A stretch of DNA of 64,000 bases, taken from the sequence record PP129558. One strand, 5' to 3'. A program made the position numbers and the translations under genes. The notes beneath the pieces were generated by a model. That model saw only the letters and a program-made list of their open reading frames with translations, searched no databases and had not been told where the DNA came from. The stretch comes from Escherichia phage vB_EcoM_01. The number at the start of each line of letters is the position of its first letter. The stretch's first letter is position 1. Below, one piece after another: positions 1 to 64,000 of the stretch.

Positions 1-35
1 NNNNNNNNNNNNNNNNNNNNNNNNNNNNNNNNNNN
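1..35. other. N-run at window start (unresolved sequence)
   Basis: 35 consecutive n. Confidence 0.99.
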
Positions 36-36
36 G

Positions 37-207
37 GTTATCTATGATAAGGAGACGCAAAGGGCGTATTCCCTACCTGCTGATATTGCCCCAGGTACTA
101 CTGCCATTAGTCTTAGTGCTGCTGTACTTGTGCATTCGGCGGGTTCTGTAGACCTTGGGGAATTAGCTGTATCTTGTGATTTAAAAAGTAATGAGAACAC
201 ACTATGA
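37..207 (+). CDS. 3' end of an upstream structural gene (5' truncated by window edge)
   Basis: Frame open from 37 to TGA at 205-207; stop overlaps ATG of next gene (ATGA). Confidence 0.4.
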   Translation, partial: VIYDKETQRAYSLPADIAPGTTAISLSAAVLVHSAGSVDLGELAVSCDLKSNENTL

Positions 208-446
208 GAAAATTTTTAATAGGTATGTTCTGTACATATCCTGATAATAAAGTCAGTTCTACGAAAGTCTGGAACGCTGTAGGCATGTCGGTTATGACAG
301 GCATGTTTATCTTTTTAGGAATAGAAAAAGAAATTCCTGAATGGATGGGTTGGGCTTTTGTTTTCATGATAACTCCTTCTCGCCTCATGAAAAATCTTAT
401 TGATTTACGCTGGGGCAGATCACAATCTACCAAAGAGGATGACTAA
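204..446 (+). CDS. small hydrophobic protein
   Basis: 80 aa ORF, hydrophobic core, stop/start junction with flanking plus-strand genes; competing antisense ORF 113-433 judged less likely. Confidence 0.45.
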   Translation: MRKFLIGMFCTYPDNKVSSTKVWNAVGMSVMTGMFIFLGIEKEIPEWMGWAFVFMITPSRLMKNLIDLRWGRSQSTKEDD

Positions 447-1933
447 TGGACGAATATGGTTTGACAGATGCGGGATTTGTAATCCCGACTTTTGACGATG
501 TTTTAAACAACTACATGACAGCAGTAAAAAACACATTTGGTGCAGATGCAGCCACTTCGGAAGATACTGTGATCGGACAACTGTTTAGAATAATTGCATA
601 CACAGATTACACATTGTGGGAAGGTATGCAAGGTGTTTATAATACTCAAACACTGGATGGTGCAGAAGGTATTTATCTTGATGAAATCTTTTCTAAACGC
701 GGTTTCTATCGAGCAGGTGCAGCAGCAAGTACAGGTTATGCATATGTTAAGAGTAATAACAAAGCAGCTTGGACTTATGAGCTAGGCACGGATATTTACT
801 TCAACTCTGATAGTGATATGAACTACTATGTTAGCACACCAACTATGTTGAATGCTAAGATTGCAGCTTATCAAATCTCTCGTGCTAATGCAACTGCTAC
901 AGGTGTTCCAAATATTACTTTTTATGCACAAAGTGCGGTCGATGGAGGACTAAACAGTAAAACACTTGCACCTGGTTCTTCTACATTTATAACCGATCTT
1001 GAAACTTTTATCAAGGCAAATTTAACAGAAGCTGATCGTAGTCTTGTATTTTCTGATTCAGGTAACTTATCAATTGGTTTTACTTCTTTAACCAGTGATA
1101 CTCCAGTGGGTCTGGTAACTCCTATTAAATTTTATGCTAGTGTTCCGGTTGGAACCAAATGGAGTGAGATTCCGGTAGTTGCAGCAGAGAAAGGATACAA
1201 TCCTGTTGGTGTGGAGTCTATTACAGGGATATCTTCTACCTTTACAGGTTATCTTGACAGTGGTAACTTCTATTCATTTTCTCCTGGTCGAGATGTTGAG
1301 ACAGACGCAGAATTCCGCTCTCGTTTCAATGACAACGTTGATGAAGCTAACGCAGGGACACGAGCAGCTATTGTGAAAGCTCTGTTGCTTACAGATGGTG
1401 TTACTAAGGTGAAGATTTATGATAACCCTACGTTACATGATCAAGAACACGCTCCAGCTATGACTTTCCAGACTATAGTTTATGGTGGCAGTGCAGAAGA
1501 AATTGCAAATGTTATCTATAAAACCAAACCAATTAACACTTTGACACACGGAACAACTAACATAACAGTTACAACAGAAGATGGAGGACAAGAAATTATT
1601 CGCTTCTCCCCTGGTGCTTCTGCTATGTATTCTGTAAAACTTGTTTATCAAACTGTCAACGGAACAACTTTAAGTGGAACAGAAAAACAAAACATCGTAG
1701 AAGCTTTACAAAACCTGCAAGCTTACTTTGAGTTAGGTTCTTCAGTAACAAACGATCAAATCAAAGGTGTTATTTATGCAGCACTTGCTTTTGGACGCTT
1801 GACTTCTCTTCGTGTTTATGTTAAACTTAATACTGAGGATGACAGTAAATATACAGAGAATAATATAGTTCCTGCTTATAATGTTGTCCCTTCTTTTGAC
1901 CTTGATAACATTTCTTACGAGTATGGAGTGTAA
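446..1933 (+). CDS. virion structural protein (tail/baseplate module), function unresolved
   Basis: 495 aa ORF, AAGAGG RBS upstream, first of a co-oriented tightly packed structural block. Confidence 0.7.
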   Translation: MDEYGLTDAGFVIPTFDDVLNNYMTAVKNTFGADAATSEDTVIGQLFRIIAYTDYTLWEGMQGVYNTQTLDGAEGIYLDEIFSKRGFYRAGAAASTGYAYVKSNNKAAWTYELGTDIYFNSDSDMNYYVSTPTMLNAKIAAYQISRANATATGVPNITFYAQSAVDGGLNSKTLAPGSSTFITDLETFIKANLTEADRSLVFSDSGNLSIGFTSLTSDTPVGLVTPIKFYASVPVGTKWSEIPVVAAEKGYNPVGVESITGISSTFTGYLDSGNFYSFSPGRDVETDAEFRSRFNDNVDEANAGTRAAIVKALLLTDGVTKVKIYDNPTLHDQEHAPAMTFQTIVYGGSAEEIANVIYKTKPINTLTHGTTNITVTTEDGGQEIIRFSPGASAMYSVKLVYQTVNGTTLSGTEKQNIVEALQNLQAYFELGSSVTNDQIKGVIYAALAFGRLTSLRVYVKLNTEDDSKYTENNIVPAYNVVPSFDLDNISYEYGV

Positions 1934-1935
1934 AA

Positions 1936-2565
1936 ATGGCAGTGAGTGTTGACCATGTAACAACTTGGGCCAGTATCAATGAAGACGTTAAAAACCTTCT
2001 GATTGAAGATTTTAAATCTTCTCCTAACATTGTCAAGCTCCTCTACATCGTATCCAGTGAAAAGCAAAAGATAGATCAGGCAATGATCTATCTTGCTAAA
2101 CACCGCTTGATCTCCACAGCCACAGGCAAATACCTAGATATCTTAGGAGAAGAAATGGGGATCGAACGTAATGGCTCTGATGATGAAGAGTATAGAACAA
2201 TATTAAAAATCAGGGCTTACCGCGTAGCCTCATCGGGGACTCGTGGTGACATAATTGATATCTTCGCCCGTTTCACAGGAACAGAGCGTGAAACGCTTAA
2301 TACTTACGTAGGTTTGAATAAAACCTTTGATGTGTTTTTCTACAACCTGTGTCTTCAATCTGATCAAGCTTTAGAGCAGTTGCTAAGTGTTTTCCCTATT
2401 ATTAGTAGCTACCGTCTTGGAGCAAAAGCAGGATCAGCTTTTGGTTTTAGTTCTTATTATGCTACCAAACCACCTCATGGTATTGGTGGTTTAGGTTCCC
2501 TGTACATGGAATCTACTGGGGATGAAACAGGACGCATGTGTACGCTTCTCAAGCAAATAGATTAA
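1936..2565 (+). CDS. structural module protein
   Basis: 209 aa ORF, 2-nt spacing from upstream gene, GGAG RBS. Confidence 0.65.
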   Translation: MAVSVDHVTTWASINEDVKNLLIEDFKSSPNIVKLLYIVSSEKQKIDQAMIYLAKHRLISTATGKYLDILGEEMGIERNGSDDEEYRTILKIRAYRVASSGTRGDIIDIFARFTGTERETLNTYVGLNKTFDVFFYNLCLQSDQALEQLLSVFPIISSYRLGAKAGSAFGFSSYYATKPPHGIGGLGSLYMESTGDETGRMCTLLKQID

Positions 2566-2574
2566 GGAGTTTAA

Positions 2575-3636
2575 ATGGCGAAGCCAATATATTATCCTGA
2601 CTGGGCTACACAAACTGTAACGCTCCCAGGAACTTTAAACACAAACAAAATTAGACCTAAAGAAACCATCCGCACAGTTGGTATGGATTATGGTCAAATC
2701 ATGACTTGCGAAGAAATGAACTGGATTCTTAATAATATCGGTTTATGGATTCGTTATTTGGTGGATGACTTTATTCCAACTTTACCTAATACTTACTTGC
2801 CTTTAGTTGGAACTAAGATTACAATGGCAGGTGATGCTACTGGTGAGGCTACTTGGAACGGTGATAAAGAAGTTATTTTATCTGTCCAAGTTCAAGATAA
2901 CAGTCATAATCACTTATCGGCAAACATTACAGATGCTACTAGTTCAATAGTAACACCAAATGTGTTGGTAAAACGTGATGCAGGTGGTGCTATTTATGGT
3001 GGTGATGTTTATGTTAATGGTACTTCCACAACAGATCCTGCAACCCTGTTTTTCAAGAACTTTGCAGGACAGACTAATGGTGAGATTTCTGCCGAATACC
3101 AAAGTGGAGGTCAGCTTTATATTTATCGTAGAAATCCTAGTACAGGTAGTGTAGCCGCAGGTGTTCGTTTATATGATGCAGGTTATGTTCTAATAGACAA
3201 TCCAAGATCAAACAATGGACAAGACACTTCTAACGGAAATGCCTTGGTTCGCTTAGATTATCTGAATTCTCGTTTGACTTCTCTTCAGAACACATTGCAA
3301 ACGAATATTAATACTGTTCAAAACAACCTGAATAGTGTTAACAACAACCTCTCTTCCCGTATAAACAATGTAGAAAGTAATCATCAAAGTCAGATTACAA
3401 ATAACTACAACTATGCTAATGGAACCTTTGTAAGAGATATTCGTTACACTAGCCAAGGTGTGTATTATCCGCCAGGGAACGAAGTTTCTTGGACTTATAT
3501 CTGTTCTTCTGGTTATGTTCTTTCTGGTATTATTGTTCAGGAAACAGGTCGTAGTTCTGCGGATAACATTGGTGGGGTTTACTTCAAACGCCTCCAGCGC
3601 AACGTTAACGGAAACTGGTACGATATTGGAGGCTAA
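2575..3636 (+). CDS. tail fibre-like protein
   Basis: 353 aa; Asn/Thr/Gly-rich with a coiled repeat segment (NTLQTNINTVQNNLNSVNNNLSSRINNVESN); AAGGAG RBS. Confidence 0.6.
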   Translation: MAKPIYYPDWATQTVTLPGTLNTNKIRPKETIRTVGMDYGQIMTCEEMNWILNNIGLWIRYLVDDFIPTLPNTYLPLVGTKITMAGDATGEATWNGDKEVILSVQVQDNSHNHLSANITDATSSIVTPNVLVKRDAGGAIYGGDVYVNGTSTTDPATLFFKNFAGQTNGEISAEYQSGGQLYIYRRNPSTGSVAAGVRLYDAGYVLIDNPRSNNGQDTSNGNALVRLDYLNSRLTSLQNTLQTNINTVQNNLNSVNNNLSSRINNVESNHQSQITNNYNYANGTFVRDIRYTSQGVYYPPGNEVSWTYICSSGYVLSGIIVQETGRSSADNIGGVYFKRLQRNVNGNWYDIGG

Positions 3637-4182
3637 ATGATATTTACAAATTTTAAAAAGTATATTCCTGAAGATCCTGAACTAAAAGAATTGGTAGAAG
3701 CAGAGAACATTCTTTTCCTTCGTTGTGATCAAGGTTACGATTGGTATGATTTACGTAGCACAGAATTCAATAACGATAAAATGAAAGTCGTTTTTGATGA
3801 TCAAAATCGTATTGTGTTTTGGAATACTGATCCTACACTACTTTGCCCTGAAGATCTTTCTATAGCACAAGTAGACTTTAATATAGATACTTTTGAGGAT
3901 ATTAGGAACAAGGTTTTGGATTTAGAAACCTTAACTCTTAAGGATAAAGAGTATTCCCGTGAAGAGTTGATGACGCAAGCTAGTGCAAAGATTCGCTCTT
4001 TACAAGAGACAGCGGTAGCACTTATAACACCTTTACAATATGCTAAAGATTTAGAAATGGCTACTGAAGATGAATTAGCTTATCTTAAAAATCTTCAAGT
4101 TTATGTGGTTAAACTAAACCGTGTTCCGCTTCAAAAAAACTATCCTTACACTATAGATTGGCCTACATTACCGACGGAATAA
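3637..4182 (+). CDS. hypothetical protein (possible fibre assembly/chaperone)
   Basis: 181 aa ORF directly following the fibre gene. Confidence 0.5.
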   Translation: MIFTNFKKYIPEDPELKELVEAENILFLRCDQGYDWYDLRSTEFNNDKMKVVFDDQNRIVFWNTDPTLLCPEDLSIAQVDFNIDTFEDIRNKVLDLETLTLKDKEYSREELMTQASAKIRSLQETAVALITPLQYAKDLEMATEDELAYLKNLQVYVVKLNRVPLQKNYPYTIDWPTLPTE

Positions 4183-4191
4183 GGGATCACT

Positions 4192-4527
4192 ATGGAATTT
4201 CAAGAAGCATGGGGACTTGCAAAGGATGCAATCATCCCTTTAATCGGAGTCATCTGGTTCTTTTTCAAACAAAAAATGGATAAATTCGGCTCTGATCTTG
4301 AGGAAATGGAGGAGAAAAGTCGAGAGCTAGAGAAGAAGTTGGTCTTTGTTGAATCAACTTATGCAACTAAAGCCGAACTTACCCAGATGCTAAATCAAAT
4401 TAACTCTACATTAATGGCAAATAATAACACTCTTGAGCAAAAGATTGAAAAGATTATGGACCTCAAGAATGCTACTATTCAAATGATGCTAGATGACATA
4501 GTTAAACGTACACAGAATAAGGGGTAA
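4192..4527 (+). CDS. small protein with N-terminal TM helix and coiled coil
   Basis: 111 aa, hydrophobic IIPLIGVIWFFF then charged coiled-coil-like region. Confidence 0.5.
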   Translation: MEFQEAWGLAKDAIIPLIGVIWFFFKQKMDKFGSDLEEMEEKSRELEKKLVFVESTYATKAELTQMLNQINSTLMANNNTLEQKIEKIMDLKNATIQMMLDDIVKRTQNKG

Positions 4528-4530
4528 TTA

Positions 4531-7500
4531 ATGGCAACATTCCCAACATATCCAGCAACGTCTCTTGAACAGGGCGTAGATCTGGTTATTTTCTCGTCTA
4601 ACCAACTCCATGATGTTATTAATGGAAGTGCTACAGAGAGTATTGAAACAGAATCAGGGTTGATACCAACCCTGAGAAAAGCCCTTGTTGACAACTTTTT
4701 CTTTAAAAGTCCATTAGATTGGGCGCAAGGCACAAACGAAACAGTTTTTAACCAACTTCGTTATTTCCAGAACGGAGTGTTGAGTGGTTATTACTATGCG
4801 CCTAATGCTACGCTGGTAAACCCAATTCCTATGCAAGGGACTCCAGTAGGAGATAACAACTGGGTATTGTGGGGACTGAAGACAGAACAACTAGCAACAG
4901 AAGTCACCCCTTGGGTATATTCTGGTGCAACTGGTTATGAAACAGTAATCAGTCCTCCCTACATCTTTGATAGTGCTATTGTTACAATCAATGGTGTTAT
5001 TCAGGTTCTGGGAGAAGCTTTCCGCATAGAAGATAGTAAAATCATTTTATCTGAACCTTTGGGACATGATCCTGCAACAGGACTGCCAAACAAGCTTTTT
5101 GCCTATATTGGTAAAATCGTAGCTTCCGCAGATACAGATCCTAACTTAGAAAACCGTCTTGTCAGTTTAGAAACAAAAACTGAAGAACTGACAGAAAGCA
5201 TGGATAAAGTACCTTTACAAACTATTGCTCGTAAATACGGTTTGTTGGATGATGAAGTAGCTTACGCAACAGCGGGTCAATCATTAACAGGGATTAAAGC
5301 TCTGTATGATCCGGTAGCACAATCTTCCTACACATTGCCTCCTAACATCACAGGGACTTTAACATCTTTGTCTGTTTCTGGAGTAATGACTTATTCTGGC
5401 GGATCTGTAGACCTTTCTGCATTAGCTGTTGAACGTGGACAGTTTGTTCATTTGCCTACAAGCTTTGGTAATAACGTAACTCTGACAGCTAAAAATCAGA
5501 CGATTGGGCGTGGCGCTGGTCGCTATCGTTGGGCGGGGAGTTTACCAAAAAGTATTTTAGCTTCTGATACATTGGAAACAAGTGGTGGATTAGGTCCAAA
5601 TGCATGGGTTCTAACTAATACAGAAGGACTGTTAACCCCTCGTGGTGGAACATACAACGATTTATTCGATGTTGTCTACTTGTCAGAATTTGCTAACAAT
5701 ACAACTACCTATGCCACACCAGAAGCAGCTTTCCAGGCGGCACTGTTAGCAGCAAAAGCTTCGAAAAGTAAGATTCTCGACGCTTACGGTTGTGATATGA
5801 CTTTCACGACAAGCTCTTTTGATATTCAAGATATCACTTTGCGTGGGGGTGTGTTCCGTGGTCAACGCGACTATCGTGTGCAAAATGCTACAGTAGAAGG
5901 CACAACTTTCCGTAACTCTCGTGTTATGTATTGGGGTGGTGCTGTGCGCATGTTCGATTGTTTGTGGGACGGTGCTCCTCGCGCAGGTCAAGTTGGTAGC
6001 TTGGTATTCCAAGGCAACCCAATATCAGGTACTTTTGAAATTGATAATTGTACTTTTAAAAATGGGTTATATGGCATCCTTCAACAAGGAACAGGGGAAC
6101 CAGTAACACGTGGTGTCTTCCGTAACCTTACCTTCATGGACATGCAAGGTGATGCAATAGAACTGAACGTCATCAATAAACATTATGACGATGGTTGTGT
6201 GATTGAGAATATTTACCTGTCTAATATCGATGGGACTAACGCTCCTATTCCTCTGTCCAACTGGGGTATCGGTATCGGTGTAGCTGGTAAAGGACCATAT
6301 GGTTACGGAATCCCTGATGATCAATATTGCAAGAATATTACAATTCGTAACGTTTTTGCAAAACGTTGTCGTCAGATTGTCCACGTAGAAGTTGGTCGTA
6401 ATATCTCTATCGAAAACATTCATGGCGATCCAGATCAAACCGTATCTGTTGGGACAGGTTTGGCAACAGGCGCAGTTGTAATGTATGGAAGTAAAGATTT
6501 TACGATTGACGGTGTTTACGGAGAGCCTAAAACAGACGGTAGCACACTTGCAAGTAATATCCGTATGATTTATTTGGAGTGGGGAACTAACGCAGTTCTG
6601 GACGAAGAGGGTAATCCGGTAGTTCCGGCACAGGGTAGACCTTCAAACCCATGCTTTAACTATTCTGTTCGTAACATTCACACCAAAACTGGGCGTGTTT
6701 TTGCGGGAGTTTCCGCTGGGCCAGGTTATGAAAACAGAGTTAGCTTTGAAAATATTCGTTGCGCTGCATTGCAGTTGTTCGGTATAGCTTCTTGGCTTTC
6801 AATGTCTAACATCACCTGTAATATCTTCGATTGTGTTGGTCAACCTGAATCTGGTCCAGGGACATTTTATGATGGATTCTTCCGTAGAGAAAAATCTGTT
6901 CTTGAAATGGTTAACGTAAACTGTTACCCAGATGGCAAGACGATGGTTACTGGTCGTCCACAGTGGAGCCGTTGCCGTTACTCGGATATTCATCGTGTCA
7001 ACTGTAATGTTGAAGCTAATATGTATACCAATATCGCAGGTGGTATTGGAGCTATTGTAGGGACAACGGGCAAAGTTTATTACTTAGAGCCTAATCCTAG
7101 TCGAAACATTGATGGAATGCATTTCCCAACAGGGAAAGAGTTTGACAAAGGTGATATGATAGTCAAGGCGGATAATACGTTCTTCCTTGTAACAACAAGT
7201 GGGGCATATATTCCAGATATCCCAGCTTTCGGTATTCGAGCTACACAAGCAGGAGATACCTTCCTGACACAGAACTTGACTCCTAACGGGACAGCAACAA
7301 ATGCTTCTTGGTTGTATCATTACCCTCTGTCAGCAGGGACACGTATCCGTATTCCTGGTGCTGGCGTAGGTGGAGCAGATTTGGACACAGTTATTACTCG
7401 TGCACCTTATCAAGATAATGATACGTGGACTAACCCAGTTAAAATAGACATTGCAGATCCAATTGTAACGCCTACAAGTGCTGGAGTTAGAATTAAAACC

Positions 7501-7584
7501 ATACCTAATGATTCCAGTAATGTTTCTGTAGGTAATACTGCGGTTATTCGCCCAACGCCAGTAGTAGATGTGCCAACAACCTAA
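4531..7584 (+). CDS. tailspike/tail fibre with parallel beta-helix-like repeats (possible polysaccharide depolymerase)
   Basis: 1017 aa; recurring short motifs (FRNLTFMDMQG, FRNSRVMYWGG, ITIRNVFAKRC, VRNIHTKTG) typical of right-handed beta-helix; followed by a hairpin. Confidence 0.6.
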   Translation: MATFPTYPATSLEQGVDLVIFSSNQLHDVINGSATESIETESGLIPTLRKALVDNFFFKSPLDWAQGTNETVFNQLRYFQNGVLSGYYYAPNATLVNPIPMQGTPVGDNNWVLWGLKTEQLATEVTPWVYSGATGYETVISPPYIFDSAIVTINGVIQVLGEAFRIEDSKIILSEPLGHDPATGLPNKLFAYIGKIVASADTDPNLENRLVSLETKTEELTESMDKVPLQTIARKYGLLDDEVAYATAGQSLTGIKALYDPVAQSSYTLPPNITGTLTSLSVSGVMTYSGGSVDLSALAVERGQFVHLPTSFGNNVTLTAKNQTIGRGAGRYRWAGSLPKSILASDTLETSGGLGPNAWVLTNTEGLLTPRGGTYNDLFDVVYLSEFANNTTTYATPEAAFQAALLAAKASKSKILDAYGCDMTFTTSSFDIQDITLRGGVFRGQRDYRVQNATVEGTTFRNSRVMYWGGAVRMFDCLWDGAPRAGQVGSLVFQGNPISGTFEIDNCTFKNGLYGILQQGTGEPVTRGVFRNLTFMDMQGDAIELNVINKHYDDGCVIENIYLSNIDGTNAPIPLSNWGIGIGVAGKGPYGYGIPDDQYCKNITIRNVFAKRCRQIVHVEVGRNISIENIHGDPDQTVSVGTGLATGAVVMYGSKDFTIDGVYGEPKTDGSTLASNIRMIYLEWGTNAVLDEEGNPVVPAQGRPSNPCFNYSVRNIHTKTGRVFAGVSAGPGYENRVSFENIRCAALQLFGIASWLSMSNITCNIFDCVGQPESGPGTFYDGFFRREKSVLEMVNVNCYPDGKTMVTGRPQWSRCRYSDIHRVNCNVEANMYTNIAGGIGAIVGTTGKVYYLEPNPSRNIDGMHFPTGKEFDKGDMIVKADNTFFLVTTSGAYIPDIPAFGIRATQAGDTFLTQNLTPNGTATNASWLYHYPLSAGTRIRIPGAGVGGADLDTVITRAPYQDNDTWTNPVKIDIADPIVTPTSAGVRIKTIPNDSSNVSVGNTAVIRPTPVVDVPTT

Positions 7585-7590
7585 TGGAAT

Positions 7591-7612
7591 AGAGGGGGAA
7601 TCCCCCCTCTTC
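7591..7612 (+). terminator. stem-loop downstream of tailspike gene
   Basis: agaggggg-aat-cccccctct inverted repeat, weak T tract. Confidence 0.4.
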
Positions 7613-7646
7613 TTCCAATAGAATGGTCTAATGATAGGAGAGATAA

Positions 7647-9671
7647 ATGAATTTAACAAGACCTAATAGTGCGATAGCCGATCTGGTAGAAGCTACTTAT
7701 CGAAAACGTCGCAGCTTTGAGGCAGGTTTTACATTACGTAATTCCCGTGAAGTTTTGCTGTTAGCAGCAGAAGGGAATTATTACCAATGGAAAGGAACTT
7801 TTCCTAAAGTAGTTCCAGCAAACTCTACGCCAGCCACCACAGGTGGTATTTCTTCCCTTGCATGGCAAAGTGTTGGGACCGCTGATGATATAGCAATTAT
7901 CAATGCCAAGTTTACGGCAGTGCAACAACAGATCGATGATTTGTCAGAAGCAATACCTGAAGCTGGTAAATCGGCTTATCAGATCGCACTTGATAATGGT
8001 TTTGTTGGAACAGAAGCACAATGGCTTGCTTCTTTGAAAGGGGATACTGGTGCTCAACTTAATATTAAAGGATCATTAGCAAGCACTAGTGAACTACCAT
8101 CTACAGGTAACGTTGCAGGGGATGGTTATATCGTAGGTGATGTTATTTACGCTTGGGACGGTTCTGTTTGGAAACTTATTTCTTCTCTTGGACCAGAAGG
8201 GAAATCAGCTTACGAGGTATGGTTGGCAGATGGTAATACAGGATCTGTTTATGACTTTCTTGCCTCTATAAAAGGTGATAAAGGAGACGTTGGTCCTACA
8301 GGTCCACAGGGTGCACCTGGTGTCAACGCTAATGGTTTTGATTATCGTGGGGATTTGCCTTCTACAAGTAACTTACCACAACCTAACTCTGAAAACGTAA
8401 GCCAAGCTTATTCTATCAGTGGTAATCTTTATGTCTCCAATGGGACAGCTTGGGTCAACATGGGTAATATTGTTGGTCCTCAAGGTCCACAAGGTGAGGC
8501 AGGTAAAGACGGTCTAGATGGAACAGATGGAGATGAAGGGAAATCTGCATATCAAAGTTGGCTGGATGCTGGTAATGAAGGGACAGAAGTAGATTTTATT
8601 GCCTCGCTTAAAGGTCCAAAAGGAGACAAGGGAGAGCAAGGAGAACGAGGACCACAAGGCGAATTAGGTCCACAAGGACCAGTGGGTGCAACAGGATCAG
8701 GTTTAGAGATTATCGGGGTTCTGAACAGCGAAGCTGAACTTCCTCCGACTGGAGAAGTAGGTGACGCATATAAAATTAATAATGATTTGTATGTTTGGGT
8801 TCAAGATGCTACGGAATGGATGAATGTTGGTAGTCTTGGAGGAACATCAATTACAGCTAAAGGTCATGTTCCGAACAGTGAAGCTCTACCTGTTTACAAT
8901 AACTATGGTGATGCTTACTTAACTGAAGACACTAGTAATCTTTACATCTATACCTACGATCAAGACACCAATTCCGCATCTTTTGTTGACATGGGAAGTA
9001 TTAAAGGCGACAAAGGTGAAAAAGGGGATAAAGGAGATAAGGGTGATCCTGGAACAAACGGAACCAACGGTACTGATGGGACCAACGGTAAGGACGGCGC
9101 ACAGTGGTTTGTAGCAACAACTAATCCAGTCACAGGAGACGGTGTTATCAATGATTACGCCTTCAATACTACTACTGGAGCAGTATTTAAGAAAACAGAT
9201 TCTTCTACGTGGACACTTATAGGAACTCTTCCTAGTATACCAGAAGCCCCTCAAGACGGCTTGACGTATGGTCGTTCTGATGGAAACTGGATCGAAATAT
9301 CAGGATCAGATCCTACGGAAGCTATAACACCAACTAAAGTTACAGCAGGTTTCATGGAACTTGAAACAACTACTGCCAACTCTGGAGCATCTTGGACTCC
9401 TTCTGGAACTTCCAATATGTATGTTGTTACAGTAACTGACGCTCTGACAGTTGGAGCATGGCCTGGTGTCACTGGCTCTACAAAACCTAAAGCGTTTTCA
9501 GCAATGATTTATTTGATTCAAGATACAACGGGACACACGGTTACACTAGATGCGTCTTATGGAGCACTAAATGATACAGAAATAGCAACTACTGCTAACG
9601 CAGTAACAATTTTGCAATTAACGTATCCTGGTGTGGGTGATATCGTGGACATGGTTGTTGTAACACGATAA
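7647..9671 (+). CDS. collagen-like repeat tail fibre protein
   Basis: 674 aa; several Gly-X-Y runs (GPQGPQGEAGKDGLDGTDGDEG; GPKGDKGEQGERGPQGELGPQGPVGATG; GDKGEKGDKGDKGDPGTNGTNGTDGTNGKDG) and three copies of GKSAY(Q/E)..L(D/A)..G..F(L/I)AS(L/I)KG. Confidence 0.8.
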   Translation: MNLTRPNSAIADLVEATYRKRRSFEAGFTLRNSREVLLLAAEGNYYQWKGTFPKVVPANSTPATTGGISSLAWQSVGTADDIAIINAKFTAVQQQIDDLSEAIPEAGKSAYQIALDNGFVGTEAQWLASLKGDTGAQLNIKGSLASTSELPSTGNVAGDGYIVGDVIYAWDGSVWKLISSLGPEGKSAYEVWLADGNTGSVYDFLASIKGDKGDVGPTGPQGAPGVNANGFDYRGDLPSTSNLPQPNSENVSQAYSISGNLYVSNGTAWVNMGNIVGPQGPQGEAGKDGLDGTDGDEGKSAYQSWLDAGNEGTEVDFIASLKGPKGDKGEQGERGPQGELGPQGPVGATGSGLEIIGVLNSEAELPPTGEVGDAYKINNDLYVWVQDATEWMNVGSLGGTSITAKGHVPNSEALPVYNNYGDAYLTEDTSNLYIYTYDQDTNSASFVDMGSIKGDKGEKGDKGDKGDPGTNGTNGTDGTNGKDGAQWFVATTNPVTGDGVINDYAFNTTTGAVFKKTDSSTWTLIGTLPSIPEAPQDGLTYGRSDGNWIEISGSDPTEAITPTKVTAGFMELETTTANSGASWTPSGTSNMYVVTVTDALTVGAWPGVTGSTKPKAFSAMIYLIQDTTGHTVTLDASYGALNDTEIATTANAVTILQLTYPGVGDIVDMVVVTR

Positions 9672-9673
9672 CA

Positions 9674-9700
9674 GAAGCCCCGAAAGGGGCTTTCTTTTTA
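9674..9700 (+). terminator. rho-independent terminator
   Basis: gaagcccc-gaaa-ggggcttt hairpin followed by ctttttat. Confidence 0.65.
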
Positions 9701-9712
9701 TGGAGGGTTTAA

Positions 9713-12385
9713 ATGTTTCCAATTCCAATATTTACTATTATGACCAGCACTGGTGTCGTTCCTCTGCCAGCAGGTATTGTTAAAAAAGTAATCACTTTAG
9801 ATTACCCAGATAATGCTGGCAATTCTAATAGCAGTTTAGCAATTTTGCTTAATGATGGTAGATTGTTTACTCAAGGCGCAAACCTTTTTGGTGAGATTGC
9901 AGATGGAACTCGTAGTGCACGATTCAATAATTTCCACTTAGCTTCTACTGTAGTAGCGGATGTGTTTACCGCAGATCGTTGTTTTGTTATTAAAACTAAC
10001 AGTGGAGGATGGCAATATTCAGGATTGACAGCAGGATTGGTAGGATCTATAGCAGCAGGTGGTACGGACGCATGTGTAACTACTTGGACCAGCTTTCCAT
10101 CTGTAATAACAGGGACTATCTCTTTAGCTAATCTTAAAGAGGTTAAGGGAGGATATAACAATACTCTCTGGTTAATGAATAGTGGTGTTCTTTATGGATC
10201 AGGTCAAAACACAGTAGGTAGTTTAGGTGCAAGTACTACTAACGAAGTTTCTACTCCTCGTCAGATAACAAGTGCAGCAGTTGCTTTTGATGCAGGTTAC
10301 AACCAATGTTCTTATGTCAACAATGTGGGAACCTTGCGTGTTTGTGGAGCCAGTAAAGGTTTAGCAGGTAATAATAACACAACAACAGCTTTTGTCAATG
10401 CCAAGATATCCGCTACTGAAACAGTGTATGTCAAAGATTACATCAATACAGTTTCCCAGACAATAGTTGTAGGAGATACCTCCGGTGGCACGGGTACAGT
10501 AAACTACTTATATGTTAGATCTAATACAGAAACAACCTACACTAAACTGGATACCTTTGCAGCAGGTTTCTCAACATGGAAGTTTCCACCAAGCCGCCAC
10601 TCTTTTTTCGTTGGGATCAATAATTCCTTGTGGGCTATTGGTAAGAACTACACTGCAAACTTAGGTTTGGGGTATGATTCTGCGAGCGGAGATCCACTCC
10701 AAGTGGGAAAACCAGTTAAACCTGAAGGAGTGGGTTCTTGGGATATAAACAAGCTCACAAGCGTTCATACGCTGAATATGGATGTTACTAACCAATTAGG
10801 TTATCAAGGAACCTTTTTCGTTTATAATGGAGATATGTATTATTCCGGTATTTGGAAAGATGGGAAAGCCTCGTATCTGTTCAATAGTGGTCTAAACTAT
10901 AATAAATTCACACCAATAGCAAGCTCCGTGATTACGGGCGATATTCTGGCAACTGGCTTAACTACAGATTCTTTAGGAATTTGTATTGTAGGTGGAACTA
11001 AACAGTTGACACATTCTGTTAGCCCAGAAGGAGGTAAACTTTTCAATATTAAATACACTTCTTCTGCCCCTGCAAACATGACAATATCATCTACTGGTTT
11101 AATGACTTTCCATGCAGAAGGTGGTTTTGATGCAGGTATGACAGCCTTAAACGCTGAAGGAACAACTTTATCAGATACCTCTGGAGGATATGCTTCAACA
11201 TTGAGCGTTTACACTCCTAGCTTATCTGCGATGGATGTAGGAACAACACAAACAATGGTAGCAGAAATAACGCCAACAGGAGCAGCAAGCTTACCTGGTA
11301 TGGTTGTTGAGTATACAACTACAGATCCTAATGTTGCTACAGTAGATCCTACAACTGGTGTAATAACTGGTGTTGGTGATGGTGGTTGTAGAATTGGTTG
11401 CACAGCTACGTATCAAGGTGTTGTTACCGCTTCTGATAGTTCTTATTTAACGGTGAATGCTGTTGCGGGAAAGGAGTTAGCTCCATCTCCGAGTAGTAGC
11501 TTAACGGTTCTAAACGGATATTTCAACCACTCGGCAGATGGGGCAATTACGTTCCCAATTTTATCGGGTACTGTCACACCAGCTAACTTTGTAGTTAAGG
11601 TGGATGACGTTGTAATACCTTCAAATAAAGTAATATTTAGAAATAAAGCTTTCTCTACAGTGGATAGCTATCCAGCAGGAGAATATAGACTGGCTATTGA
11701 ATTTGCAAGTGCTTCAGTAGTTAATAGTGTGGAAGTGTCTATGGAAGCAAACCCAAGTCTTTTAGAACTTTGGGGCGGTAATAGAATCAGTTATTCTACA
11801 AGCCCAGCCTCACAATTCTTAAAAGGTTGTGCTAACTTAAGACGAATAACTTCTGATTGTTTTAGTAACACATCTTACACCGGAACATCTATAAGTGGTA
11901 TCTTCTCTGGCTGTACAAGTTTGACAGCTATCCCTGAAGGTTTATTCAGTGATACTTTATTTCCTTCAATGACAACAATGTCAAGCACGTTTGAAGGTTG
12001 TACATCTTTAACATCTATTCCTTCAGATTTATTTAAGAATCTATCAAAAGTTACAAGATATTCTTACACCTTTAAAGATTGCACGTCTCTTGCAGAAGTT
12101 CCAGCAGGAATGTTTGATAATATTCCAACGAAAGTGACCTCTTTAACAGCTACATTCCAAGGTTGTTTAGCACTTACAGATTTTAATAAAATCTTTAATG
12201 ACAACCCAGGGTTAACTGTTTGTGGTAAACGTGGAGCATTATCTTCTTTCTTTAGTGGATGCACAAATCTTACAGGAACAGGAACAACATTAACAAATAC
12301 ATTAGGCGGAGTAGCTAATAGTTACCTATTCAGGTATTGCACAAAACTTTCTGATTATAACAACATTCCTTCCGGTTATAAATAA
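9713..12385 (+). CDS. large tail fibre/adhesin-like protein with C-terminal leucine-rich repeats
   Basis: 890 aa; repeated F(S/E/K/Q)GCTSLT.IP..LF units in the C-terminal third (BspA-type LRR-like); Ser/Thr/Gly-rich N-terminal two thirds. Confidence 0.7.
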   Translation: MFPIPIFTIMTSTGVVPLPAGIVKKVITLDYPDNAGNSNSSLAILLNDGRLFTQGANLFGEIADGTRSARFNNFHLASTVVADVFTADRCFVIKTNSGGWQYSGLTAGLVGSIAAGGTDACVTTWTSFPSVITGTISLANLKEVKGGYNNTLWLMNSGVLYGSGQNTVGSLGASTTNEVSTPRQITSAAVAFDAGYNQCSYVNNVGTLRVCGASKGLAGNNNTTTAFVNAKISATETVYVKDYINTVSQTIVVGDTSGGTGTVNYLYVRSNTETTYTKLDTFAAGFSTWKFPPSRHSFFVGINNSLWAIGKNYTANLGLGYDSASGDPLQVGKPVKPEGVGSWDINKLTSVHTLNMDVTNQLGYQGTFFVYNGDMYYSGIWKDGKASYLFNSGLNYNKFTPIASSVITGDILATGLTTDSLGICIVGGTKQLTHSVSPEGGKLFNIKYTSSAPANMTISSTGLMTFHAEGGFDAGMTALNAEGTTLSDTSGGYASTLSVYTPSLSAMDVGTTQTMVAEITPTGAASLPGMVVEYTTTDPNVATVDPTTGVITGVGDGGCRIGCTATYQGVVTASDSSYLTVNAVAGKELAPSPSSSLTVLNGYFNHSADGAITFPILSGTVTPANFVVKVDDVVIPSNKVIFRNKAFSTVDSYPAGEYRLAIEFASASVVNSVEVSMEANPSLLELWGGNRISYSTSPASQFLKGCANLRRITSDCFSNTSYTGTSISGIFSGCTSLTAIPEGLFSDTLFPSMTTMSSTFEGCTSLTSIPSDLFKNLSKVTRYSYTFKDCTSLAEVPAGMFDNIPTKVTSLTATFQGCLALTDFNKIFNDNPGLTVCGKRGALSSFFSGCTNLTGTGTTLTNTLGGVANSYLFRYCTKLSDYNNIPSGYK

Positions 12386-12390
12386 GAAAA

Positions 12391-12417
12391 GGAGCCATTT
12401 GGCTCCTTTCTTTTATA
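12391..12417. terminator. bidirectional terminator between convergent genes
   Basis: ggagcc-attt-ggctcc hairpin flanked by A-run upstream and T-run downstream. Confidence 0.6.
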
Positions 12418-12441
12418 AAAACTCTTTATAAATCAATAAGA

Positions 12442-13329
12442 TCAGAACGGAATATCATCATCGAAGTCCATTGGAGGTTCTTCTTGATTGCTTGGAGTTG
12501 GTTCTGGTTGTGGTTCAGGCTTTTTAACTTCTTTCTTCTCTTCTTTCTTAGGTTGTTCTGCGGAACCACGAATGGCAGCAGCAACTTTATCAGACAAAGC
12601 TAGAACTTTACGAGCAGAGTCAATCAGATCTTCTACAGATACAGTCTTAATGGTATGGTCTTTACAAGCATTGAGAATAGCGTGACCAACAGATGCCCCA
12701 AGATCATAATCATTAATATCAACGCCACGAGATTCAGCAATTTCAGATTTCAGCGTGACAGTTGCAGATTGAACAACCCCAGCGATATCGAAAGCATCGC
12801 CTTTAACACCATTACGAATCAGTTCCAGTGCACCATTTACTGCGTGACCAGTTTCCAGACCTACAGTATCACGTTTTTTATAGGACTGCTTAGGAGCAGC
12901 ATCGTTGGAACCTTTATTGCCAGAAGATTTGTTAGACTTCTGAACACCATCGGTAGACAATACTGTAATACGAGATTTTTTAGTATTGTAGTAAGTTTTA
13001 CCGCCTTTATTATCAACGCGATCAATATCAATACTTACTTCTACACCTTTTTCAATAGTGATCCAATTATCACCTTCTTTGACTTGCAGGTTTTCATAAC
13101 CTTCTTTCAGTTCAATGTCACCAAGAGAAATCCAAACACCTTTCTCATCTGGTTTAGCACCTTTCTCTTTCAGAACAAGAGAGGCTCGGTGAGTTGAAAC
13201 AATCGTTTTTCCTTCCCAATGAAAAGTTTTAGGTTCAGCGAATTTATCCAGTTTAACGTAGTCTACGATACCAGTTGCATAAGTTACGGTTTTGCCTTTA
13301 CGATCAGTTTCAGTATTAATTACGGACAT
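12442..13329 (-). CDS. single-stranded DNA-binding protein-like
   Basis: 295 aa; Gly/Ser/Lys-rich linker, acidic C terminus ending MDFDDDIPF (E. coli SSB-type tail). Confidence 0.6.
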   Translation of the reverse strand: MSVINTETDRKGKTVTYATGIVDYVKLDKFAEPKTFHWEGKTIVSTHRASLVLKEKGAKPDEKGVWISLGDIELKEGYENLQVKEGDNWITIEKGVEVSIDIDRVDNKGGKTYYNTKKSRITVLSTDGVQKSNKSSGNKGSNDAAPKQSYKKRDTVGLETGHAVNGALELIRNGVKGDAFDIAGVVQSATVTLKSEIAESRGVDINDYDLGASVGHAILNACKDHTIKTVSVEDLIDSARKVLALSDKVAAAIRGSAEQPKKEEKKEVKKPEPQPEPTPSNQEEPPMDFDDDIPF

Positions 13330-13345
13330 TATTATCTCCTCTACA

Positions 13346-13738
13346 TTACATTAATTTTGCACAGAAAGAGCGGAGTCTTTCCATATCATCTTGCTCTAAC
13401 AGGTATTTACCTTTACCTATTCCAACTCCAATTTCACCATTAGGAAAATGAACTATTTGCACTGGGAAACCTCCGAGTTTAATTGTGGCAGCTTTGCCTT
13501 CTTCGTCTATAACGTTTCGGATTGTATCTTGCAGTGAAATGAATTCTTTGTTTGTAACAGTGGTTTCAATTATTTCAGATGTTTCGACACGAGCAGTTAG
13601 CTTCTTGTTTCCACCTTGAATAACCAAAATTTGAAAATAAAAAGAGTTGTCAAGACCTACAACATTTTTCTCAACTAGTGTCAAACTGGTGTAGTTTCCA
13701 TAAACAGTTTCAACAGCTATCTTAGAACGTTCAGTCAT
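13346..13738 (-). CDS. hypothetical protein
   Basis: 130 aa ORF, co-oriented. Confidence 0.5.
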   Translation of the reverse strand: MTERSKIAVETVYGNYTSLTLVEKNVVGLDNSFYFQILVIQGGNKKLTARVETSEIIETTVTNKEFISLQDTIRNVIDEEGKAATIKLGGFPVQIVHFPNGEIGVGIGKGKYLLEQDDMERLRSFCAKLM

Positions 13739-13747
13739 TGAATGCTA

Positions 13748-13776
13748 TCCTATCATAAAATGTTTAATATTGTCAA
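13748..13776 (-). promoter_or_regulatory. candidate sigma70-like promoter
   Basis: TTGACA (rc of 13771-13776), about 18 nt spacer, TAGGAT, upstream of 13738 start. Confidence 0.3.
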
Positions 13777-13783
13777 GCTTTAA

Positions 13784-14377
13784 TTACCAAGGAATATCAT
13801 CTTCTTCCAATCTGGTATCTACTTGAGGTGGACGTGGAACCTTAACCTCTTTCACAAAACGAAGATATGGGAAACGTGTAGCAATTTTAATAACATGTTT
13901 GGCATCTTCTCTAACATCTTTGTGCAAGAAGCAGATCCCTGTTTCCAAGGTTGTTTCAAAATCTTTAGAATAATAACAGTCCTTCCCATCAAATGCAGCC
14001 TGGCAGATGGACAGATCGAACTCATTTAGAAAGGTTGTCATTACATTTGGGTCCATAATCATAAGGTTGCAAAGCTGACCATCACGTTCAAACTCAAAAA
14101 CGTGTTTAAGACCAGTAACACCTTCATAATTGTCAGAAGCCTCTTTGTTTCCTAGTTTACGAATATTGGTTCCCATTAAAGCAGATGCAATTAATCCTTG
14201 TACTTGTTCTTCAGTCCGATGTGCAGGAAGGGATGTATAGAAATCCAGATCACGTCCAGCAATATCAAGAATACGCCAATCACGAACAGCACCGCCAGCC
14301 AAGACAGAATTAGGATCAGCGATCTTTAATACGGTAAGAATTTCTTTGGCAATATTGATTTGTTTTGATTTAGTCAT
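13784..14377 (-). CDS. minimal nucleotidyltransferase-fold protein with SSB-like C-terminal tail
   Basis: 197 aa; LAGGAVRDWRILDIAGRDLDFYT matches the GG(A/S)xRD...DxD motif of CCA-adding/poly(A) polymerase type nucleotidyltransferases; C terminus LEEDDIPW. Confidence 0.5.
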   Translation of the reverse strand: MTKSKQINIAKEILTVLKIADPNSVLAGGAVRDWRILDIAGRDLDFYTSLPAHRTEEQVQGLIASALMGTNIRKLGNKEASDNYEGVTGLKHVFEFERDGQLCNLMIMDPNVMTTFLNEFDLSICQAAFDGKDCYYSKDFETTLETGICFLHKDVREDAKHVIKIATRFPYLRFVKEVKVPRPPQVDTRLEEDDIPW

Positions 14378-14588
14378 TGATACGCTCCACAGTTACTTTT
14401 ACAACATCGTCCATATTAATCTCATCCCCCAAGACCTCAATAACACCTTCCTCATAAAGTCGAGCACATTCTTCCCACACTTCAGCTTCCGTCATTCCAC
14501 CTGCAATCTTATTTGCAAGACCTTTAATAACATCTTCATTTTGTTCATCAACAAGAATTGAAACATTAAAGCTCACTAATTTACGCAT
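14370..14588 (-). CDS. hypothetical small acidic protein
   Basis: 72 aa ORF. Confidence 0.45.
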   Translation of the reverse strand: MRKLVSFNVSILVDEQNEDVIKGLANKIAGGMTEAEVWEECARLYEEGVIEVLGDEINMDDVVKVTVERIND

Positions 14589-14597
14589 TGTTTTCTC

Positions 14598-14759
14598 CTT
14601 ATACTTCTAAACGGAAAGTTTCTTTAGATACAAAATCGTATCCACCTTTTTCAAGCCAGTCATTGTAAACCTCATCGGCTTGAGATTCTATCATAAAATA
14701 CCGAGTGGTAACTTCGTCTCCGACAATACGCACAATTTTATAGCAAATCATGATACCAT
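14598..14759 (-). CDS. hypothetical small protein
   Basis: 53 aa ORF not in the supplied track; GGAGGA RBS 6 nt upstream of ATG at 14759. Confidence 0.4.
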
Positions 14760-14765
14760 TTCCCA

Positions 14766-14957
14766 TTAATCTTCCTCCAGATCAATTTCATTATAACAAT
14801 GTATGCAGAAACCATCATTGTGCATATGTTGTTCATAGGACATATCTTTACCACAAGACCAACAACGGATATCCCCATCGTCCCATTCACGTTCTTCTTC
14901 ACCTTCAAATTCATCTGGTAGGTAAGGCATACCAAAATAATCTAAATCGTAACTCAT
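14766..14957 (-). CDS. small zinc-ribbon-like protein
   Basis: Start taken at internal ATG (MSYDLDY) with AGGAGA RBS; CWSC...CIHC cysteine pairs. Confidence 0.5.
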   Translation of the reverse strand: MSYDLDYFGMPYLPDEFEGEEEREWDDGDIRCWSCGKDMSYEQHMHNDGFCIHCYNEIDLEED

Positions 14958-14970
14958 ATCTTCTCCTATA

Positions 14971-14989
14971 AAGGGGCAGAAGCCCCTTA
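14971..14989 (-). terminator. stem-loop downstream of DNA polymerase gene
   Basis: aaggggc-agaa-gcccctt inverted repeat. Confidence 0.4.
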
Positions 14990-15006
14990 TAAAACAACAT
15001 GTTAGA

Positions 15007-18000
15007 TCAATGACAGGATGCCCAGGAATTACCCACGTCATATCCGGCAGTAAGCTGAACGTTAAGATTGTAAAATTCTCCAGCCTTAGTAACAGCTAAA
15101 GCAGCAAGCTCACCTGCCCGACTATAAGCTGTAAACCATCCACCTTTAGGAGATTCATGAATGTTAGCCCAAATTTGCCCTGTCTCTTTTTCCTTATTAT
15201 GCTTCCATTCTTCAACTTTAGCAAGGCATTCTTTATCAATTTTCTTTTGTTCTTCAGGATCGTCTACTTTCTTCCAACCTAATGATTCAGGTGAAAACCA
15301 TTTAAATTCTACAAGGTTACGAGAAACTTCAAGCTGGGCTTCATCGTGATATGCAATCATTTGTTGCACGAAGTCTTTATTCTTCCAGTCATCTTTAAAG
15401 AAGTCAACACTTAGCCCTTCTTCTTCTATCATGTCGTCATAAATAACCATTGCACGTTTAGCGCAGATAACCCCACCACTTTGGAACAGAGAGTTAAGAA
15501 TCGCGTGAGCAGAACGAGTAGGAACCTTACGACCGTCAATACCCAAAACATACTGTTTACCAGTCTTAACCCAGAAATCGTTTAAACGTTCTTTAAGACG
15601 TGCCAGTGGGAATGCAGCTTCCCAGAAAGCATCAAACACCAATTGACCTGTAAACTTATCGCTACCAATTGTTTTAGCAACCTTGTCGGCTTGTGCACCA
15701 TAGGTAATACCATACTTAACAGATTTAGCAGGACTACGTTCAAATTTACGTCCAATAGTTTCAGTGATACGTTTTGCCATCATTGTGTGAACATCGTTAG
15801 GTTTCTCTAACAACAGAGCGTTACAATATTCATGTGGCTCCGGCTCGTACCGCCAACAGTAGTGTGATTCAATTTTTGCTTCCAAAGAGTCGAAGTCGTA
15901 GCCGATCTGGAAGTATTTAGGCNNGTCTCTTATACACATCTGACGCTGCCGACGACAGACGTGGTGTGTAGATCTCGGTGGTCGCCGTATCATTAAAAAN
16001 NNNNNNNNNNNNNNNNNNNNNNNNNNNNNNNNNNNNNNNNNNNNNNNNNNNNNNNNNNNNNNNNNNNNNNNNNNNNNNNNNNNNNNNNNNNNNNNNNNNN
16101 NNNNNNNNNNNNNNNNNNNNNNNNNNNNNNNNNNNNNNNNNNNNNNNNNNNNNNNNNNNNNNNNNNNNNNNNNNNNNNNNNNNNNNNNNNNNNNNNNNNN
16201 NNNNNNNNNNNNNNNNNNNNNNNNNNNNNNNNNNNNNNNNNNNNNNNNNNNNNNNNNNNNNNNNNNNNNNNNNNNNNNNNNNNNNNNNNNNNNNNNNNNN
16301 NNNNNNNNNNNNNNNNNNNNNNNNNNNNNNNNNNNNNNNNNNNNNNNNNNNNNNNNNNNNNNNNNNNNNNNNNNNNNNNNNNNNNNNNNNNNNNNNNNNN
16401 NNNNNNNNNNNNNNNNNNNNNNNNNNNNNNNNNNNNNNNNNNNNNNNNNNNNNNNNNNNNNNNNNNNNNNNNNNNNNNNNNNNNNNNNNNNNNNNNNNNN
16501 NNNNNNNNNNNATCATTGTGTGAACATCGTTAGGTTTCTCTAACAACAGAGCGTTACAATATTCATGTGGCTCCGGCTCGTACCGCCAACAGTAGTGTGA
16601 TTCAATTTTTGCTTCCAAAGAGTCGAAGTCGTAGCCGATCTGGAAGTATTTAGGAACCTCTACACCAAACAAGTTACGCATCTCCCATCCAAACAAAGAT
16701 GTGACACGAGGAATGTTAGCTACAGACCTATGCTTCATACGAGAGGTTGCAGCATCACATGTAGCTGCTGGGGTAGGAATACGACCATCCGCCCTTACTG
16801 CGGCTAAGAAACCTTTATCGTATTCTTGATCTTCTTCATCTTCTTCCCAATCAGCACCGCCACCTAAAATAGAGTTCCTACGATGCTTATACGTTAAGTA
16901 TTCTACAATCTGTGTAGCATAAGGGAATTTCTCACCCAAAGCTTGCAGGTTAGGACAGATTTCTTTTTCCTGACCTTTGGTAAAACATGGGTTAGTCAAT
17001 ACTTTAAGACCGCGACCTTTACCTTTTGCTATACGCTCTTGAATCTTCCTTTCCAAGGTTTCCGGTGTGCACTCCAGATGATCACAACGGTCCTGACAAA
17101 AATTAGAAGATAAAGTTTGCTCAACGTAAGCTCGAATACCTTTCTGAAGTTCTTCCTCGCTCTTTTTAATCTTGGTGCCAGATTTAAGAGTCAAGTCTTT
17201 ATCTTTATATTCAGACGGTACCCAACCTAATCCTACAAGCCAGTTTTTAATATGGGTTGTATCGTTCAATGTTGCAGGGATGTGAGGATCACATAAAGGC
17301 TCATCTGCTGCAACTGGCAGTTTCCACTCTTTCCCCAACATAACTAACCACCAATCTCCATCCCTCTCTTCCAAATGACCATCATGTTTCTTAGCAAAAT
17401 TGATCATATGGTTAGTTGGCTCTAAGTTCTTTTTAATTTGCAACTTAGGTGGAATAAAAGCCTTAAGATAGCCTTTTGTTGCTGGTTTAGGTGGCAAAAT
17501 AGGCTCAACGAGTAAACGAAGACGCTCCATTTCTGCATCCAAAAAAGCAAGGTTCTCTTCTGCTTGCTTCATGTTAAAAGCAAATCCACGGTGTTCCTGG
17601 CGTGTAATAATGTCTGCTACACGTTGTTCAAGTTCAAATGGACCTTCCCATTTATCATAATCACCCCACTCTTCCATAAGGTAATTATATACGCTTGTAT
17701 TAGCTTTGTTGTCATAGATACAGTAATAAAGCATATCCGCAGCAAAAGTCTTAAATCGATCTTCTTCTGGAATCTCTTTACGGAAATCTATTTTTACATC
17801 ACCACCTGCTTTTCGAGAAAGTGCTGCCAAGCTATGTCCTGATTTGCCCTCAATCTTTCGATCTGGGTTTAACACTTTACTCAAAATCAAGGAGTCAATA
17901 AGTTTTACCTTATTTTTGCCCCACGTATTATATTTAACACTGTAATCTAATCCATAAAACAGTTTTGTAGCCAACCAGTCGTAGTTGATACCGTTGTGAG

Positions 18001-18337
18001 CCACAGCCATTTCAACCAGATATTCAGGCTTGTCTTCAAAATAACCTTCATGATTAATAAAGTCTGGGAAATCTTTTAGTTGAAAATGTGTGTAATCTTG
18101 CGCCACATACTCTTTAAGAACATATGTGTATTTACCATCTGACTCTTCATAAGGACGCCCATCAAAGATGTATTTAGGGCCATCGTGGAAAGCTACTATT
18201 TCTCCTGTTTCATGGTTCTCTAAGACAATACAGTGCATTTGAAATGTGTCTTTGAGACGATAAGGACTAGCTAAATAATCAATAGTGTCATTATTCAACA
18301 ATCCGTTTGCTTCAATATCCCATGTAAACTTACTCAC
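15007..18337 (-). CDS. family A (Pol I-like) DNA polymerase with 3'-5' exonuclease domain; gene interrupted by assembly artifact
   Basis: N terminus FTWDIEANGL (exo motif); C-terminal part RSPAKSVKYGITYGAQADKVAKTIG resembles family A motif B; the ORF is split by adapter plus N gap at 15922-16511 with 144 bp duplicated on both sides. Confidence 0.8.
15922..15999. other. sequencing adapter contamination (Tn5 mosaic end + index + flow-cell sequence), not biological
   Basis: tctcttatacacatctgacgctgccgacga...gtgtagatctcggtggtcgccgtatcatt is a Nextera-type adapter read-through. Confidence 0.9.
16000..16511. other. scaffold gap (N-run) with duplicated flanks
   Basis: 512 n; 15779-15922 is repeated at 16511-16654. 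Confidence 0.95.
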
Positions 18338-19131
18338 TATTCCTCCTTTCTAATGTTCTCCAGAACCCACTGAAGTTCTTTTAAACTTAAACTTCTTACT
18401 CCCGCAGTTTTACTAGCTTCAGCTTTAAGTAACGGGTAAGCCTCAATGATACGCGTTTTAAGATCAGAAGTCAAGGCTTTTAAAAAATAGGTAGATGCTT
18501 CAGATAAAGAATCTTCTTCTGATAACACTTTACCTGCACTTGCTCCCGCTCTCCTAACGGCTATATCGTAGTCTTTACTGTTACCTAATACGAACAGTCG
18601 ATTCTCTCCTAAAACAACGGGAGAACGCTTCTCGTTGCGTTTAATCCATATCTGGAATACACAAGGAACATCCCAAGGTTCTCCATGAAGAATAAAAGAT
18701 CCTTTTGGACATTCTTCTTCGTAAAGAAGATGCATGTGGGGATTTAGTTTGTGTGCAAAAAAGATTTTTTGAAATGTGCGAGGCAAGATAAAACAAATAC
18801 CACCTTCGTTATCCAACATTTCAGCACAATGGTTAAAGAACTTAATGGCAAGACTGGCATTTTTTCCAAACGGAGGATTACCGACAAAAGCAGTTACACT
18901 GCCAACAGACTCAACAGATTGAGCTAAAAAATCTGCCTCAATACAATCTTCAAACTTAGGGTCAATATCAAAAGAAGTTATGTTTTTAAAACAAGAAGAG
19001 AAAGCTCCTTCTCCCGCAGATGGTTCTACGTAGTTAGCTTCCTCTCCAAAAATTTCTTTGATCTTATCACATAAGAACCCCGCATAAGCGGGGTTAGTGT
19101 AATATTGATCAAGTGTATTCAACTTGCTCAA
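18337..19131 (-). CDS. DNA N6-adenine methyltransferase (orphan)
   Basis: 264 aa; EPSAGEGAF (AdoMet motif I-like) and VGNPPFG ((D/N)PP(F/Y) catalytic motif). Confidence 0.65.
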   Translation of the reverse strand: MSKLNTLDQYYTNPAYAGFLCDKIKEIFGEEANYVEPSAGEGAFSSCFKNITSFDIDPKFEDCIEADFLAQSVESVGSVTAFVGNPPFGKNASLAIKFFNHCAEMLDNEGGICFILPRTFQKIFFAHKLNPHMHLLYEEECPKGSFILHGEPWDVPCVFQIWIKRNEKRSPVVLGENRLFVLGNSKDYDIAVRRAGASAGKVLSEEDSLSEASTYFLKALTSDLKTRIIEAYPLLKAEASKTAGVRSLSLKELQWVLENIRKEE

Positions 19132-19140
19132 TAGTCCTCC

Positions 19141-19572
19141 TTAGTTGTTAGCGAACTCAATAGTGAGGTCAACTTTACCATCGTCAGAAATAACCATGTT
19201 TTTGGTATTTTTAAAGATGATATCTACTTTACCTTCACTTACACGACAGAATGCGACACCATCTGCAACTTTATCGATATAATATTTGTAAGAAAGAATA
19301 CCCACTTTACTACGACCAGCACCTTTTGTGAAAGAAGGGCTTACATCGAAACGGAAACCTTTAGAAGAAACAACACGGTAAGAACGTCCAGTTGGAAGAT
19401 GTTCAATAACAGAGACATTGTTCTCAACAACTTTTACAGCAAACTCTTCAGGATGATCCTCAACAATCATATGTGGGATGGCAAATGCCAACGCTTGTTT
19501 GTGTTTAATAACACCAGCACCCAGAGCACCAGCAGCTTTAACTTTTGCATTCAGATCGATTGTCATACGCAT
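19141..19572 (-). CDS. hypothetical protein
   Basis: 143 aa ORF with AAGAGGAGAAG RBS and upstream promoter. Confidence 0.55.
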   Translation of the reverse strand: MRMTIDLNAKVKAAGALGAGVIKHKQALAFAIPHMIVEDHPEEFAVKVVENNVSVIEHLPTGRSYRVVSSKGFRFDVSPSFTKGAGRSKVGILSYKYYIDKVADGVAFCRVSEGKVDIIFKNTKNMVISDDGKVDLTIEFANN

Positions 19573-19605
19573 TTTTACTTCTCCTCTTGTTTGGTTGATG
19601 AGACA

Positions 19606-19634
19606 AGTATAAGTCCCTTCCGTAAAGTTGTCAA
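19606..19634 (-). promoter_or_regulatory. near-consensus sigma70 promoter
   Basis: minus-strand TTGACA-17 nt-TATACT upstream of 19572 start. Confidence 0.5.
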
Positions 19635-19640
19635 CAGGTA

Positions 19641-19666
19641 TTTTTAATAAAAGGGCCGAAGCCCTT
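19641..19666 (-). terminator. rho-independent terminator after primase-helicase gene
   Basis: agggc-ttcg-gccct hairpin then TTTTATTAAAAA on minus strand. Confidence 0.55.
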
Positions 19667-21443
19667 AATAGTTGCTATCCGTAGGCAAATTAGCAGGATT
19701 GTTGAAATACTGCTCTTTGTCATGCAGAGTTGCAGTTCTAATGTCATAGTAAAACTGCCCTGCCGGACCAGTTTCCGAGAACTCACGGTTTTTTAGGATA
19801 AAGCAATGAGTCGTATTGCGTTCTACAGGGTCTTCAGCGGCTTTATCTCGTTCCAAAGCCAAGGTAATACCAGCACCTTTAGCCAAGAAACTACTACCCA
19901 TTGCATCGTCCTCTGTTAAGTGTTCATTGCCACCATTAGCCGACTTCTTAACGTGTGAGATGACGATAATGGTTATAGCATACTCTTTCATGATGCGCTT
20001 CAACCATGTTGCTAACTCTTCCTGGGCTTGAACATCCATACCAGAAAGCAAATCAGAATAAGGGTCGATAACAAGAATTGTTACTCCAAAATAGATGATC
20101 ATCTCCAAAACTTTTTCTTTGATAGACTCCACATCTGCTCCACGATCATCACACACATAAAAACGTGGTGATCCATCTTCTCTTTCGTAAAAATCTAGGA
20201 TTTTTTCTTTATTCTCTTCCAAGATTTGAAATTTCTCTTCCGGTGTTTTCCTGTGTAGAGGAATATGCAGGAACGAGGACAACAGGTTACGAGAATATTT
20301 CTTATAAGTTGCTTCCAAGGACAGAATACCTAGGGTATGTTCTGGGTGCGCAACAATAATATGTTTGGTGATCTCGTTCACCATCAAAGTTTTACCGATA
20401 CTGGTCTTTGCCAGGATAACTGTAATCTCTTCCTCTACTAAACCACCACCCAGCATATTTGCAGCAACACGCATAAAAGGAGGCAAGGTAATCATCTTGG
20501 ATTCCAAGCATTCTAATGCAGCTTCATACAAGACATTAGAAGCATAAACACCTGCTGGGGTGTATAGACGAGCACTCCAAAAAGCTTTTACGAAATCTTT
20601 TGCACGACCTTCTTCCAGATACTGATTGGCATCCTTAAGATCCATCTGCATACGGTAGACTTTGTTACGAGGCAGCACCTTAACAATATTTTCAAATGCC
20701 TCATTACCTGCTTTGTCATTATCCATGCAAACAATAATCTTCTTAAATTTTTCAAAGAAAGGATATTGTGCCTGAACTTGTTTATACATACTGGTTTCAC
20801 CAGTTGTGCCACTAACTACTGCTGGAAGTTCATATTTGTTGTCCAAGTTTTCAGACAGCATTTGATAAGCTGCCAGAGCATCGTGTTCACCACCTGTAAT
20901 TACCACAGTATGAGAACGGTCTGCAAAACGAATTTGTCCAAAAAGATCTACATCTTTACCTACTTGACCAATAGGTTTGCTGAAATCTTTAGGATGAATA
21001 CGACGCTTAAAACCAACCAACTCTTTACCGATAGTAGTTGGATATAAACAACTTTCTACTACCATCTGATCCCCTTCCTGACGGTATTCATAACGAACAC
21101 CATAGAAAGATGAAACTTTTTCTTTAATGCCTCGATAACCACGTGGGTTGGTTGATGTTTCTTGAACAATTTTACGATGAATCTGTTTATTAAATTCCGA
21201 ACCCACAATCTCCTCCTCTTCTTCTAAAACTTCACCATTTTCTCGTAACCATTCTACGCTAGGAATAGTGTATTCACACGCAAAGCACTTAGCACCTTTA
21301 TGCTCTCCATTAGAATCTAATCCATAAACCATCAGGTTATTACGAGAGCGATCCTTGCCATTTTTCATGCAGCGCGGACAACCTGTATGCCCTTCCTTGC
21401 TAAGATCAACATCAAATCCATATTTAGTTATAATGTGCGACAC
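19665..21443 (-). CDS. primase-helicase (zinc-finger primase N-term, DnaB-like helicase C-term)
   Basis: 592 aa; CPRC...CFAC zinc motif; SIGKT Walker A-like and ILVIDPYSDL Walker B-like. Confidence 0.65.
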   Translation of the reverse strand: MSHIITKYGFDVDLSKEGHTGCPRCMKNGKDRSRNNLMVYGLDSNGEHKGAKCFACEYTIPSVEWLRENGEVLEEEEEIVGSEFNKQIHRKIVQETSTNPRGYRGIKEKVSSFYGVRYEYRQEGDQMVVESCLYPTTIGKELVGFKRRIHPKDFSKPIGQVGKDVDLFGQIRFADRSHTVVITGGEHDALAAYQMLSENLDNKYELPAVVSGTTGETSMYKQVQAQYPFFEKFKKIIVCMDNDKAGNEAFENIVKVLPRNKVYRMQMDLKDANQYLEEGRAKDFVKAFWSARLYTPAGVYASNVLYEAALECLESKMITLPPFMRVAANMLGGGLVEEEITVILAKTSIGKTLMVNEITKHIIVAHPEHTLGILSLEATYKKYSRNLLSSFLHIPLHRKTPEEKFQILEENKEKILDFYEREDGSPRFYVCDDRGADVESIKEKVLEMIIYFGVTILVIDPYSDLLSGMDVQAQEELATWLKRIMKEYAITIIVISHVKKSANGGNEHLTEDDAMGSSFLAKGAGITLALERDKAAEDPVERNTTHCFILKNREFSETGPAGQFYYDIRTATLHDKEQYFNNPANLPTDSNY

Positions 21444-21455
21444 TTTGTTCTCCTG

Positions 21456-21734
21456 TTAAAATGGTTCGTTAGTCTCCATCATATATTCTGCTTCTAGTTC
21501 TTCCATGTGCTTTCTAAATTGGAAAGCAATTTCTGCTACAGTTACATTTAAATCTTTTTCAAAAACTTCTGTAGAGCCTTCATAAAAACGAATACCGTCG
21601 ATTAAAAGCCCTCCGTGGTAATCCCAATCACTTTCACGAGAAAGCGGGTTAGGCTCTTCATAATAGTAATCCACCTCCACGACTAAGGCTTTCCCGTTAC
21701 GAGTGGTGTATTCAAAATCAAAAGTGTTAATCAT
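21456..21734 (-). CDS. hypothetical protein
   Basis: 92 aa ORF. Confidence 0.45.
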   Translation of the reverse strand: MINTFDFEYTTRNGKALVVEVDYYYEEPNPLSRESDWDYHGGLLIDGIRFYEGSTEVFEKDLNVTVAEIAFQFRKHMEELEAEYMMETNEPF

Positions 21735-22678
21735 TATAGCTCCTCAAATAAAAGTCTACGACGCTCATTCAACACATCAATGTGATAATGAGTCCTGACA
21801 TACTTAGCTAATGCTAATCCTTTCTCCATGCAAACATCGGGAGCACTTAATAAGTATTCCGTAATATCTTTCCACTCGGAAGGTGTTTCAGCAAAGAATA
21901 ACAAATCTTTAAACTCTTGTGTATGATAATTCTCACGAGGAGAACAGATCAAAGGTAAACCCTTAGCACCTGCCTCAAGAATTTTAAGATTGCTTTTTGC
22001 ATTATTAAACACGTTATCAAGCAATGGCGCAAGACTGATTTGATGACCATCGTAAGATTCCATGTAGTTGGCATATGGTCTTACACCTTCATAAACACAA
22101 GTTGGTGCTACATTTTCTCTGATCACAGACCATTCACGACTACTTAAAACTTCAGAATCCCTACGAAAACCACATATTGTAAGATCTTTACCAAAATCGG
22201 GCAAGATAGCCAAATCTTGTTTATGTGTTTCACTTCCAGCCCAGACTAATGGAGTTTTGGAGTAGCGATCACGGGTCAACACAAATTGACCTTCATCGTA
22301 AGGAAGACCATTAGGGATTATGTGCACATTATCATTGTATTGTGAAAGTTCAACTTGCAAAGCAGGTGTCGTAGTTGTAACAAGATCGCTGTGCTCTAAA
22401 AACCATTTTAAATGTTCACGAATACCTGATTCAAAAATACCTTCTAACATGTGTCCTTTTGGAATAACTAAAGAGTCATCCAAATCCATAACCATTTTAA
22501 AGCCTAGGTTTTTAAGGGCTAAAAAGCCCTCTTTACCTTTTGTTGGCACTCCGTTAAAAACGAAAACGTTGTGTTTAGGTTGTGAAGAGAACTGCCTTGA
22601 GTAAGGCAGCACTACCCTATGGAAATCGCAGACACTATAATTGATTCCGTTACGATTGTCAAGAATTATTTGTCCCAT
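21734..22678 (-). CDS. glycosyltransferase-like protein (GT-B-like), paralogue 1
   Basis: 314 aa; C-terminal NLKILEAGAKGLPLICS resembles the E-x7-G..P sugar-donor motif of GT1/GT4 enzymes; paralogous to next gene. Confidence 0.5.
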   Translation of the reverse strand: MGQIILDNRNGINYSVCDFHRVVLPYSRQFSSQPKHNVFVFNGVPTKGKEGFLALKNLGFKMVMDLDDSLVIPKGHMLEGIFESGIREHLKWFLEHSDLVTTTTPALQVELSQYNDNVHIIPNGLPYDEGQFVLTRDRYSKTPLVWAGSETHKQDLAILPDFGKDLTICGFRRDSEVLSSREWSVIRENVAPTCVYEGVRPYANYMESYDGHQISLAPLLDNVFNNAKSNLKILEAGAKGLPLICSPRENYHTQEFKDLLFFAETPSEWKDITEYLLSAPDVCMEKGLALAKYVRTHYHIDVLNERRRLLFEEL

Positions 22679-22685
22679 ACTTCAC

Positions 22686-23633
22686 CTACAAACTTTCAAT
22701 AACCTGGCGTCGCAACTCATTTGCATCTGCCAGATTATAATGTGTTCGAACATGTTCAGCCAAGAACAAGCCACGATCTTCCCGATAATTTGGATTGCGA
22801 AGAAGCTTAACAATTTCGTAATGCCATTCTGCTTTATTCTCTGCGTAAGTAACAGCACGAGCATCTACAGGGTTAAAATAAGGTAATACCTTAGAACAAA
22901 CAATCGGAATACCTTTTGCCCCAGCTTCAAGGATTTTGAGATTACTTTTACAATTATTAAAATCATTGTCTACCAAAGGAGCTATAGCAATAGCATGACT
23001 TTCGTAAACACTCATGTAATTATCTAAATCTTTTACAGCAGCTTTATATTTGGCGTTTGGTAAATTTCTACGGATCTTAATCCACTCTTGCCCTGTGATA
23101 CTCTGCGATGCTTCATATCCTGCAATAGTAAGAAGTTCATCATCGAAAGTATTAGAGACTAGTCGTAAATCGGGTTCGTGACTAGCACCGCCAGCCCATA
23201 CAACAGGGGTACCGGATGAACGATCATTTGACAAAGTGAATTGTCCGCTATCAAAAGGAAGTGCATTTCGGATCACAACAACATTCCTATTTAAGTGACG
23301 GATCTTATATGCCAAATATTCCGTAGTCACAATGACCACATCGGCAAGCTTAACCATAGCTACAATAGCATGAGTGTTTGACTCATATAAACTTGCTAAA
23401 TAATGTTCTGGATTAAGTTGGTAGAAATCATCTAAATCTACAACAATCTTAACACCTTGACGTTTCAGGGACAGAACATATTCTGCCCCTTTAGAATGAA
23501 TACGGTTAAACACGACAACATCTTTCTTAGGCTGAAAATTATTGTTGTTAAATGGTATAACAATACGATGATAATCACAACCACTGTGAGGTTTTGCATC
23601 AATTTTCAGTTTAGTCCATTTTTTATTTGACAT
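22686..23633 (-). CDS. glycosyltransferase-like protein (GT-B-like), paralogue 2
   Basis: Shares NLKILEAGAKGIPIVCS and TPVVWAGG motifs with 21734-22678; start set at ATG 23633 with GAGGAGG RBS (track ORF extends to 23672). Confidence 0.5.
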   Translation of the reverse strand: MSNKKWTKLKIDAKPHSGCDYHRIVIPFNNNNFQPKKDVVVFNRIHSKGAEYVLSLKRQGVKIVVDLDDFYQLNPEHYLASLYESNTHAIVAMVKLADVVIVTTEYLAYKIRHLNRNVVVIRNALPFDSGQFTLSNDRSSGTPVVWAGGASHEPDLRLVSNTFDDELLTIAGYEASQSITGQEWIKIRRNLPNAKYKAAVKDLDNYMSVYESHAIAIAPLVDNDFNNCKSNLKILEAGAKGIPIVCSKVLPYFNPVDARAVTYAENKAEWHYEIVKLLRNPNYREDRGLFLAEHVRTHYNLADANELRRQVIESL

Positions 23634-24306
23634 GTGCCAGTGCCTCCTCATAAGAAATTCGGATTTTCCCATTTTTAATATCTTCTAAAGACGCTTTATA
23701 TTCTTCCCAGTTAATGCCAATAGCAACTTCTTTCTCTTCTTTTGTCAGATTAGCAAAAGGCATAGGATTGTTTCCAAAAACATCGTCTGGGTGGATATAA
23801 GCCATGATACGAAGTGGACAAGGTATTGCCTGAATGCCCTGATTCAAACCAGCAGCTTTCAAACGGTGTACCCATTCAGCATCTTCAAAACCATAGCCGT
23901 GAGTGTAAGGGCGGAAATAACCCATCTTCTCAACAACGGCACGAGAATACATTGCAAATTGACACATTGCAAGTTCCCAGAGAATAACTTCTCCTTTACT
24001 CCCAACAACTTTATCTTTGAAATACTCCGGCATACCAAAGAAATCCCATCCTCCAGAGACAGCTTGATCTACAAAATATGTTTCCCATCCCTCCATGATT
24101 GGGTAGCAATCGTCGTCAAAAATAAACCAATAATCATAACCTTCTTCATAAAACTGGTGCATAAGTTCATTCCTGGCGTAAGCTACACCTTTACGATCTG
24201 GATCGTTGAATACTCGAAAATCTGCATGTGGATCTGTTACAAGGTAGTCTTTAAGTGGACGGACACCTACAGTGATAACACCCACTCCGATTTTAATATT
24301 TTCCAT
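23623..24306 (-). CDS. glycosyltransferase-like protein (GT-A fold, DxD)
   Basis: 227 aa; GVGVITVG near N terminus, FIFDDDCYP (DxD-like), GFEDAEW. Confidence 0.45.
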   Translation of the reverse strand: MENIKIGVGVITVGVRPLKDYLVTDPHADFRVFNDPDRKGVAYARNELMHQFYEEGYDYWFIFDDDCYPIMEGWETYFVDQAVSGGWDFFGMPEYFKDKVVGSKGEVILWELAMCQFAMYSRAVVEKMGYFRPYTHGYGFEDAEWVHRLKAAGLNQGIQAIPCPLRIMAYIHPDDVFGNNPMPFANLTKEEKEVAIGINWEEYKASLEDIKNGKIRISYEEALAHVK

Positions 24307-24314
24307 TTTCTCTC

Positions 24315-24878
24315 CTAAATAGTTTTACTGTGATCGTGACAGTGTAATAAATGATGTATAGACCGTTGAGGATTTGTTTGACCTAATCTGTAAATGTGAA
24401 ACAGATACATTCCCCGCATCAATCCTAACCTCTTTCCTTTTTCATGTAAAGTGCGAGAGAAAATTAAGTCGAATTGGATAGATTTTTCTTCGAAAGGAAT
24501 TTCATTCCACAATGATTTTCTAAAAAGCAAAAAGAAACCTGCCAGAGGTGTTCCGAAAGGAACTTCTTCAACACTCACTTTATGATATTCTCTTGCAATC
24601 TTAGCATATTCTATATGGTTTAGAATATCTGGATCATCGTTAATTTGGTTAGAGAAAAGCTGATAACCACTACCTAACCTGTTACAAGTTGCACCTATTA
24701 CATCAAAAGGCGGGTTTGACATAACAAGCTCTTCAAGCATAGATGGTTGATCAGGCAGGAGGAACATTGTATCGGTATCTCTTAAGCACACCCAACTATC
24801 ATCTGGAAGAACGGCAATAGCTTCATTGATAGCCTTGCCGATATTTCCTGTCAGATAGGGAGTAATATAATAAATCAT
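24315..24878 (-). CDS. possible glycosyltransferase (GT-A-like) / hypothetical
   Basis: 187 aa; YITPY...RDTD motifs; same block as three GT-like genes. Confidence 0.35.
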   Translation of the reverse strand: MIYYITPYLTGNIGKAINEAIAVLPDDSWVCLRDTDTMFLLPDQPSMLEELVMSNPPFDVIGATCNRLGSGYQLFSNQINDDPDILNHIEYAKIAREYHKVSVEEVPFGTPLAGFFLLFRKSLWNEIPFEEKSIQFDLIFSRTLHEKGKRLGLMRGMYLFHIYRLGQTNPQRSIHHLLHCHDHSKTI

Positions 24879-24894
24879 TCTCCCCTCCGTTATA

Positions 24895-25086
24895 TTAACT
24901 GTCAGCTACAATCCCACGTTTAATCATTTCTTGTTGGATTTGGATGACACGATCTCGTGCTTCCATATATTCTTTAAAAGATTCTTGGAGATGGTCACGA
25001 GCTACATCCCGTAGTTTAATCAGCTTGTCGTTTGTCACTTCTTGAAGAGAGATCTCGCCAGTTTCATTGGTCCCAAGCGTTTTCAT
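24895..25086 (-). CDS. hypothetical small protein
   Basis: 63 aa ORF. Confidence 0.4.
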   Translation of the reverse strand: MKTLGTNETGEISLQEVTNDKLIKLRDVARDHLQESFKEYMEARDRVIQIQQEMIKRGIVADS

Positions 25087-25342
25087 TTACAACCTCCTTA
25101 ATAGCTACTGCACAGTTCTTACAAATACATTGACCTTTGTTCTTAGAAATTTCAATGTAAGGTTCATTTTCGTTTTCTCCGCGTCGTGAATCGTATATTA
25201 CTGTATTGAAGCAGACAACGCAAATGTTTTTAATAACGACATATTTTTGCACTTTCTGTTTAGTGCGAAAATTGACTTCAATGACTTCTCCCATCAATGA
25301 ATCTCCCCTAAAATGTTGTTTTGAGACATTACTGCGGAGCAT
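25064..25342 (-). CDS. small Cys-rich (zinc-ribbon-like) protein
   Basis: 92 aa; CVVC...CICKNC. Confidence 0.4.
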   Translation of the reverse strand: MLRSNVSKQHFRGDSLMGEVIEVNFRTKQKVQKYVVIKNICVVCFNTVIYDSRRGENENEPYIEISKNKGQCICKNCAVAIKEVVNENAWDQ

Positions 25343-25578
25343 TCTACAGCATCATGAGTCCTTGCAAAACGCTCCCACAACACAGCATCTACTTTAAGAA
25401 CCATACAAGGATAAATACTGTCGTTGATCATATCAATGCTATATTTATCTACATCCTTTTCATCTTCCATAAACAAAGTAGCGTATGCTTCTAAATGCTT
25501 ACGGGTGTAGTATACATCCTCTTCGGTAAGACCGACAACCAGGTAACTTGCTACAACAACAGTATTATCTTCTTGCAT
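25294..25578 (-). CDS. hypothetical protein
   Basis: Start placed at internal ATG (MQEDNT) to avoid overlap with upstream gene. Confidence 0.4.
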   Translation of the reverse strand: MQEDNTVVVASYLVVGLTEEDVYYTRKHLEAYATLFMEDEKDVDKYSIDMINDSIYPCMVLKVDAVLWERFARTHDAVECSAVMSQNNILGEIH

Positions 25579-25579
25579 T

Positions 25580-26101
25580 TTAACTCCCCTTTGGTAGATA
25601 GAAACCATGCACTTTATCTCGATAAACAAGACGCATATCACGTTCCCAGTGTGTCCTTATATTCCGTTTCTTGAAGTATAGAGCACCTTTAGTAACATCT
25701 AAAACAGACCGCAATTCAGGAAAATGTTTCTCTAAATAAAGTAAACGCTCCGCTATTGCTTTTGCTTCCTGCCACTTATCTTTCTCTGTTACGTTAAAAG
25801 TTTTCGCATATGAGAATTGTCCTTTCTGGAACAAGACTCCTCTGACTGTGTTAGGGAAGTAGGTATCATTTCTTCTGTTGATTACCACATTCCCAACGGC
25901 ATTCATTCCTTTTTTACCCAGACCTCGACCTTCTGCGTAAATTGCACAAGCTAATAGAATTTTATCATTATATTGCTTTGTACATTTGTGAACTACTTTA
26001 GCAGTTTTTACGTTTGCAGCTTCGGCTTTCGCCACAACAGGTGTAAATGTAAAAGCAGTTAAGGATAGTAACGCAACTGTTACAAAGTTTTTTATCAGCA
26101 A
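25580..26101 (-). CDS. secreted cell-wall hydrolase (SleB/CwlJ-like)
   Basis: 173 aa; N-terminal signal-like segment; CAIYAEGRG...GMNAVGNVVINR...VLFQKGQFS resembles spore-cortex-lytic hydrolase family. Confidence 0.6.
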   Translation of the reverse strand: MLIKNFVTVALLSLTAFTFTPVVAKAEAANVKTAKVVHKCTKQYNDKILLACAIYAEGRGLGKKGMNAVGNVVINRRNDTYFPNTVRGVLFQKGQFSYAKTFNVTEKDKWQEAKAIAERLLYLEKHFPELRSVLDVTKGALYFKKRNIRTHWERDMRLVYRDKVHGFYLPKGS

Positions 26102-26200
26102 ATTTTGCCTCCTTTTTAAGTTAACGAATTTCTAGTATAACACGATAGAGGCTTTATTGCAAGAGGGGGATTTCTCCCCCTCAAAATCATTTGTTAATTA

Positions 26201-26803
26201 TTACGGACATTCATACCATTCTTTTTTACCACCAAAGGCCATCACCACATCACAAATATCCAGACCAGCTTTACCTACACCATATGCTTTCAGCTTCCAT
26301 TCCCCATCTTCACGAACCAAGGAAGCCACGTGGCAGATTGTGTTGCCAGCTACTTCAGGAGCCAGGAAGTCAAAATCCAGAATTTCCACATTGCGCTCGG
26401 AGTCGAAGATTTTAAGCATACCTTCAGAAGCATGACCAAAACGTTTCAGACCTGTATCATCATCAATGGTCAGAACAAAGGCAATCTCTTGTGCGTCAGG
26501 AGAGATTTTAGCCAGAGTAATATCAATCTGCTCCATGCTGCCAGTTCCATCACGAACATCGTCACCAGCGAAGGTAGAACGTTCAGGATCAAACTTGTTA
26601 GCATAGCAAACCAGATGACGTGCAGACAGCATTTCAGGATTGCCAGCGGCATTGTGACGACAAACCAGTGCACTTACATCCAGATCTAGTTTAGAATCAG
26701 ATTTCCAAGAGAATTCCAGGCGCAGTTCTTTCAGAGCCGGAGCAACTTTCTTCAGGGAAATTTTTTCGCTAGAGCCTTTTTTCAGGGAAATTTTATCAGT
26801 CAT
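26201..26803 (-). CDS. terD: TerD-domain protein
   Basis: 200 aa; N-terminal ISLKK repeats, LDLDVSALV, GDDVRDGTGSMEQIDITL, IAFVLTIDD, DGEWKLKAYGVG match conserved TerD blocks. Confidence 0.8.
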   Translation of the reverse strand: MTDKISLKKGSSEKISLKKVAPALKELRLEFSWKSDSKLDLDVSALVCRHNAAGNPEMLSARHLVCYANKFDPERSTFAGDDVRDGTGSMEQIDITLAKISPDAQEIAFVLTIDDDTGLKRFGHASEGMLKIFDSERNVEILDFDFLAPEVAGNTICHVASLVREDGEWKLKAYGVGKAGLDICDVVMAFGGKKEWYECP

Positions 26804-26818
26804 CTTTTGTCTCCTCTA

Positions 26819-27088
26819 TTATTTAAGTGTAATACCAGTTACAGTCAATTCTACTTCCAAAAGCTTAGATGTGTTTTGGATTGATACTAATTGTGCATGA
26901 TGGTTTAGTTCTACAGCAGAATAATCATTTTCCCCATCATCTACTTTTAAATAAACAATGATTTCACTAAGGTCTAAACCATTTTCGTCAAATGCATTTT
27001 CATAAACGAAAGTATCTCCTACATCCAAATCTTTAATGGTAAGGCATCGTTTATTTACTTTTTGCTCATCAATTTCGAAGTTTAACAC
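26819..27088 (-). CDS. small protein, paralogue of 28110-28388
   Basis: 89 aa; shares DLDVG.TF.Y..A.DE.GLD and VEL.VT.ITLK with the other copy. Confidence 0.5.
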   Translation of the reverse strand: MLNFEIDEQKVNKRCLTIKDLDVGDTFVYENAFDENGLDLSEIIVYLKVDDGENDYSAVELNHHAQLVSIQNTSKLLEVELTVTGITLK

Positions 27089-27317
27089 TTCTTCCTCCTA
27101 ATGTTATCTCCGGTTTGTATATACGAAGAATTATAGCATTTTCATTTTCTTTGTCAACCCATTCTTCATAATCAGGCCATACATGAATCTCTACTCTACT
27201 TACAATATCTTCCATTCGCACAGTCCCAATGAAATACTCTTTGAGACTGCGCATAATGAAAGCTTCTCTCTCGCGCCAATAATTTTCTATGACTTGAGAG
27301 GCAAGCTCGTCGATCAT
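27069..27317 (-). CDS. hypothetical protein
   Basis: 82 aa ORF. Confidence 0.45.
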   Translation of the reverse strand: MIDELASQVIENYWREREAFIMRSLKEYFIGTVRMEDIVSRVEIHVWPDYEEWVDKENENAIILRIYKPEITLGGRSVKLRN

Positions 27318-28108
27318 TTTTTAGCACCTACTTTAACAACCCACTCTCCGAACTCTTCAGATAAGAGTTTGTCATAAAGCTCTGAATCTGTCAAGTCTAA
27401 ATCTTTAATGCCAATAAAACCAACATTATCATAAGCATTTGCCAGTTCTTTCAGGAAGCCAAACTTCTCATTACCAACGCCAACCATGAACCAATAAATA
27501 GGTTTATTCTTATTCTCTTCGATAAGACGACGAACAGCACTAGGATCACCATTCTCACCATCAGTCTGGAAGAATACAACACCAGGGGTAACGTCAGCAC
27601 CTGGTTCAGATACAGCTACAACTTTTTCACGCTCTACAGACACTGTTTCAGTTTTACCAAGCAGACGATTAAAGAAGCCTTTCTTTGGAGCCTCCTCTTG
27701 TACCACTTGTTTAGTGGTAATATATTTAGTAACAGTGCCAAAATACTCATCGTAGATATCCGCCATTACAGGGGCGTAATTTGTTCCACCTCCGATACGA
27801 ACATTACGCATACATTTACCAACATAATCGTCGTAAACATCTGCTGTTGCTGGAGTAAGCTCTTGGGAACTCGTATTGAAGGCCCACATATCAATTTGTT
27901 GATTATCGTCGAACAGCATACCAAAAGGAAGCAGTTTACCTACAAAATCACTCACTACCCCACTAGAATATAGACCATGCATACTACCAGAAATATCTAG
28001 AGCACATGCTACACGAAGAACAATCTTACCTTCGTTCAGGTTCTTATTCTTTTTCAGAGAGAAAGCAAGGTTTTCTTGACGTTTTTTCAGGCTGATTTTC
28101 TCGGACAT
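27314..28108 (-). CDS. von Willebrand factor A domain protein (TerY/TerF-like)
   Basis: 264 aa; MIDAS-type motif VACALDISGSM; N terminus carries ISLKK/FSLKK segments like the TerD gene. Confidence 0.65.
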   Translation of the reverse strand: MSEKISLKKRQENLAFSLKKNKNLNEGKIVLRVACALDISGSMHGLYSSGVVSDFVGKLLPFGMLFDDNQQIDMWAFNTSSQELTPATADVYDDYVGKCMRNVRIGGGTNYAPVMADIYDEYFGTVTKYITTKQVVQEEAPKKGFFNRLLGKTETVSVEREKVVAVSEPGADVTPGVVFFQTDGENGDPSAVRRLIEENKNKPIYWFMVGVGNEKFGFLKELANAYDNVGFIGIKDLDLTDSELYDKLLSEEFGEWVVKVGAKK

Positions 28109-28109
28109 A

Positions 28110-28388
28110 TTATTTCTCCTTTTTAAGTGTAATATTGGTAACTTCTAAATCTACTTCCACCATATTTGTATCTGGTGGGATGCAATGAGTATAGCCTCGT
28201 TGTGCTAGTGATCCATTAATACAGATCGCACTGTTTGTGGAATTTTTAATGAACACCAAGTTACGGTAGGTATCCAACCCTGCGTCTTCATAGGCATCAT
28301 AATACATGAATGTGGCCCCTACGTCAAGATCTTCGAAAGCAATAGGTAAATCCTGACTTTTTTCTTCTTGAATATTGAATCTAAACAC
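28110..28388 (-). CDS. small protein, paralogue of 26819-27088
   Basis: Start proposed at GTG 28388 with GAGGAGG RBS (track ORF starts 28454). Confidence 0.45.
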   Translation of the reverse strand: MFRFNIQEEKSQDLPIAFEDLDVGATFMYYDAYEDAGLDTYRNLVFIKNSTNSAICINGSLAQRGYTHCIPPDTNMVEVDLEVTNITLKKEK

Positions 28389-28944
28389 GCATACCTCCTC
28401 TACCAATTTTGAAGCCCAAATCGTAAGCTTCCTTAGTGATCTTTTGTAACTCACTTATAGGAAGTGTTACAAGAGGATCATCTTCTTCAATTTCCATCTT
28501 GTCATCTTCTGTTTCAATGAGAGTATTATGCACTTTGTGATAAGGGTTGTCAACACGTTTAAACTTATTCTTTTCTGTGCTGAAAAAACAATCTGGATCT
28601 TCTTCACCATCACCCCAACCTTGGTTAGGATCTCCGTCAGATTGTTCTGTAGGGATTTCACCTGTAAAGTACTCTTCCAGCACCATAGCAATACCGTCTC
28701 TTGGATTTGAGGAATGCATTAAATCACAAACCTTACCCCAATCCGTAGCCCATTCGAACCGTTCACGAACGCCATTTTCACCCTCTTTTCCAGAGAAAAC
28801 ACAACCATAACTATCATAGTTGCCATACATCTCTTCAATAACAACACCGTCCTTCAAAAGAAAGAGGTAGCAAGGTGATCCGTCGAAAGAAGTAGAAAGG
28901 GCAGCTTTGCCCGATTCTTTGCACAAAAAGCTAAAACAACCCAT
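28381..28944 (-). CDS. hypothetical protein
   Basis: 187 aa ORF, acidic. Confidence 0.5.
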   Translation of the reverse strand: MGCFSFLCKESGKAALSTSFDGSPCYLFLLKDGVVIEEMYGNYDSYGCVFSGKEGENGVRERFEWATDWGKVCDLMHSSNPRDGIAMVLEEYFTGEIPTEQSDGDPNQGWGDGEEDPDCFFSTEKNKFKRVDNPYHKVHNTLIETEDDKMEIEEDDPLVTLPISELQKITKEAYDLGFKIGRGGMRV

Positions 28945-29147
28945 TACAAACCCTCCTTCAGATTATCAAGAGCTACAGTGGTTTCACAAGAGTCTCCATA
29001 AGTTTTATGATGTTCCAGAAAAGCTTCGGGTCCACCCCAGTCATTATCTTGTGTATTCCAGCCATCAATAAAAGCATCTTCAATGATTGTGATCAGTTCT
29101 TGTCGGGTTAACTGGATAATATTAGGATCGTTATCGTAGTTAAACAT
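28944..29147 (-). CDS. hypothetical protein
   Basis: 67 aa ORF. Confidence 0.4.
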   Translation of the reverse strand: MFNYDNDPNIIQLTRQELITIIEDAFIDGWNTQDNDWGGPEAFLEHHKTYGDSCETTVALDNLKEGL

Positions 29148-29312
29148 CTTCTTCCTCCTCTAAAATATGGAACCCGTAATTACAATAATCCTGAAAGGTT
29201 TCGTGCGCAAGATCTTCTATATCCTCTTGAGACATATCATCTTCAATTTCGATATCCACAACCTCATTGCATCCACACCAAGCAGTTTCAATATTCACTC
29301 GTAATATTTTCA

Positions 29313-29513
29313 TTACTCCTCCTCCTCCTCATTGAAGTCAATATCTGCAAGGAGTTCGAATTTACGGAAGTTACGACAACCTTCATAAATATAACAATCA
29401 CGACAAACTGCTAGAACACTTGGGGGATATATACCTCCCATCGGTGCGAATCGTTTTTCGTCATCATAACGGACACCAATGTCTTCATCAATTATATAGA
29501 TACGGATTCTCAT
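29313..29513 (-). CDS. small Cys-rich protein
   Basis: 66 aa; CRDCYIYEGC. Confidence 0.4.
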   Translation of the reverse strand: MRIRIYIIDEDIGVRYDDEKRFAPMGGIYPPSVLAVCRDCYIYEGCRNFRKFELLADIDFNEEEEE

Positions 29514-30622
29514 TTACCAAGCCCTCGTTTCACAGCAGCTACCATCCCGTCTTCCAGAGATTGAACTTCATTAATATAATCAACACGAGCAGCACGGGCT
29601 TCCGTATTGATGCGGTTAGTTTCTTCCAACATCTTAACCAAGTTTTCCTGATCGTGACGCAGAGTTTCAATATCCAACACTTGACGGTTAGCCAGTGCTG
29701 CTGCTTCGATCTGATTTTGTGTGGCAAGATCGCTACCCAGTTTAATTGCCAGGTTAAATTCATCAAGAACGTTATTCTGTGTCTCTGCGGCTTTCATTTG
29801 ACGTAAGCTCTCAATATACATTGAGAAGTTAGCAGAGTAAGCAGGAATAACATTATTCACTATGTTACGCGCAGATCGCATTAAGCTTGCAGAAACTTTT
29901 TGCATACCTTGCACACGTGGTCCCATTTGGACACACAGTAGGCGCAATGCTTTTAAATCCGCAATACGAATCTCCAGAAGATCCAAAGTATCTCGGATCG
30001 CTTGTCGCTGTTCTACCGCATCTTCTGGAAGAGCAGCCAAAGCTTGTTCTTCTTTTTCGTAGGTTGCTGTTAGAAGCTGCATATCTCGGTTCAAACTTGC
30101 AGCATATTGTCCAATAGCTTGATGTAGCTTTTCAAGATATACCAAGGAATCTTCTTCTTTGCGAATATCCATTTGAAGGTTCTTTACCAACTCTTCAATA
30201 CGGTTATTAACATTATCAAACTCCCCAAACAGGTCTTCTTTCATACCCATAACTTTTTTAATGAGTTTAGTAATACCTTTGCTTTGTTTAATAGAGTTTG
30301 GATCAAGTTGTTTTGCCTGTTTAATCAAAGCTGTGAGTCGTTCACTCATCTGATCGCCTTGATTACTACGTTGATGTTTTAATACCTCGGCATTCAAGGA
30401 ACGCAAGGTTGTTCCTGCCTCTGCCCCGATCTCTTCGATCTCTTGTCGTGTCATAGAAGGCAAAACTGGGACTTCTTGCGGTGCGGCTGGTGCATAAACA
30501 GGACTGGCATCTAACACGCTTGGAGCAAATACAGATTTACTTGCATCTGTTGTTGCAGTGAATACACTGATTTCAGACTTCTTCTGACCACCAGTAGCTG
30601 CTTTTAAAAACGGACTTGTCAT
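29510..30622 (-). CDS. telA: TelA/KlaA-like (toxic anion resistance family) protein
   Basis: 370 aa, largely helical/coiled, overall resemblance to TelA family; lies with TerD, vWA and TerC genes. Confidence 0.55.
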   Translation of the reverse strand: MTSPFLKAATGGQKKSEISVFTATTDASKSVFAPSVLDASPVYAPAAPQEVPVLPSMTRQEIEEIGAEAGTTLRSLNAEVLKHQRSNQGDQMSERLTALIKQAKQLDPNSIKQSKGITKLIKKVMGMKEDLFGEFDNVNNRIEELVKNLQMDIRKEEDSLVYLEKLHQAIGQYAASLNRDMQLLTATYEKEEQALAALPEDAVEQRQAIRDTLDLLEIRIADLKALRLLCVQMGPRVQGMQKVSASLMRSARNIVNNVIPAYSANFSMYIESLRQMKAAETQNNVLDEFNLAIKLGSDLATQNQIEAAALANRQVLDIETLRHDQENLVKMLEETNRINTEARAARVDYINEVQSLEDGMVAAVKRGLGK

Positions 30623-31209
30623 TCTTCATTCTCCTCTTCTGCATCTCTTATGTATGGTGAAACACCGTATTCTTTAGCTACTTTAATCCAATCGTCCCAT
30701 TTATACAACCATAATTTTCCTTCTGTTCCTTCTTTATCTGATTTTAACCACATATTAGGTTGCTTACCTGGATACATGCGATTAGGTTTACGATTATACC
30801 CTCTAACACATCTTGTCGCAAACCTATCCACCAAAACAAGAACATATTTATATTCATGGTTCAACGGCTCTTTGGAAGTAGCTTTAGGGTTTGCCCCTAA
30901 TTCTGCTGCCAGTTTTTGCCAATGAGCACCGTGCCGACTAAACTTACCCATACAACCATCAATAGCATGAGCAATTTCGTGCTTCATTGTATCCACGATC
31001 ATATCTCTTGTAGAGTTCTTATGCAAGTGCCAATTTACAACAACAATTTTATCTCGGTAGTTGCACCAACCGAAAGAGTTATTCACTTTGTTTCTAACGC
31101 AAGCTTTATATCCTGCTTCACGTAACATGTTGTAGTAAACAGGAAAATCTTCTTTTATTTCCTGCATCACTTCCCACCACAAGAGTTGCAAGTCTCTCTC
31201 GGTATACAT
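30619..31209 (-). CDS. SprT-like zinc metallopeptidase-fold protein
   Basis: 196 aa; HEIAHAIDG (HExxH) followed by Cys/His cluster. Confidence 0.45.
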   Translation of the reverse strand: MYTERDLQLLWWEVMQEIKEDFPVYYNMLREAGYKACVRNKVNNSFGWCNYRDKIVVVNWHLHKNSTRDMIVDTMKHEIAHAIDGCMGKFSRHGAHWQKLAAELGANPKATSKEPLNHEYKYVLVLVDRFATRCVRGYNRKPNRMYPGKQPNMWLKSDKEGTEGKLWLYKWDDWIKVAKEYGVSPYIRDAEEENEE

Positions 31210-31212
31210 AAC

Positions 31213-31806
31213 TTACACCTTAAAAGTGAAATGCGTGGTCGTGGCTTCAAAATCAGGGCCAGATAAACGTGCACTGAAATCTGAAATATTTGTAATTAAA
31301 AAGCTTTTATGCATACCCAACACAGCCACGCTTTCAATATCTTCTACTAACATTTCAATCATGTTAGAAACATGGCTGAACGTAGTGTTTTGTTTTTTGA
31401 TGGTGTAGAAAGAAAGATTCCCACCTGCTGTATAAGATACTTCTTCAAAATCTTTAATCGTATACTGTGTCCCATCAGTAAAGAAAATGGTAGCTTTATT
31501 AGTAGCACGTTTCTTGTTTTTTGGTCCTTTTTTACGTTTACTGCGAGTAGGAAAACCATTTGGGAATACCGTAGCTACAAATTCTTCAGGAGAAACCTCC
31601 TTACCGAAATCATAACCATAAGAAACAGCATCTATAAACTCATCGTCCTCATTTTTAAAATAATGAAAATAGGGCCAATTTGACAGGTTATCAAGCATCT
31701 TGTGCTCATCCACAGCAGAGAACGTATCCCTCAAAGCACGTGTGATTTGCAAAGCATTAGGCAACCTTTTAACACCTACGATGGAAGTACGAATAGAAAT
31801 TGTCAT
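31213..31806 (-). CDS. hypothetical protein
   Basis: 197 aa ORF. Confidence 0.5.
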   Translation of the reverse strand: MTISIRTSIVGVKRLPNALQITRALRDTFSAVDEHKMLDNLSNWPYFHYFKNEDDEFIDAVSYGYDFGKEVSPEEFVATVFPNGFPTRSKRKKGPKNKKRATNKATIFFTDGTQYTIKDFEEVSYTAGGNLSFYTIKKQNTTFSHVSNMIEMLVEDIESVAVLGMHKSFLITNISDFSARLSGPDFEATTTHFTFKV

Positions 31807-31820
31807 TATTTTTCTCCTTA

Positions 31821-32258
31821 TTAACGTCGCTTGCTACGAGATGAACTCTTTTTACTTAAAGGACTATTGTAAGATTTACGAGTTGTATAGCTGCTATTTG
31901 TTTTAAAAGTTTGTCTCGGCTTTTCATAAGTTTTTATCTCTTGTTTAGGCTTACCATAAAAATTAGTTTTCGGTTTAGGTGTGTTATAATGTTTATTAAT
32001 AATCGTTCTGTTATCGTTATAATCCCCGCCGCTACGATTACTACCACCGCTCATCATATGTCCTAACAACATACCTGTAGCAAACTCACCAACACCGCTA
32101 CTACTAGAACCGCCACCATTGTTGATAATAGTTGTATCTCCGTCAGATCCTTGTTGAGTGTATTGTTGAGGAGGTTGTTGATATTGTGTAGGATTTGTTT
32201 CATCCTCGCAAGCTGTTAAAAAGATACAACCAATTAAAATCAGGGCTAGTTTTTTCAT
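31821..32258 (-). CDS. Gly/Ser-rich lipoprotein
   Basis: Start at ATG 32258 (MKKLALILIGCIFLTAC: signal peptide plus lipobox) with GAGGAAAG RBS. Confidence 0.5.
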   Translation of the reverse strand: MKKLALILIGCIFLTACEDETNPTQYQQPPQQYTQQGSDGDTTIINNGGGSSSSGVGEFATGMLLGHMMSGGSNRSGGDYNDNRTIINKHYNTPKPKTNFYGKPKQEIKTYEKPRQTFKTNSSYTTRKSYNSPLSKKSSSRSKRR

Positions 32259-32441
32259 ATTTGCTTTCCTCGTTTTGACTATTAATACATCTGTGTTTGA
32301 AATCTCCAGAGAAGCAATAAAGCTGCTCTCCATCTCGGTATAAACTCACTTTACTGCCGTTGATTACGCTTGTCAATACAAAAATTACAACAAACAACCC
32401 TATTGCAAAACAAATATTTTCAAACACAACCAACAAGTATT

Positions 32442-32792
32442 TCATTTTAAAAATACCTCATCATCAGTTTCATTATCCCAGAAGAACAAATCCCAACCAT
32501 TAGGATCATTCCACTTGGCGGCTGGAGAAGTCCAGATTTGTTCGATATCAATATTCAAAACTTCGCCGTTTCGTTTTGAAACAGCCTTGGTTAATTCCCA
32601 ACGAGATACAGGTTCTACCTCTCCTGAACCACTTCCACAACAAGCTACTACGTTAGGAGGAAGGTTAATTGGATCTTTGGTCACAATCATAACGCTTACC
32701 CCAGGGTAAACTTTTGAAAGATAATCTGAAACGTAATCAACATCACCAGGTAAATCCCAAACAAGTTTTTGAATTTCATCAAAATTACTCAT
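32442..32792 (-). CDS. hypothetical protein
   Basis: 116 aa ORF. Confidence 0.5.
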   Translation of the reverse strand: MSNFDEIQKLVWDLPGDVDYVSDYLSKVYPGVSVMIVTKDPINLPPNVVACCGSGSGEVEPVSRWELTKAVSKRNGEVLNIDIEQIWTSPAAKWNDPNGWDLFFWDNETDDEVFLK

Positions 32793-32800
32793 AAGTCTCT

Positions 32801-32828
32801 CCTATAAAATAGCCTCCCGAAGGAGGCT
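32801..32828 (-). terminator. rho-independent terminator after terC
   Basis: gcctcc-ttcg-ggaggc hairpin followed by TATTTTAT on minus strand. Confidence 0.5.
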
Positions 32829-32834
32829 CATCTA

Positions 32835-33809
32835 TTAAACAGTAGCTTCTTCTTTTTCAGGGAAGATAAAGCTTGCAATAACACCAAGAGCTAATGTGCC
32901 TAGAACAATCATCAGACTTACGTTAGGGGAAATATCATGCGGGAGGAATGACCACTTGGCATGAAGTGTTTCACCGAACGGGTGATACATAAGTTTAGCA
33001 CCAACAAACACCAGAACCACAGCAACAGCTTTCTCTAAGTGAACCAAATATTTCACAGCTACACTTAACACAAAGAAAAGTGCACGTAAACCAAGAACAG
33101 CCATCAGCATTGCAGAATAAACTAGCAGAGGTTCTTGTGTCACACCGATCACAGCCGGAACTGAATCAAAAGAGAAGACAATATCTGTAAGCTCAATAAC
33201 AAACACACAAAGAAGAGCAGGAGTTGCATATTTAATACCATTCTTAATGGTAATGAACTTTTCACCATCCAGTGCATTGTGCACAGGCAGAACTTTACCT
33301 ACTAAACGAACAGCCCAATGCTTAGAGTAATCAATATCCTCTTCTTCGTCACCACCTTTGATGATAGCCACGGCAGACCAAGCTACAATCAAACCGAACA
33401 ACACTTGGACCGACCAATGAAGGTTAAACAAAGCGGTCCCTGCTGCAACAAAAATACCTCGGAAGACAATGGCTCCTGCAATCCCCCAAAGTAAAATCTT
33501 ATGTTGGAGATGTGTGCTCTTAATTCCAAAGCTTGCAAAAATTGCCATGAACACCATCAGGTTATCTACAGAAAGACTCTTTTCCAACACATAGCCACTT
33601 AGGAAAAGCGCGGCAAACTCTTTACCATGTTCTACCCAAATGAATGCGTAATATCCTAAAGCTAAAGCAATCCAAAAAACAGACCAAAGCAAAGCAGATT
33701 TAATTCCAATTTCTTTATTCTCTTTATGACCAAAGAAATCGATACCAATAGACAATGCTAAAATACCAACTAAAACAACTACATCAATAATTGGGAAACC
33801 AAGTTGCAT
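32835..33809 (-). CDS. terC: TerC-family integral membrane protein
   Basis: 324 aa, multiple TM helices; hallmark SGYVLEKSLSVDNLMVF motif. Confidence 0.8.
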   Translation of the reverse strand: MQLGFPIIDVVVLVGILALSIGIDFFGHKENKEIGIKSALLWSVFWIALALGYYAFIWVEHGKEFAALFLSGYVLEKSLSVDNLMVFMAIFASFGIKSTHLQHKILLWGIAGAIVFRGIFVAAGTALFNLHWSVQVLFGLIVAWSAVAIIKGGDEEEDIDYSKHWAVRLVGKVLPVHNALDGEKFITIKNGIKYATPALLCVFVIELTDIVFSFDSVPAVIGVTQEPLLVYSAMLMAVLGLRALFFVLSVAVKYLVHLEKAVAVVLVFVGAKLMYHPFGETLHAKWSFLPHDISPNVSLMIVLGTLALGVIASFIFPEKEEATV

Positions 33810-33826
33810 TCTTTTCTCCTCTCTTT

Positions 33827-33885
33827 GCGGGGAACTATTCCCCGCTTCATGTGATATATCTTACTCTTTTTAAGAACTATGTCAA
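33827..33885 (-). promoter_or_regulatory. promoter plus 5' hairpin module upstream of terC (same architecture as the 55.7-59.9 kb array)
   Basis: minus strand: TTGACA-16 nt-TAAGAT-atatcacatga-GCGGGGAA tagt TTCCCCGC-RBS-ATG. Confidence 0.55.
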
Positions 33886-33888
33886 CAC

Positions 33889-34110
33889 TTATTTTGTTGA
33901 ATGAGAGGAAAAGATTCCTCGTAATACAGCCAGAATAAACGAAACACAAACCACGGTCCAGAAGGTTACTGGAACAGTGATATCTGCATGACCCATAACT
34001 TCAGCAACATAGTTGTAAGCCAGCAACAGTAACCAAGCTGGAATCAAACTAAGCATAAAAGCAATAACAAAAAAGCTTACCACTGCAACAATACCTGCAA
34101 AAACACCCAT
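33889..34110 (-). CDS. small membrane protein (two TM helices)
   Basis: 73 aa, two hydrophobic helices. Confidence 0.5.
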   Translation of the reverse strand: MGVFAGIVAVVSFFVIAFMLSLIPAWLLLLAYNYVAEVMGHADITVPVTFWTVVCVSFILAVLRGIFSSHSTK

Positions 34111-34122
34111 ACTAATCTCCTC

Positions 34123-34608
34123 TTAAAGTTTATAAATAGTCACATCGTGACCAGCTTTTACTAAAGTTTCTTTGATCATGACTTCAATGATAGCCCAATT
34201 ACCTCCAGCATGACCTGCACCTATCATAGGTAGACCAATCTTATGTGCTGGTTGATCTCCTTTATCGTAATTGTGTAAGTCCATTGCCATAGCTGCAAGA
34301 GCATCATATAGCGCATCATAATCTAGTTGACGACCTTTACTATTGTATCCATAACGATACTGTCCATAAAGGTTGTATACCATAGGGTTAGGATAATCTT
34401 CTGGTTCCCCTAAACTAAAAGAACCAAGCTTTTTCTGGTTTCCTGCTCCTGTAGCTAAATCTGCTTCGTATGCATATGGAAACGCATATTTTATTTGTGG
34501 GGCAATACCTGCCCCCATATTACACATACAGTTGCAACAATGAGCAATAACAGTTACTTCACCTGCTTTAGCGGCATCAATAAGATTACCTGTTTTCATT
34601 TTAAGCAT
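34123..34608 (-). CDS. macro-domain protein (ADP-ribose binding/processing)
   Basis: VIAHCCNCMCNMGAGIA and LPMIGAGHAGGNW resemble macro-domain Gly-rich loops; start at ATG 34608 with AAGGAG RBS (track ORF extends to 34713). Confidence 0.55.
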   Translation of the reverse strand: MLKMKTGNLIDAAKAGEVTVIAHCCNCMCNMGAGIAPQIKYAFPYAYEADLATGAGNQKKLGSFSLGEPEDYPNPMVYNLYGQYRYGYNSKGRQLDYDALYDALAAMAMDLHNYDKGDQPAHKIGLPMIGAGHAGGNWAIIEVMIKETLVKAGHDVTIYKL

Positions 34609-34621
34609 TTTTAGCTCCTTA

Positions 34622-35284
34622 TTACAGAACATGTTGTTTTGTGTAACGATCCAAGAATTCAAAGTTTTCAGCATACTTTGAAATTCGGTTGTAACCTTCT
34701 CCCAAACATCCAAAGAAAAGTTGCTCTACATAGTAGTGTGGCAATTGGCTAAGAATGATTTTGAAGTCTTCGTGATTTTGGCCCATAAGATACTTAATAG
34801 GACGAACAAGGCACTGTGCATCACGTTCTTCATTAATCATTTTAACAAACGCTTCTGGTGTATTAATATAATTAAAATTCAGTTTAGCTTCGGTATCTGC
34901 TTGATTACCTTCATATTTTGCAAAATACAAGAAGTAAACATCATTTTTAACTTGATTTTCATCAAGGATCTCAATCAGTTTGTCTTCATGAGTTCCAGTG
35001 ATATTTACATCATCAATAAACACAAGCTTCTTATCACCCCAGAATTCTTTGTTGCAGTAGAATGTATCCCCATCAATAAGTTTCTTACGACTAGCTTTAT
35101 CCAAGAAACCATAATCGTTGATATAGCTAACTTTACGATGAATAATATCCAGTTCTGCTGAACGACCTTGGTCATATTGTGATTGCAACATATTAAAGTA
35201 ATTAATAAAATGATCTGTCATCATTGTTGCAGCATTATGCACATGGTTGTAAGGAGAAGGAATGATAACAAATTGTTCCCCCAA
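34622..35284 (-). CDS. phosphoribosyltransferase (type I PRTase fold); N terminus uncertain
   Basis: KKLVFIDDVNITGTHEDK is a PRPP-binding motif; track start is TTG; upstream ORF 35235-35450 could be the true N terminus via a shift at a G5 run. Confidence 0.65.
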   Translation of the reverse strand: MGEQFVIIPSPYNHVHNAATMMTDHFINYFNMLQSQYDQGRSAELDIIHRKVSYINDYGFLDKASRKKLIDGDTFYCNKEFWGDKKLVFIDDVNITGTHEDKLIEILDENQVKNDVYFLYFAKYEGNQADTEAKLNFNYINTPEAFVKMINEERDAQCLVRPIKYLMGQNHEDFKIILSQLPHYYVEQLFFGCLGEGYNRISKYAENFEFLDRYTKQHVL

Positions 35285-35442
35285 TATGTTTCATTGCTAC
35301 TTGAGCAAAAAACTGAAGTGCCAATTCTTTACCCATACGACGCGCAGCTTGGTTACTACCAAATTTCAATTTTGAATAATCTTGGATATCAAAAGTAGCA
35401 GTTTCCAGATCATCAAATTTATTTGCAAAAATTTGAGTTTGA

Positions 35443-36099
35443 TTACGCATTTACAATTTCTCCTCTTTTAAGTTTCTCTAGTAAGTCGTTAGGGTTCTTA
35501 ATATGACAGAAGTTAAATCCTAAGTCAACACATTTTCCATCATATTCTTCACTATCGCCTACGTGCAATACTTCGTGCCCTAACAGAGGGATCGGAGAAT
35601 ACGTGAGCGTGCGAGCAAAGAATCGCGGATCTGGTTTACAAAGTAAAGCTTCATCTGAGAAATGGGTGAACTCAAAACAATTCCAACTATCAAACTTACA
35701 AGCACGACGCAGGATATCCCCTGATATGAAGTTGGTATTGCTCTTAATACTCAAATCATAACGCCCCGAAAGATACAGCAAGTACATCGGCAGATCCACG
35801 GCTACGTGTGGTGGAAACTTAAGGAACCACTGTTCACACTCGAAACGAAGCTTTGCAGACTTCCAAGGCGTTATCCCAAGTTCAGAACCAAGTCTTTCCC
35901 AAGCGTATGCTGCACACTCGGCTTTGCCTTGAAGTGCTGCATTATCCAGTTCCTTTTTGATCTTTTTATAAGCTGCTCTTGCTTCCACTTCCGTAATATC
36001 TCCATATTTTGCGATAGTCCAGGCTCGCATGTCTGCGTAATTGGAGTTTGCTGTGATCAGTGTGTTCCATACATCAAAAGAGATATGTTTAATAGTCAT
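35443..36099 (-). CDS. HAD-superfamily hydrolase
   Basis: 218 aa; motif I ISFDVWNTLI, motif III KPDPRFF, motif IV HVGDSEEYD. Confidence 0.7.
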   Translation of the reverse strand: MTIKHISFDVWNTLITANSNYADMRAWTIAKYGDITEVEARAAYKKIKKELDNAALQGKAECAAYAWERLGSELGITPWKSAKLRFECEQWFLKFPPHVAVDLPMYLLYLSGRYDLSIKSNTNFISGDILRRACKFDSWNCFEFTHFSDEALLCKPDPRFFARTLTYSPIPLLGHEVLHVGDSEEYDGKCVDLGFNFCHIKNPNDLLEKLKRGEIVNA

Positions 36100-36100
36100 A

Positions 36101-36706
36101 TTAAGCCCACCATGCGTCTAAGTTAAGATTACTGTCCACTACCACTTGTTCTATGTGGTAGCCTTTTATCTGTATCCCACTGTTCAAGAGCATATCATAC
36201 GCTTCATTGAAACGCAACTTATCTTCTGCGGAATATAAGCGAGCATTATAAAATCGGTAATCAATTTCTTCAGCATTAGAAGAAATACGGAAGAAGTTTG
36301 TTTCTACTTCGGGATCACTTGCTGAAGTCTTAATGTGAACTTCTCCGTAATTTTCTTTACTTAGATCCATGAAAAGAACACAGGCAACATGTTTAAACAT
36401 TCGTTCCAGTTTGTAACGAACAACATTGAAACCTGCATTCTCAAGTTTTTCTACACACTGCAACATTAAAGTAGTGTCGAGATCGCTTTGATACTTTGTT
36501 AACATACGATCACGTTGAGACTTTGTATCCCGATGTAAATCAATTGTTGTGCATTTGGCACCAATAATCTTAGCTGCTTTCATCAACTCTTCAGAACTAA
36601 CGTTAGATAAAGTAAGATGAAAATGGGCTTTCCACACTTTTTTAGCAGGGACACCAAAAGATTTATCCCCACTATTCGGCATGTTGACTACTACACTATG
36701 TTGCAT
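36101..36706 (-). CDS. hypothetical protein (weak 2H phosphoesterase-like signature)
   Basis: 201 aa; HFHLTL and VHIKTS as possible H-x-T/S-x pairs; weak. Confidence 0.4.
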   Translation of the reverse strand: MQHSVVVNMPNSGDKSFGVPAKKVWKAHFHLTLSNVSSEELMKAAKIIGAKCTTIDLHRDTKSQRDRMLTKYQSDLDTTLMLQCVEKLENAGFNVVRYKLERMFKHVACVLFMDLSKENYGEVHIKTSASDPEVETNFFRISSNAEEIDYRFYNARLYSAEDKLRFNEAYDMLLNSGIQIKGYHIEQVVVDSNLNLDAWWA

Positions 36707-36721
36707 TACTTATCTCCTCAC

Positions 36722-36946
36722 TTAAAATGGAAGTCTTTGAAGTTCATCTCCTCCGATATCAAGTAATTTAGCAACATCTCGATCAGAAAGCAACTCTTTT
36801 CTTTGTAAAATATCCACAAGGGTTGCAAGAATGTCCTTAACGTCCCGATCACTGTTCTTCAAAAGTTCTCCTGCCGTCCCTACTCTATCTCCTACAGCAA
36901 AATATGTAACCATGAAACCTCCTAAGTTAATCTGATTGCCAACCAC
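36722..36946 (-). CDS. hypothetical small protein
   Basis: 74 aa ORF. Confidence 0.35.
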   Translation of the reverse strand: MVGNQINLGGFMVTYFAVGDRVGTAGELLKNSDRDVKDILATLVDILQRKELLSDRDVAKLLDIGGDELQRLPF

Positions 36947-37397
36947 TTGCCGTTTTGGTCCATAATCTTTGATTATCTGACCCTCTGAAAGGTTTTGTAG
37001 TTGGATTGTTTATTTCATACTTTCCGTCTACAATAATGTCAACAAGATTTTTAATATACAAAGGCACTTCCTCAAAAGTATATCCTGTATACACCATTAT
37101 ATCTTTGCTTGACCCATAAACGTCTCTAACCTTTTCTATAAGGTTTTTAACATTGTAAATATTCTGCGGATCTAATGGCTCTCCTCCTAAAATTGTTAAA
37201 CCTTTTACAAACGGTCTTGACAAATCTTTTAAAACTTGCTCTACATTTTCGTGAGTAAACGGTTTCCCGTAAGAATAAGACCAGGCTTTTTGGTTAAAAC
37301 AGCCACGACAACCGTGGCTACAACCACTAACCCAGAGGGAGCACCTAACTCCCTCGCCATTAATAAGATCTACAGGTTCATATCCTGCAAAATTCAA
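36927..37397 (-). CDS. nrdG: anaerobic ribonucleotide reductase activating protein (radical SAM)
   Basis: 156 aa; CSHGCRGC cluster; immediately downstream of nrdD-like gene. Confidence 0.8.
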   Translation of the reverse strand: MNFAGYEPVDLINGEGVRCSLWVSGCSHGCRGCFNQKAWSYSYGKPFTHENVEQVLKDLSRPFVKGLTILGGEPLDPQNIYNVKNLIEKVRDVYGSSKDIMVYTGYTFEEVPLYIKNLVDIIVDGKYEINNPTTKPFRGSDNQRLWTKTASGWQSD

Positions 37398-39208
37398 AGA
37401 TGTTTCTCCCTTTGCAAAACTTCCTGCATTTTACCTTTGTTGTAAGGGCGTGAATTAGGGGCAGAAAGATACCCTGACACACGTCTAACTACAGAAATAG
37501 TTTCTTCTTCATGGTTGCCACAATCAGGACACTCAAACCCTTTAGCCGTTGCCTTAAATTCTCCATGAAAACCACACTTAAAGCATTGATCCACGGGCTG
37601 ATTAATACCAAAATAGTGAATATGTTCATAAGCGTAGTCTACTAAAGTCTCCAAAGCTTCTAAGTTATTCTTTAAGTTTGGTGTTTCGACATAACTTATG
37701 TTACCACCATTGCTAATCTGTGCAAAACCTGCTTCATAATCCCATTTTTCAAAAGGATTTGTTACCAACCATACAGGTTGATGAAAAGAATTAGTAAGAT
37801 AATCTCTTTCTACCAGACCTGGATATTTTTCATTTAAAGCTGTTGCAAATTTATAGCACAAGGATTCTGCTGGAGTTCCATAAAGACTAAATGCCAACTT
37901 AGATCGTTCTTTAAACACAGCACACACATCTTTCATATGTTGCAGAATGTTTTTACCTAGTTCCTTTTTATCTTTTTCCTCTGGATAAAGGATTTCCAAA
38001 GCTTCGGCAAGACCTACATAACCAATACTAATAGAAGCATAACCACCTTCAAACAAAGCACCAATTTCATCGTTGGCATTTAAACGCGCTAAAGCCCCTT
38101 CCATGAAAAGAATAGGGTTTTCAGATGCTTTGGTATGTCTGATACGGTTTACACGTAGCATGTGAGCATCGTAGGCTATCTCCATATGTTTATTAAGAAG
38201 ATCGGTGAAAGATTCTCCTTTACTTCTCGCTTCCGCAGCAATCAGAGGCAAGTTGATAGAAACTACTCCAAGGTTGAATCGTCCATCATATTTTTCTCCT
38301 TGTTCGGTGGCATAGTACGACAAAAAGGAACGACAACCCATGCTCGTAACAGTACCATCTGCTGATCCCGTAACTTCTTTGTTCAAAGGAACAGAAATAA
38401 AGTCTGGATAAATACGATCAGCACAACATGCCAAAGCTTGTTGCTTAAGGTCATAGTTAGGATCACTAGGTTTCATGTTAACGCCTTCTTGTAAAAAGAA
38501 AATAACTTTAGGGAATACAGGCGTTACATGATCTTTGCCTAGACCATTACTATGCACTTTAAGATAGTTAGCTGTGATCATTCTGCCAAAAACAGAGGTA
38601 TCCAGACCCATACTGATTGTAATAAAAGGAGATTGTCCATTTACACTCATTAAAGTATTAACCTGATACAAGAGAGTTTGCATAGCATCATATACATCTT
38701 GTTCGGTCATTTCCAGGGCTTCTTTCCTTGCATAACAGCCGTAGCGACGTTTGGTTATCTCCATGTTTTTAAGGAAACTAGCTTCAACATAAGGACTAAG
38801 ACCTTTATCAATGTGCGCACACGTTTGACCTCCATACTGACTGGAGGCAACAGCTTGAATGATTTGAGTTAGCACTGTAGTAGCTACCCCAATAGATTTT
38901 GGTTTTTCTATCTGTGCGGCTCCGATCTTAAAACCATTCTCTAACATATCTTGATAATTAACAAGACAACAGTTTGTAAGAGGAGAGAGCAGATAATCCA
39001 AGTCGTGAATATGCCCAAAACCTTCTGTATGCCATTCTGACAAGTTTTTTGGCAGTATCTGTGTCATTGCCATATGTTTGCTTAAAATCCCCGCCAAGAG
39101 ATCCCTATGTGTGTTAACGAGGTGGGAAGGTTTGTTTGCATTCTCTCTAGTGTATGTTTCTGAAGTGCGATCTAAAAAAGAAAAAACATCTTGGTACAAA
39201 TCTTTCAT
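37394..39208 (-). CDS. nrdD: anaerobic ribonucleoside-triphosphate reductase
   Basis: 604 aa; C-terminal CFKCG...CPDCG zinc site and RRVSGYL glycyl-radical-like motif. Confidence 0.8.
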   Translation of the reverse strand: MKDLYQDVFSFLDRTSETYTRENANKPSHLVNTHRDLLAGILSKHMAMTQILPKNLSEWHTEGFGHIHDLDYLLSPLTNCCLVNYQDMLENGFKIGAAQIEKPKSIGVATTVLTQIIQAVASSQYGGQTCAHIDKGLSPYVEASFLKNMEITKRRYGCYARKEALEMTEQDVYDAMQTLLYQVNTLMSVNGQSPFITISMGLDTSVFGRMITANYLKVHSNGLGKDHVTPVFPKVIFFLQEGVNMKPSDPNYDLKQQALACCADRIYPDFISVPLNKEVTGSADGTVTSMGCRSFLSYYATEQGEKYDGRFNLGVVSINLPLIAAEARSKGESFTDLLNKHMEIAYDAHMLRVNRIRHTKASENPILFMEGALARLNANDEIGALFEGGYASISIGYVGLAEALEILYPEEKDKKELGKNILQHMKDVCAVFKERSKLAFSLYGTPAESLCYKFATALNEKYPGLVERDYLTNSFHQPVWLVTNPFEKWDYEAGFAQISNGGNISYVETPNLKNNLEALETLVDYAYEHIHYFGINQPVDQCFKCGFHGEFKATAKGFECPDCGNHEEETISVVRRVSGYLSAPNSRPYNKGKMQEVLQREKHL

Positions 39209-39308
39209 TATTAATCCTTATTTTGTGAGTAGAACTATTATTCTACCTCTTCCAACCGAAAAAAGCTTTGAGGAAAATCAAAAAAGGCGCAAAGTGCGCC
39301 TTTAAGTT

Positions 39309-40727
39309 TTATCGTTTGGAGAGGAATTGTCTTCCCATGATCTTACCGTTCTTTACAGCGGTCCCATCGTGTCCATTATAATCCCAAGTTCCATCAATGT
39401 TACGCAAGAAGCTATCACGAACAGTGTAGGCTTTACCGTTCTCTACTTTACTTTCTTCAACAATGATTGCCATAACAAGCTTATTTTCAATTTCGGTAGT
39501 AACCGATTCTTTAATACCCTCTGTAACTTCACGATCATATTGGATATAAACTCGCTCCTCGGTCACTTGCACGTCTACCACATTTTTAAATGTGTATGTC
39601 TGCTGTGTAGTGTAAAGGACACGAACAACACTCTTCTTACCTACTGGCGGCTTCTTACGAGGCTTACGGTAACGTGGTTTAGGGTTGTTAGTTGGAAGCC
39701 AACCAACAATATCCCGATCATATCCAACATGACCCCAAGTGAAATGCGTAGCCGATCCACTATCCGTAGTTCCGTCACGAAAGAGAACTTCTACGTGACC
39801 ACCACAAGGGCGGTGTCCACCATTATTATAGTTGTATTTTGCCGTGCGCGGGAGAATGAAGTATTCTTTAATTGCCCACTCTTCCAGATTGTCGATATTC
39901 CAAGTGAATACTGTTCCCTTAGCAACATCTGTTTGACCATTGTTGAAGCGAACCTGCACGAAATCTTCTGAAGGCATAACACCTGTGTTCGGCAGATATT
40001 CAAATGCAGTATCTTCCGCTACAAACTGTTCTTCCTCTTGCTCCTCAATACTTGGCACAGGCGCAGCTTCATCGTATTTCGCAGCAAACATATTTTTAAA
40101 TTCTTGAGCCGTGACTTCTACAAGGCCGCGATCACCAGTAGCAACAGAGTGTGGGCGTGGTAAATCCCCAACTTCAATATGCATTGCATCTAAGCCTGCT
40201 TGACGATCAAAGAAGATAACCTTGCGGAATTGTTTATCTTTATATTGTGGCAGTTCATACATACTTGGATCGATTGTCTTCAAACGTTCAGCATCTTCTG
40301 GCTTCCAGAAGCTTTTACCTGTTGCAAATCTAAAGTCTACCAGTAGTTTAACAACATCTCCTAATGATAAACTATCTGCATCTACGAAAACGTCTTCGAT
40401 TCCCAATAACCCTGATTTCTTAAGAATCAGATCTAACATGTAACCTCCTGTGGTTTGTTCTGCGTCTGGATAACGATCAACACTGGTGCTGGTTACACCG
40501 TTTATTTCACCAGTGGAGGCATTGTAGGAAATATATGGGAAGGTCATATCGTTCATTGCAAAATCACCTGAACAGGTTGGATCATCTTCTCCCTCCCAGC
40601 CATACACCTTCACAATACCTTCACATAATTTGTCATACACACCAGCGCGACGTGCTGCTTCAGCAACTTCCTGTTTACGGGCAAATTTATTAATCATGAT
40701 TCCTCCTGTTAATTGCCATAGATGCAC
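39309..40727 (-). CDS. hypothetical protein
   Basis: 472 aa ORF, no motif recognised. Confidence 0.55.
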   Translation of the reverse strand: MHLWQLTGGIMINKFARKQEVAEAARRAGVYDKLCEGIVKVYGWEGEDDPTCSGDFAMNDMTFPYISYNASTGEINGVTSTSVDRYPDAEQTTGGYMLDLILKKSGLLGIEDVFVDADSLSLGDVVKLLVDFRFATGKSFWKPEDAERLKTIDPSMYELPQYKDKQFRKVIFFDRQAGLDAMHIEVGDLPRPHSVATGDRGLVEVTAQEFKNMFAAKYDEAAPVPSIEEQEEEQFVAEDTAFEYLPNTGVMPSEDFVQVRFNNGQTDVAKGTVFTWNIDNLEEWAIKEYFILPRTAKYNYNNGGHRPCGGHVEVLFRDGTTDSGSATHFTWGHVGYDRDIVGWLPTNNPKPRYRKPRKKPPVGKKSVVRVLYTTQQTYTFKNVVDVQVTEERVYIQYDREVTEGIKESVTTEIENKLVMAIIVEESKVENGKAYTVRDSFLRNIDGTWDYNGHDGTAVKNGKIMGRQFLSKR

Positions 40728-41247
40728 GAGGTTCGGCTATGGCTGTTGCATAAATATATGGATGACCTTGTGGGGACAATCTTGTTCCGAATGACCCTAA
40801 TTCTAAACCATTCATGTCTTCCACGTCAAGCCCTATTTCTGTTTCTACAATTCTTGTTTGGACTTTGTAGTAGGTCCAGAAGAAGTATCGCATTTCTTCG
40901 GCATACTCTTTCACTTCACCAAAGCTGGGATAGAACTCAATCAACTCCAGCTTCAAGAAGATGTTGAAGTGAGAATCATCCAACACTTCCTCTGTGCGGT
41001 AACATGGTGTCAGGGCCATGTAGGGATGACCAGCGATAAACTCGTAGCCATCCTTTTCCATTTGCAAGAATGATTGCTCGGCACTGGCAACATAAAACTT
41101 CCCATTAGGATGCCCCAAAGGAGCATCTTCTTTGCCAGGTGGCAGTGTGAATGCCAAAATATCTGCATCCACTAAATAAGGAACATCTAACATTTCAGCA
41201 AAGCGTCCATAACTCTGGATGGCTTCGGCAATCACACCTGTGTTCAT
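40690..41247 (-). CDS. hypothetical protein
   Basis: 185 aa ORF. Confidence 0.5.
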   Translation of the reverse strand: MNTGVIAEAIQSYGRFAEMLDVPYLVDADILAFTLPPGKEDAPLGHPNGKFYVASAEQSFLQMEKDGYEFIAGHPYMALTPCYRTEEVLDDSHFNIFLKLELIEFYPSFGEVKEYAEEMRYFFWTYYKVQTRIVETEIGLDVEDMNGLELGSFGTRLSPQGHPYIYATAIAEPRASMAINRRNHD

Positions 41248-41495
41248 GACCTTCCTCCTGTGCGAAACGCACGTTTAGTAATGTTTGACATAATGATCAA
41301 ATCTTGTAAAGTCGTACCTGGGAACTGTTGTTCTAACACTCCCTCGACAGCACCTATAATATCAGATAGTTCAACAAGTTGCATTATTTTGCAATCCTGT
41401 TCAACAGCATCGAAAAGTTCTTCCACTTCCTCTTTAATCTTTTCTATGCTTCCGTAAGATTGTTTCTTAATGTCTGTTATGTGATACCCTGCCAT
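41244..41495 (-). CDS. hypothetical protein
   Basis: 83 aa ORF. Confidence 0.45.
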   Translation of the reverse strand: MAGYHITDIKKQSYGSIEKIKEEVEELFDAVEQDCKIMQLVELSDIIGAVEGVLEQQFPGTTLQDLIIMSNITKRAFRTGGRS

Positions 41496-43088
41496 TTAAC
41501 GATCCTCTCTGATTTGATTAATCTTACGAGCAAGGGCAGCTATAAGTTTATCTTCTTCAGATACAGGAGCCGTGCTCTTACCTAAACGATGCATGTCTAA
41601 AATCTCTTGAACAGTTCGGTTCCATTGCAGGCATTTAATACAACGTGTATGTGCAACATACAGAAGATTTCGTTCTGATTCTTCAAGACCTACCCACTCA
41701 CCCTTCTTATCATAATTGGAAGGAAAGTCATTTGCAACAATAACCTGATCCCACTCCAAGCCTTTTGATTTATGGGCTGTAGTTAAAGTAACTTTAGCCG
41801 TTGGGGAGTTACGGTGCATACGCAGAGTGTATGCAATATTACTAGCTTTACCAGAGACAACAATATTTAAAAGTCGTTTTGCATCAGGATCTGATTCTGC
41901 ACACTCTACGAACTCTTCCCAAGAAGTGTAAGGGAGAACTGTCTCATGTTTAACTTTGTCCAAATCTCCTCTACGTAAAGCATTAACGCTGTCAACCATA
42001 GAAATGAAATCTTTGGTATCTACGTTAATAATAATCTCTTCTCCGTTAGCGATTCGATCCATAGCTTCGAGCAACAGGGTCAAATTCTTACGGAAAATAA
42101 TGGTGTAAGGTTTACTATAATCTACCACATCAGAATGAAAACTTCCAGTGACAGTATCATAACCTTTGCCTACCAGCGGATGCTTCAGAGGTGAGCGATC
42201 AGAAAGGATCGCATTAGCAATGTCCGCAACTTTAGGACCAAAGCGAAAACAAGCTGTCAGAGGCAACTCAACCCCATATGTAGCCGTTTGCTTCATCATG
42301 TTCTGGCTTCCACGGAACTGATAAATACTCTGAAATTCATCACCCACAACAACAATACGTTTAGCCGATTTAGCATTGCGAAGGATAGACAGGAATGCAG
42401 GGTTAACATCCTGGAATTCATCTCCAAAAATAATATCATATCCTAAATCTTCTTTACTCAATTCGAAGAGTTTCACATAGGTGTCATGAGTCATAATGGT
42501 TTCTGATTTAGGATCAATACGCTCACGCCAAAGTTGCTTCGCATATTTAACAACTTCGTTAATAAGTTTTTGTTCGTTGATATTCTTACGTTTAAGATCT
42601 GACATATGCACTTTAGGAAAATGTTTATGTCCAATATGTTCATCGTCAGAAAACTCATATTTAGCTAAAGTTTGTTTTACCATTAACCCGATCATTGCAC
42701 GAGTCAGTAGCACTTTACCATTCTTATCAATCAAGTTCTGAATCTTGAATTTTTTGGCAATCTCACTACCAGTTCCAGCTACGTTAACATATTGACCTTC
42801 TGGACGAGACAATTTGTGTCGAAGGTTTTGTGGAAGACGCTGGTAACAGATTGAATGTAGCGTTCGGCACATAACATTAGGCGGCATTTTACGTCGAGCT
42901 TCCTCTGCCATACTTTTGTTAAACGCCAAGTATAGAATACTGTCATTTGTGCCATTAGCCAACATATACAGTGTTGACGTTTTACCTGATCCAGATTTAG
43001 CTTGAATTGTAACGAAACGATTTTCTTGATACCCACTTTCAATAGCATATTGTTCATCGGTAGGTGTAAAACTCAATTGTGTAGACAC
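41496..43088 (-). CDS. superfamily 1 DNA helicase (UvrD/RecD/Dda-like)
   Basis: 530 aa; Walker A QAKSGSGKTS, Walker B IIFGDEFQDV, C-terminal TTAHKSKGLEWDQVIV. Confidence 0.7.
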   Translation of the reverse strand: MSTQLSFTPTDEQYAIESGYQENRFVTIQAKSGSGKTSTLYMLANGTNDSILYLAFNKSMAEEARRKMPPNVMCRTLHSICYQRLPQNLRHKLSRPEGQYVNVAGTGSEIAKKFKIQNLIDKNGKVLLTRAMIGLMVKQTLAKYEFSDDEHIGHKHFPKVHMSDLKRKNINEQKLINEVVKYAKQLWRERIDPKSETIMTHDTYVKLFELSKEDLGYDIIFGDEFQDVNPAFLSILRNAKSAKRIVVVGDEFQSIYQFRGSQNMMKQTATYGVELPLTACFRFGPKVADIANAILSDRSPLKHPLVGKGYDTVTGSFHSDVVDYSKPYTIIFRKNLTLLLEAMDRIANGEEIIINVDTKDFISMVDSVNALRRGDLDKVKHETVLPYTSWEEFVECAESDPDAKRLLNIVVSGKASNIAYTLRMHRNSPTAKVTLTTAHKSKGLEWDQVIVANDFPSNYDKKGEWVGLEESERNLLYVAHTRCIKCLQWNRTVQEILDMHRLGKSTAPVSEEDKLIAALARKINQIREDR

Positions 43089-43102
43089 GTATTTCTCCTC
43101 TC

Positions 43103-43618
43103 TTAATAAAAACTCTTGACAATCCTCATCATTTCCTTAGCTCTGCTGGCGTAAGGTTCTTTTAGATTAGGTGGCAAATGTGCATTAATGTATCCCATTT
43201 GTTTTTCCCATGTCCACTTATCTTTAAATCTTGGCATGGTGTCTCCTGCTAAACTGTTTTCTTTTCGTGTTTGAATAATCCAATTGCATGGAAAATGCAC
43301 ACCACCTTTACGGAAGGGAATATAATGTCCCAATGTGAATGCCTTATTGTTCTTTAAACGTCCAGCTAAATTAAGATTAACAATAAGACTACGAAACACG
43401 TAGTATTGATAAAGATTGTCAACAGTATATACAGAGTAGTATGCTCTAAGTGCATTATCTCTACTAAGATTACCAACATCCAAACTGCACCAGTTTAAAT
43501 TACTTGGATCGTAGTTGTGATTATCAATCCATTCTTCTCTTTCCTCAAATTCTGCATTAACAGCAGACTGCCCTGCTGTAGATACAAAAAGAGAATTTGC
43601 ATCAAAGAACATACTCAC
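43103..43618 (-). CDS. hypothetical protein
   Basis: 171 aa ORF. Confidence 0.5.
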   Translation of the reverse strand: MSMFFDANSLFVSTAGQSAVNAEFEEREEWIDNHNYDPSNLNWCSLDVGNLSRDNALRAYYSVYTVDNLYQYYVFRSLIVNLNLAGRLKNNKAFTLGHYIPFRKGGVHFPCNWIIQTRKENSLAGDTMPRFKDKWTWEKQMGYINAHLPPNLKEPYASRAKEMMRIVKSFY

Positions 43619-43625
43619 TCCCCCT

Positions 43626-44036
43626 TTAGTTTACATCGTTTAGAGCATTACCAATCTTTAAGATAATAACATCATTAAGAGCTTCTTCTCCATTAAGGCC
43701 AGAGAAAGCAGGAGTAACGAAAGTTACCATATAATAATGGTCTTCTTGTAGGATTGCGATAACGCCATCTAGTTTAACATCTCCTGTGAAACGAAAAACT
43801 TTCAACTTTTGTTCTAAAGGAAGATCTCCTTCAACATTTAAAACCATATCTCCGACACCAAACTTTTCTGCCCCGATGTAGATGTAAGCTTGGTCCTCTT
43901 TTTTATGATAATACAATGTTGCTTGTTTGTCTTGTAGTGTTGTGATACCAAACACATCTACATCAATAATATTTTTCAAAAATTCTCCTCCCAAATCCAA
44001 TAATTGTCTACATAAGTAGGATGCCTTTTGTCCCAC
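43626..44036 (-). CDS. hypothetical protein
   Basis: 136 aa ORF; overlaps upstream ORF, start uncertain. Confidence 0.4.
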   Translation of the reverse strand: MGQKASYLCRQLLDLGGEFLKNIIDVDVFGITTLQDKQATLYYHKKEDQAYIYIGAEKFGVGDMVLNVEGDLPLEQKLKVFRFTGDVKLDGVIAILQEDHYYMVTFVTPAFSGLNGEEALNDVIILKIGNALNDVN

Positions 44037-44344
44037 TCTTTTCTAGCCCAAGCTACGGCTGCTACCAATACATCTCCATGACAAGGTTGAGGTGAGCAGT
44101 AGCAAACTAAATCTTTCCCTTCTAACTCTAATAAATCTTCAAGAGTGATCTTACCACAACGAATTTGCTCCCACAACCACTCTTTATACCTTTGTATGGT
44201 TGATCCTCGTGGTTCATCATCTTTTAACTTAAAAGGATTTGCAAACTTAGAGGCTTTTAGTCCCATATGTGGCATTGCTCTACCAATATAAACAGCACCT
44301 TCTGGGATTGTTTTGCCTAAATGGTAAAAGTTTAATACCTTCAT
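43976..44344 (-). CDS. conserved Cys/His-motif protein (DUF4326-like)
   Basis: 122 aa; DLVCYCSPQPCHGDVL. Confidence 0.45.
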   Translation of the reverse strand: MKVLNFYHLGKTIPEGAVYIGRAMPHMGLKASKFANPFKLKDDEPRGSTIQRYKEWLWEQIRCGKITLEDLLELEGKDLVCYCSPQPCHGDVLVAAVAWARKEWDKRHPTYVDNYWIWEENF

Positions 44345-44345
44345 A

Positions 44346-44708
44346 TTAACCTAAACACATACGTGCGATCAGACCCTGGATGAGTTTATCTGCTTCTTCA
44401 CGATCATAGTCGGTATCTTCTATACCACCATCTTCGTCACGATAAACTTTACCTTCCAGGTACCCAGCATCGATCAAACCAATAATCAAATCGAACTGCC
44501 AGCAAGAGTTACCGAAAGGGCGTTTTCCACTGAAACTGTCTTCTTCTTCCCAAAGTGTAGAGAGCAGTCGTCTGAAATATTCACGCACAGTAACAGTTCC
44601 AAGATCATCGTCTTCAAAAACAACATCTAAAGCGTCTGGTTCAGCTTTCTCTACAACAGGCACATAACGTTGACCATTAATAACAACATCTACAATCGTT
44701 TCTCTCAT
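44346..44708 (-). CDS. hypothetical protein
   Basis: 120 aa ORF. Confidence 0.5.
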   Translation of the reverse strand: MRETIVDVVINGQRYVPVVEKAEPDALDVVFEDDDLGTVTVREYFRRLLSTLWEEEDSFSGKRPFGNSCWQFDLIIGLIDAGYLEGKVYRDEDGGIEDTDYDREEADKLIQGLIARMCLG

Positions 44709-45067
44709 TTTTCCTCCTTCTTGTATTCTAAGAACATGTCAACTTCATAAGCTGTCCGTTCATCAAATTTGCTAGGATCTACTAAAATAAAAAGTTGTTT
44801 ATTTATATCTTGAAACTCTTTTACTACAATGTAAAGGTGTTTCTTACAAGAGAAGCCTGTTGCTTGATAAGCATCACCCCAATCATCCACACCTTTTAAT
44901 GTTTCTACATACTTACATTTTATTTTATCTTTACCATCTTGGTAAAGTGCTTCACCTCCGAACCATGTGAAGAATTTAGTGCGATCTGCCCCAACCTTGA
45001 AGCCGTCACGAGCAAAAACACCAGCAGAGGCTAATAACAGCAAGGCAAACAGCACTTTTCTCATCAC
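44705..45067 (-). CDS. secreted/periplasmic protein
   Basis: 120 aa; signal peptide MMRKVLFALLLLASAGVFA. Confidence 0.5.
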   Translation of the reverse strand: MMRKVLFALLLLASAGVFARDGFKVGADRTKFFTWFGGEALYQDGKDKIKCKYVETLKGVDDWGDAYQATGFSCKKHLYIVVKEFQDINKQLFILVDPSKFDERTAYEVDMFLEYKKEEK

Positions 45068-45372
45068 ATCTCCTCGTCGGACTTCAAGGCTTTAGAGAAT
45101 ACTACATTAAACATTTCACCGCAACCATTATTAACATAATACATGATGTAATTATCATCTTCGTCTACAGGCGCACGATACTCCAATTCATAACTATACA
45201 GATTAGAATTACTTGTGCAACCTTGTGGATACCAAAAGTAAAGTTCACCACAAGATTCTACCCATTTAAGACCAGTCCGATCTTCAAACACCAATGTAGA
45301 AGGGTTTTCTGAATCTTTCACAGCTTCTTCATACTGTTGATGTACCATAACTGCTAATGATAATGTACTCAT
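45064..45372 (-). CDS. hypothetical protein
   Basis: about 102 aa; start taken at ATG 45372. Confidence 0.45.
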   Translation of the reverse strand: MSTLSLAVMVHQQYEEAVKDSENPSTLVFEDRTGLKWVESCGELYFWYPQGCTSNSNLYSYELEYRAPVDEDDNYIMYYVNNGCGEMFNVVFSKALKSDEEM

Positions 45373-45588
45373 CACGCCTCCAAATAGTGTTTACAAATGA
45401 CAAAACGCCATGTTTGTTTGTAATAGTCTCTTTTTTCAAGAGCCTCTTTGTAAGAGGGTATACGTTGCGACAGAAGCATCCATTCACAATCTGCACCCAT
45501 TCTTCCATAAAGCGCGTAACGGATGTTACTTTGTTTATCTCCCATAAATGCCTCCTTAATCTTGTTTACAAGTATACCCTCTAATTAG

Positions 45589-45786
45589 TTACACTTTTTC
45601 CCAAGTACCAAAAGCACAGGAAGGGTAGATTCCAACTTGAGGGTTTCCGTTATCATCTTTGAAAGTAAAACTGTTGTTGTCTTTATCAAGAACTGTAGAA
45701 TAAATCTTACCAACAGTAACGCAGTTGGAAGCTTGACCCAGTTCAGTGAGAGTAAGACATTTCATTTTCTGTTTCTTTGTAGCCAT
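45589..45786 (-). CDS. hypothetical small protein
   Basis: 65 aa ORF. Confidence 0.4.
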   Translation of the reverse strand: MATKKQKMKCLTLTELGQASNCVTVGKIYSTVLDKDNNSFTFKDDNGNPQVGIYPSCAFGTWEKV

Positions 45787-45868
45787 TTATAAAATCTCCT
45801 TAGTAAGTGAATCTTTATTCTACACAAAGAGCTTTGCACATGTCAAGTAACTCTTTGTCAGATTAGTC

Positions 45869-46138
45869 TTAATGATTAGTGATGTTGATGACAATCTTAG
45901 TTTCAACCTTAGCCCAACAGTAGTCTGCTTCATTAAAACGACTAGTCACAATGTATTCTCCTGCACGAGAACCTGTTAAGCACACTGCACCTGTATCTGT
46001 AGCTAAGTAGTAGTCCCGTTCTTGTTCACTTACTTCTGAATCGTAGTAGTAGAAAACAGACATAGGTTCAATTTCATCTAAACGATATAATTTTGGAACA
46101 GGGGATTTCTCGATAAACTCGATAGAAGTCTTACTCAT
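45869..46138 (-). CDS. hypothetical protein
   Basis: 89 aa ORF. Confidence 0.45.
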   Translation of the reverse strand: MSKTSIEFIEKSPVPKLYRLDEIEPMSVFYYYDSEVSEQERDYYLATDTGAVCLTGSRAGEYIVTSRFNEADYCWAKVETKIVINITNH

Positions 46139-46371
46139 TTGTTTTCTCCTAGATCTAAACTAATTAAGAAGTCACGAAGGATGATCATTTGTTCTGTAGA
46201 TAATGATAATACACCTTCTCCATAAATATCACCAGACCATTCAGCAGTTAGATCTAGTGTACCAGTACCAGGAAACCAATCAACAGTGATCTGATTACCA
46301 TTAGAGTCAGGTAGTATTTCACTAACTAACATAACACACTCTCCTATTATTGTTCTTGATCTTACGATCAT
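46135..46371 (-). CDS. hypothetical protein
   Basis: 78 aa ORF, stop/start overlap with upstream gene. Confidence 0.45.
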   Translation of the reverse strand: MIVRSRTIIGECVMLVSEILPDSNGNQITVDWFPGTGTLDLTAEWSGDIYGEGVLSLSTEQMIILRDFLISLDLGENK

Positions 46372-46501
46372 CTACCGATAAGAACAAGTACTTAAATCTC
46401 TGTTCTTCGAACATCTAACGATAGAGATTAATCTATTACATAATCTATACTCGCTATCGCTCGACCCTTCGGGGTTAGGGTAGCATATTTTTTGAAAAAA
46501 G

Positions 46502-46825
46502 TCAACACTTATTTTTGGTAAGTAGAGAAATCAATTGTTCACCTGCTTCTGGTGCATATAGTGCTTTAGTATCGAAGTCAAAGAAGTGAGTGACCCCTGT
46601 TACTTTGGATGCCTGAATAGATAATCGTGCAAGCTTAAGCAGATTATCCATTTCCGCAATCTTTGCACGAAATACTGCACGTGTAGCGTCAAAAGCTGCA
46701 TGTGGCATGTATTTACGATTTAGACTACTACGTTTAAATTTACGATAATCTGCAATGATCTTGTTACGTTCTTTGTTCAAGTGCTTTACCAGTGCAGTGT
46801 ATACATGTGGTTCTTTGTTAGCCAT
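46502..46825 (-). CDS. hypothetical basic protein
   Basis: Start at ATG 46825 with GAGGAG RBS (track ORF extends to 46858). Confidence 0.45.
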   Translation of the reverse strand: MANKEPHVYTALVKHLNKERNKIIADYRKFKRSSLNRKYMPHAAFDATRAVFRAKIAEMDNLLKLARLSIQASKVTGVTHFFDFDTKALYAPEAGEQLISLLTKNKC

Positions 46826-47030
46826 TGTTAATCTCCTCTTCATATGTTGGTAGTGCATGGTATGCGATCACAGGTGCCAAGTCAAAATAAAAATGACCAT
46901 TGATAACAGCTATCGTGCCATTGCGTATTTTGTTAACTTCACAGAATCCCTTCTTGCCGTTTGCCATGATTACAAGCCACTCTCCGATAGGAACATCCTC
47001 GGTACCAGATACTTTAATCCATCCACTCAC
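46818..47030 (-). CDS. hypothetical protein
   Basis: 70 aa ORF. Confidence 0.4.
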   Translation of the reverse strand: MSGWIKVSGTEDVPIGEWLVIMANGKKGFCEVNKIRNGTIAVINGHFYFDLAPVIAYHALPTYEEEINNG

Positions 47031-47284
47031 TTTACTTCCCCTTTGTAATCGGACACTATACCAGGTCTTACTTTTGCCTTAAGATGTTTCAACTCTACCA
47101 TAGGAGTTGCCACTTGTATAGGGCTAACTTCAACCTTGTAGATAGTATATTCATAAGTCGCATATTTACCGATGGAATGCAAATACTTAATTGCGTGTTC
47201 AGGGGAATCTGCTTCAACATACCCTAAATCTTTCGTAGTACGACCTTCGGTATCGCCTTCAGTGGTTACGTGATAAAGTGTCAT
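47027..47284 (-). CDS. hypothetical protein
   Basis: 85 aa ORF. Confidence 0.45.
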   Translation of the reverse strand: MTLYHVTTEGDTEGRTTKDLGYVEADSPEHAIKYLHSIGKYATYEYTIYKVEVSPIQVATPMVELKHLKAKVRPGIVSDYKGEVK

Positions 47285-47604
47285 AAAACCTCCTTCTGGT
47301 TGGCTGCTTCAATCATAACGTTAAGAGTCTCCATACCGCTTTCAACTGCTTGAGCAATCTCTTGGAACACTGTTTTCTTAAAGATGTATAAAGATCCTGC
47401 CTGTAAGCGTTGCACACAGCATAAGAGGGTTTGGTGATCCATAACAAAGTCTCCATAAGCACAATCAATTTTCCCTGTGATTGGGTTGTCTCGTGAGCGA
47501 GGATCGTATTCTAATGTGATATGCGTTACACCAGGTAAAGTAACAAACTGACAACGGATGTTGACACGTGGTGCAATTGACACGCTAAACAAACTGTTTG
47601 ACAT
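47281..47604 (-). CDS. hypothetical protein
   Basis: 107 aa ORF. Confidence 0.45.
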   Translation of the reverse strand: MSNSLFSVSIAPRVNIRCQFVTLPGVTHITLEYDPRSRDNPITGKIDCAYGDFVMDHQTLLCCVQRLQAGSLYIFKKTVFQEIAQAVESGMETLNVMIEAANQKEVL

Positions 47605-47747
47605 TTAAACCTCCTCGTAGTAAGGCAAAGCTTTGATCAGCTGTTCTGAAGTGCCATTCTCTGTCCATGTAACCCCGTTGTCAAGAGAAACATACCCTTT
47701 CTTATCGATGAATTTACGGAGACAACCAGTGAACTTGTTTTTGTAGA

Positions 47748-48191
47748 TCATTTCTTCTTTCCTTTCTTTAATTTGTTGTGACCTTTACCCTTATAAAGCT
47801 TGTGATTACGAGCAGATGGGTTATTTTGGTTCTCCAGTCGGCTAACAGGTGTATTCCAAAGATTTCCTGCTACAAAAGATGCTGCCACAAGTTCTTCCAG
47901 GTATACAAAATCCAAAGCAGGTATCTTTGTTTCCCTCATCTTGCGTTCTACATTAGACAACACGCCTTCTTCCTTACTGTCTTCTTTTTCAATTACAGAC
48001 CAACCCTCTTCCTGCCAAGCTTCCCCTCTGAACCAAGTTTCCATGTTATAACCTTGTTCGTCGAGAATAACACCATCTCGCATCTCAAACCATTCGCCAC
48101 CACAAAAATGGCGGTGCTCAACACGTCTACCTTCCTTCATTGCTTCTTTAGCTTCGGGCCAAGTCAGTTTGATGTTTTGGATGTTTTGCAT
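47748..48191 (-). CDS. hypothetical protein with basic C-terminal tail
   Basis: 147 aa; first gene of the minus-strand block. Confidence 0.5.
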   Translation of the reverse strand: MQNIQNIKLTWPEAKEAMKEGRRVEHRHFCGGEWFEMRDGVILDEQGYNMETWFRGEAWQEEGWSVIEKEDSKEEGVLSNVERKMRETKIPALDFVYLEELVAASFVAGNLWNTPVSRLENQNNPSARNHKLYKGKGHNKLKKGKKK

Positions 48192-48305
48192 TTGTTTTCT
48201 CCTTTTGTTTGGTAGGAGTTGATCTTAACAAGATTAAAAAGTATGTCAATACTTGATCTGAAATTATTTTCAGGTATCATGTATGAACATTAACAAGAGA
48301 GGTAG
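48192..48305. promoter_or_regulatory. strand-switch intergenic region with probable divergent promoters
   Basis: Divergent gene starts at 48191 (-) and 48306 (+); AT-rich, repeated TTGATCT, short dyad gatcttaacaagat. Confidence 0.4.
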
Positions 48306-48599
48306 ATGATAAACATTACTTTAGCAACTAAGAATATTTCTGAAACAATTAACGGTTTTGGTGTGATTGTAGCCTTGCACGGTAACAATGAGAAATGGTT
48401 GGCTTCTTTTGAAGAGGATCGTCAACACAACATTATTTTAGATGCCCCTATAAAAGTTATGCATATCGTTGGTGAAAGCAAAGTGCTCACTTCCTCCCGT
48501 TCAAAAGAACAAATTACAAATGAATTAGTAAAACTGCTTGACAATGTTCTTAACATGTTTGATAATGCACCCATCGATACAAAACGTGTCTTAATGTGA
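48306..48599 (+). CDS. hypothetical protein
   Basis: 97 aa ORF. Confidence 0.5.
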   Translation: MINITLATKNISETINGFGVIVALHGNNEKWLASFEEDRQHNIILDAPIKVMHIVGESKVLTSSRSKEQITNELVKLLDNVLNMFDNAPIDTKRVLM

Positions 48600-48611
48600 G
48601 AGGAGAACAAA

Positions 48612-48899
48612 ATGTACTATTCACAAGACGAAGTAGCAAACATTAAACTGGCAGTGGGAGATCTTATTGTGTCACCTAACTACTATTGGGATAACACAGA
48701 TTTGGTTGAAGTAGTAACCCATGTTGGAGTTGAAGGTATTGTGCTCTACACACTAGGTGGAGGTGTTGTTGGGGAAATGGAACGTTATACGACAACGAAG
48801 AAACTGGTAAGCTCTTATCACATGTTTTTACACCAAGGTTCGGAAGAGTATACAGCTTTCTTGTTGAAATTAGATGCAGATCGGGAGAAGGCACGATGA
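48612..48899 (+). CDS. hypothetical protein
   Basis: 95 aa ORF, GAGGAGAA RBS. Confidence 0.5.
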   Translation: MYYSQDEVANIKLAVGDLIVSPNYYWDNTDLVEVVTHVGVEGIVLYTLGGGVVGEMERYTTTKKLVSSYHMFLHQGSEEYTAFLLKLDADREKAR

Positions 48900-49252
48900 A
48901 AATTGTACACGATGAAATTCAAATAGAAGAAAGTGACCTGATGGATTTGGATGCAGCTTTGGGGAAGGTAATCTATGCAGGAATTAAAGCCTTCCGTGAG
49001 AAGGCAAACAATAGCACGTTTGTCATGATCCCCACTAAACTGATGCGTGTTTTGTATCCAAATAGAAGTGCGCCGTATACAAATGAAGAAGAGGAGACAG
49101 GTAGAAGAGAGTGGTTAAATATTTTAGAAAAGATGGAGAATGCTTTTATTGATAGTGGTAATCCAGAAATCGTGTATGCTGAAGATCAAAGGAAGGCACG
49201 GTTAGAGGGCCGTCTTTTATTCGCTAGTTATTTTGATAATCTTTGGAGCTAA
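48896..49252 (+). CDS. hypothetical protein
   Basis: 118 aa ORF, overlapping stop/start. Confidence 0.5.
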   Translation: MKIVHDEIQIEESDLMDLDAALGKVIYAGIKAFREKANNSTFVMIPTKLMRVLYPNRSAPYTNEEEETGRREWLNILEKMENAFIDSGNPEIVYAEDQRKARLEGRLLFASYFDNLWS

Positions 49253-49431
49253 ATATGTCTGAATTCTTCACAATGGCTTTCTTAGGGATCTATCTGATTA
49301 TTAGTGCTGTTGGCTTAATCATGTCTCTAATAGAGGAAATGGGAATTAAGTGGAATTGTGCATTCGGTATAGCTCTTATGCTCACTCCGGTTTGGATCTA
49401 CATCTGCAAAGCAGTTGAACTAATTGGTTAA
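49243..49431 (+). CDS. small membrane protein
   Basis: 62 aa, two hydrophobic helices. Confidence 0.45.
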   Translation: MELNMSEFFTMAFLGIYLIISAVGLIMSLIEEMGIKWNCAFGIALMLTPVWIYICKAVELIG

Positions 49432-49458
49432 TAGGGGNTAATATGNTTNAGTNNNGAG

Positions 49459-49782
49459 ATGAGAGACGTAATTGCCACTCTGGTAGTTGATCATGGTGTT
49501 GAAGTTGAGCGTCACGTTTGGAAAGATGAGCCTCCTTTCTTTGATTTGGCATCACGGGCTAAAAGTCACATGTATCTCCTTGAAGATGATAAGGATTTTA
49601 TTCTGCGTATGCGTTATGATCGAGAGTTTAGAATTCCTCTTGACACAGATCCTGATGATGTAGTATTGTGGTTGGCAGAGCATTTCGCATTTAACGCTCT
49701 ACATGGAAGAAGTTTTGGTAATGAACGTTGGGATACCATTTGTCGTAAACATAATATTGAACCAGAATACGGGAGTATGTAA
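49459..49782 (+). CDS. hypothetical protein
   Basis: 107 aa ORF; ambiguous bases just upstream (49438-49456). Confidence 0.45.
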   Translation: MRDVIATLVVDHGVEVERHVWKDEPPFFDLASRAKSHMYLLEDDKDFILRMRYDREFRIPLDTDPDDVVLWLAEHFAFNALHGRSFGNERWDTICRKHNIEPEYGSM

Positions 49783-50033
49783 TGTTAAGCATCAAACCTA
49801 AAATGATTACTGAAGATCAAAAAGATTACATTTATAAATGTGGTCGGGTGTGGAAAGAATACACTAAAGGTAATGAAGTTATTGTAGTTACGGAACATGC
49901 TATTTCTTTATCAGATCTTTTTGGTGATTATTTGCAAGTCATTAAAATTGGTATTGACAGAGGTTTGGTGCAGGTGTTAACATTATCCCAAGTTGAAGCA
50001 GAACACTTAGACAAAATCATTGTCGAGTTCTAA
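49782..50033 (+). CDS. hypothetical protein
   Basis: 83 aa ORF. Confidence 0.45.
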   Translation: MLSIKPKMITEDQKDYIYKCGRVWKEYTKGNEVIVVTEHAISLSDLFGDYLQVIKIGIDRGLVQVLTLSQVEAEHLDKIIVEF

Positions 50034-50211
50034 GAGGAGAAAGAATATGATCTCTTTAGAATCAATAGCTTTTAAGAAAGGGTATACCGCAGGGTTCAAG
50101 TTTGGTATGTTTAATAAAGTAAATCCATACTGTCCAATGACACACAAAAAGGAATTCGAAGAATGGGAAGATGGATTTTCTAAAGGCTACCAGGCAAAGG
50201 GTTGGTTGTAA
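50020..50211 (+). CDS. hypothetical protein
   Basis: 63 aa ORF. Confidence 0.4.
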   Translation: MSSSKRRKNMISLESIAFKKGYTAGFKFGMFNKVNPYCPMTHKKEFEEWEDGFSKGYQAKGWL

Positions 50212-50220
50212 GGAGAGAAT

Positions 50221-50385
50221 ATGATTTTAAACTTCATCATCAACTTGTGTTTGACATTGGGACTACTCTGTGCAATAGTATCCCCTCTGATTGGTGAATA
50301 TTTTTCTGAACTGGCGATGTTTATAGTTCTTGGTGCGGCTGTTGCTAATATGTTTGTCGCTGCGATTTGTATGTTGTGGGAATAG
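50221..50385 (+). CDS. small membrane protein
   Basis: 54 aa ORF not in track; AAGGAGAGAAT RBS; two hydrophobic helices. Confidence 0.4.
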   Translation: MILNFIINLCLTLGLLCAIVSPLIGEYFSELAMFIVLGAAVANMFVAAICMLWE

Positions 50386-50397
50386 GAGGGGAAGTTT

Positions 50398-50754
50398 ATG
50401 AAAAAATTAATCTTAGCCACATTGCTGGCTACCGTAAGCTTCACCACTTACGCTCAAAAATTTGTAGCAGTTAAAACAGATATTGGTAAAGATGTTGTGA
50501 TCACAGGCAACAAGTTTTACTATACACCTGGAAATGGTGTTCTAGAAGAGTGTAAAGATGTTGAGGCATATACAGGAAAAGAAGATAACACGGAACGTCC
50601 TTTTTATTCGATTATAGCCACTTGCAAAAATGAAATAGTAGCTATTAAACAATATAAAGATGCCCCTGGAGGAGAATACTTATTAGTCAAGAATATTAAG
50701 AGTGAAAAAACTGCAAAGTTTACAGTAATTATTTTAAAAGGAGAAACGTTCTAA
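50398..50754 (+). CDS. secreted protein
   Basis: 118 aa; signal peptide MKKLILATLLATVSFTTYA; GGAGGGGAAG RBS. Confidence 0.5.
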   Translation: MKKLILATLLATVSFTTYAQKFVAVKTDIGKDVVITGNKFYYTPGNGVLEECKDVEAYTGKEDNTERPFYSIIATCKNEIVAIKQYKDAPGGEYLLVKNIKSEKTAKFTVIILKGETF

Positions 50755-51893
50755 TGAAATACACTATTTTTGGAGATGTGGCTGTTGTAAATAAGGAATA
50801 TGGTGTTGAAGCTAATAAACTTCCTGCTGGAGTTTGGGTTGTCAACTGCGATCCGCACGGTAACTACTCTTTAGTGCGTGGCGAAAGTTTCTCTCTTCCG
50901 AACACTCTTTATGGGGAAACTAAAGACCGCGCCGCACATGTTATTAAAACATTTGCTCGTCGTAGTAAAGAAGGTAAAAATACTGGGGTGTTACTGACAG
51001 GGACAAAGGGCAGTGGTAAGACGATGTTAGCTAAACTGATTAGCATGTCCCTAATGTCCACAGAAGGTTTAGGTATTCCAACCATTTTGGTGACACAGCC
51101 TTACACAGACGCTGGATTCTTAGAATTTATGAGTAAAATTACAGATCGTGCTGTTGTTTTATTTGACGAGTTTGATAAAGTGTACGCTAAGAAAGAAGAT
51201 CAGGAAGCACTGTTGACCTTGTTGGATGGAACAGGAAGTGGAAATAAACTTTACATCCTCACTAAAAATAGTGGCTATATCTCGGAATATTTTGTAAACC
51301 GTCCTAGTCGTATCTATTACAGTTTCAATTACGATAAACTGTCTAGTGAAACTATGTTAGATTACTTGGATAAGAACTTGGTAAATAAAAAGCACGTAGA
51401 TAACTTCCAACGTTTATGGGATGTTAGTACAGAGTTGTCTTTCGATGTTATTCAAGGCATTGTAGAAGAATTGAATTTCTATCCAAAAATGACTTTTAAA
51501 GAATGTCTTGAAATGATGGGTATTTCTTTAGGGAACGATGCTAAATGGAATGTGGCTTCTATCGTAGCTAATGGCAAAACCTTGAAGGTGAATTGGATCA
51601 ATAACTGGCACGACTTCACCCCTACTAAGTTTTTGTCGGGTGCTTGTTCCCTGAACATCTATCTACAAAGTTTGAAAGATGATGAAGTGGAAGCAATGGA
51701 AACCAACAGTTATGTTATCCTGGATGAAGATGGTGATCCACATATTGATCTATGTGCAACGGCTGATGGTCTAACTTGTGATCTGATTGAAGGTGGTAAG
51801 ATTCTTGTGATGAGCACTACACCAGGAAACACTTTGCGAGTGGTGCTGGAGCCTGTAACACAACGTTCCACTACACTGGGTAGCGTGTTCTGA
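50754..51893 (+). CDS. AAA+ family ATPase
   Basis: 379 aa; Walker A LLTGTKGSGKTMLAK, Walker B VVLFDEFDKV. Confidence 0.65.
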   Translation: MKYTIFGDVAVVNKEYGVEANKLPAGVWVVNCDPHGNYSLVRGESFSLPNTLYGETKDRAAHVIKTFARRSKEGKNTGVLLTGTKGSGKTMLAKLISMSLMSTEGLGIPTILVTQPYTDAGFLEFMSKITDRAVVLFDEFDKVYAKKEDQEALLTLLDGTGSGNKLYILTKNSGYISEYFVNRPSRIYYSFNYDKLSSETMLDYLDKNLVNKKHVDNFQRLWDVSTELSFDVIQGIVEELNFYPKMTFKECLEMMGISLGNDAKWNVASIVANGKTLKVNWINNWHDFTPTKFLSGACSLNIYLQSLKDDEVEAMETNSYVILDEDGDPHIDLCATADGLTCDLIEGGKILVMSTTPGNTLRVVLEPVTQRSTTLGSVF

Positions 51894-51910
51894 TACAGCA
51901 CAAATAGCTA

Positions 51911-51935
51911 AACCCGCTTCGGCGGGTTTTGTTAT
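51911..51935 (+). terminator. rho-independent terminator
   Basis: aacccgc-ttcg-gcgggtt hairpin followed by TTTGTT. Confidence 0.6.
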
Positions 51936-51973
51936 ATTGATTTCAGACTTATAGGGAGAGAGGATAGACAAAG

Positions 51974-53146
51974 ATGGCGAAGACGTTAGAACAGTATATA
52001 GGAGAATGTAAACCAATAGCGGAAGCTAAAGGATATGAGATTATAGGGATTGTAGAGCCATTTAAAGNAGGTGTGCACACGAAGATGATCAACTTCTGCC
52101 CTAATCNNNNNNNNNNNNNNNNNNNNNNNNNNNNNNNNNNNNNNNNNNNNNNNNNNNNNNNNNNNNNNNNNNNNNNNNNNNNNNNNNNNNNNNNNNNNNN
52201 NNNNNNNNNNNNNNNNNNNNNNNNNNNNNNNNNNNNNNNNNNNNNNNNNNNNNNNNNNNNNNNNNNNNNNNNNNNNNNNNNNNNNNNNNNNNNNNNNNNN
52301 NNNNNNNNNNNNNNNNNNNNNNNNNNNNNNNNNNNNNNNNNNNNNNNNNNNNNNNNNNNNNNNNNNNNNNNNNNNNNNNNNNNNNNNNNNNNNNNNNNNN
52401 NNNNNNNNNNNNNNNNNNNNNNNNNNNNNNNNNNNNNNNNNNNNNNNNNNNNNNNNNNNNNNNNNNNNNNNNNNNNNNNNNNNNNNNNNNNNNNNNNNNN
52501 NNCTGCCTGCTCTCACGATGAGTATGTGCAAGCTGGGGTGTGTGATGGTAAGTTTTATGTCGCAGGGAATGACCTTAAACAAGGGAAGATTCCTTGCCGT
52601 TGTGCAACTAACTGTCATTACACAGAAGCACAGATTACCTATAGGGTAAAAAAGGCAGTAGAAAGGAAAGGGTATATCTGGGTAGGTTGGATCGGGAAAC
52701 CGTCTGTAAGATTAGGTAAGTTTAAATATGGATGTAAGAAACATGGGGTACAAATAGGACGTGCCAGTGGTTTGTTAAATCATGGTACTGGTTGTCCGCA
52801 ATGTGCTAACCAGACACAACAACAATGTTACATTAACCACATCCATGATGAACAAGGTATTCTCTGTGCTTTGAAATTTGGAATTGCCAATAATAGTGAT
52901 CGCCGTATCAAAAAACAAAATAGTCATAATGTGTTTACTATGAAACAGGTCCAAGTGTGGCACTTCCCTACTGTGAAGCAATGCAAAGATGCAGAGAAGC
53001 GTTGTAAGCGTGTCCTTCACACGGAAGCAGTGAGCAAATATGCTATGCCAGATGGCTACACAGAGACAGTGGAGTTATCTTGCATGGCATCAATACAAAA
53101 CATTTATAAACTTTATGGTGGAACATTACAGGAGGAAACATGTTAG
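51974..53146 (+). CDS. Cys-rich protein (zinc-ribbon motifs), interrupted by gap
   Basis: C-terminal 214 aa after gap has CRCATNC and CPQC; N-terminal 44 aa before gap; internal sequence unknown (52107-52502 N). Confidence 0.4.
   Translation: MAKTLEQYIGECKPIAEAKGYEIIGIVEPFKXGVHTKMINFCPNXXXXXXXXXXXXXXXXXXXXXXXXXXXXXXXXXXXXXXXXXXXXXXXXXXXXXXXXXXXXXXXXXXXXXXXXXXXXXXXXXXXXXXXXXXXXXXXXXXXXXXXXXXXXXXXXXXXXXXXXXXXXXXXXXXXXXACSHDEYVQAGVCDGKFYVAGNDLKQGKIPCRCATNCHYTEAQITYRVKKAVERKGYIWVGWIGKPSVRLGKFKYGCKKHGVQIGRASGLLNHGTGCPQCANQTQQQCYINHIHDEQGILCALKFGIANNSDRRIKKQNSHNVFTMKQVQVWHFPTVKQCKDAEKRCKRVLHTEAVSKYAMPDGYTETVELSCMASIQNIYKLYGGTLQEETC
52107..52502. other. scaffold gap (N-run)
   Basis: 396 n. Confidence 0.95.
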
Positions 53147-53505
53147 TTGACGTTCAAATTATGCGCAACGAAAGAATGGACTTCTTTGAAGCAGTAGAGA
53201 AACATCTGATCAGATGGGACTATGAATTTGTTCCTGCTGGATGTGGACCAGTAGAGCATTTAGCGGAAGACGATGATGTATACATGATCATTCGTCAAGT
53301 GTACCAGACAGACCAGTGTGAAGAAACTCCCGAACTGATTTTGTTTGAGTGTAAAGATCTTGCAAAATATTTTGACTATGGCGGAAAAGAGGGTCATAAT
53401 CTCTCCAGATACAATAAACGTCTACTTATCTTAGACTACATGCGGAACAACAAACACAAACTCATCGACGCAGACGCAGTTTATGGCTACTGGTGGATGG
53501 ACTAA
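53140..53505 (+). CDS. hypothetical protein
   Basis: 121 aa ORF. Confidence 0.5.
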   Translation: MLVDVQIMRNERMDFFEAVEKHLIRWDYEFVPAGCGPVEHLAEDDDVYMIIRQVYQTDQCEETPELILFECKDLAKYFDYGGKEGHNLSRYNKRLLILDYMRNNKHKLIDADAVYGYWWMD

Positions 53506-53518
53506 CAAAGGAGAAACT

Positions 53519-53698
53519 ATGGCACGTTTAGCAGACCATGAAATCTTTAAACCTATTCTGAACCACTATGATGAACTTAAAGCAGTGTTGGATTGTTATA
53601 GAGAGGATGAAGAACGTTTGGAAGTCAATCTTAAGATAGTTCTGATGAAAGCTTTTCAAGACGGGCAAGCTAAAGTTTTAGAAGGCATGAAAAAATGA
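53519..53698 (+). CDS. hypothetical small protein
   Basis: Start at ATG 53519 with AAGGAGAAA RBS (track ORF begins 53483). Confidence 0.45.
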   Translation: MARLADHEIFKPILNHYDELKAVLDCYREDEERLEVNLKIVLMKAFQDGQAKVLEGMKK

Positions 53699-54237
53699 GA
53701 ATAACTGACGAATATGTATTCTTCTTTTCACATAAAGATGTGTTTAGTAATTGGTATATTGCACCCTTTACAGAAACTGAACCAGGTTACAATGAGACTT
53801 TCTGTTGTGTTGAGCAATATATGATGTGGCGTAAGGCTTTGCTGTTCAAGGATCATGCGATTGCAGCAGCTATCCTTGATCACTCGACTATACGTGACAA
53901 CGAGAGAAAACAAGCATACTACAAACGTATGGGTCGAGCGGTATCTGGTTTTAATAATGATATGTGGGAAGAGAACCGTGAGCGTATTGTTATGCGAGGT
54001 TTATGCTTGAAATATGTACAGAATCCAGATTTGTATGCAGACTTACACCTTTACCAATACAAAACGTTTGTTGAAGCAAGTCCTTACGATAAGGTTTACG
54101 GTATTGGAATGGGAATGTATGAACCAGGGGTGCTAAACCCTGCCACCTGGAAAGGGCAAAATCTTTTAGGTAAATATCATAACAAACTGATCGAAATACT
54201 TTTCCCAGACAAAATACCGCAAAGACGATATTTGTGA
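53695..54237 (+). CDS. NADAR-domain protein (YbiA-like)
   Basis: 180 aa; FFFSHKDVFSNW, EQYMMWRKA, RMGRAVSGF...MWEENRERIVMRGL..KYVQNPDL, EASPYDKVYGIG align block-for-block with E. coli YbiA. Confidence 0.75.
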   Translation: MRITDEYVFFFSHKDVFSNWYIAPFTETEPGYNETFCCVEQYMMWRKALLFKDHAIAAAILDHSTIRDNERKQAYYKRMGRAVSGFNNDMWEENRERIVMRGLCLKYVQNPDLYADLHLYQYKTFVEASPYDKVYGIGMGMYEPGVLNPATWKGQNLLGKYHNKLIEILFPDKIPQRRYL

Positions 54238-54478
54238 TATTTTAACTTTTTTCATTTTTAGAACAAAGGCGTCACTTTGTAGCACAGAAATAAGGCTCCT
54301 ACAGCACCGTAGAGAGCCTGTTATTTTGTCCTATACAAACCCTTGTCTTTTTCAGTTTGCATCACTAGGACTCGATCTGAGTGGGTTCCTGAAGGTCTGC
54401 CAATAAGATTAAAGGTTATCTCAAATTCCCATTACCTATTATCTCAAAAATCCCTCAAATTATTTAAACTTTTTAAGA

Positions 54479-54666
54479 ATTTACAAAAGTGAAAGTTGAA
54501 AACCAAAATTTAAAGTTTAGGAAAATTATCTTAAAATGTCAGATACAAAACAAAACTCAAAAGTCAAGGAAAATTTTAAAAATTTTGCGCGCCCACAGTA
54601 TTTAAAGTTTTTTTGCTTTTACAAAAATGAAAGTACAAAAGCAAAATTTAAAGTTTACAAAAATTT
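54479..54666. repeat. pair of ~45 bp direct repeats (about 88 percent identical) plus recurring tttaaagttt
   Basis: copy 1 at 54479-54526, copy 2 at 54617-54666. Confidence 0.6.
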
Positions 54667-54705
54667 ATGCAGATGGGAATGAGAAGAGTTCTCATATGGA
54701 AATGC

Positions 54706-54784
54706 AAATGATAATGATTCGCATTTAGGTTTATAAATGAGATTGATTCTTATTTGATAAGGTAAATGATAATCATTCTCATTT
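54706..54784. promoter_or_regulatory. two Fur-box-like motifs
   Basis: aaaTGATAATGATTCGCATTt (54706-54726) and aaaTGATAATCATTCTCATTt (54764-54784); resemble Fur box GATAATGATAATCATTATC. Confidence 0.4.
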
Positions 54785-55010
54785 AGAGAATGACGCGCAG
54801 GGGCGGTGTTTGTCTCGCGCTCCCGTGTCCCCTCGCCATGTAATAAGAATAACAGATCCAGCCAGGAAAGCAAGCGATTATTTTATCTTTACATTTCTTT
54901 ACAAATATATAGCGCCCAGCCTACCGGCGATCAACCTTCCAACCAGCGCCCTGGTATGTTAGCCCCGCCTTTACGCCGTGGGGTGGCGCTTCCTCTCCTG
55001 TATGTAAAAC

Positions 55011-55039
55011 AGTATAAGCCCGATCCCTGGGCTTGTCAA
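55011..55039 (-). promoter_or_regulatory. near-consensus sigma70 promoter on minus strand within GC-rich island
   Basis: TTGACA (rc 55034-55039), 17 nt, TATACT (rc 55011-55016). Confidence 0.45.
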
Positions 55040-55041
55040 GA

Positions 55042-55308
55042 TTATTTTTTGTTTTCTTGCCAGGATAGGACACCTAACCAAAAATGCATATCGCCCCGCG
55101 CCCCTGGCGGGATCTTGCTTTCCCCGCCGCCACTGCAAGCCCATAAATAACCATCAGCGAACGGATCAAAATGTTCTATCTCTTCCACTTTATGATCGCC
55201 CAGGTTGAGAACTGTTTCAACCTTTAAGCCCGTTGCGCTTGCTACCTGGTGCACCGTGCCGCCTTGCCAGCCCAATGAGTGCATAAGGTGTAATGTAGTA
55301 TTTGTCAT
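55042..55308 (-). CDS. hypothetical protein (GC-rich island)
   Basis: 88 aa ORF with non-repetitive composition; weak RBS. Confidence 0.3.
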   Translation of the reverse strand: MTNTTLHLMHSLGWQGGTVHQVASATGLKVETVLNLGDHKVEEIEHFDPFADGYLWACSGGGESKIPPGARGDMHFWLGVLSWQENKK

Positions 55309-55495
55309 GGTATCGCCCTTTCTTTGTTGTGCGCCCAGGTTGGCGCGGTAGAAAGATGATAGCCGTTTCCTTCATATATAGCAAGCAAAAAGAAAATAAA
55401 AAAGATTGAAAAAGTGGTTGACGTTCCTCACCTGGTAGCNNNNTANTCNACCGTCCACCAACAAAAAACATCATTCATCACCTGGAGTTAAAATC

Positions 55496-55693
55496 ATGGC
55501 AACATTGCACATTGTGGCGAAAGCAGGACAAATCAGCGTCGTGGTAAACGGTTTTACTGAGTTCAGTCATCCCCAGGATGATCATGAAACGGTTTTATCT
55601 TTCATTGATTCCCTGTTAGAAATGGGAGTCATTACAGAAGACCAGCACGCTACAAAATGCAAGCGCGTTAATCAAATTGCAGGAATAGAATAA
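55496..55693 (+). CDS. hypothetical small protein
   Basis: 65 aa; GGAG RBS. Confidence 0.5.
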   Translation: MATLHIVAKAGQISVVVNGFTEFSHPQDDHETVLSFIDSLLEMGVITEDQHATKCKRVNQIAGIE

Positions 55694-55699
55694 AAAGTA

Positions 55700-55758
55700 T
55701 TGACAACAAACAACAACCTGATAAGATGTATCACATAGGGCGGGAAGTGGTTTCCCGC
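55700..55758 (+). promoter_or_regulatory. promoter plus 5' hairpin module
   Basis: TTGACA-16-TG-a-TAAGAT-gtatcacatag-GGCGGGAA gtggt TTCCCGC. Confidence 0.6.
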
Positions 55759-55783
55759 TCGTAACAGAAGAGAGATTATCATC

Positions 55784-56056
55784 ATGGCATCATATAGCGC
55801 AACAATGATCGTAGCTGGCACCACTGGTAAACCTATGTGCGGTGGCGGATCTTTCGCTAATATCAATATTGACGGGCGTTTATCCCTGGACGCAGCGATC
55901 ACCGTGGCGCGGGAAACATTTAAGAAAGAATGTAAATTCAATAAACAAGATTATCTCGGTTTCGCTATTGAAAAAACCGCGCGCTTTGTTGATTATAAAA
56001 GCCCGAAAATGGTTGATACTACACTAAAAGCGCAAGATGTAGCGTTTTTGCTTTAA
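55784..56056 (+). CDS. hypothetical small protein (array gene)
   Basis: 90 aa; AGAGAGATTATC RBS; preceded by module. Confidence 0.6.
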   Translation: MASYSATMIVAGTTGKPMCGGGSFANINIDGRLSLDAAITVARETFKKECKFNKQDYLGFAIEKTARFVDYKSPKMVDTTLKAQDVAFLL

Positions 56057-56059
56057 GGC

Positions 56060-56114
56060 TTGACATTAACGAATAATTTGTTTATATGTTACATAAAGCG
56101 GGAATAGTTCCCGC
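56060..56114 (+). promoter_or_regulatory. promoter plus 5' hairpin module
   Basis: TTGACA-17-TATATG...GCGGGAA tag TTCCCGC. Confidence 0.55.
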
Positions 56115-56132
56115 TATTTGTAAGGTGGTAGA

Positions 56133-56390
56133 ATGTTTTACATCAAATTAAAAGGTCACGTGATCGCGTTCAAAGATAACGCTTTTTACAGATTAGCAAA
56201 ATATGCGTTAATACATCCCCACTATGTTTATATAAGGGGGCGTGATGAAATAAATATCTTTGATCAAACAACATGCGAGAACATCGAGATCCGCAAGGTT
56301 GGCGTACGTGATTATCGTACATCTTTCTACCCTTGCAAGGATTCAGCAAGTCTTTTTAAAGTATGCCGATTGTTGAAAAAAGGTGGTTAA
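56133..56390 (+). CDS. hypothetical small protein (array gene)
   Basis: 85 aa; AAGGTGG RBS. Confidence 0.55.
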   Translation: MFYIKLKGHVIAFKDNAFYRLAKYALIHPHYVYIRGRDEINIFDQTTCENIEIRKVGVRDYRTSFYPCKDSASLFKVCRLLKKGG

Positions 56391-56949
56391 TATGGGCCGC
56401 GAATATGTGATCCAGTCTTGGGTAAAACATGAAGCAGATGATCCGCGCATCATTCCTGATTATCTTGTCGATGAATCCACGGGCTATAGCGGGGAGCAAA
56501 TAGGTAACAGATCAGCACGTAGTAACGGCAACGTAAAAGCGCGTTATGTGCGCCCTGGCTGGCTGGCAAATGGTAACGCTGATTTATCCAGTGCGGAAGA
56601 TGCGAGCGACGGCGCGAAAGATAATCCTTTGTACAAAATTGATCCGGCTTTTCGTGTCCTGGATGAATACCCCAGCAAGATAGCGGCGCTCGATCAAGCC
56701 CTGGAAAGTAAGCGCATCACCTGGACCGCTTACAACATGGCAAAAAACGTACTTGATGGTAAATTGATTCAAGCTGAAAGAAAATTAGCCAAAATTGCAG
56801 CCATAGCCCAGGAGGAAGACGAGGAGACAACGGAAGAGGAAGAGTACGAAGAGATCCCGCCGTTGTTGTGTGTTGATGCTTTTCCTGATTATCAGCCGAC
56901 AGAGGAAGAAAAAAGGATCGCGCTAGAAAACTTTGAAAATAGTCTTTGA
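56383..56949 (+). CDS. hypothetical protein with highly acidic C-terminal region
   Basis: 188 aa; EEDEETTEEEEYEE tract. Confidence 0.55.
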   Translation: MVNMGREYVIQSWVKHEADDPRIIPDYLVDESTGYSGEQIGNRSARSNGNVKARYVRPGWLANGNADLSSAEDASDGAKDNPLYKIDPAFRVLDEYPSKIAALDQALESKRITWTAYNMAKNVLDGKLIQAERKLAKIAAIAQEEDEETTEEEEYEEIPPLLCVDAFPDYQPTEEEKRIALENFENSL

Positions 56950-57003
56950 CATATCGCCGCCACTGGCATAATATTTACCACGTAGGGCGGCAATGGTGCC
57001 GCT
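56946..57003 (+). promoter_or_regulatory. promoter plus 5' hairpin module
   Basis: TTGACA (overlapping upstream stop)-17-TAATAT-ttaccacgtag-GGCGGCA atgg TGCCGCC. Confidence 0.55.
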
Positions 57004-57031
57004 CATAGTGAAATTATGCAAGAGGTTTACA

Positions 57032-57127
57032 ATGATTAATAAAGAAAATAGCTTGACGGTTGGAACGATTAACGCTATCATTTTCGCCGTTCCATTTTGG
57101 GTTGTAGTAGCGGCTATTATTTTCTAA
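57032..57127 (+). CDS. small hydrophobic peptide (31 aa)
   Basis: AAGAGG RBS 7 nt upstream; MINKENSLTVGTINAIIFAVPFWVVVAAIIF; not in track. Confidence 0.45.
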   Translation: MINKENSLTVGTINAIIFAVPFWVVVAAIIF

Positions 57128-57136
57128 AAAATATTC

Positions 57137-57196
57137 TTGACAACGTTTTTTAATCTGATAAGATGTATCACATAGGGCGGCGGAATACTTCCCCGC
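57137..57196 (+). promoter_or_regulatory. promoter plus 5' hairpin module
   Basis: TTGACA-16-TG-a-TAAGAT-gtatcacatag-GGCGGCGGAA tac TTCCCCGCC. Confidence 0.6.
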
Positions 57197-57218
57197 CAAA
57201 ACAAAAAAGGGTAACACA

Positions 57219-57581
57219 ATGAGCAAGCAAATCAATACTATCATGTTTAATCTGGTATCTTTCCGCGATGATATGAAAAATTTACCACGTGAAACGGTTG
57301 ATATTCATGTTTCAGCTTATCGCGCCCTTATTGATATGTTACCGCTAAAACGTGATCAACATGCCGCTAATATGATGCTTAATGCTATGCTTAAAAAGAT
57401 GATTCAAACGGATCTTACTCTGGCGTATGAGTATCAAGGGCGCTTATATGCGACTTACAACAAGGCGGTACCTGGTCTAGGAAGTACCGAAGAGTTGCAC
57501 GGCTTAAACCTGGATCAAAACACTTGGGATAGTATGCGCCGCGTTATGGTATGGGCCGAAAGCGGTAAAATTTACGAATAA
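57219..57581 (+). CDS. hypothetical protein (array gene)
   Basis: 120 aa; AAAAGGG RBS. Confidence 0.6.
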   Translation: MSKQINTIMFNLVSFRDDMKNLPRETVDIHVSAYRALIDMLPLKRDQHAANMMLNAMLKKMIQTDLTLAYEYQGRLYATYNKAVPGLGSTEELHGLNLDQNTWDSMRRVMVWAESGKIYE

Positions 57582-57587
57582 AAACGG

Positions 57588-57647
57588 TTGACACTGTTTA
57601 AAATTCTAGTATAGTTTACCACATAGGGCGGGAAGTGGTTTCCCGCC
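57588..57647 (+). promoter_or_regulatory. promoter plus 5' hairpin module
   Basis: TTGACA-16-TATAGT-ttaccacatag-GGCGGGAA gtggt TTCCCGCC. Confidence 0.6.
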
Positions 57648-57669
57648 AACAATGAAAAAGGTTAACATC

Positions 57670-58035
57670 ATGGCTANNANTNNNAANNNTNNTGNTTATG
57701 CTACCCTGGCTAACACTGCTAAAATTGAACTATCCAGCATTGAAGCGGTACATATTAGCGCCCGTCGCTGGTTTCAAAAGTCTTATGGTAATACTTATTT
57801 CTCTTTGATGGTTGACGTTGAGATCGGCGGTAAACTGATCGAAGTGGTTAACGTTCCGTTTCAATATGGCTATGGGGATCATTTTGATACCGTTGCCCTA
57901 GAAGAGTTTAGCAAGGTTATCAACCTGGAAGGTAAAGAATTTTCAAATTATGCCTACCTTTCCCGTTTTTGCCGTGATAATGGGATCGCTGTATACAGTC
58001 ATGCAAGCGATGTTAAACGTAAAAAAGATTTATAA
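57670..58035 (+). CDS. hypothetical protein (array gene); contains ambiguous bases
   Basis: Start placed at ATG 57670 with AAAAAGG RBS (track begins 57652 inside hairpin); n bases at 57677-57694. Confidence 0.5.
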   Translation: MAXXXXXXXYATLANTAKIELSSIEAVHISARRWFQKSYGNTYFSLMVDVEIGGKLIEVVNVPFQYGYGDHFDTVALEEFSKVINLEGKEFSNYAYLSRFCRDNGIAVYSHASDVKRKKDL

Positions 58036-58041
58036 AAAGCA

Positions 58042-58100
58042 TTGACAGCACGAATAAAAAGAGTAAACTGTATTACATAGAGAGCGGGAATAGTTCTCGC
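58042..58100 (+). promoter_or_regulatory. promoter plus 5' hairpin module
   Basis: TTGACA-16-TAAACT-gtattacatagag-GCGGGAA tag TTCTCGC (G-U wobble). Confidence 0.55.
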
Positions 58101-58124
58101 CTCACTGAAAAAGAGAGAAAAATC

Positions 58125-58364
58125 ATGGCTAAATCTAAAATGTACAACGGTCACAAAAACAAAACTCATTGGAATGTAAGCCTGTGGATTAATAACGATG
58201 AGGGATTGTATCGGTTTGCATTGGGATTGATCAATGAGTGCGGTAATAAAGATCAGGCGGCTGATTTAATGTGCTACCGTTTGAAACAGGATGGAATCAC
58301 TACAACGCCAGACGGCTTTAAGTATAGTAAAACTGCAATCCGCGCCGCTATGGTTGGAATGTAA
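58125..58364 (+). CDS. hypothetical small protein (array gene)
   Basis: 79 aa; AGAGAGAAAAATC RBS. Confidence 0.55.
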   Translation: MAKSKMYNGHKNKTHWNVSLWINNDEGLYRFALGLINECGNKDQAADLMCYRLKQDGITTTPDGFKYSKTAIRAAMVGM

Positions 58365-58373
58365 TAAAAACAG

Positions 58374-58432
58374 TTGACAACGTTTAAAATTAGTGTAAGA
58401 TGTATCACATAGGGCGGGAAGTGGTTTCCCGC
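58374..58432 (+). promoter_or_regulatory. promoter plus 5' hairpin module
   Basis: TTGACA-16-TAAGAT-gtatcacatag-GGCGGGAA gtggt TTCCCGCC. Confidence 0.6.
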
Positions 58433-58455
58433 CAACAACAGAGAGATTAAAGATT

Positions 58456-58683
58456 ATGGCTATCAATATTGTTCGTGTATCCGGCACCGTTGGCAGTTCC
58501 CAGGTTGTAGCAGTTGTAACAAACAAAAAGATTAATGATGTATGTGAGATCTTGAATAAGTGGGCTATTGCTAATTTTGGGGAATATGCAAGCGTTGAGT
58601 ACATCGAATCCTACCAGGTGCCGACCATCAGCCTAACCGATCTCAACGTTGATCGCCTGTTATGCCTGGATGAATTAATCTGA
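58456..58683 (+). CDS. hypothetical small protein (array gene)
   Basis: 75 aa; AGAGAGATTAAAG RBS. Confidence 0.55.
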   Translation: MAINIVRVSGTVGSSQVVAVVTNKKINDVCEILNKWAIANFGEYASVEYIESYQVPTISLTDLNVDRLLCLDELI

Positions 58684-58692
58684 AAAAGATTG

Positions 58693-58748
58693 TTGACACG
58701 GGAAAGAAAAAGAGTAAACTGTATTACGTAGGGCGGCAATAGTGCCGC
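58693..58748 (+). promoter_or_regulatory. promoter plus 5' hairpin module
   Basis: TTGACA-16-TAAACT-gtattacgtag-GGCGGCA atag TGCCGC. Confidence 0.55.
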
Positions 58749-58773
58749 TCACAACAGAAGAGAGATTATCACG

Positions 58774-58910
58774 ATGGCTAATATCCGTACACTGTTAAAA
58801 AATGCAAGTCAAGTTTTATTTTCAGATGACGAGTATTTCAACAAAGACATTACAGGCGTGAAAAATTTAAAANGNCNTNNANNANTNTAACGGCGACGAT
58901 GAAGAGTAAT
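58774..58910 (+). CDS. hypothetical small protein (array gene), ambiguous bases near 3' end
   Basis: AGAGAGATTATC RBS; ORF about 45 aa; n bases 58874-58890 make the end uncertain. Confidence 0.35.
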
Positions 58911-58975
58911 TAATAAGGCGGGGAATACTTCCCGCCACGCAGTGAATTTTCCGTTTGGGAAGTAAAAAATAAATC

Positions 58976-59037
58976 TTGACGATAATTTGTTATCTGATAG
59001 AATGTATTTCGTAGGGCGGGGCAATAAGGCAACGCCC
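58976..59037 (+). promoter_or_regulatory. promoter plus 5' hairpin module (variant)
   Basis: TTGACG-16-TG-a-TAGAAT-gtatttcgtag-GGCG...CGCCC. Confidence 0.5.
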
Positions 59038-59055
59038 ATTAATGAGGGTAGAATC

Positions 59056-59163
59056 ATGTTAGAGAAAATTTTCACGGTTGTAATAGTGGGCCTGGCGTTA
59101 TTGGTTGGAGTGGTTGCAACTATGGCTAACATGATCCTATCTTCCCACGGTATCGGCTAAAAG
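59056..59163 (+). CDS. small hydrophobic peptide (35 aa)
   Basis: GAGGGTAGAATC RBS; MLEKIFTVVIVGLALLVGVVATMANMILSSHGIG; not in track. Confidence 0.45.
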
Positions 59164-59248
59164 AGAGACACAACATGAAAACAGAAATCATTATTGAAAT
59201 CATCAACGGCTATAAAGAAGCCTTTATTTTTGCTGAATCACACATCTG

Positions 59249-59303
59249 NNNNNNNNNNNNNNNNNNNNNNNNNNNNNNNNNNNNNNNNNNNNNNNNNNNN
59301 NNN
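59249..59303. other. scaffold gap (N-run) with duplicated flanks
   Basis: 59094-59240 is repeated at 59304-59450. Confidence 0.9.
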
Positions 59304-59384
59304 GGCGTTATTGGTTGGAGTGGTTGCAACTATGGCTAACATGATCCTATCTTCCCACGGTATCGGCTAAAAGAGAGACACAAC

Positions 59385-59771
59385 ATGAAAACAGAAATCA
59401 TTATTGAAATCATCAACGGCTATAAAGAAGCCTTTATTTTTGCTGAATCAGCAAGGGATCATGAAGGTAATTTTATCGATAACTTAGACGATTATGATTT
59501 TTCTCCTAGCGCGGACGAACGGATCGCCCAGGATGTAACAGCCTTTATTAATGCTAATCTTGCCGCTATCTCTGAGGCAATGAGCGACGGCGCAACAGCC
59601 AACCAGATCGGGAATGATTTACATTTTACCCGTAACGGTCACGGCGTAGGATTTTGGGATCGCCCTGAAATATACACCACTAACACGGCGAACCGCCTAA
59701 CAAATGCAGCTAAGTTTATGCCGAACGTGTCGGCTTACATTGGTGAAGATAATTTGATTTATATTGAATAA
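59385..59771 (+). CDS. hypothetical protein (array gene)
   Basis: 128 aa; AAGAGAGACACAAC RBS; truncated duplicate of 5' end at 59175-59240. Confidence 0.55.
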   Translation: MKTEIIIEIINGYKEAFIFAESARDHEGNFIDNLDDYDFSPSADERIAQDVTAFINANLAAISEAMSDGATANQIGNDLHFTRNGHGVGFWDRPEIYTTNTANRLTNAAKFMPNVSAYIGEDNLIYIE

Positions 59772-59777
59772 AAAGTA

Positions 59778-59889
59778 TTGACACAGATCGCCAGTGTGCT
59801 AATATTTACCACGTAGGGCGGCAATGGNNNNNNNGANACNGATCGCCAGTGTGCTAATATTTACCACGTAGGGCGGCAATGGTGCCGCC
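59778..59889 (+). promoter_or_regulatory. promoter plus 5' hairpin module (duplicated by assembly artifact)
   Basis: TTGACA-16-TAATAT-ttaccacgtag-GGCGGCA atgg TGCCGCC; repeated after n block 59828-59840. Confidence 0.55.
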
Positions 59890-59907
59890 GATAATGAGGA
59901 AAGTAAA

Positions 59908-60207
59908 ATGGAAACTATCGCTATTGTTACCGTAGAAAAACTGGTTGTTGGTGATGTATTCGCGTTAATGGTGCCTAACAGCAGCAAGCTGGGCGCTTAT
60001 GAAGTAATGGATCATAAAAATGAATCATTTGGCGACGGTTGCACAATGGCGGTAAAATCTTTAAGGGATGGAATCATCCGCCAGGCTAACTGGCACAAAG
60101 GGAATCAAGTCGGTTTAATATCAGCTAATTTCTTGCCAGAAGAGCAAACATTAGATCAACTGTCAGGCGGTAAGACGTTAGCCGAACTACTGGAAACAGC
60201 GATCTAA
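59908..60207 (+). CDS. hypothetical protein (array gene)
   Basis: 99 aa; GAGGAAAG RBS. Confidence 0.55.
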   Translation: METIAIVTVEKLVVGDVFALMVPNSSKLGAYEVMDHKNESFGDGCTMAVKSLRDGIIRQANWHKGNQVGLISANFLPEEQTLDQLSGGKTLAELLETAI

Positions 60208-60212
60208 TCGAC

Positions 60213-60228
60213 AAGGGGCGGCAACGCC
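60213..60228 (+). other. intergenic RNA stem-loop with GNRA-type loop
   Basis: GGGGCG-GCAA-CGCCCC, no T tract; repeated at 60493-60508 by assembly duplication. Confidence 0.4.
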
Positions 60229-60298
60229 CCCATTAAACGCAATAGGAAGAGGATAGACACATGAAAAAGATGATCGCAGTAGTTGCCCTGGTTGTTGG

Positions 60299-60429
60299 NN
60301 NNNNNNNNNNNNNNNNNNNNNNNNNNNNNNNNNNNNNNNNNNNNNNNNNNNNNNNNNNNNNNNNNNNNNNNNNNNNNNNNNNNNNNNNNNNNNNNNNNNN
60401 NNNNNNNNNNNNNNNNNNNNNNNNNNNNN
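60299..60429. other. scaffold gap (N-run) with duplicated flanks
   Basis: about 150 bp before the gap is repeated after it (60430 onward). Confidence 0.9.
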
Positions 60430-60541
60430 CATTAGATCAACTGTCAGGCGGTAAGACGTTAGCCGAACTACTGGAAACAGCGATCTAATCGACAAGGGGC
60501 GGCAACGCCCCCATTAAACGCAATAGGAAGAGGATAGACAC

Positions 60542-60832
60542 ATGAAAAAGATGATCGCAGTAGTTGCCCTGGTTGTTGGTATTAACGCGCCTGTACTGGC
60601 TAATGAGTTGCCAGAATCCATCACGCTAACCGATATCAACGCAGTGAACCGGATCGGTGTTAATTATCGCCTATGCCTTGCCGCTAAAACTTTCCAGGAC
60701 GGCACGACAGAATACCACGGATTCGAGGGTATACGCTGCGGTGAGCTTGCACGCGACCTTAAGGAAGATCCAGACCTTGAGGCCATACCGATGACCGTAA
60801 ACGGTAAAGCTTACGTAAACCGCCAACAATGA
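60542..60832 (+). CDS. secreted small protein
   Basis: 96 aa; signal peptide MKKMIAVVALVVGINAPVLA; GGAAGAGGA RBS. Confidence 0.55.
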   Translation: MKKMIAVVALVVGINAPVLANELPESITLTDINAVNRIGVNYRLCLAAKTFQDGTTEYHGFEGIRCGELARDLKEDPDLEAIPMTVNGKAYVNRQQ

Positions 60833-60963
60833 GAAAGGTAATCATCACAATGGGGATCGTAGTAGCAACGCTGGCGCTTATTCCCTTCCTGGTTGAATAT
60901 GTGCTGATTAATGTTGTCCTGGTAGTCAGTGACATATTGGAAACGGTTGGCACCTGGTTTTAA
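60829..60963 (+). CDS. small membrane peptide (44 aa)
   Basis: ATGA stop/start overlap with upstream gene; MRKVIITMGIVVATLALIPFLVEYVLINVVLVVSDILETVGTWF; not in track. Confidence 0.45.
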   Translation: MRKVIITMGIVVATLALIPFLVEYVLINVVLVVSDILETVGTWF

Positions 60964-60972
60964 AAATAAATA

Positions 60973-61002
60973 AACAGGACTTGTTTTTGTCCTGTTTTTT
61001 GT
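60973..61002 (+). terminator. rho-independent terminator at end of array
   Basis: aacaggac-ttgttttt-gtcctgtt hairpin followed by TTTTTTGTT. Confidence 0.7.
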
Positions 61003-61139
61003 TATACTTATTGAACGGGCGGCACCTGGGAGCAGGCGAAGATAATCACCGGAAGATCCCGCTATATATCGATAGCTAATACCTATCAAACAACAAAACA
61101 TCAAAGAGATAAACTATCAAATCTTTACAATCCTACCTA

Positions 61140-61168
61140 TTGACCGATAAATCACAACAGTTTAATAT
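61140..61168 (+). promoter_or_regulatory. sigma70-like promoter (no hairpin)
   Basis: TTGACC-17-TAATAT upstream of 61217 start. Confidence 0.4.
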
Positions 61169-61216
61169 TGTTTTTAGAGGTTAGAATATTCCCCAAACGA
61201 AAACAGGAAAAAGAAA

Positions 61217-62456
61217 ATGAAAGAAGTTATGATCCTCAAAAAATCACCTATTTTACGTGGTGGCTTTATCGCTTACTCTGATGATCTGTTAATTGCAACA
61301 GTTGCAAAAATACTAAAATCAGAAGATGACAGTAAANNNNNNNNNNNNNNNNNNNNNNNNNNNNNNNNNNNNNNNNNNNNNNNNNNNNNNNNNNNNNNNN
61401 NNNNNNNNNNNNNNNNNNNNNNNNNNNNNNNNNNNNNNNNNNNNNNNNNNNNNNNNNNNNNNNNNNNNNNNNNNNNNNNNNNNNNNNNNNNNNNNNNNNN
61501 NNNNNNNNNNNNNNNNNNNNNNNNNNNNNNNNNNNNNNNNNNNNNNNNNNNNNNNNNNNNNNNNNNNNNNNNNNNNNNNNNNNNNNNNNNNNNNNNNNNN
61601 NNNNNNNNNNNNNNNNNNNNNNNNNNNNNNNNNNNNNNNNNNNNNNNNNNNNNNNNNNNNNNNNNNNNNNNNNNNNNNNNNNNNNNNNNNNNNNNNNNNN
61701 NNNNNNNNNNNNNNNNNNNNNNNNNNNNNNNNNNNNNNNNNNNNNNNNNNNNNNNNNNNNNNNNNNNNNNNNNNNNNNNNNNNNNNNNNNNNNNNNNNNN
61801 NNNNNNNNNNNNNNNNNNNNNNNNNNNNNNNNNNNNNNNNNNNNNNNNNNNNNNNNNNNNNNNNNNNNNNNNNNNNNNNNNNNNNNNNNNNNNNNNNNNN
61901 NNNNNNNNNNNNNNNNNNNNNNNNNNNNNNNNNNNNNNNNNNNNNNNNNNNNNNNNNNNNNNNNNNNNNNNNNNNNNNNNNNNNNNNNNNNNNNNNNNNN
62001 NNNNNNNNNNNNNNNNNNNNNNNNNNNNNNNNNNNNNNNNNNNNNNNNNNNNNNNNNNNNNNNNNNNNNNNNNNNNNNNNNNNNNNNNNNNNNNNNNNNN
62101 NNNNNNNNNNNNNNNNNNNNNNNNNNNNNNNNNNNNNNNNNNNNNNNNNNNNNNNNNNNNNNNNNNNNNNNNNNNNNNNNNNNNNNNNNNNNNNNNNNNN
62201 NNNNNNNNNNNNNNNNNNNNNNNNNNNNNNNNNNNNNNNNNNNNNNNNNNNNNNNNNNNNNNNNNNNNNNNNNNNNNNNNNNNGGAAAATTGAATATCGC
62301 GAGATGATCGACGATGAAACGGGGCAGGATTTTAGCGAGTACGTTTATATTCGTTCCGAGACATTAGCCGAACGTTTGATCGAGAAAATGAAAGCAAAAA
62401 ATAAAATTAATTTATCTCATTGGATTGATATAACAAACGATCCAGCTTATCAGTAA
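61217..62456 (+). CDS. coding region interrupted by large gap (one or more genes)
   Basis: N-terminal 40 aa with RBS before gap; C-terminal 57 aa after gap ending at 62456 followed by terminator; 61337-62283 is N. Confidence 0.35.
61337..62283. other. scaffold gap (N-run)
   Basis: 947 n. Confidence 0.95.
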
Positions 62457-62471
62457 ATAACATTTCATACC

Positions 62472-62499
62472 AGGGCGCACAAAGCGCCCTTTCTTTTTG
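62472..62499 (+). terminator. rho-independent terminator
   Basis: agggcgc-acaaa-gcgccct hairpin followed by TTCTTTTTG. Confidence 0.65.
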
Positions 62500-62559
62500 C
62501 CCGAACAATGTTGATAGCTTTCGCCTATGAAAAACCGACACAGAACAAAACTGAATAAA

Positions 62560-63000
62560 TCGCGGTATCGAGCTAATCAACCATTAAACGAATAACCATA
62601 CCTCCCAGGGCAACAGGCTGTTAGAGAGCCATTTATAGCGGTTAAAATCGATCAACAACCAACAACAAACCATCAAAAACACCCTTTTACCTCCTTTCTA
62701 GTGCAATGATAACCATTATCATCTACCCATGATTATCTATGCAATATAAGCGCATAACTATAATGTTGATAATAGTTCGCAACAACTAACTAACCAACAA
62801 CCTAAAACAACAAGCAAACTAATCATAATCAAAGGAATAATAGCAAGATGATTGATAACGACAAACAATAAAACCATGATGAATACTAAGCAAGATAACG
62901 ATAACACGACAAAACAACCAACTAACGAACAATAACAAACGAAACCATTAAAATAATAACTATTAGCAAAATAGTGCCTGAATGAAATCATTACAAAACG
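62560..63000. repeat. strand-asymmetric A+C-rich low-complexity non-coding tract
   Basis: Plus strand dominated by caacaa/aacaa/ataac units, depleted in G and T; no credible ORF. Confidence 0.6.
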
Positions 63001-63023
63001 AATCATTCACAGAGTCATCATTA

Positions 63024-63240
63024 GCACGCTATGCCGGACACATAGCGAGCTAATAATAAGCCAACTACACCCCAACAATCATAACCATCGGTGATGGTTA
63101 TTTCTTGTTACTGCGTAGCTTGCAATAATTGCAAGCGTAATGACGCTTACACTTATTGCGCTGGCTTATTATTAGCATTATATGTAATTACCAAGATCAT
63201 AACATTAGCGCAATAACAATAATCATTGTGGTAATTACAT
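63024..63240. repeat. dense cluster of palindromes and inverted repeats
   Basis: cgctatg/catagcg (63026-63047); 14 bp arms 63049-63062 and 63163-63176; ataaccatcGgtgatggttat (63081-63101); gcttgcaatAattgcaagc (63118-63136); aagcgtaatgacgctt (63133-63148); atgtaattacc/ggtaattacat (63182-63192, 63230-63240). Confidence 0.7.
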
Positions 63241-63448
63241 AAGGAAATAATTAGCAAGATGAATAATTGCACGTAGCAACATGAGCGAATAGCGACAGNN
63301 NNCATAGTGTNNAAACATACAGGAAAATAAAGGCTAATCTTTTGGGGCGAATACTATCGCGTAGCGATATGTTGAGCAAGTTCTCTTAAACGTAAATAAA
63401 ATCAGAAAATTCTTGATTTGTTTTGGTTTTTATGTTAATAAACGTTTA

Positions 63449-63647
63449 AATAATAATCATTCTCATATAAATAATAGTCGGCTTGTCATGAGCGGGATTA
63501 GTTGACAATGTTCCGTCATATGATGAAGTTGCCAAGCCATTGATAAATAAGTGTTTGTGTGATTTATAATCAGGTGGCCCACCTTGTCGCTATGTTGGCA
63601 TGAGCCTTGCATAAGTCATTGAATACGAATGATAATTATTCTCATTC
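63449..63647. promoter_or_regulatory. two further Fur-box-like motifs
   Basis: aATAATAATCATTCTCATa (63449-63469) and aATGATAATTATTCTCATT (63627-63647); same core as 54706-54784. Confidence 0.35.
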
Positions 63648-63714
63648 GCATGATATTTGGGAATTGTCGCTGCGTGGACCTGACGGCCCGAAAATTCGCG
63701 TTAAGCACTTCTTA

Positions 63715-64000
<286 letters not shown>

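Follow-up and report, generated by a model that had tools for sequence, protein, structure and literature searches.

Three small ORFs in a small-gene array of phage vB_EcoM_01 are probably genuine Phapecoctavirus microgenes, encoding accessory single-pass inner-membrane peptides that may act on the host envelope. They lie in the window, the 64,000-nucleotide stretch of sequence record PP129558 analysed here, which shows 94-97% nucleotide identity to Phapecoctavirus records and is, on these sequence grounds, a Phapecoctavirus (Stephanstirmvirinae), that is, a phAPEC8/ESCO13-like E. coli myovirus. ORF1 (57032-57127) has an ATG start and encodes 31 aa (MINKENSLTVGTINAIIFAVPFWVVVAAIIF), ORF2 (59056-59160 including its TAA stop) encodes 34 aa (MLEKIFTVVIVGLALLVGVVATMANMILSSHGIG) and ORF3 (60829-60963) encodes 44 aa (MRKVIITMGIVVATLALIPFLVEYVLINVVLVVSDILETVGTWF); a single TM helix is predicted in each, in ORF3 as one long helix. 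These ORFs and the features of their transcription units described below are on the plus strand. A preliminary description of this DNA had placed ORF1 and ORF3 correctly and had made ORF2 one codon too long, with an end at 59163 and 35 aa.

The genes themselves are already known. The annotations of ESCO13, ASO2A, tuntematon, the BASEL phages, rV5 and vB_EcoM_01 include proteins identical or orthologous to these, and the exact peptides are public. ORF1 is deposited as QHR71900.1 and others (QHR71900.1, ASO2A_267 and tuntematon gp044 of Phapecoctavirus are identical or near-identical to it), and WVW37652.1 and WVW37656.1 of vB_EcoM_01 are 100% identical to ORF2 and ORF3, respectively. The three ORFs had been described as unannotated, which is true only of the annotation track with its 60-aa cut-off. 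The deposited copies are labelled hypothetical protein or have no function assigned, and some homologues are named membrane protein. Phage rV5, which belongs to a different subfamily (Vequintavirinae) from the window, carries orthologues of ORF2 and ORF3 as judged by similarity and conserved neighbourhood. Its gp173 (ABI79238.1) shares 56% identity with ORF2, the same C-terminal motif and the first position before a 71-aa gene, and is annotated as 46 aa from a start 12 codons further upstream. Its gp170 (ABI79235.1, 44 aa) shares 59% identity with ORF3, the same length and the same place after a 94-aa signal-peptide gene, and differs from ORF3 at residue 23 (Arg in rV5, Glu in the window) and in the C-terminal 8 residues. 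Both were flagged in 2013 as 'membrane protein, 1 TMD' on the basis of TMHMM and Phobius (Kropinski et al. 2013, PMC3606486, Table S3). No study of these three proteins was found in the literature. As a genome feature they are an ordinary finding of little importance, given that the proteins are deposited and the orthologues flagged. In therapeutic-type coliphages (the rV5, phi92 and phAPEC8 groups) they do make up a conserved and clearly delimited set of membrane micro-proteins, one that could be screened cheaply by expression and deletion. In about half of the related GenBank records gene callers have left such microgenes out, and at least once, in AV123, the antisense strand was called instead.

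Each cassette of the array comprises a sigma-70 promoter of the host type, then a GC hairpin at the 5' end, an RBS and at least one gene, and the promoter-hairpin units are repeated elements. ORF1 is the sole gene of its unit, ORF2 the first of two and ORF3 the last of three. The monocistronic ORF1 cassette begins with a sigma-70-type promoter at 56946-56974 (TTGACA, 17 nt, TAATAT; 10/12 matches; repeat family D1/D5), followed by a GC-rich hairpin at 56985-57004 (GGGCGGCA/UGCCGCUC) at the predicted 5' end of the mRNA. This hairpin, itself a repeated array element (repeat family D5), has an 8-bp stem in the MFE and centroid structures, and the RBS is unpaired in the centroid. The Shine-Dalgarno site AAGAGG (57020-57025), read from the sequence, lies 6 nt before the ATG and is conserved in tuntematon, ASO2A, ESCO13 and nepoznato. 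A longer ORF1 call in the program-made ORF list (44 aa, start 56993) was rejected, as that ATG falls within the loop of the 5' hairpin. ORF1 has matches in 113 phage records; its homologues are 31-47 aa long, with the same peptide core behind three different, unrelated upstream contexts, and the N-terminal half, Pro21 and Trp23 are conserved. Searches with ORF1 matched no PHROG or Pfam family. With regard to a possible antisense RNA antitoxin, encoded in cis or in trans, one 10/12 minus-strand match to the promoter consensus (57143-57116) lies just downstream of ORF1 and points into it; the promoter scan gave no other convincing minus-strand promoter at the ORFs, and the Rfam search returned nothing.

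The ORF2 cassette has the same layout, with a sigma-70-type promoter at 58976-59003 (TTGACG, 16 nt, TAGAAT, with a TG extension), a 5' hairpin at 59014-59037 (-16.8 kcal/mol, z = -3.6) and the Shine-Dalgarno site GAGGG at 59044-59048, 7 nt before the ATG and kept in nearly all homologues. ORF2 matches were found in 156 records, and its length was 34 aa in 17/17 homologues examined. It aligns over its full length with phrog_14631 (E 6.8e-21; residues 1-34 on profile positions 1-34 of 34). The C-terminal half of the helix is conserved (ATMANMILSSHGIG), with a polar Asn within the membrane, as is the C-terminal motif ATM(A/S)NMILS(S/F)(H/N)GIG. The gene downstream varies, being a 71-aa gene in most phages, another gene in UPEC06 and a 128-aa gene in the window, an adjacency also seen in phi92. 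In the window this co-transcribed 128-aa gene (59385-59771; phrog_1915) has its real start at 59175, within the first copy of a repeat described below and 14 nt past the ORF2 stop.

ORF3 would be transcribed, by this arrangement, from a sigma-70-type promoter at 59778-59805 that precedes a 99-aa gene, a 96-aa gene (60542-60832) and ORF3, and the unit is closed by an intrinsic terminator at 60972-61003 (9-bp stem and T run; -15.4 kcal/mol, z = -4.4). ORF3 is translationally coupled to the 96-aa gene, its ATG sharing bases with the TGA of that gene (ATGA, 60829-60832). The RBS or stop/start coupling that the preliminary description attributed to each ORF was thus found, as Shine-Dalgarno sites at ORF1 and ORF2 and as this overlap at ORF3. 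Coupling to the 94/96-aa gene was seen in 12/12 homologues, either as ATGA or with TAA two nt before ATG, and all 12/12 homologues examined encode 44 aa. ORF3 has matches in 161 records and aligns with phrog_16005 over its full length (E 9.9e-28; residues 1-44 on profile positions 1-44 of 44). Its conserved features are Pro19, a charge at residue 23 and VVSD at 32-35, and AlphaFold2 predicted one continuous helix over residues 2-43 (pLDDT 93). The 96-aa protein (phrog_9845) has a Sec-type signal peptide (MKKMIAVVALVVGINAPVLA followed by NE) and two conserved Cys, and is predicted to be a periplasmic partner of ORF3. Its model (pLDDT 78.7) contains three strands, a helix and then a short fourth strand, and a structural search with this model, including the PDB, gave no significant neighbour.

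The hydropathy of the three peptides was compared with that of 491 ORFs of 25-59 aa from the six frames of the window. The best 19-residue Kyte-Doolittle windows scored 2.57 (ORF1), 2.72 (ORF2) and 2.69 (ORF3), values reached by 2.4%, 0.8% and 1.2% of these small ORFs, and the summed Hessa scale gave the negative values -0.18, -2.39 and -1.48. Since the usual cut-off of 1.6 is passed by 17% of the 491 ORFs, hydrophobicity alone is weak evidence, and the case for genes rests on position, translation signals and conservation. Each ORF encodes a hydrophobic segment, some 19 residues long or longer, that homologues retain, as expected of the single TM helix proposed earlier: in every homologue of all three the 19-residue window scores 2.19-3.0. 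An N-terminal Lys or Arg is also retained in all homologues, which suggests that the N-terminus would be cytoplasmic and the C-terminus periplasmic. The peptides are too short for co-translational targeting and would therefore be inserted after translation, as is E. coli YohP (PMC7549839).

All three ORFs are open across the related Phapecoctavirus phages, and in rV5-like Vequintavirus the same holds for ORF2 and ORF3, so that the conservation sought in related genomes was found. In a comparison reaching as far as rV5, with synonymous divergence (pS) up to 0.6, pooled dN/dS in the proposed frame was 0.28 (ORF1), 0.26 (ORF2) and 0.36 (ORF3), the lowest of the six frames, and variable columns totalled 58, 32 and 78 at codon positions 1, 2 and 3 (chi-square p = 7e-5). 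Four of the other five frames contain stops in most or all sequences. The fifth, which is antisense and shifted by one base, has no stop in any homologue and gives dN/dS of 0.40-0.45. We read this as a side effect of hydrophobic coding: with T as the second base of sense codons, the antisense codons all begin with A, and the two frames share their wobble positions. Because one antisense frame is also open, openness alone cannot pick the strand, which was assigned from the promoters, RBS, start codons and terminator together with the lower dN/dS. The same effect makes omission or antisense calling of such genes a predictable artefact of gene callers. Purifying selection, fixed frames, retained hydrophobic cores and the conserved N-terminal Lys/Arg across two phage subfamilies indicate that the three ORFs are very probably translated and code for single-pass membrane peptides. 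The ORF families are narrow, and roughly one third to one half of related records lack them, which marks them as dispensable accessory genes.

The ORFs could instead have arisen by chance in a non-coding cassette leader or spacer, with hydrophobic translations produced by T-rich sequence. The frequency with which small window ORFs pass the hydropathy cut-off, the missing annotation in about half of related records and the absence of a PHROG or Pfam match for ORF1 speak for this explanation. We nevertheless regard it as very improbable, since frame and length are kept at the synonymous divergence sampled, the dN/dS values and codon-position bias indicate coding, RBS and start codons are conserved, and ORF1 persists behind three unrelated upstream sequences; without ORF1, moreover, a full promoter-hairpin-RBS cassette would have no gene to drive. 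A related possibility is that translation itself matters, setting downstream expression for ORF2 and finishing the operon for ORF3, and that the peptides are functionless. The spacing suits such regulatory ORFs: ORF2 invariably stops 10-14 nt short of the following ATG, and ORF3 overlaps or adjoins the 94/96-aa gene in every case. Selection, however, acts on the amino-acid sequence, the ORF2 motif ATMxNMILSxxGIG is kept despite differing downstream genes, ORF3 is last before the terminator and so has nothing downstream to regulate, and ORF1 is monocistronic; this too is highly unlikely.

Coding microgenes thus being the preferred reading, the ORFs would be transcribed by unmodified host RNA polymerase, which, judged from promoter type only, makes early expression probable; in the rV5 genome, however, sigma-70 promoters are scattered throughout (Kropinski et al. 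2013, PMC3606486). The peptides are probably non-enzymatic and probably work through helix-helix contact, inside the membrane, with an envelope protein of the host or the phage, a proposal that the specific conserved residues in ORF1, ORF2 and ORF3 fit. The role that seems likeliest is an accessory one, in which the host envelope is remodelled during takeover; possible forms of it would be superinfection exclusion and the inhibition of some membrane complex of the host. The bacterial small membrane proteins AcrZ, MgrB, CydX, KdpF, MgtS and YohP, which bind larger membrane complexes (PMC12648545), resemble the ORFs in having fewer than 50 aa, one TM helix and no catalytic domain; the three ORFs, unlike them, are phage-encoded, and an NCBIfam search showed no homology to such proteins (best YkgR, E 2.7). 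ORF3 and the 96-aa protein would act as a two-part module, for which synteny is the sole evidence because the partner lacks an informative structural neighbour. A virulent myovirus, T4, has a superinfection-exclusion pair comprising Imm in the inner membrane and Sp (spackle), a periplasmic signal-peptide protein of ~97 aa. ORF3 and its partner share this membrane-plus-periplasm layout by analogy only, with no Pfam match to Imm/Sp and no significant PDB neighbour of the partner. More specifically, we tentatively suggest, as an unlikely combination, that ORF3 and the coupled secreted 96-aa protein may form an uncharacterised envelope module (membrane anchor and periplasmic effector) of rV5-like and phAPEC8-like phages, that ORF1 and ORF2 may act on their own within the membrane as inhibitors of specific inner-membrane proteins of the host, and that at least one of the three may confer superinfection exclusion or block a membrane-bound defence or transport system.

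Two other membrane activities were weighed against this role. Toxic pore-forming or depolarising peptides of the type I toxin kind (Hok, TisB, Ibs, Ldr) would collapse the proton-motive force, leading to host shutdown or a block of incoming DNA. The length of 31-44 aa, the one very hydrophobic helix and the strong promoters are compatible with this, as is the membrane depolarisation reported on production of the E. coli peptide YohP (10.1101/2025.05.06.652344). Yet no Pfam or NCBIfam toxin or small-protein family was matched, type I toxin profiles (Hok/Gef, TisB, Ibs, Ldr, ShoB) giving nothing beyond noise (Pfam E up to 1, NCBIfam E up to 5), a lytic phage needs an energised host through most of its cycle, and conservation in specific motifs rather than general amphipathicity points to a specific partner; we consider toxicity of this kind quite improbable. 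The preliminary description had also raised holin/antiholin-like modulators of lysis timing. A single TM helix is found in class III holins and in some antiholins, and the three peptides are small with one such helix. This suggestion is disfavoured, and we give it next to no credence: the ORFs sit in sigma-70 cassettes of the small-gene array and, judged via rV5 positions, do not adjoin the endolysin, the rV5 lysin being gp89 and its proposed holin gp129, far from the homologues gp170 and gp173. The basic C-terminal tail typical of holins is found in none of the three, as ORF1 stops within the helix and has no tail, and the ORF2 terminus, SSHGIG, is uncharged; the tail of ORF3 is acidic in the genus of the window, with a net charge of -3, and close to neutral in rV5.

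Parts of the array are duplicated around runs of N. Positions 59094-59240 and 59304-59450 are 100% identical and flank the N run 59249-59303 (repeat family D4), so that the partial second ORF2 copy at 59304-59370 is an assembly artefact, a duplicated scaffold-gap edge. The sequence around the promoter of the ORF3 unit (59789-59842) is also partly duplicated, around a short N run (repeat family D5).

Three small open reading frames on the + strand of the window each encode a predicted single-helix membrane peptide. ORF1 (57032-57127, 31 aa) is preceded by AAGAGG 6 nt upstream and ORF2 (59056-59160, 34 aa, TAA at 59158-59160) by GAGGG 7 nt upstream, and the ATG of ORF3 (60829-60963, 44 aa) overlaps the TGA of a 96-aa gene (60542-60832). 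The preliminary description had proposed these peptides with an RBS or stop/start coupling for each. All three ORFs and their start signals are present, and only the end of ORF2 required correction, as it had been placed one codon too far (59163, 35 aa). Longer forms of ORF1 (44 aa, from 56993) and ORF2 (57 aa, from 58987) were rejected because they start within a promoter or hairpin and have no RBS. The best 19-residue hydropathy values of ORF1, ORF2 and ORF3 are 2.57, 2.72 and 2.69, which are reached by 2.4%, 0.8% and 1.2%, respectively, of the 491 ORFs of 25-59 aa in the six frames of the window. Since 17% of these 491 small ORFs exceed the conventional cut-off of 1.6, a TM-like stretch alone is no evidence. 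The AlphaFold2 model of ORF3, built from the homologue alignment, is a single unbroken helix over residues 2-43 (pLDDT 93).

Conservation in related genomes had been named beforehand, along with translation, as a test of these ORFs. By tblastn, ORF1 is kept in 113 phage records from Phapecoctavirus, Justusliebigvirus and related Klebsiella phages, and ORF2 and ORF3 in 156 and 161 records that include Vequintavirus, e.g. rV5, FV3 and APECc02. Scanning IMG/VR with two flanking proteins (96 aa and 120 aa) returned 5 loci only, and GenBank relatives were added by accession. Homologous DNA was extracted from the resulting 22 loci (15 GenBank relatives, two earlier GenBank loci and five from IMG/VR). 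ORF2 has 34 codons in 17/17 sequences and ORF3 has 44 codons in 12/12, and in all 12 ORF3 abuts the 94/96-aa gene, either through an ATGA overlap or with a TAA that precedes the ATG by 2 nt. ORF1 homologues range from 31 to 47 aa with the variation at the C-terminus, and the core (K/N)KENSLTVGTINAI..VP.W is kept behind three unrelated upstream sequences. Pooled Nei-Gojobori dN/dS in the proposed frames was 0.28, 0.26 and 0.36 for ORF1, ORF2 and ORF3, indicative of purifying selection, over synonymous differences of up to about 0.6 (versus rV5, UPEC06 and Klebsiella phages). The proposed frame has the lowest dN/dS among the six, and four of the five other frames are broken by stop codons in most or all of the sequences. 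Variable alignment columns fall 58/32/78 on codon positions 1/2/3 (p = 7e-5), the pattern expected if hydrophobicity is selected (T at position 2) while V/I/L/M/F interchange freely. Hydropathy of at least 2.19 and an N-terminal Lys/Arg were found in every homologue. The claim that the three ORFs encode real membrane micro-proteins has good support.

One antisense frame is also stop-free in all homologues of the three ORFs (dN/dS 0.40-0.45) and gives rise to minus-strand ORFs at 57014-57244, 58809-59132 and 60811-61104. In this frame, antisense codon position 1 lies opposite sense position 2, where T predominates, so that the codons start with A and are never stops, and the wobble positions of both strands coincide. 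The open antisense frame is therefore a by-product of hydrophobic coding. The minus-strand ORFs were rejected, as promoters, RBS, start codons, the terminator and the lower dN/dS all favour the + strand. In the AV123 record (OR352953.1), a CDS annotated over the ORF1 homologue (locus 539-730, minus strand) is probably an antisense mis-call from this stop-free frame.

The peptides had been described as unannotated, which does not hold: existing annotation already lists them as hypothetical or membrane proteins. The exact ORF1 sequence is deposited as QHR71900.1, QHR75980.1, QPI12822.1 and QPX72017.1 (a UniRef entry common to 4 Phapecoctavirus), and those of ORF2 and ORF3 are deposited from Escherichia phage vB_EcoM_01 itself as WVW37652.1 and WVW37656.1, with locus tags 00263 and 00267 that agree with the gene order of the window. 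ORF2 and ORF3 belong to the PHROG families phrog_14631 and phrog_16005, both labelled function unknown. ORF1 matched no PHROG family, and searches of Pfam and NCBIfam, including the E. coli small membrane protein models, assigned no family to any of the three. The genes are annotated in ESCO13, ASO2A, tuntematon, nepoznato and the BASEL phages Bas59 and Bas60. The Vequintavirus orthologues of ORF3 and ORF2 are rV5 ORFs 170 and 173, each listed as 'membrane protein, 1 TMD' in Table S3 of PMC3606486. Annotation is uneven across records: in samples taken at regular intervals along the tblastn match lists, and counted from the match tables, an annotated CDS covers the match in 22/37 annotated records for ORF1, 13/36 for ORF2 and 12/31 for full-length ORF3. 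The choice of start also differs among records, with ESCO13 having a 63-aa ORF2 and a 37-aa ORF3. The families are narrow: ORF3 homologues fall into 29 clusters (90% identity), which derive exclusively from these phages or from metagenome contigs, and when ORF2 was run with HMMER against the full set of 1.84 billion representatives, 2 matched. In the literature on small genes of these phages (transcriptomics and functional work), no study of these proteins was found.

A consensus scan of the region gave sigma-70-type promoters on the + strand at 55700, 56946, 57137, 57588, 58042, 58374, 58693, 58976 and 59778 and one good intrinsic terminator at 60972-60997. ORF1 is the sole gene between promoters 56946 and 57137, and its mRNA has a predicted 8-bp 5' hairpin (56985-57004), while the RBS stays free of pairing in the centroid structure; with ORF1 discounted, the full cassette would have no product. 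The ORF2 unit comprises promoter 58976, a hairpin at 59014-59037, ORF2 and, 14 nt later, a 128-aa gene. The ORF3 unit runs from promoter 59778 through a 99-aa gene, a hairpin, the 96-aa gene and ORF3 as the last gene to the terminator. Such GC hairpins recur across 55700-59900 and beyond (also at 59872-59889 and 60496-60511), 3' of each promoter and 5' of each RBS and without a T run. The ASO2A record labels the equivalent hairpins rho-independent terminators; from their position, 5'-terminal hairpins of the mRNAs seem the better reading. An Rfam search of 54-64 kb gave no match. Our analysis demonstrates that the ORFs are real and lie in host-promoter cassettes, that purifying selection acts on their hydrophobic helix and that specific motifs are conserved.

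Host RNA polymerase would transcribe these cassettes, which makes early expression probable; a caution from the rV5 authors is that sigma-70 promoters are present throughout the rV5 genome. Small ORFs in such positions might serve purely as leaders for the genes behind them. This role is disfavoured, since the ORF2 peptide motif is kept before three different downstream genes, only a terminator lies 3' of ORF3 and ORF1 is monocistronic. The suggestion that the peptides are holin- or antiholin-like is disfavoured as well by their location, the lack of a basic tail and the lysis assignments in rV5, in which gp89 is the lysin and gp129 a putative holin, and lysis control is unlikely. As membrane peptides, the three would insert post-translationally, as does the 27-aa YohP (PMC7549839). 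A cytoplasmic N-terminus is suggested by the K/R at that end and, in ORF3, by the acidic C-terminal half as well, and the peptides may act by packing their helix against a partner in the membrane.

The 96-aa protein (60542-60832), always coupled to ORF3, carries a typical Sec signal peptide (MKKMIAVVALVVGINAPVLA|NE) together with two cysteines that hardly ever vary, from which a periplasmic protein of about 76 residues with a disulfide bond is predicted. In its AlphaFold2 model (mean pLDDT 78.7) the signal peptide is disordered and the confident core consists of three strands, a helix and a short fourth strand, for which no significant structural neighbour was found in PDB or BFVD. ORF3 and the 96-aa protein resemble T4 Imm and Sp in layout, with one partner in the membrane and the other in the periplasm. 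There is no sequence match, the 96-aa model matched nothing in the PDB, and the likeness serves as an analogy only.

The 56.9-61.1 kb region has 94-97% nucleotide identity to Phapecoctavirus (Stephanstirmvirinae) genomes, among them AV126, TSP7_1, ASO2A and ESCO13. Matches occur in 232 phage records, and single-piece coverage by any of them reaches at most about half of the region because short cassettes are arranged there as a mosaic. The mosaic is visible in the repeat families D1, D2, D5 and D6 (units of about 60-100 nt), and a cassette unit runs TTGACA, -10 box, GC-rich hairpin (..TAGGGCGG..loop..CCGCC..), RBS and then small gene. ORF1 and ORF2 are 2.0 kb apart in the window versus about 5.7 kb in AV126 and ESCO13, and the array length varies among relatives, consistent with gain or loss of cassettes between repeats.

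The window is a draft scaffold with 47 N runs (2193 N in total). Two runs are flanked by exact duplicates of 147-150 nt on each side, namely 59249-59303 (59094-59240 = 59304-59450) and 60299-60429 (60149-60298 = 60430-60579), which create artefactual partial second copies of ORF2, the 128-aa gene start, the 99-aa gene end and the 96-aa gene start. Other N runs lie at 1-35, 16000-16511, 52107-52502, 61337-62283 and 63717-63767, together with many short ones, e.g. 57688-57697, 58874-58887 and 59829-59841.

Repeat family D7 occurs on either side of the small-gene array, in AT-rich, apparently non-coding sequence beside repeats D9, D10 and D12, at 54705-54791 (three tandem 29-nt copies), 62703-62731, 63447-63475 and 63626-63654. 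Its core AATGATAATCATTCTCATT is similar to the E. coli Fur box, and 54762-54780 differs from GATAATGATAATCATTATC by 3 mismatches (0.03 matches expected by chance). Outside the array, two further small hydrophobic ORFs on the + strand, 50221-50385 (54 aa, with AAGGAGAG just upstream) and 49243-49431 (62 aa), each have room for two TM segments and may be extra small membrane protein genes.

Follow-up and report, generated by a model that had tools for sequence, protein, structure and literature searches.

The stretch of DNA analysed here, referred to as the window, comprises 64,000 nucleotides of Escherichia phage vB_EcoM_01 (record PP129558), a myovirus of the phAPEC8 type (Phapecoctavirus) that shares about 97% identity with phage ukendt. 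Its whole end region, which is 94–97% identical to Phapecoctavirus records, contains from left to right a terminator, an A+C-rich tract of about 440 nt, a fold of about 150 nt, a variable spacer, a direct terminal repeat (DTR) of 328 bp and the start of the left-arm sequence. The last right-arm gene, of early type, stops at 62456 and is followed on the plus strand by an intrinsic terminator revealed by a terminator scan at 62472–62500 (stem AGGGCGC-ACAAA-GCGCCCT up to 62490, then the T-run TTCTTTTT). This terminator is invariant in six relatives (alignment A2) and is annotated in phAPEC8 and Schickermooser.

An earlier note on this DNA, made from the letters alone, had seen no credible gene beyond the last terminator, and we found none between 62457 and 63716: of the 19 ORFs of at least 25 aa in our listing, the longest (82 aa, 62758–63006, minus strand) was rejected as a gene since it is interrupted or frameshifted in all five relatives compared (stop codons in phAPEC8, ukendt and Schickermooser, frameshifts in phiWec181 and phiWec188). 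The size of about 1.2 kb proposed for this gene-free region is correct within the window (1.26 kb), but it is about 1.5 kb in complete relatives. A scan of the window for tRNAs and a search of a plasmid collection gave no match, a search for sigma-70 promoters found no enrichment (6 sites for 6.1 expected), and the first left-arm protein, searched in IMG/VR, led to one related locus only. The sequence features listed in the earlier note are all real, lie at or near the places it assigned to them and exceed what chance would produce; what they mean is another matter, and is considered below.

The direct terminal repeat and its boundaries

Among other readings, the earlier note had likened the region to a genome terminus. 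This is correct: 63375–63702/3 is the homologue of the DTR found at both ends of the Schickermooser (MK373788) and Mt1B1_P17 (MT496970) records. The features which it had stressed, the A+C tract and the palindromes, are not part of the repeat; they lie 134–815 bp outside it, in the subterminal part of the right arm. When the two ends of Schickermooser are aligned to the window, a single, collapsed copy of the repeat is seen at 63375–63703 (plus strand), with the left virion end, by homology, at 63375 (AGCAAGTTCTC...) and the right one at 63702 or 63703 (...AAATTCGCGTT[A]). The Schickermooser record starts at the equivalent of 63375, and its first 329 nt are exactly repeated as its last 329 nt, ending at 63703; the Mt1B1_P17 record, whose deposited orientation is the reverse, shows an exact repeat of 328 nt with ends AGCA... 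and ...CGCGTT. Identity with these two over the repeat is 96–98%, the comparison of termini that the earlier note had proposed gives boundaries which match base for base (left AGCA..., right ...TTCGCGTT(A)), and the non-coding flanks are the same on both sides. The difference is that the window holds one collapsed copy through which the contig reads. The records of Ro121lw, of three SA_NWU phages and of BI-EHEC also start at 63375, and those of WPEC1, WPEC2, WPEC4 and WPEC6 stop at 63702. The terminal repeat as such is already published for the genus: that of Schickermooser, 328 bp long, was deduced from reads that end abruptly (Korf et al. 2019, PMC6563267), and genomes of the Stephanstirmvirinae end with direct terminal repeats (PMC12695924). 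At the sequence level, homology to genomes with mapped ends establishes the identity of the repeat and its boundaries, and we infer that the physical ends of this isolate are at 63375 and 63702/3. Beyond the repeat, 63704–63716 (AGCACTTCTTA.G, plus strand) are the first unique bases of the left arm; 63704–63714 (AGCACTTCTTA) match positions 330–340 of Schickermooser as well as phAPEC8. The collapsed assembly thus reads from the right arm through the repeat into the left arm without a break.

Both boundaries carry the motif GTTR^AGCA. The sequences TGTTG^AGC and TCGCGTT.AGCA are invariant among eight sequences representing five lineages, in which conservation within the repeat is highest at its boundaries and the interior diverges to 45–70% identity. 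Conservation of the two motifs is thereby demonstrated; the boundaries as such may also be conserved outside Phapecoctavirus. The annotated 342-bp repeat of Justusliebigvirus BME3 was discarded as independent support for the DTR, because it is displaced rightwards by about 75 nt relative to the conserved motifs and because assembly duplications are present in the record. It appears to be mis-annotated.

The earlier note would have taken an internal position in related genomes as an argument against a terminus. Such a position is indeed seen in phAPEC8 and ukendt, but these records were linearised arbitrarily and therefore provide no valid test. One could still argue that we are dealing only with a long intergenic spacer and that what looks like a terminus was created in assembling this scaffold, which is of poor quality (overlapping contigs joined by runs of N, adapters left in); moreover, the region is internal in many related records. 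We regard this as scarcely credible, since the gap is kept in every lineage examined, the repeat occurs, identically bounded, at either end of two independent records, and the covariation of the fold and the enrichment of motifs described below argue for function.

The presence of adapter sequence at the end of the contig had also been noticed. Exact string matches identify 63768–63800 as Nextera/Tn5 read-through sequence, and the whole of 63768–64000 is a library artefact (Tn5 mosaic end and i5-side adapter, the 10-nt index CAGACGTGGT, the reverse complement of P5, poly-A and poly-G). The idea that this adapter can mark a physical DNA end has to be abandoned: the library was transposase-based, the adapter starts 64 nt past the repeat, after the contig has read into left-arm sequence, and an identical read-through lies at 15925–15999 of this scaffold, among the replication genes. 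Its presence at the contig end is an artefact of the assembly. Duplicated overlaps and untrimmed adapters occur in the scaffold.

A fold maintained by compensatory changes

The cluster of palindromes reported at 63024–63240 was recovered at 63017–63241. It includes a perfect 9-1-9 palindrome, GCTTGCAAT-A-ATTGCAAGC, a hairpin, ATAACCATC-GGT-GATGGTTAT, and pairs of arms of 24 and 20 nt. Folded as single-stranded DNA it reaches –50.4 kcal/mol, as against –22.4 ± 3.3 for shuffled sequences (z = –8.6); the corresponding z values for RNA are –6.7 (plus strand) and –8.4 (minus strand). An element spanning 63027–63176, present in a single copy in the window, accounts for 37 pairs, and 98.6% of the cells in the alignment are paired. 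Compensatory double changes affect 10 of these 37 pairs (39 cells) across at least five lineages; none of 500 shuffles reached the observed score, and sliding the partners left 22–46% of the cells paired. The covariation therefore demonstrates the base-pairing of this element.

It begins with a hairpin, H1 (63027–63047), whose 7-bp covarying stem closes a CCGGACA loop and extends via ATTAGC/GCTAAT to 63020–63054; three of the seven pairs show compensatory changes and all cells are paired in the 14 sequences. A three-way junction follows (63049–63176), in which a 15-bp outer stem (63049–63063 with 63162–63176) encloses a hairpin at 63083–63099, with four covarying pairs, and an invariant palindrome at 63118–63136. 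The outer stem has three covarying pairs and exists in four different variants, all complementary. Since 100 nt separate its two arms, pairing accounts for them more readily than a site for a dimeric protein. The fold is conserved by compensatory change throughout the Stephanstirmvirinae, 200–350 bp before the right terminal repeat. Some metagenomic loci contain it as well: the search pattern, AGCTTGCAANNANTGCAAGC, was too degenerate and gave 120 loci, from which profile filtering kept five true homologues (L037, L048, L091, L118 and L128).

A long hairpin at 63181–63241 (arms 63181–63200 and 63222–63241) is found in close Phapecoctavirus relatives only, and this segment cannot be aligned in other lineages. 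It is followed by a spacer (63243–63374, plus strand), the most variable and indel-rich part of alignment A2, which ends in a module, GGGGCGAA (63344–63351), a hairpin, TATCGC-GTA-GCGATA (63355–63369), and TGTTG. Other lineages retain the spacer hairpin but form it from different sequences, and the module occurs in two to three tandem copies in Tr1, KP13-26 and the locus L015.

All seven cells that depart from Watson–Crick pairing are A.C on the plus strand, i.e. G.U (G.T in DNA) on the minus strand, so that the fold probably forms on the latter. This is what would be expected of a folding minus-strand RNA, or of single-stranded DNA, and together with the strong covariation and the z values of the RNA folds it raises the possibility that 63027–63176, perhaps together with the tract beside it, encodes a non-coding RNA, the fold being important in the transcript rather than in DNA. 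We think this unlikely. A scan against Rfam 15 (E ≤ 1) gave nothing credible, its two best hits (E = 0.12, an irrelevant plant miRNA, and 0.53) being far below gathering scores; a conserved promoter was found on neither strand, and sigma-70-like sites, as said above, are not enriched; the U-run following the hairpin at 63081–63101 is not conserved in other lineages; and the invariance of the central 9-1-9 palindrome is more like sequence-specific recognition of DNA. The fold may act in packaging, in transcription or in replication.

The A+C-rich tract

The tract at 62560–63000 (plus strand), described in the earlier note as A+C-rich and strand-asymmetric, is indeed exceptional. It is poor in G, unstructured and made of CAACAA/AACAA units; its A+C content is 67.1%, as compared to 50.9 ± 3.2% for a background of 2,784 windows of 441 nt, none of which is as extreme (z = +5.1). 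The sole comparable outlier, at about 33 kb, was set aside: it is the antisense of a minus-strand gene of 324 aa and not another such tract. Of the 59 CAACAA copies in the window, seven are in this region. From 62640 to 63000, G falls to only 10% and A+T rises to 69%. Within the rightward gene block, no other stretch is as C>G-skewed or, as RNA, as hard to fold: the top 78-nt window of the plus-strand block at 48–63.7 kb is 62651–62728 (26 C for 3 G, C/G ratios reaching 8.7 in 78 nt), and the predicted RNA folding energy of the tract is –44.7 kcal/mol as against –105.5 ± 12 for other 441-nt windows, i.e. 5 sd weaker. The G minimum occupies the same relative position in seven related loci, and G depletion recurs at that position in other genera, where the sequence itself cannot be aligned. 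High conservation of the tract among Phapecoctavirus was not retained as a sign of constraint: the genes beside it are just as similar, as is seen over the adjoining right-arm genes of the phiWec genomes, so that its identity brings no extra evidence.

In composition, the tract looks like a Rho loading (rut) site, with C in excess of G over an unstructured stretch of about at least 80 nt located downstream of a gene. The resemblance extends to its position on the sense strand, after the transcription unit, to its very weak predicted structure and to the fact that composition rather than sequence is conserved between genera. There are two differences: at about 440 nt it is far longer than a typical rut site, and it follows an apparently good intrinsic terminator. 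Most likely, it would load Rho on the transcript of the rightward operon, and read-through transcription would then be halted before the junction.

The earlier note had also pointed to a thrice-repeated element, and three copies of AGCAAGAT(G/A)A are present on the plus strand at 62842, 62889 and 63253, out of four in the window. The first (62842–62851) and third (63253–63262, inside invariant ATTAGCA) are AGCAAGATGA, and the second (62889–62898) is AGCAAGATAA. The first reads AGAAAGATGA in Schickermooser and in phiWec181 and phiWec188, so that the 10-mer is not strictly conserved; it was therefore rejected as an iteron, being real in this genome but variable between relatives.

The idea of a replication origin, put forward in the earlier note, received no positive support. 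It would imply that an easily opened, AT-rich tract beside hairpins provides entry signals for a primosome or primase, and the juxtaposition of an unstructured tract with very stable hairpins agrees with it. So does the T7-like primase-helicase (Toprim and DnaB_C domains) encoded at 19665–21443; in T7, promoter-linked origins are located near the ends of the genome, and a phiOR promoter is annotated in the T7 record. However, matches to the DnaA-box pattern are not in excess in the window (78 found, 85 expected) and no exact box occurs in the region; conserved iterons are lacking, given the variation of the AGCAAGATGA copies between relatives; and cumulative GC skew, which the earlier note had suggested as a check, turns at about 12 and 48 kb, where gene strand changes, and not here. 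An origin in this region is, in our opinion, quite unlikely.

Fur-box-like palindromes

The E. coli Fur box is a 19-bp sequence, GATAATGATAATCATTATC, with a 7-1-7 core, TGATAAT-N-ATTATCA. The earlier note had announced two Fur-like boxes; boxes are present, but there are three good ones and a weak one (62952) in the region instead of two. The first (62705–62723, core TGATAAC-C-ATTATCA) has one mismatch to AATGATAATCATTATC and is invariant in alignment A2. The other two are inside the repeat: 63449–63466 (core TAATAAT-C-ATTCTCA) is conserved in Phapecoctavirus, the phiWec group, inny and Tr1, and 63628–63646 (core TGATAAT-T-ATTCTCA) in all lineages but Tr1, with a duplication in the phiWec group and inny. 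The window contains 12 matches to the Fur pattern for 1.63 expected, an approximately 7-fold enrichment, and all the strong ones are in two non-coding regions, this one and another at 54.7 kb. The 7-1-7 core is matched with one or two mismatches at 54709, 54767, 62707, 63451 and 63630.

These palindromes would bind a dimeric protein, either host Fur or a phage factor. Are they real host Fur operators, placing the terminus and the 54.7-kb region under iron control or giving Fur an architectural role? The five core matches, three here and two at 54.7 kb, the enrichment and its confinement to two non-coding regions are in favour of this proposal, as is the conservation of sites in inny (including AAATGATAATCATTATCAA), Tr1 and KP13-26. 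On the other hand, the scan was one for a consensus only, the full 19-mer is matched only once, at 54762, with three mismatches, and AT-rich palindromes could suit any dimeric protein. The candidate sites also differ from E. coli boxes in being carried by a virulent phage, two of them within a terminal repeat, and in not visibly overlapping promoters (no convincing overlapping promoter was found); our literature search found no paper linking Fur to these phages. We consider genuine Fur operators possible but doubtful. A somewhat bolder proposal, which we put forward only tentatively and deem unlikely, is that the fold at 63027–63176 acts in cis as DNA and is needed for duplication or cutting of the DTR, and that the Fur-like palindromes recruit host Fur as an architectural cofactor at the phage terminus, a role akin to that of IHF at lambda cos.

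Discussion

Taken as a whole, the region is most probably the terminus, or concatemer junction, of a Phapecoctavirus genome whose two terminal repeats were assembled collapsed into one copy. Published descriptions that we found give the length of the repeat only, and none mentions a flanking structured element, a boundary motif or Fur-like boxes. What is new here is the fold, the C>G skew and low foldability of the tract, the occurrence of GTTR^AGCA at both boundaries and the enrichment in Fur-box-like palindromes.

By analogy, the most likely function of the region would be the processing of concatemer junctions in the manner of T7. Genomes replicated by the gp4-like primase-helicase would be linked by the repeat into concatemers, each junction retaining a single copy, and a packaging nuclease would cut at both boundaries, where one motif recurs in direct orientation (TGTTG^AGCA and CGCGTT(A)^AGCA). 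Displacement synthesis would duplicate the repeat, and the fold would serve junction processing in cis, through recognition or by folding back. A single nicking specificity acting on opposite strands is expected to give inverted motifs at the boundaries. Because the motifs are in direct orientation, double-strand cuts fit better, which leaves the duplication step unexplained.

The parallel with T7 has several components. T7 has a short exact repeat, of 160 bp, at both ends; its right end, which we read directly, shows the same order of last gene, inverted repeat, short direct repeats and terminal repeat, the inverted repeat having 19-nt arms and lying about 170–210 bp before the terminal repeat; and a gp4-type primase-helicase is encoded in the window. 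The T7 junction comprises flanking short repeats (SRL and SRR), a hairpin-forming inverted repeat and pacB. A hairpin intermediate has been proposed for duplication of the T7 repeat, as related in a passage of PMC4281155 citing Chung & Hinkle 1990. There are also differences: we see no sequence similarity between T7 and the window; this phage is a myovirus of 150 kb and T7 a podovirus of 40 kb; the fold described here is much larger, with several helices and covariation; an equivalent of the phage RNA polymerase promoter phiOR and pacB was not identified; and nothing in T7 corresponds to the A+C tract or the Fur-like boxes. Another comparison is with phage T5, whose non-coding injection-stop region, involved in first-step transfer, contains repeats and palindromes. 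Both are gene-free blocks rich in such elements at the end of a terminal-repeat phage genome, but that of T5 is inside a repeat of about 10 kb at the end that enters first, whereas the block described here, at the right end, does not fall within the repeat, which is 328 bp long.

For practical purposes, our results provide coordinates for orienting Phapecoctavirus genomes, many of which were deposited as arbitrarily linearised records: they should start with AGCAAGTTCTC... and end with ...TTCGCGTT. More generally, the way in which short exact terminal repeats are duplicated and excised is only partly understood, even in T7. In this subfamily of coliphages, which includes therapeutic candidates, a set of naturally occurring compensatory variants is available in a fold adjacent to the junction, together with cut sites that share a motif; both lend themselves readily to mutagenesis and to packaging assays in vitro.

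Terminal repeat and its boundaries

Many Phapecoctavirus genomes (phAPEC8-like myoviruses, Stephanstirmvirinae) share 94-97% identity with the final 1.4 kb of readable window sequence, and phage ukendt is the top match; a plasmid collection searched with the region gave no match. Direct terminal repeats close Stephanstirmvirinae genomes (PMC12695924), and Schickermooser, linearised at abrupt read ends, was reported to have a 328-bp terminal repeat (Korf et al., PMC6563267). Base 1 of its record aligns to window position 63375 and its last base to 63703, and a 329-nt prefix equals the suffix. Mt1B1_P17, which comes from a different laboratory and was deposited in reverse orientation, also carries an exact repeat, of 328 nt; its ends, AGCA... 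and ...AAATTCGCGTT, fall at 63375 and 63702. Further records start at 63375 (Ro121lw, three SA_NWU phages, BI-EHEC) or stop at 63702 (four WPEC phages). By homology to these record ends, the position and boundaries of the repeat (63375-63702/3) can be regarded as established. Since the window runs from the right arm through one repeat copy into AGCACTTCTTA, which is unique left-arm sequence, it is a collapsed-repeat (junction-like) assembly.

Thus the proposal of a genome terminus in the earlier note stands, as do the features that it described, but the adapter invoked there as the possible mark of a physical DNA end is not a valid reason for it. The library tail (from 63768: Nextera/Tn5 adapter read-through, 10-nt index, P5 reverse complement, poly-A, poly-G) begins 64 nt past the repeat and is of the transposase type; transposase libraries leave pre-existing DNA ends untagged. 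An identical adapter with the same 10-nt index lies at 15925-15999, inside the replication-gene module, followed by 512 N (16000-16511), after which the sequence resumes at a stretch already read from 15809. Two further joins of this overlap-plus-N kind were found, at 59249-59303 (sequence restarting at 59124) and at 60299-60429 (restarting at 60179). Untrimmed reads went into the overlapping contigs that the window joins as a scaffold, and ORFs across these joins are therefore unreliable. That the region is a mere spacer or artefact is nevertheless barely conceivable, given the repeat at both ends of the Schickermooser and Mt1B1_P17 records and the covariation described below.

The repeat interior has diverged, but an alignment of five lineages shows conserved islands: (A/T)TGTTG^AGC..TCT.TTAAA at the left boundary (^, inferred cut), TCGCGTT(A)^AGCA at the right one and, inside, two Fur-like boxes and GATATTTG. 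The boundary islands would place both cuts directly 5′ of AGCA, with GTTG or GTT(A) on the other side and the motif facing the same way at each. Ahead of the left cut, by ∼1-6 nt depending on lineage and fold, sits a small GC hairpin whose loop has 3 nt and whose sequence varies among lineages. Ending at the left cut is a module, GGGGCGAA-hairpin-TGTTG^AGCA, of which the window has one copy, whereas KP13-26 (L012, 3017/3084/3153), Tr1 (L010, 2770/2837) and a Logan contig (L015, 17319/17399) have 2-3 tandem copies with a 67-80 nt period. On its plus strand the region has four ATTAGCA copies, against 0.2 expected; the minus strand has none.

A base-paired element in the gene-free gap

All relatives examined have a gene-free gap after the terminator of the last small right-arm gene. 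It spans ∼1.5 kb in phAPEC8 (5512-7022) and in ukendt (37840-39375) and 1.76 kb in inny, a Justusliebigvirus phage; phiWec181/188, Citrobacter Tr1 and Klebsiella KP13-26 have gaps of comparable length. In the window, the last gene stops at 62456, ahead of an intrinsic terminator (62472-62490). No credible gene follows, as had been stated: the longest ORF (82 aa, minus strand) is hit by stops or frameshifts in five relatives. At 63299-63312, where relatives carry a short tandem duplication (GCATAGTGT GCACATAGTGT), the window is N-speckled; it appears to be one unit shorter, and the local sequence unreliable. On the other side of the repeat, close to but outside the window, a non-coding stretch of ∼300 bp before the first left-arm gene carries two GGGGTGT(G)TC-AAATAA copies conserved between genera (L001, phAPEC8, 6810-6920; L007, inny, 4025-4125); the motif could serve as an early promoter or as a primase site. 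The phAPEC8 ‘PHIRE promoters’ (GTAGGGCGGCAATGGTGCCGC) are GC-rich stem-loops (L001 556-575, 937-956, 1787-1806 and 3202-3221; window 59790-59870), one of which lies directly 3′ of a sigma-70-like promoter (TTGACA-N17-TAATAT; phAPEC8 3165-3221). Instead of promoters, they appear to be stem-loops at the 5′ end of mRNAs, repeated ahead of many early genes.

The palindrome cluster noted at 63024-63240 proved to be real and is single-copy within the window. Folded as single-stranded DNA, 63010-63245 reaches -50.4 kcal/mol versus -22.4 ± 3.3 in shuffles (z = -8.6); as RNA, the cluster gives z = -6.7 (plus strand) and -8.4 (minus strand). An alignment of 11 sequences, enlarged to 14 (Phapecoctavirus, phiWec group, Justusliebigvirus, KP13-26, Tr1 and further metagenomic lineages), defines a hairpin (63027-33 / 63041-47, loop CCGGACA) and a three-way junction with a 15-bp outer stem (63049-63 / 63162-76), enclosing a hairpin (63083-89 / 63093-99) and an invariant 9-1-9 palindrome (63118-36). 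Among the 14 sequences 98.6% of cells are paired, with compensatory double changes in 10 of the 37 pairs (39 cells), a covariation score reached by none of 500 shuffles; sliding the partners by 1-3 columns lowers pairing to 22-46%. The outer stem occurs in four distinct versions, each complementary, with arms 100 nt apart, and so is better explained by true base pairing, whether in single-stranded DNA, a cruciform or RNA, than by the binding site of a dimeric protein. The seven non-canonical cells all read A.C on the plus strand and would be G.T or G.U on the minus strand; this hints modestly at folding of the minus strand. A non-coding RNA would be consistent with the covariation but is unlikely, since neither a conserved promoter nor a conserved terminator accompanies the element; no Rfam family matches it.

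A+C tract and Fur-box-like palindromes

The A+C-rich tract at 62560-63000 was confirmed: at 67% A+C it exceeds the average of 2,784 background windows by 5.1 sd and is more extreme than any of them, with G down to 10%. Just one other stretch, near 33 kb, is comparable, and it is antisense to a 324-aa gene. The repeated element reported there, AGCAAGAT, is found at 62842, 62889 and 63253; the whole window has only one more plus-strand copy. Within the rightward-transcribed block (48-63.7 kb), C exceeds G most strongly in the 78 nt starting at 62651 (26 C, 3 G), and the RNA folding energy of the tract is -44.7 kcal/mol versus -105.5 ± 12 for other 441-nt windows. The right arm of phiWec181/188, tract included, is 85-98% identical to the window, so that sequence conservation of the tract carries no special weight; divergence (45-78%) begins just ahead of the repeat and extends into the left arm. 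In other genera the homologous position is unalignable, yet G once more reaches its lowest share of the locus there (3-8%); in six of seven loci the top C>G window is found 60-480 nt upstream of the palindrome. Rho loads on RNA that is C-rich, G-poor and unstructured, downstream of an operon. The tract is possibly, though tentatively, a Rho loading site, which is compatible with our main explanation.

Fur-like boxes are indeed present, at 62705, 63449 and 63628, i.e. three rather than the two first counted. The pattern has 12 matches in the window versus 1.63 expected; strong ones are confined to the terminus region and 54240-55500, a second large gene-poor region (GCAAATGATAATGATTCGCATTT at 54705-54727, GTAAATGATAATCATTCTCATTT at 54760-54783), where ‘aaagttt/gacaaaaat’ units are repeated at 54480-54660. 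Good core matches and conservation in other genera would suit putative Fur operators, but this remains doubtful, as a literature search gave no support for Fur in these phages.

Possible T7-type processing

A replication origin, also suggested earlier, is very unlikely: the GC-skew extremes lie elsewhere, and neither DnaA boxes nor conserved iterons were found in the region. We favour another role, in which the fold and the boundary motifs would act in cis as signals by which the repeat is cut and duplicated at concatemer junctions. This proposal is based on three likenesses to T7. The window encodes a T7 gp4-like primase-helicase (Toprim + DnaB_C; 19665-21443, minus strand), besides an anaerobic ribonucleotide reductase (NRDD; 37394-39208, minus), a UvrD-type helicase (41496-43088, minus) and Baseplate J with two tail-spike proteins (446-9671, plus). 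The T7 right end, read directly, has the same order of parts: last gene, inverted repeat (19-nt arms, ∼170-210 bp before the terminal repeat), short direct repeats (in arrays) and terminal repeat. Finally, PMC4281155, citing Chung & Hinkle 1990, invokes a hairpin intermediate in T7 repeat duplication. From this we infer T7-style processing. Two points weaken the proposal. First, both cut motifs lie in direct orientation, which suits double-strand cuts more than opposed nicks. Second, the annotated 342-bp ‘DTR-L’ of BME3 (PP239276) begins at a Fur-like box and ends ∼75 nt beyond the conserved CGCGTTA^AGCA boundary; but this record has assembly duplications, its first 788 nt recurring exactly near its end, and the annotation appears to reflect an overlap in the assembly instead of mapped termini.

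For Phapecoctavirus the terminus as such was known before; the shared cut-site motif, the covarying fold, the Fur-like boxes and the rut-like tract are, as far as could be found in the literature, undescribed. The region would thus be a testable and moderately interesting T7-type terminus region in a large myovirus.
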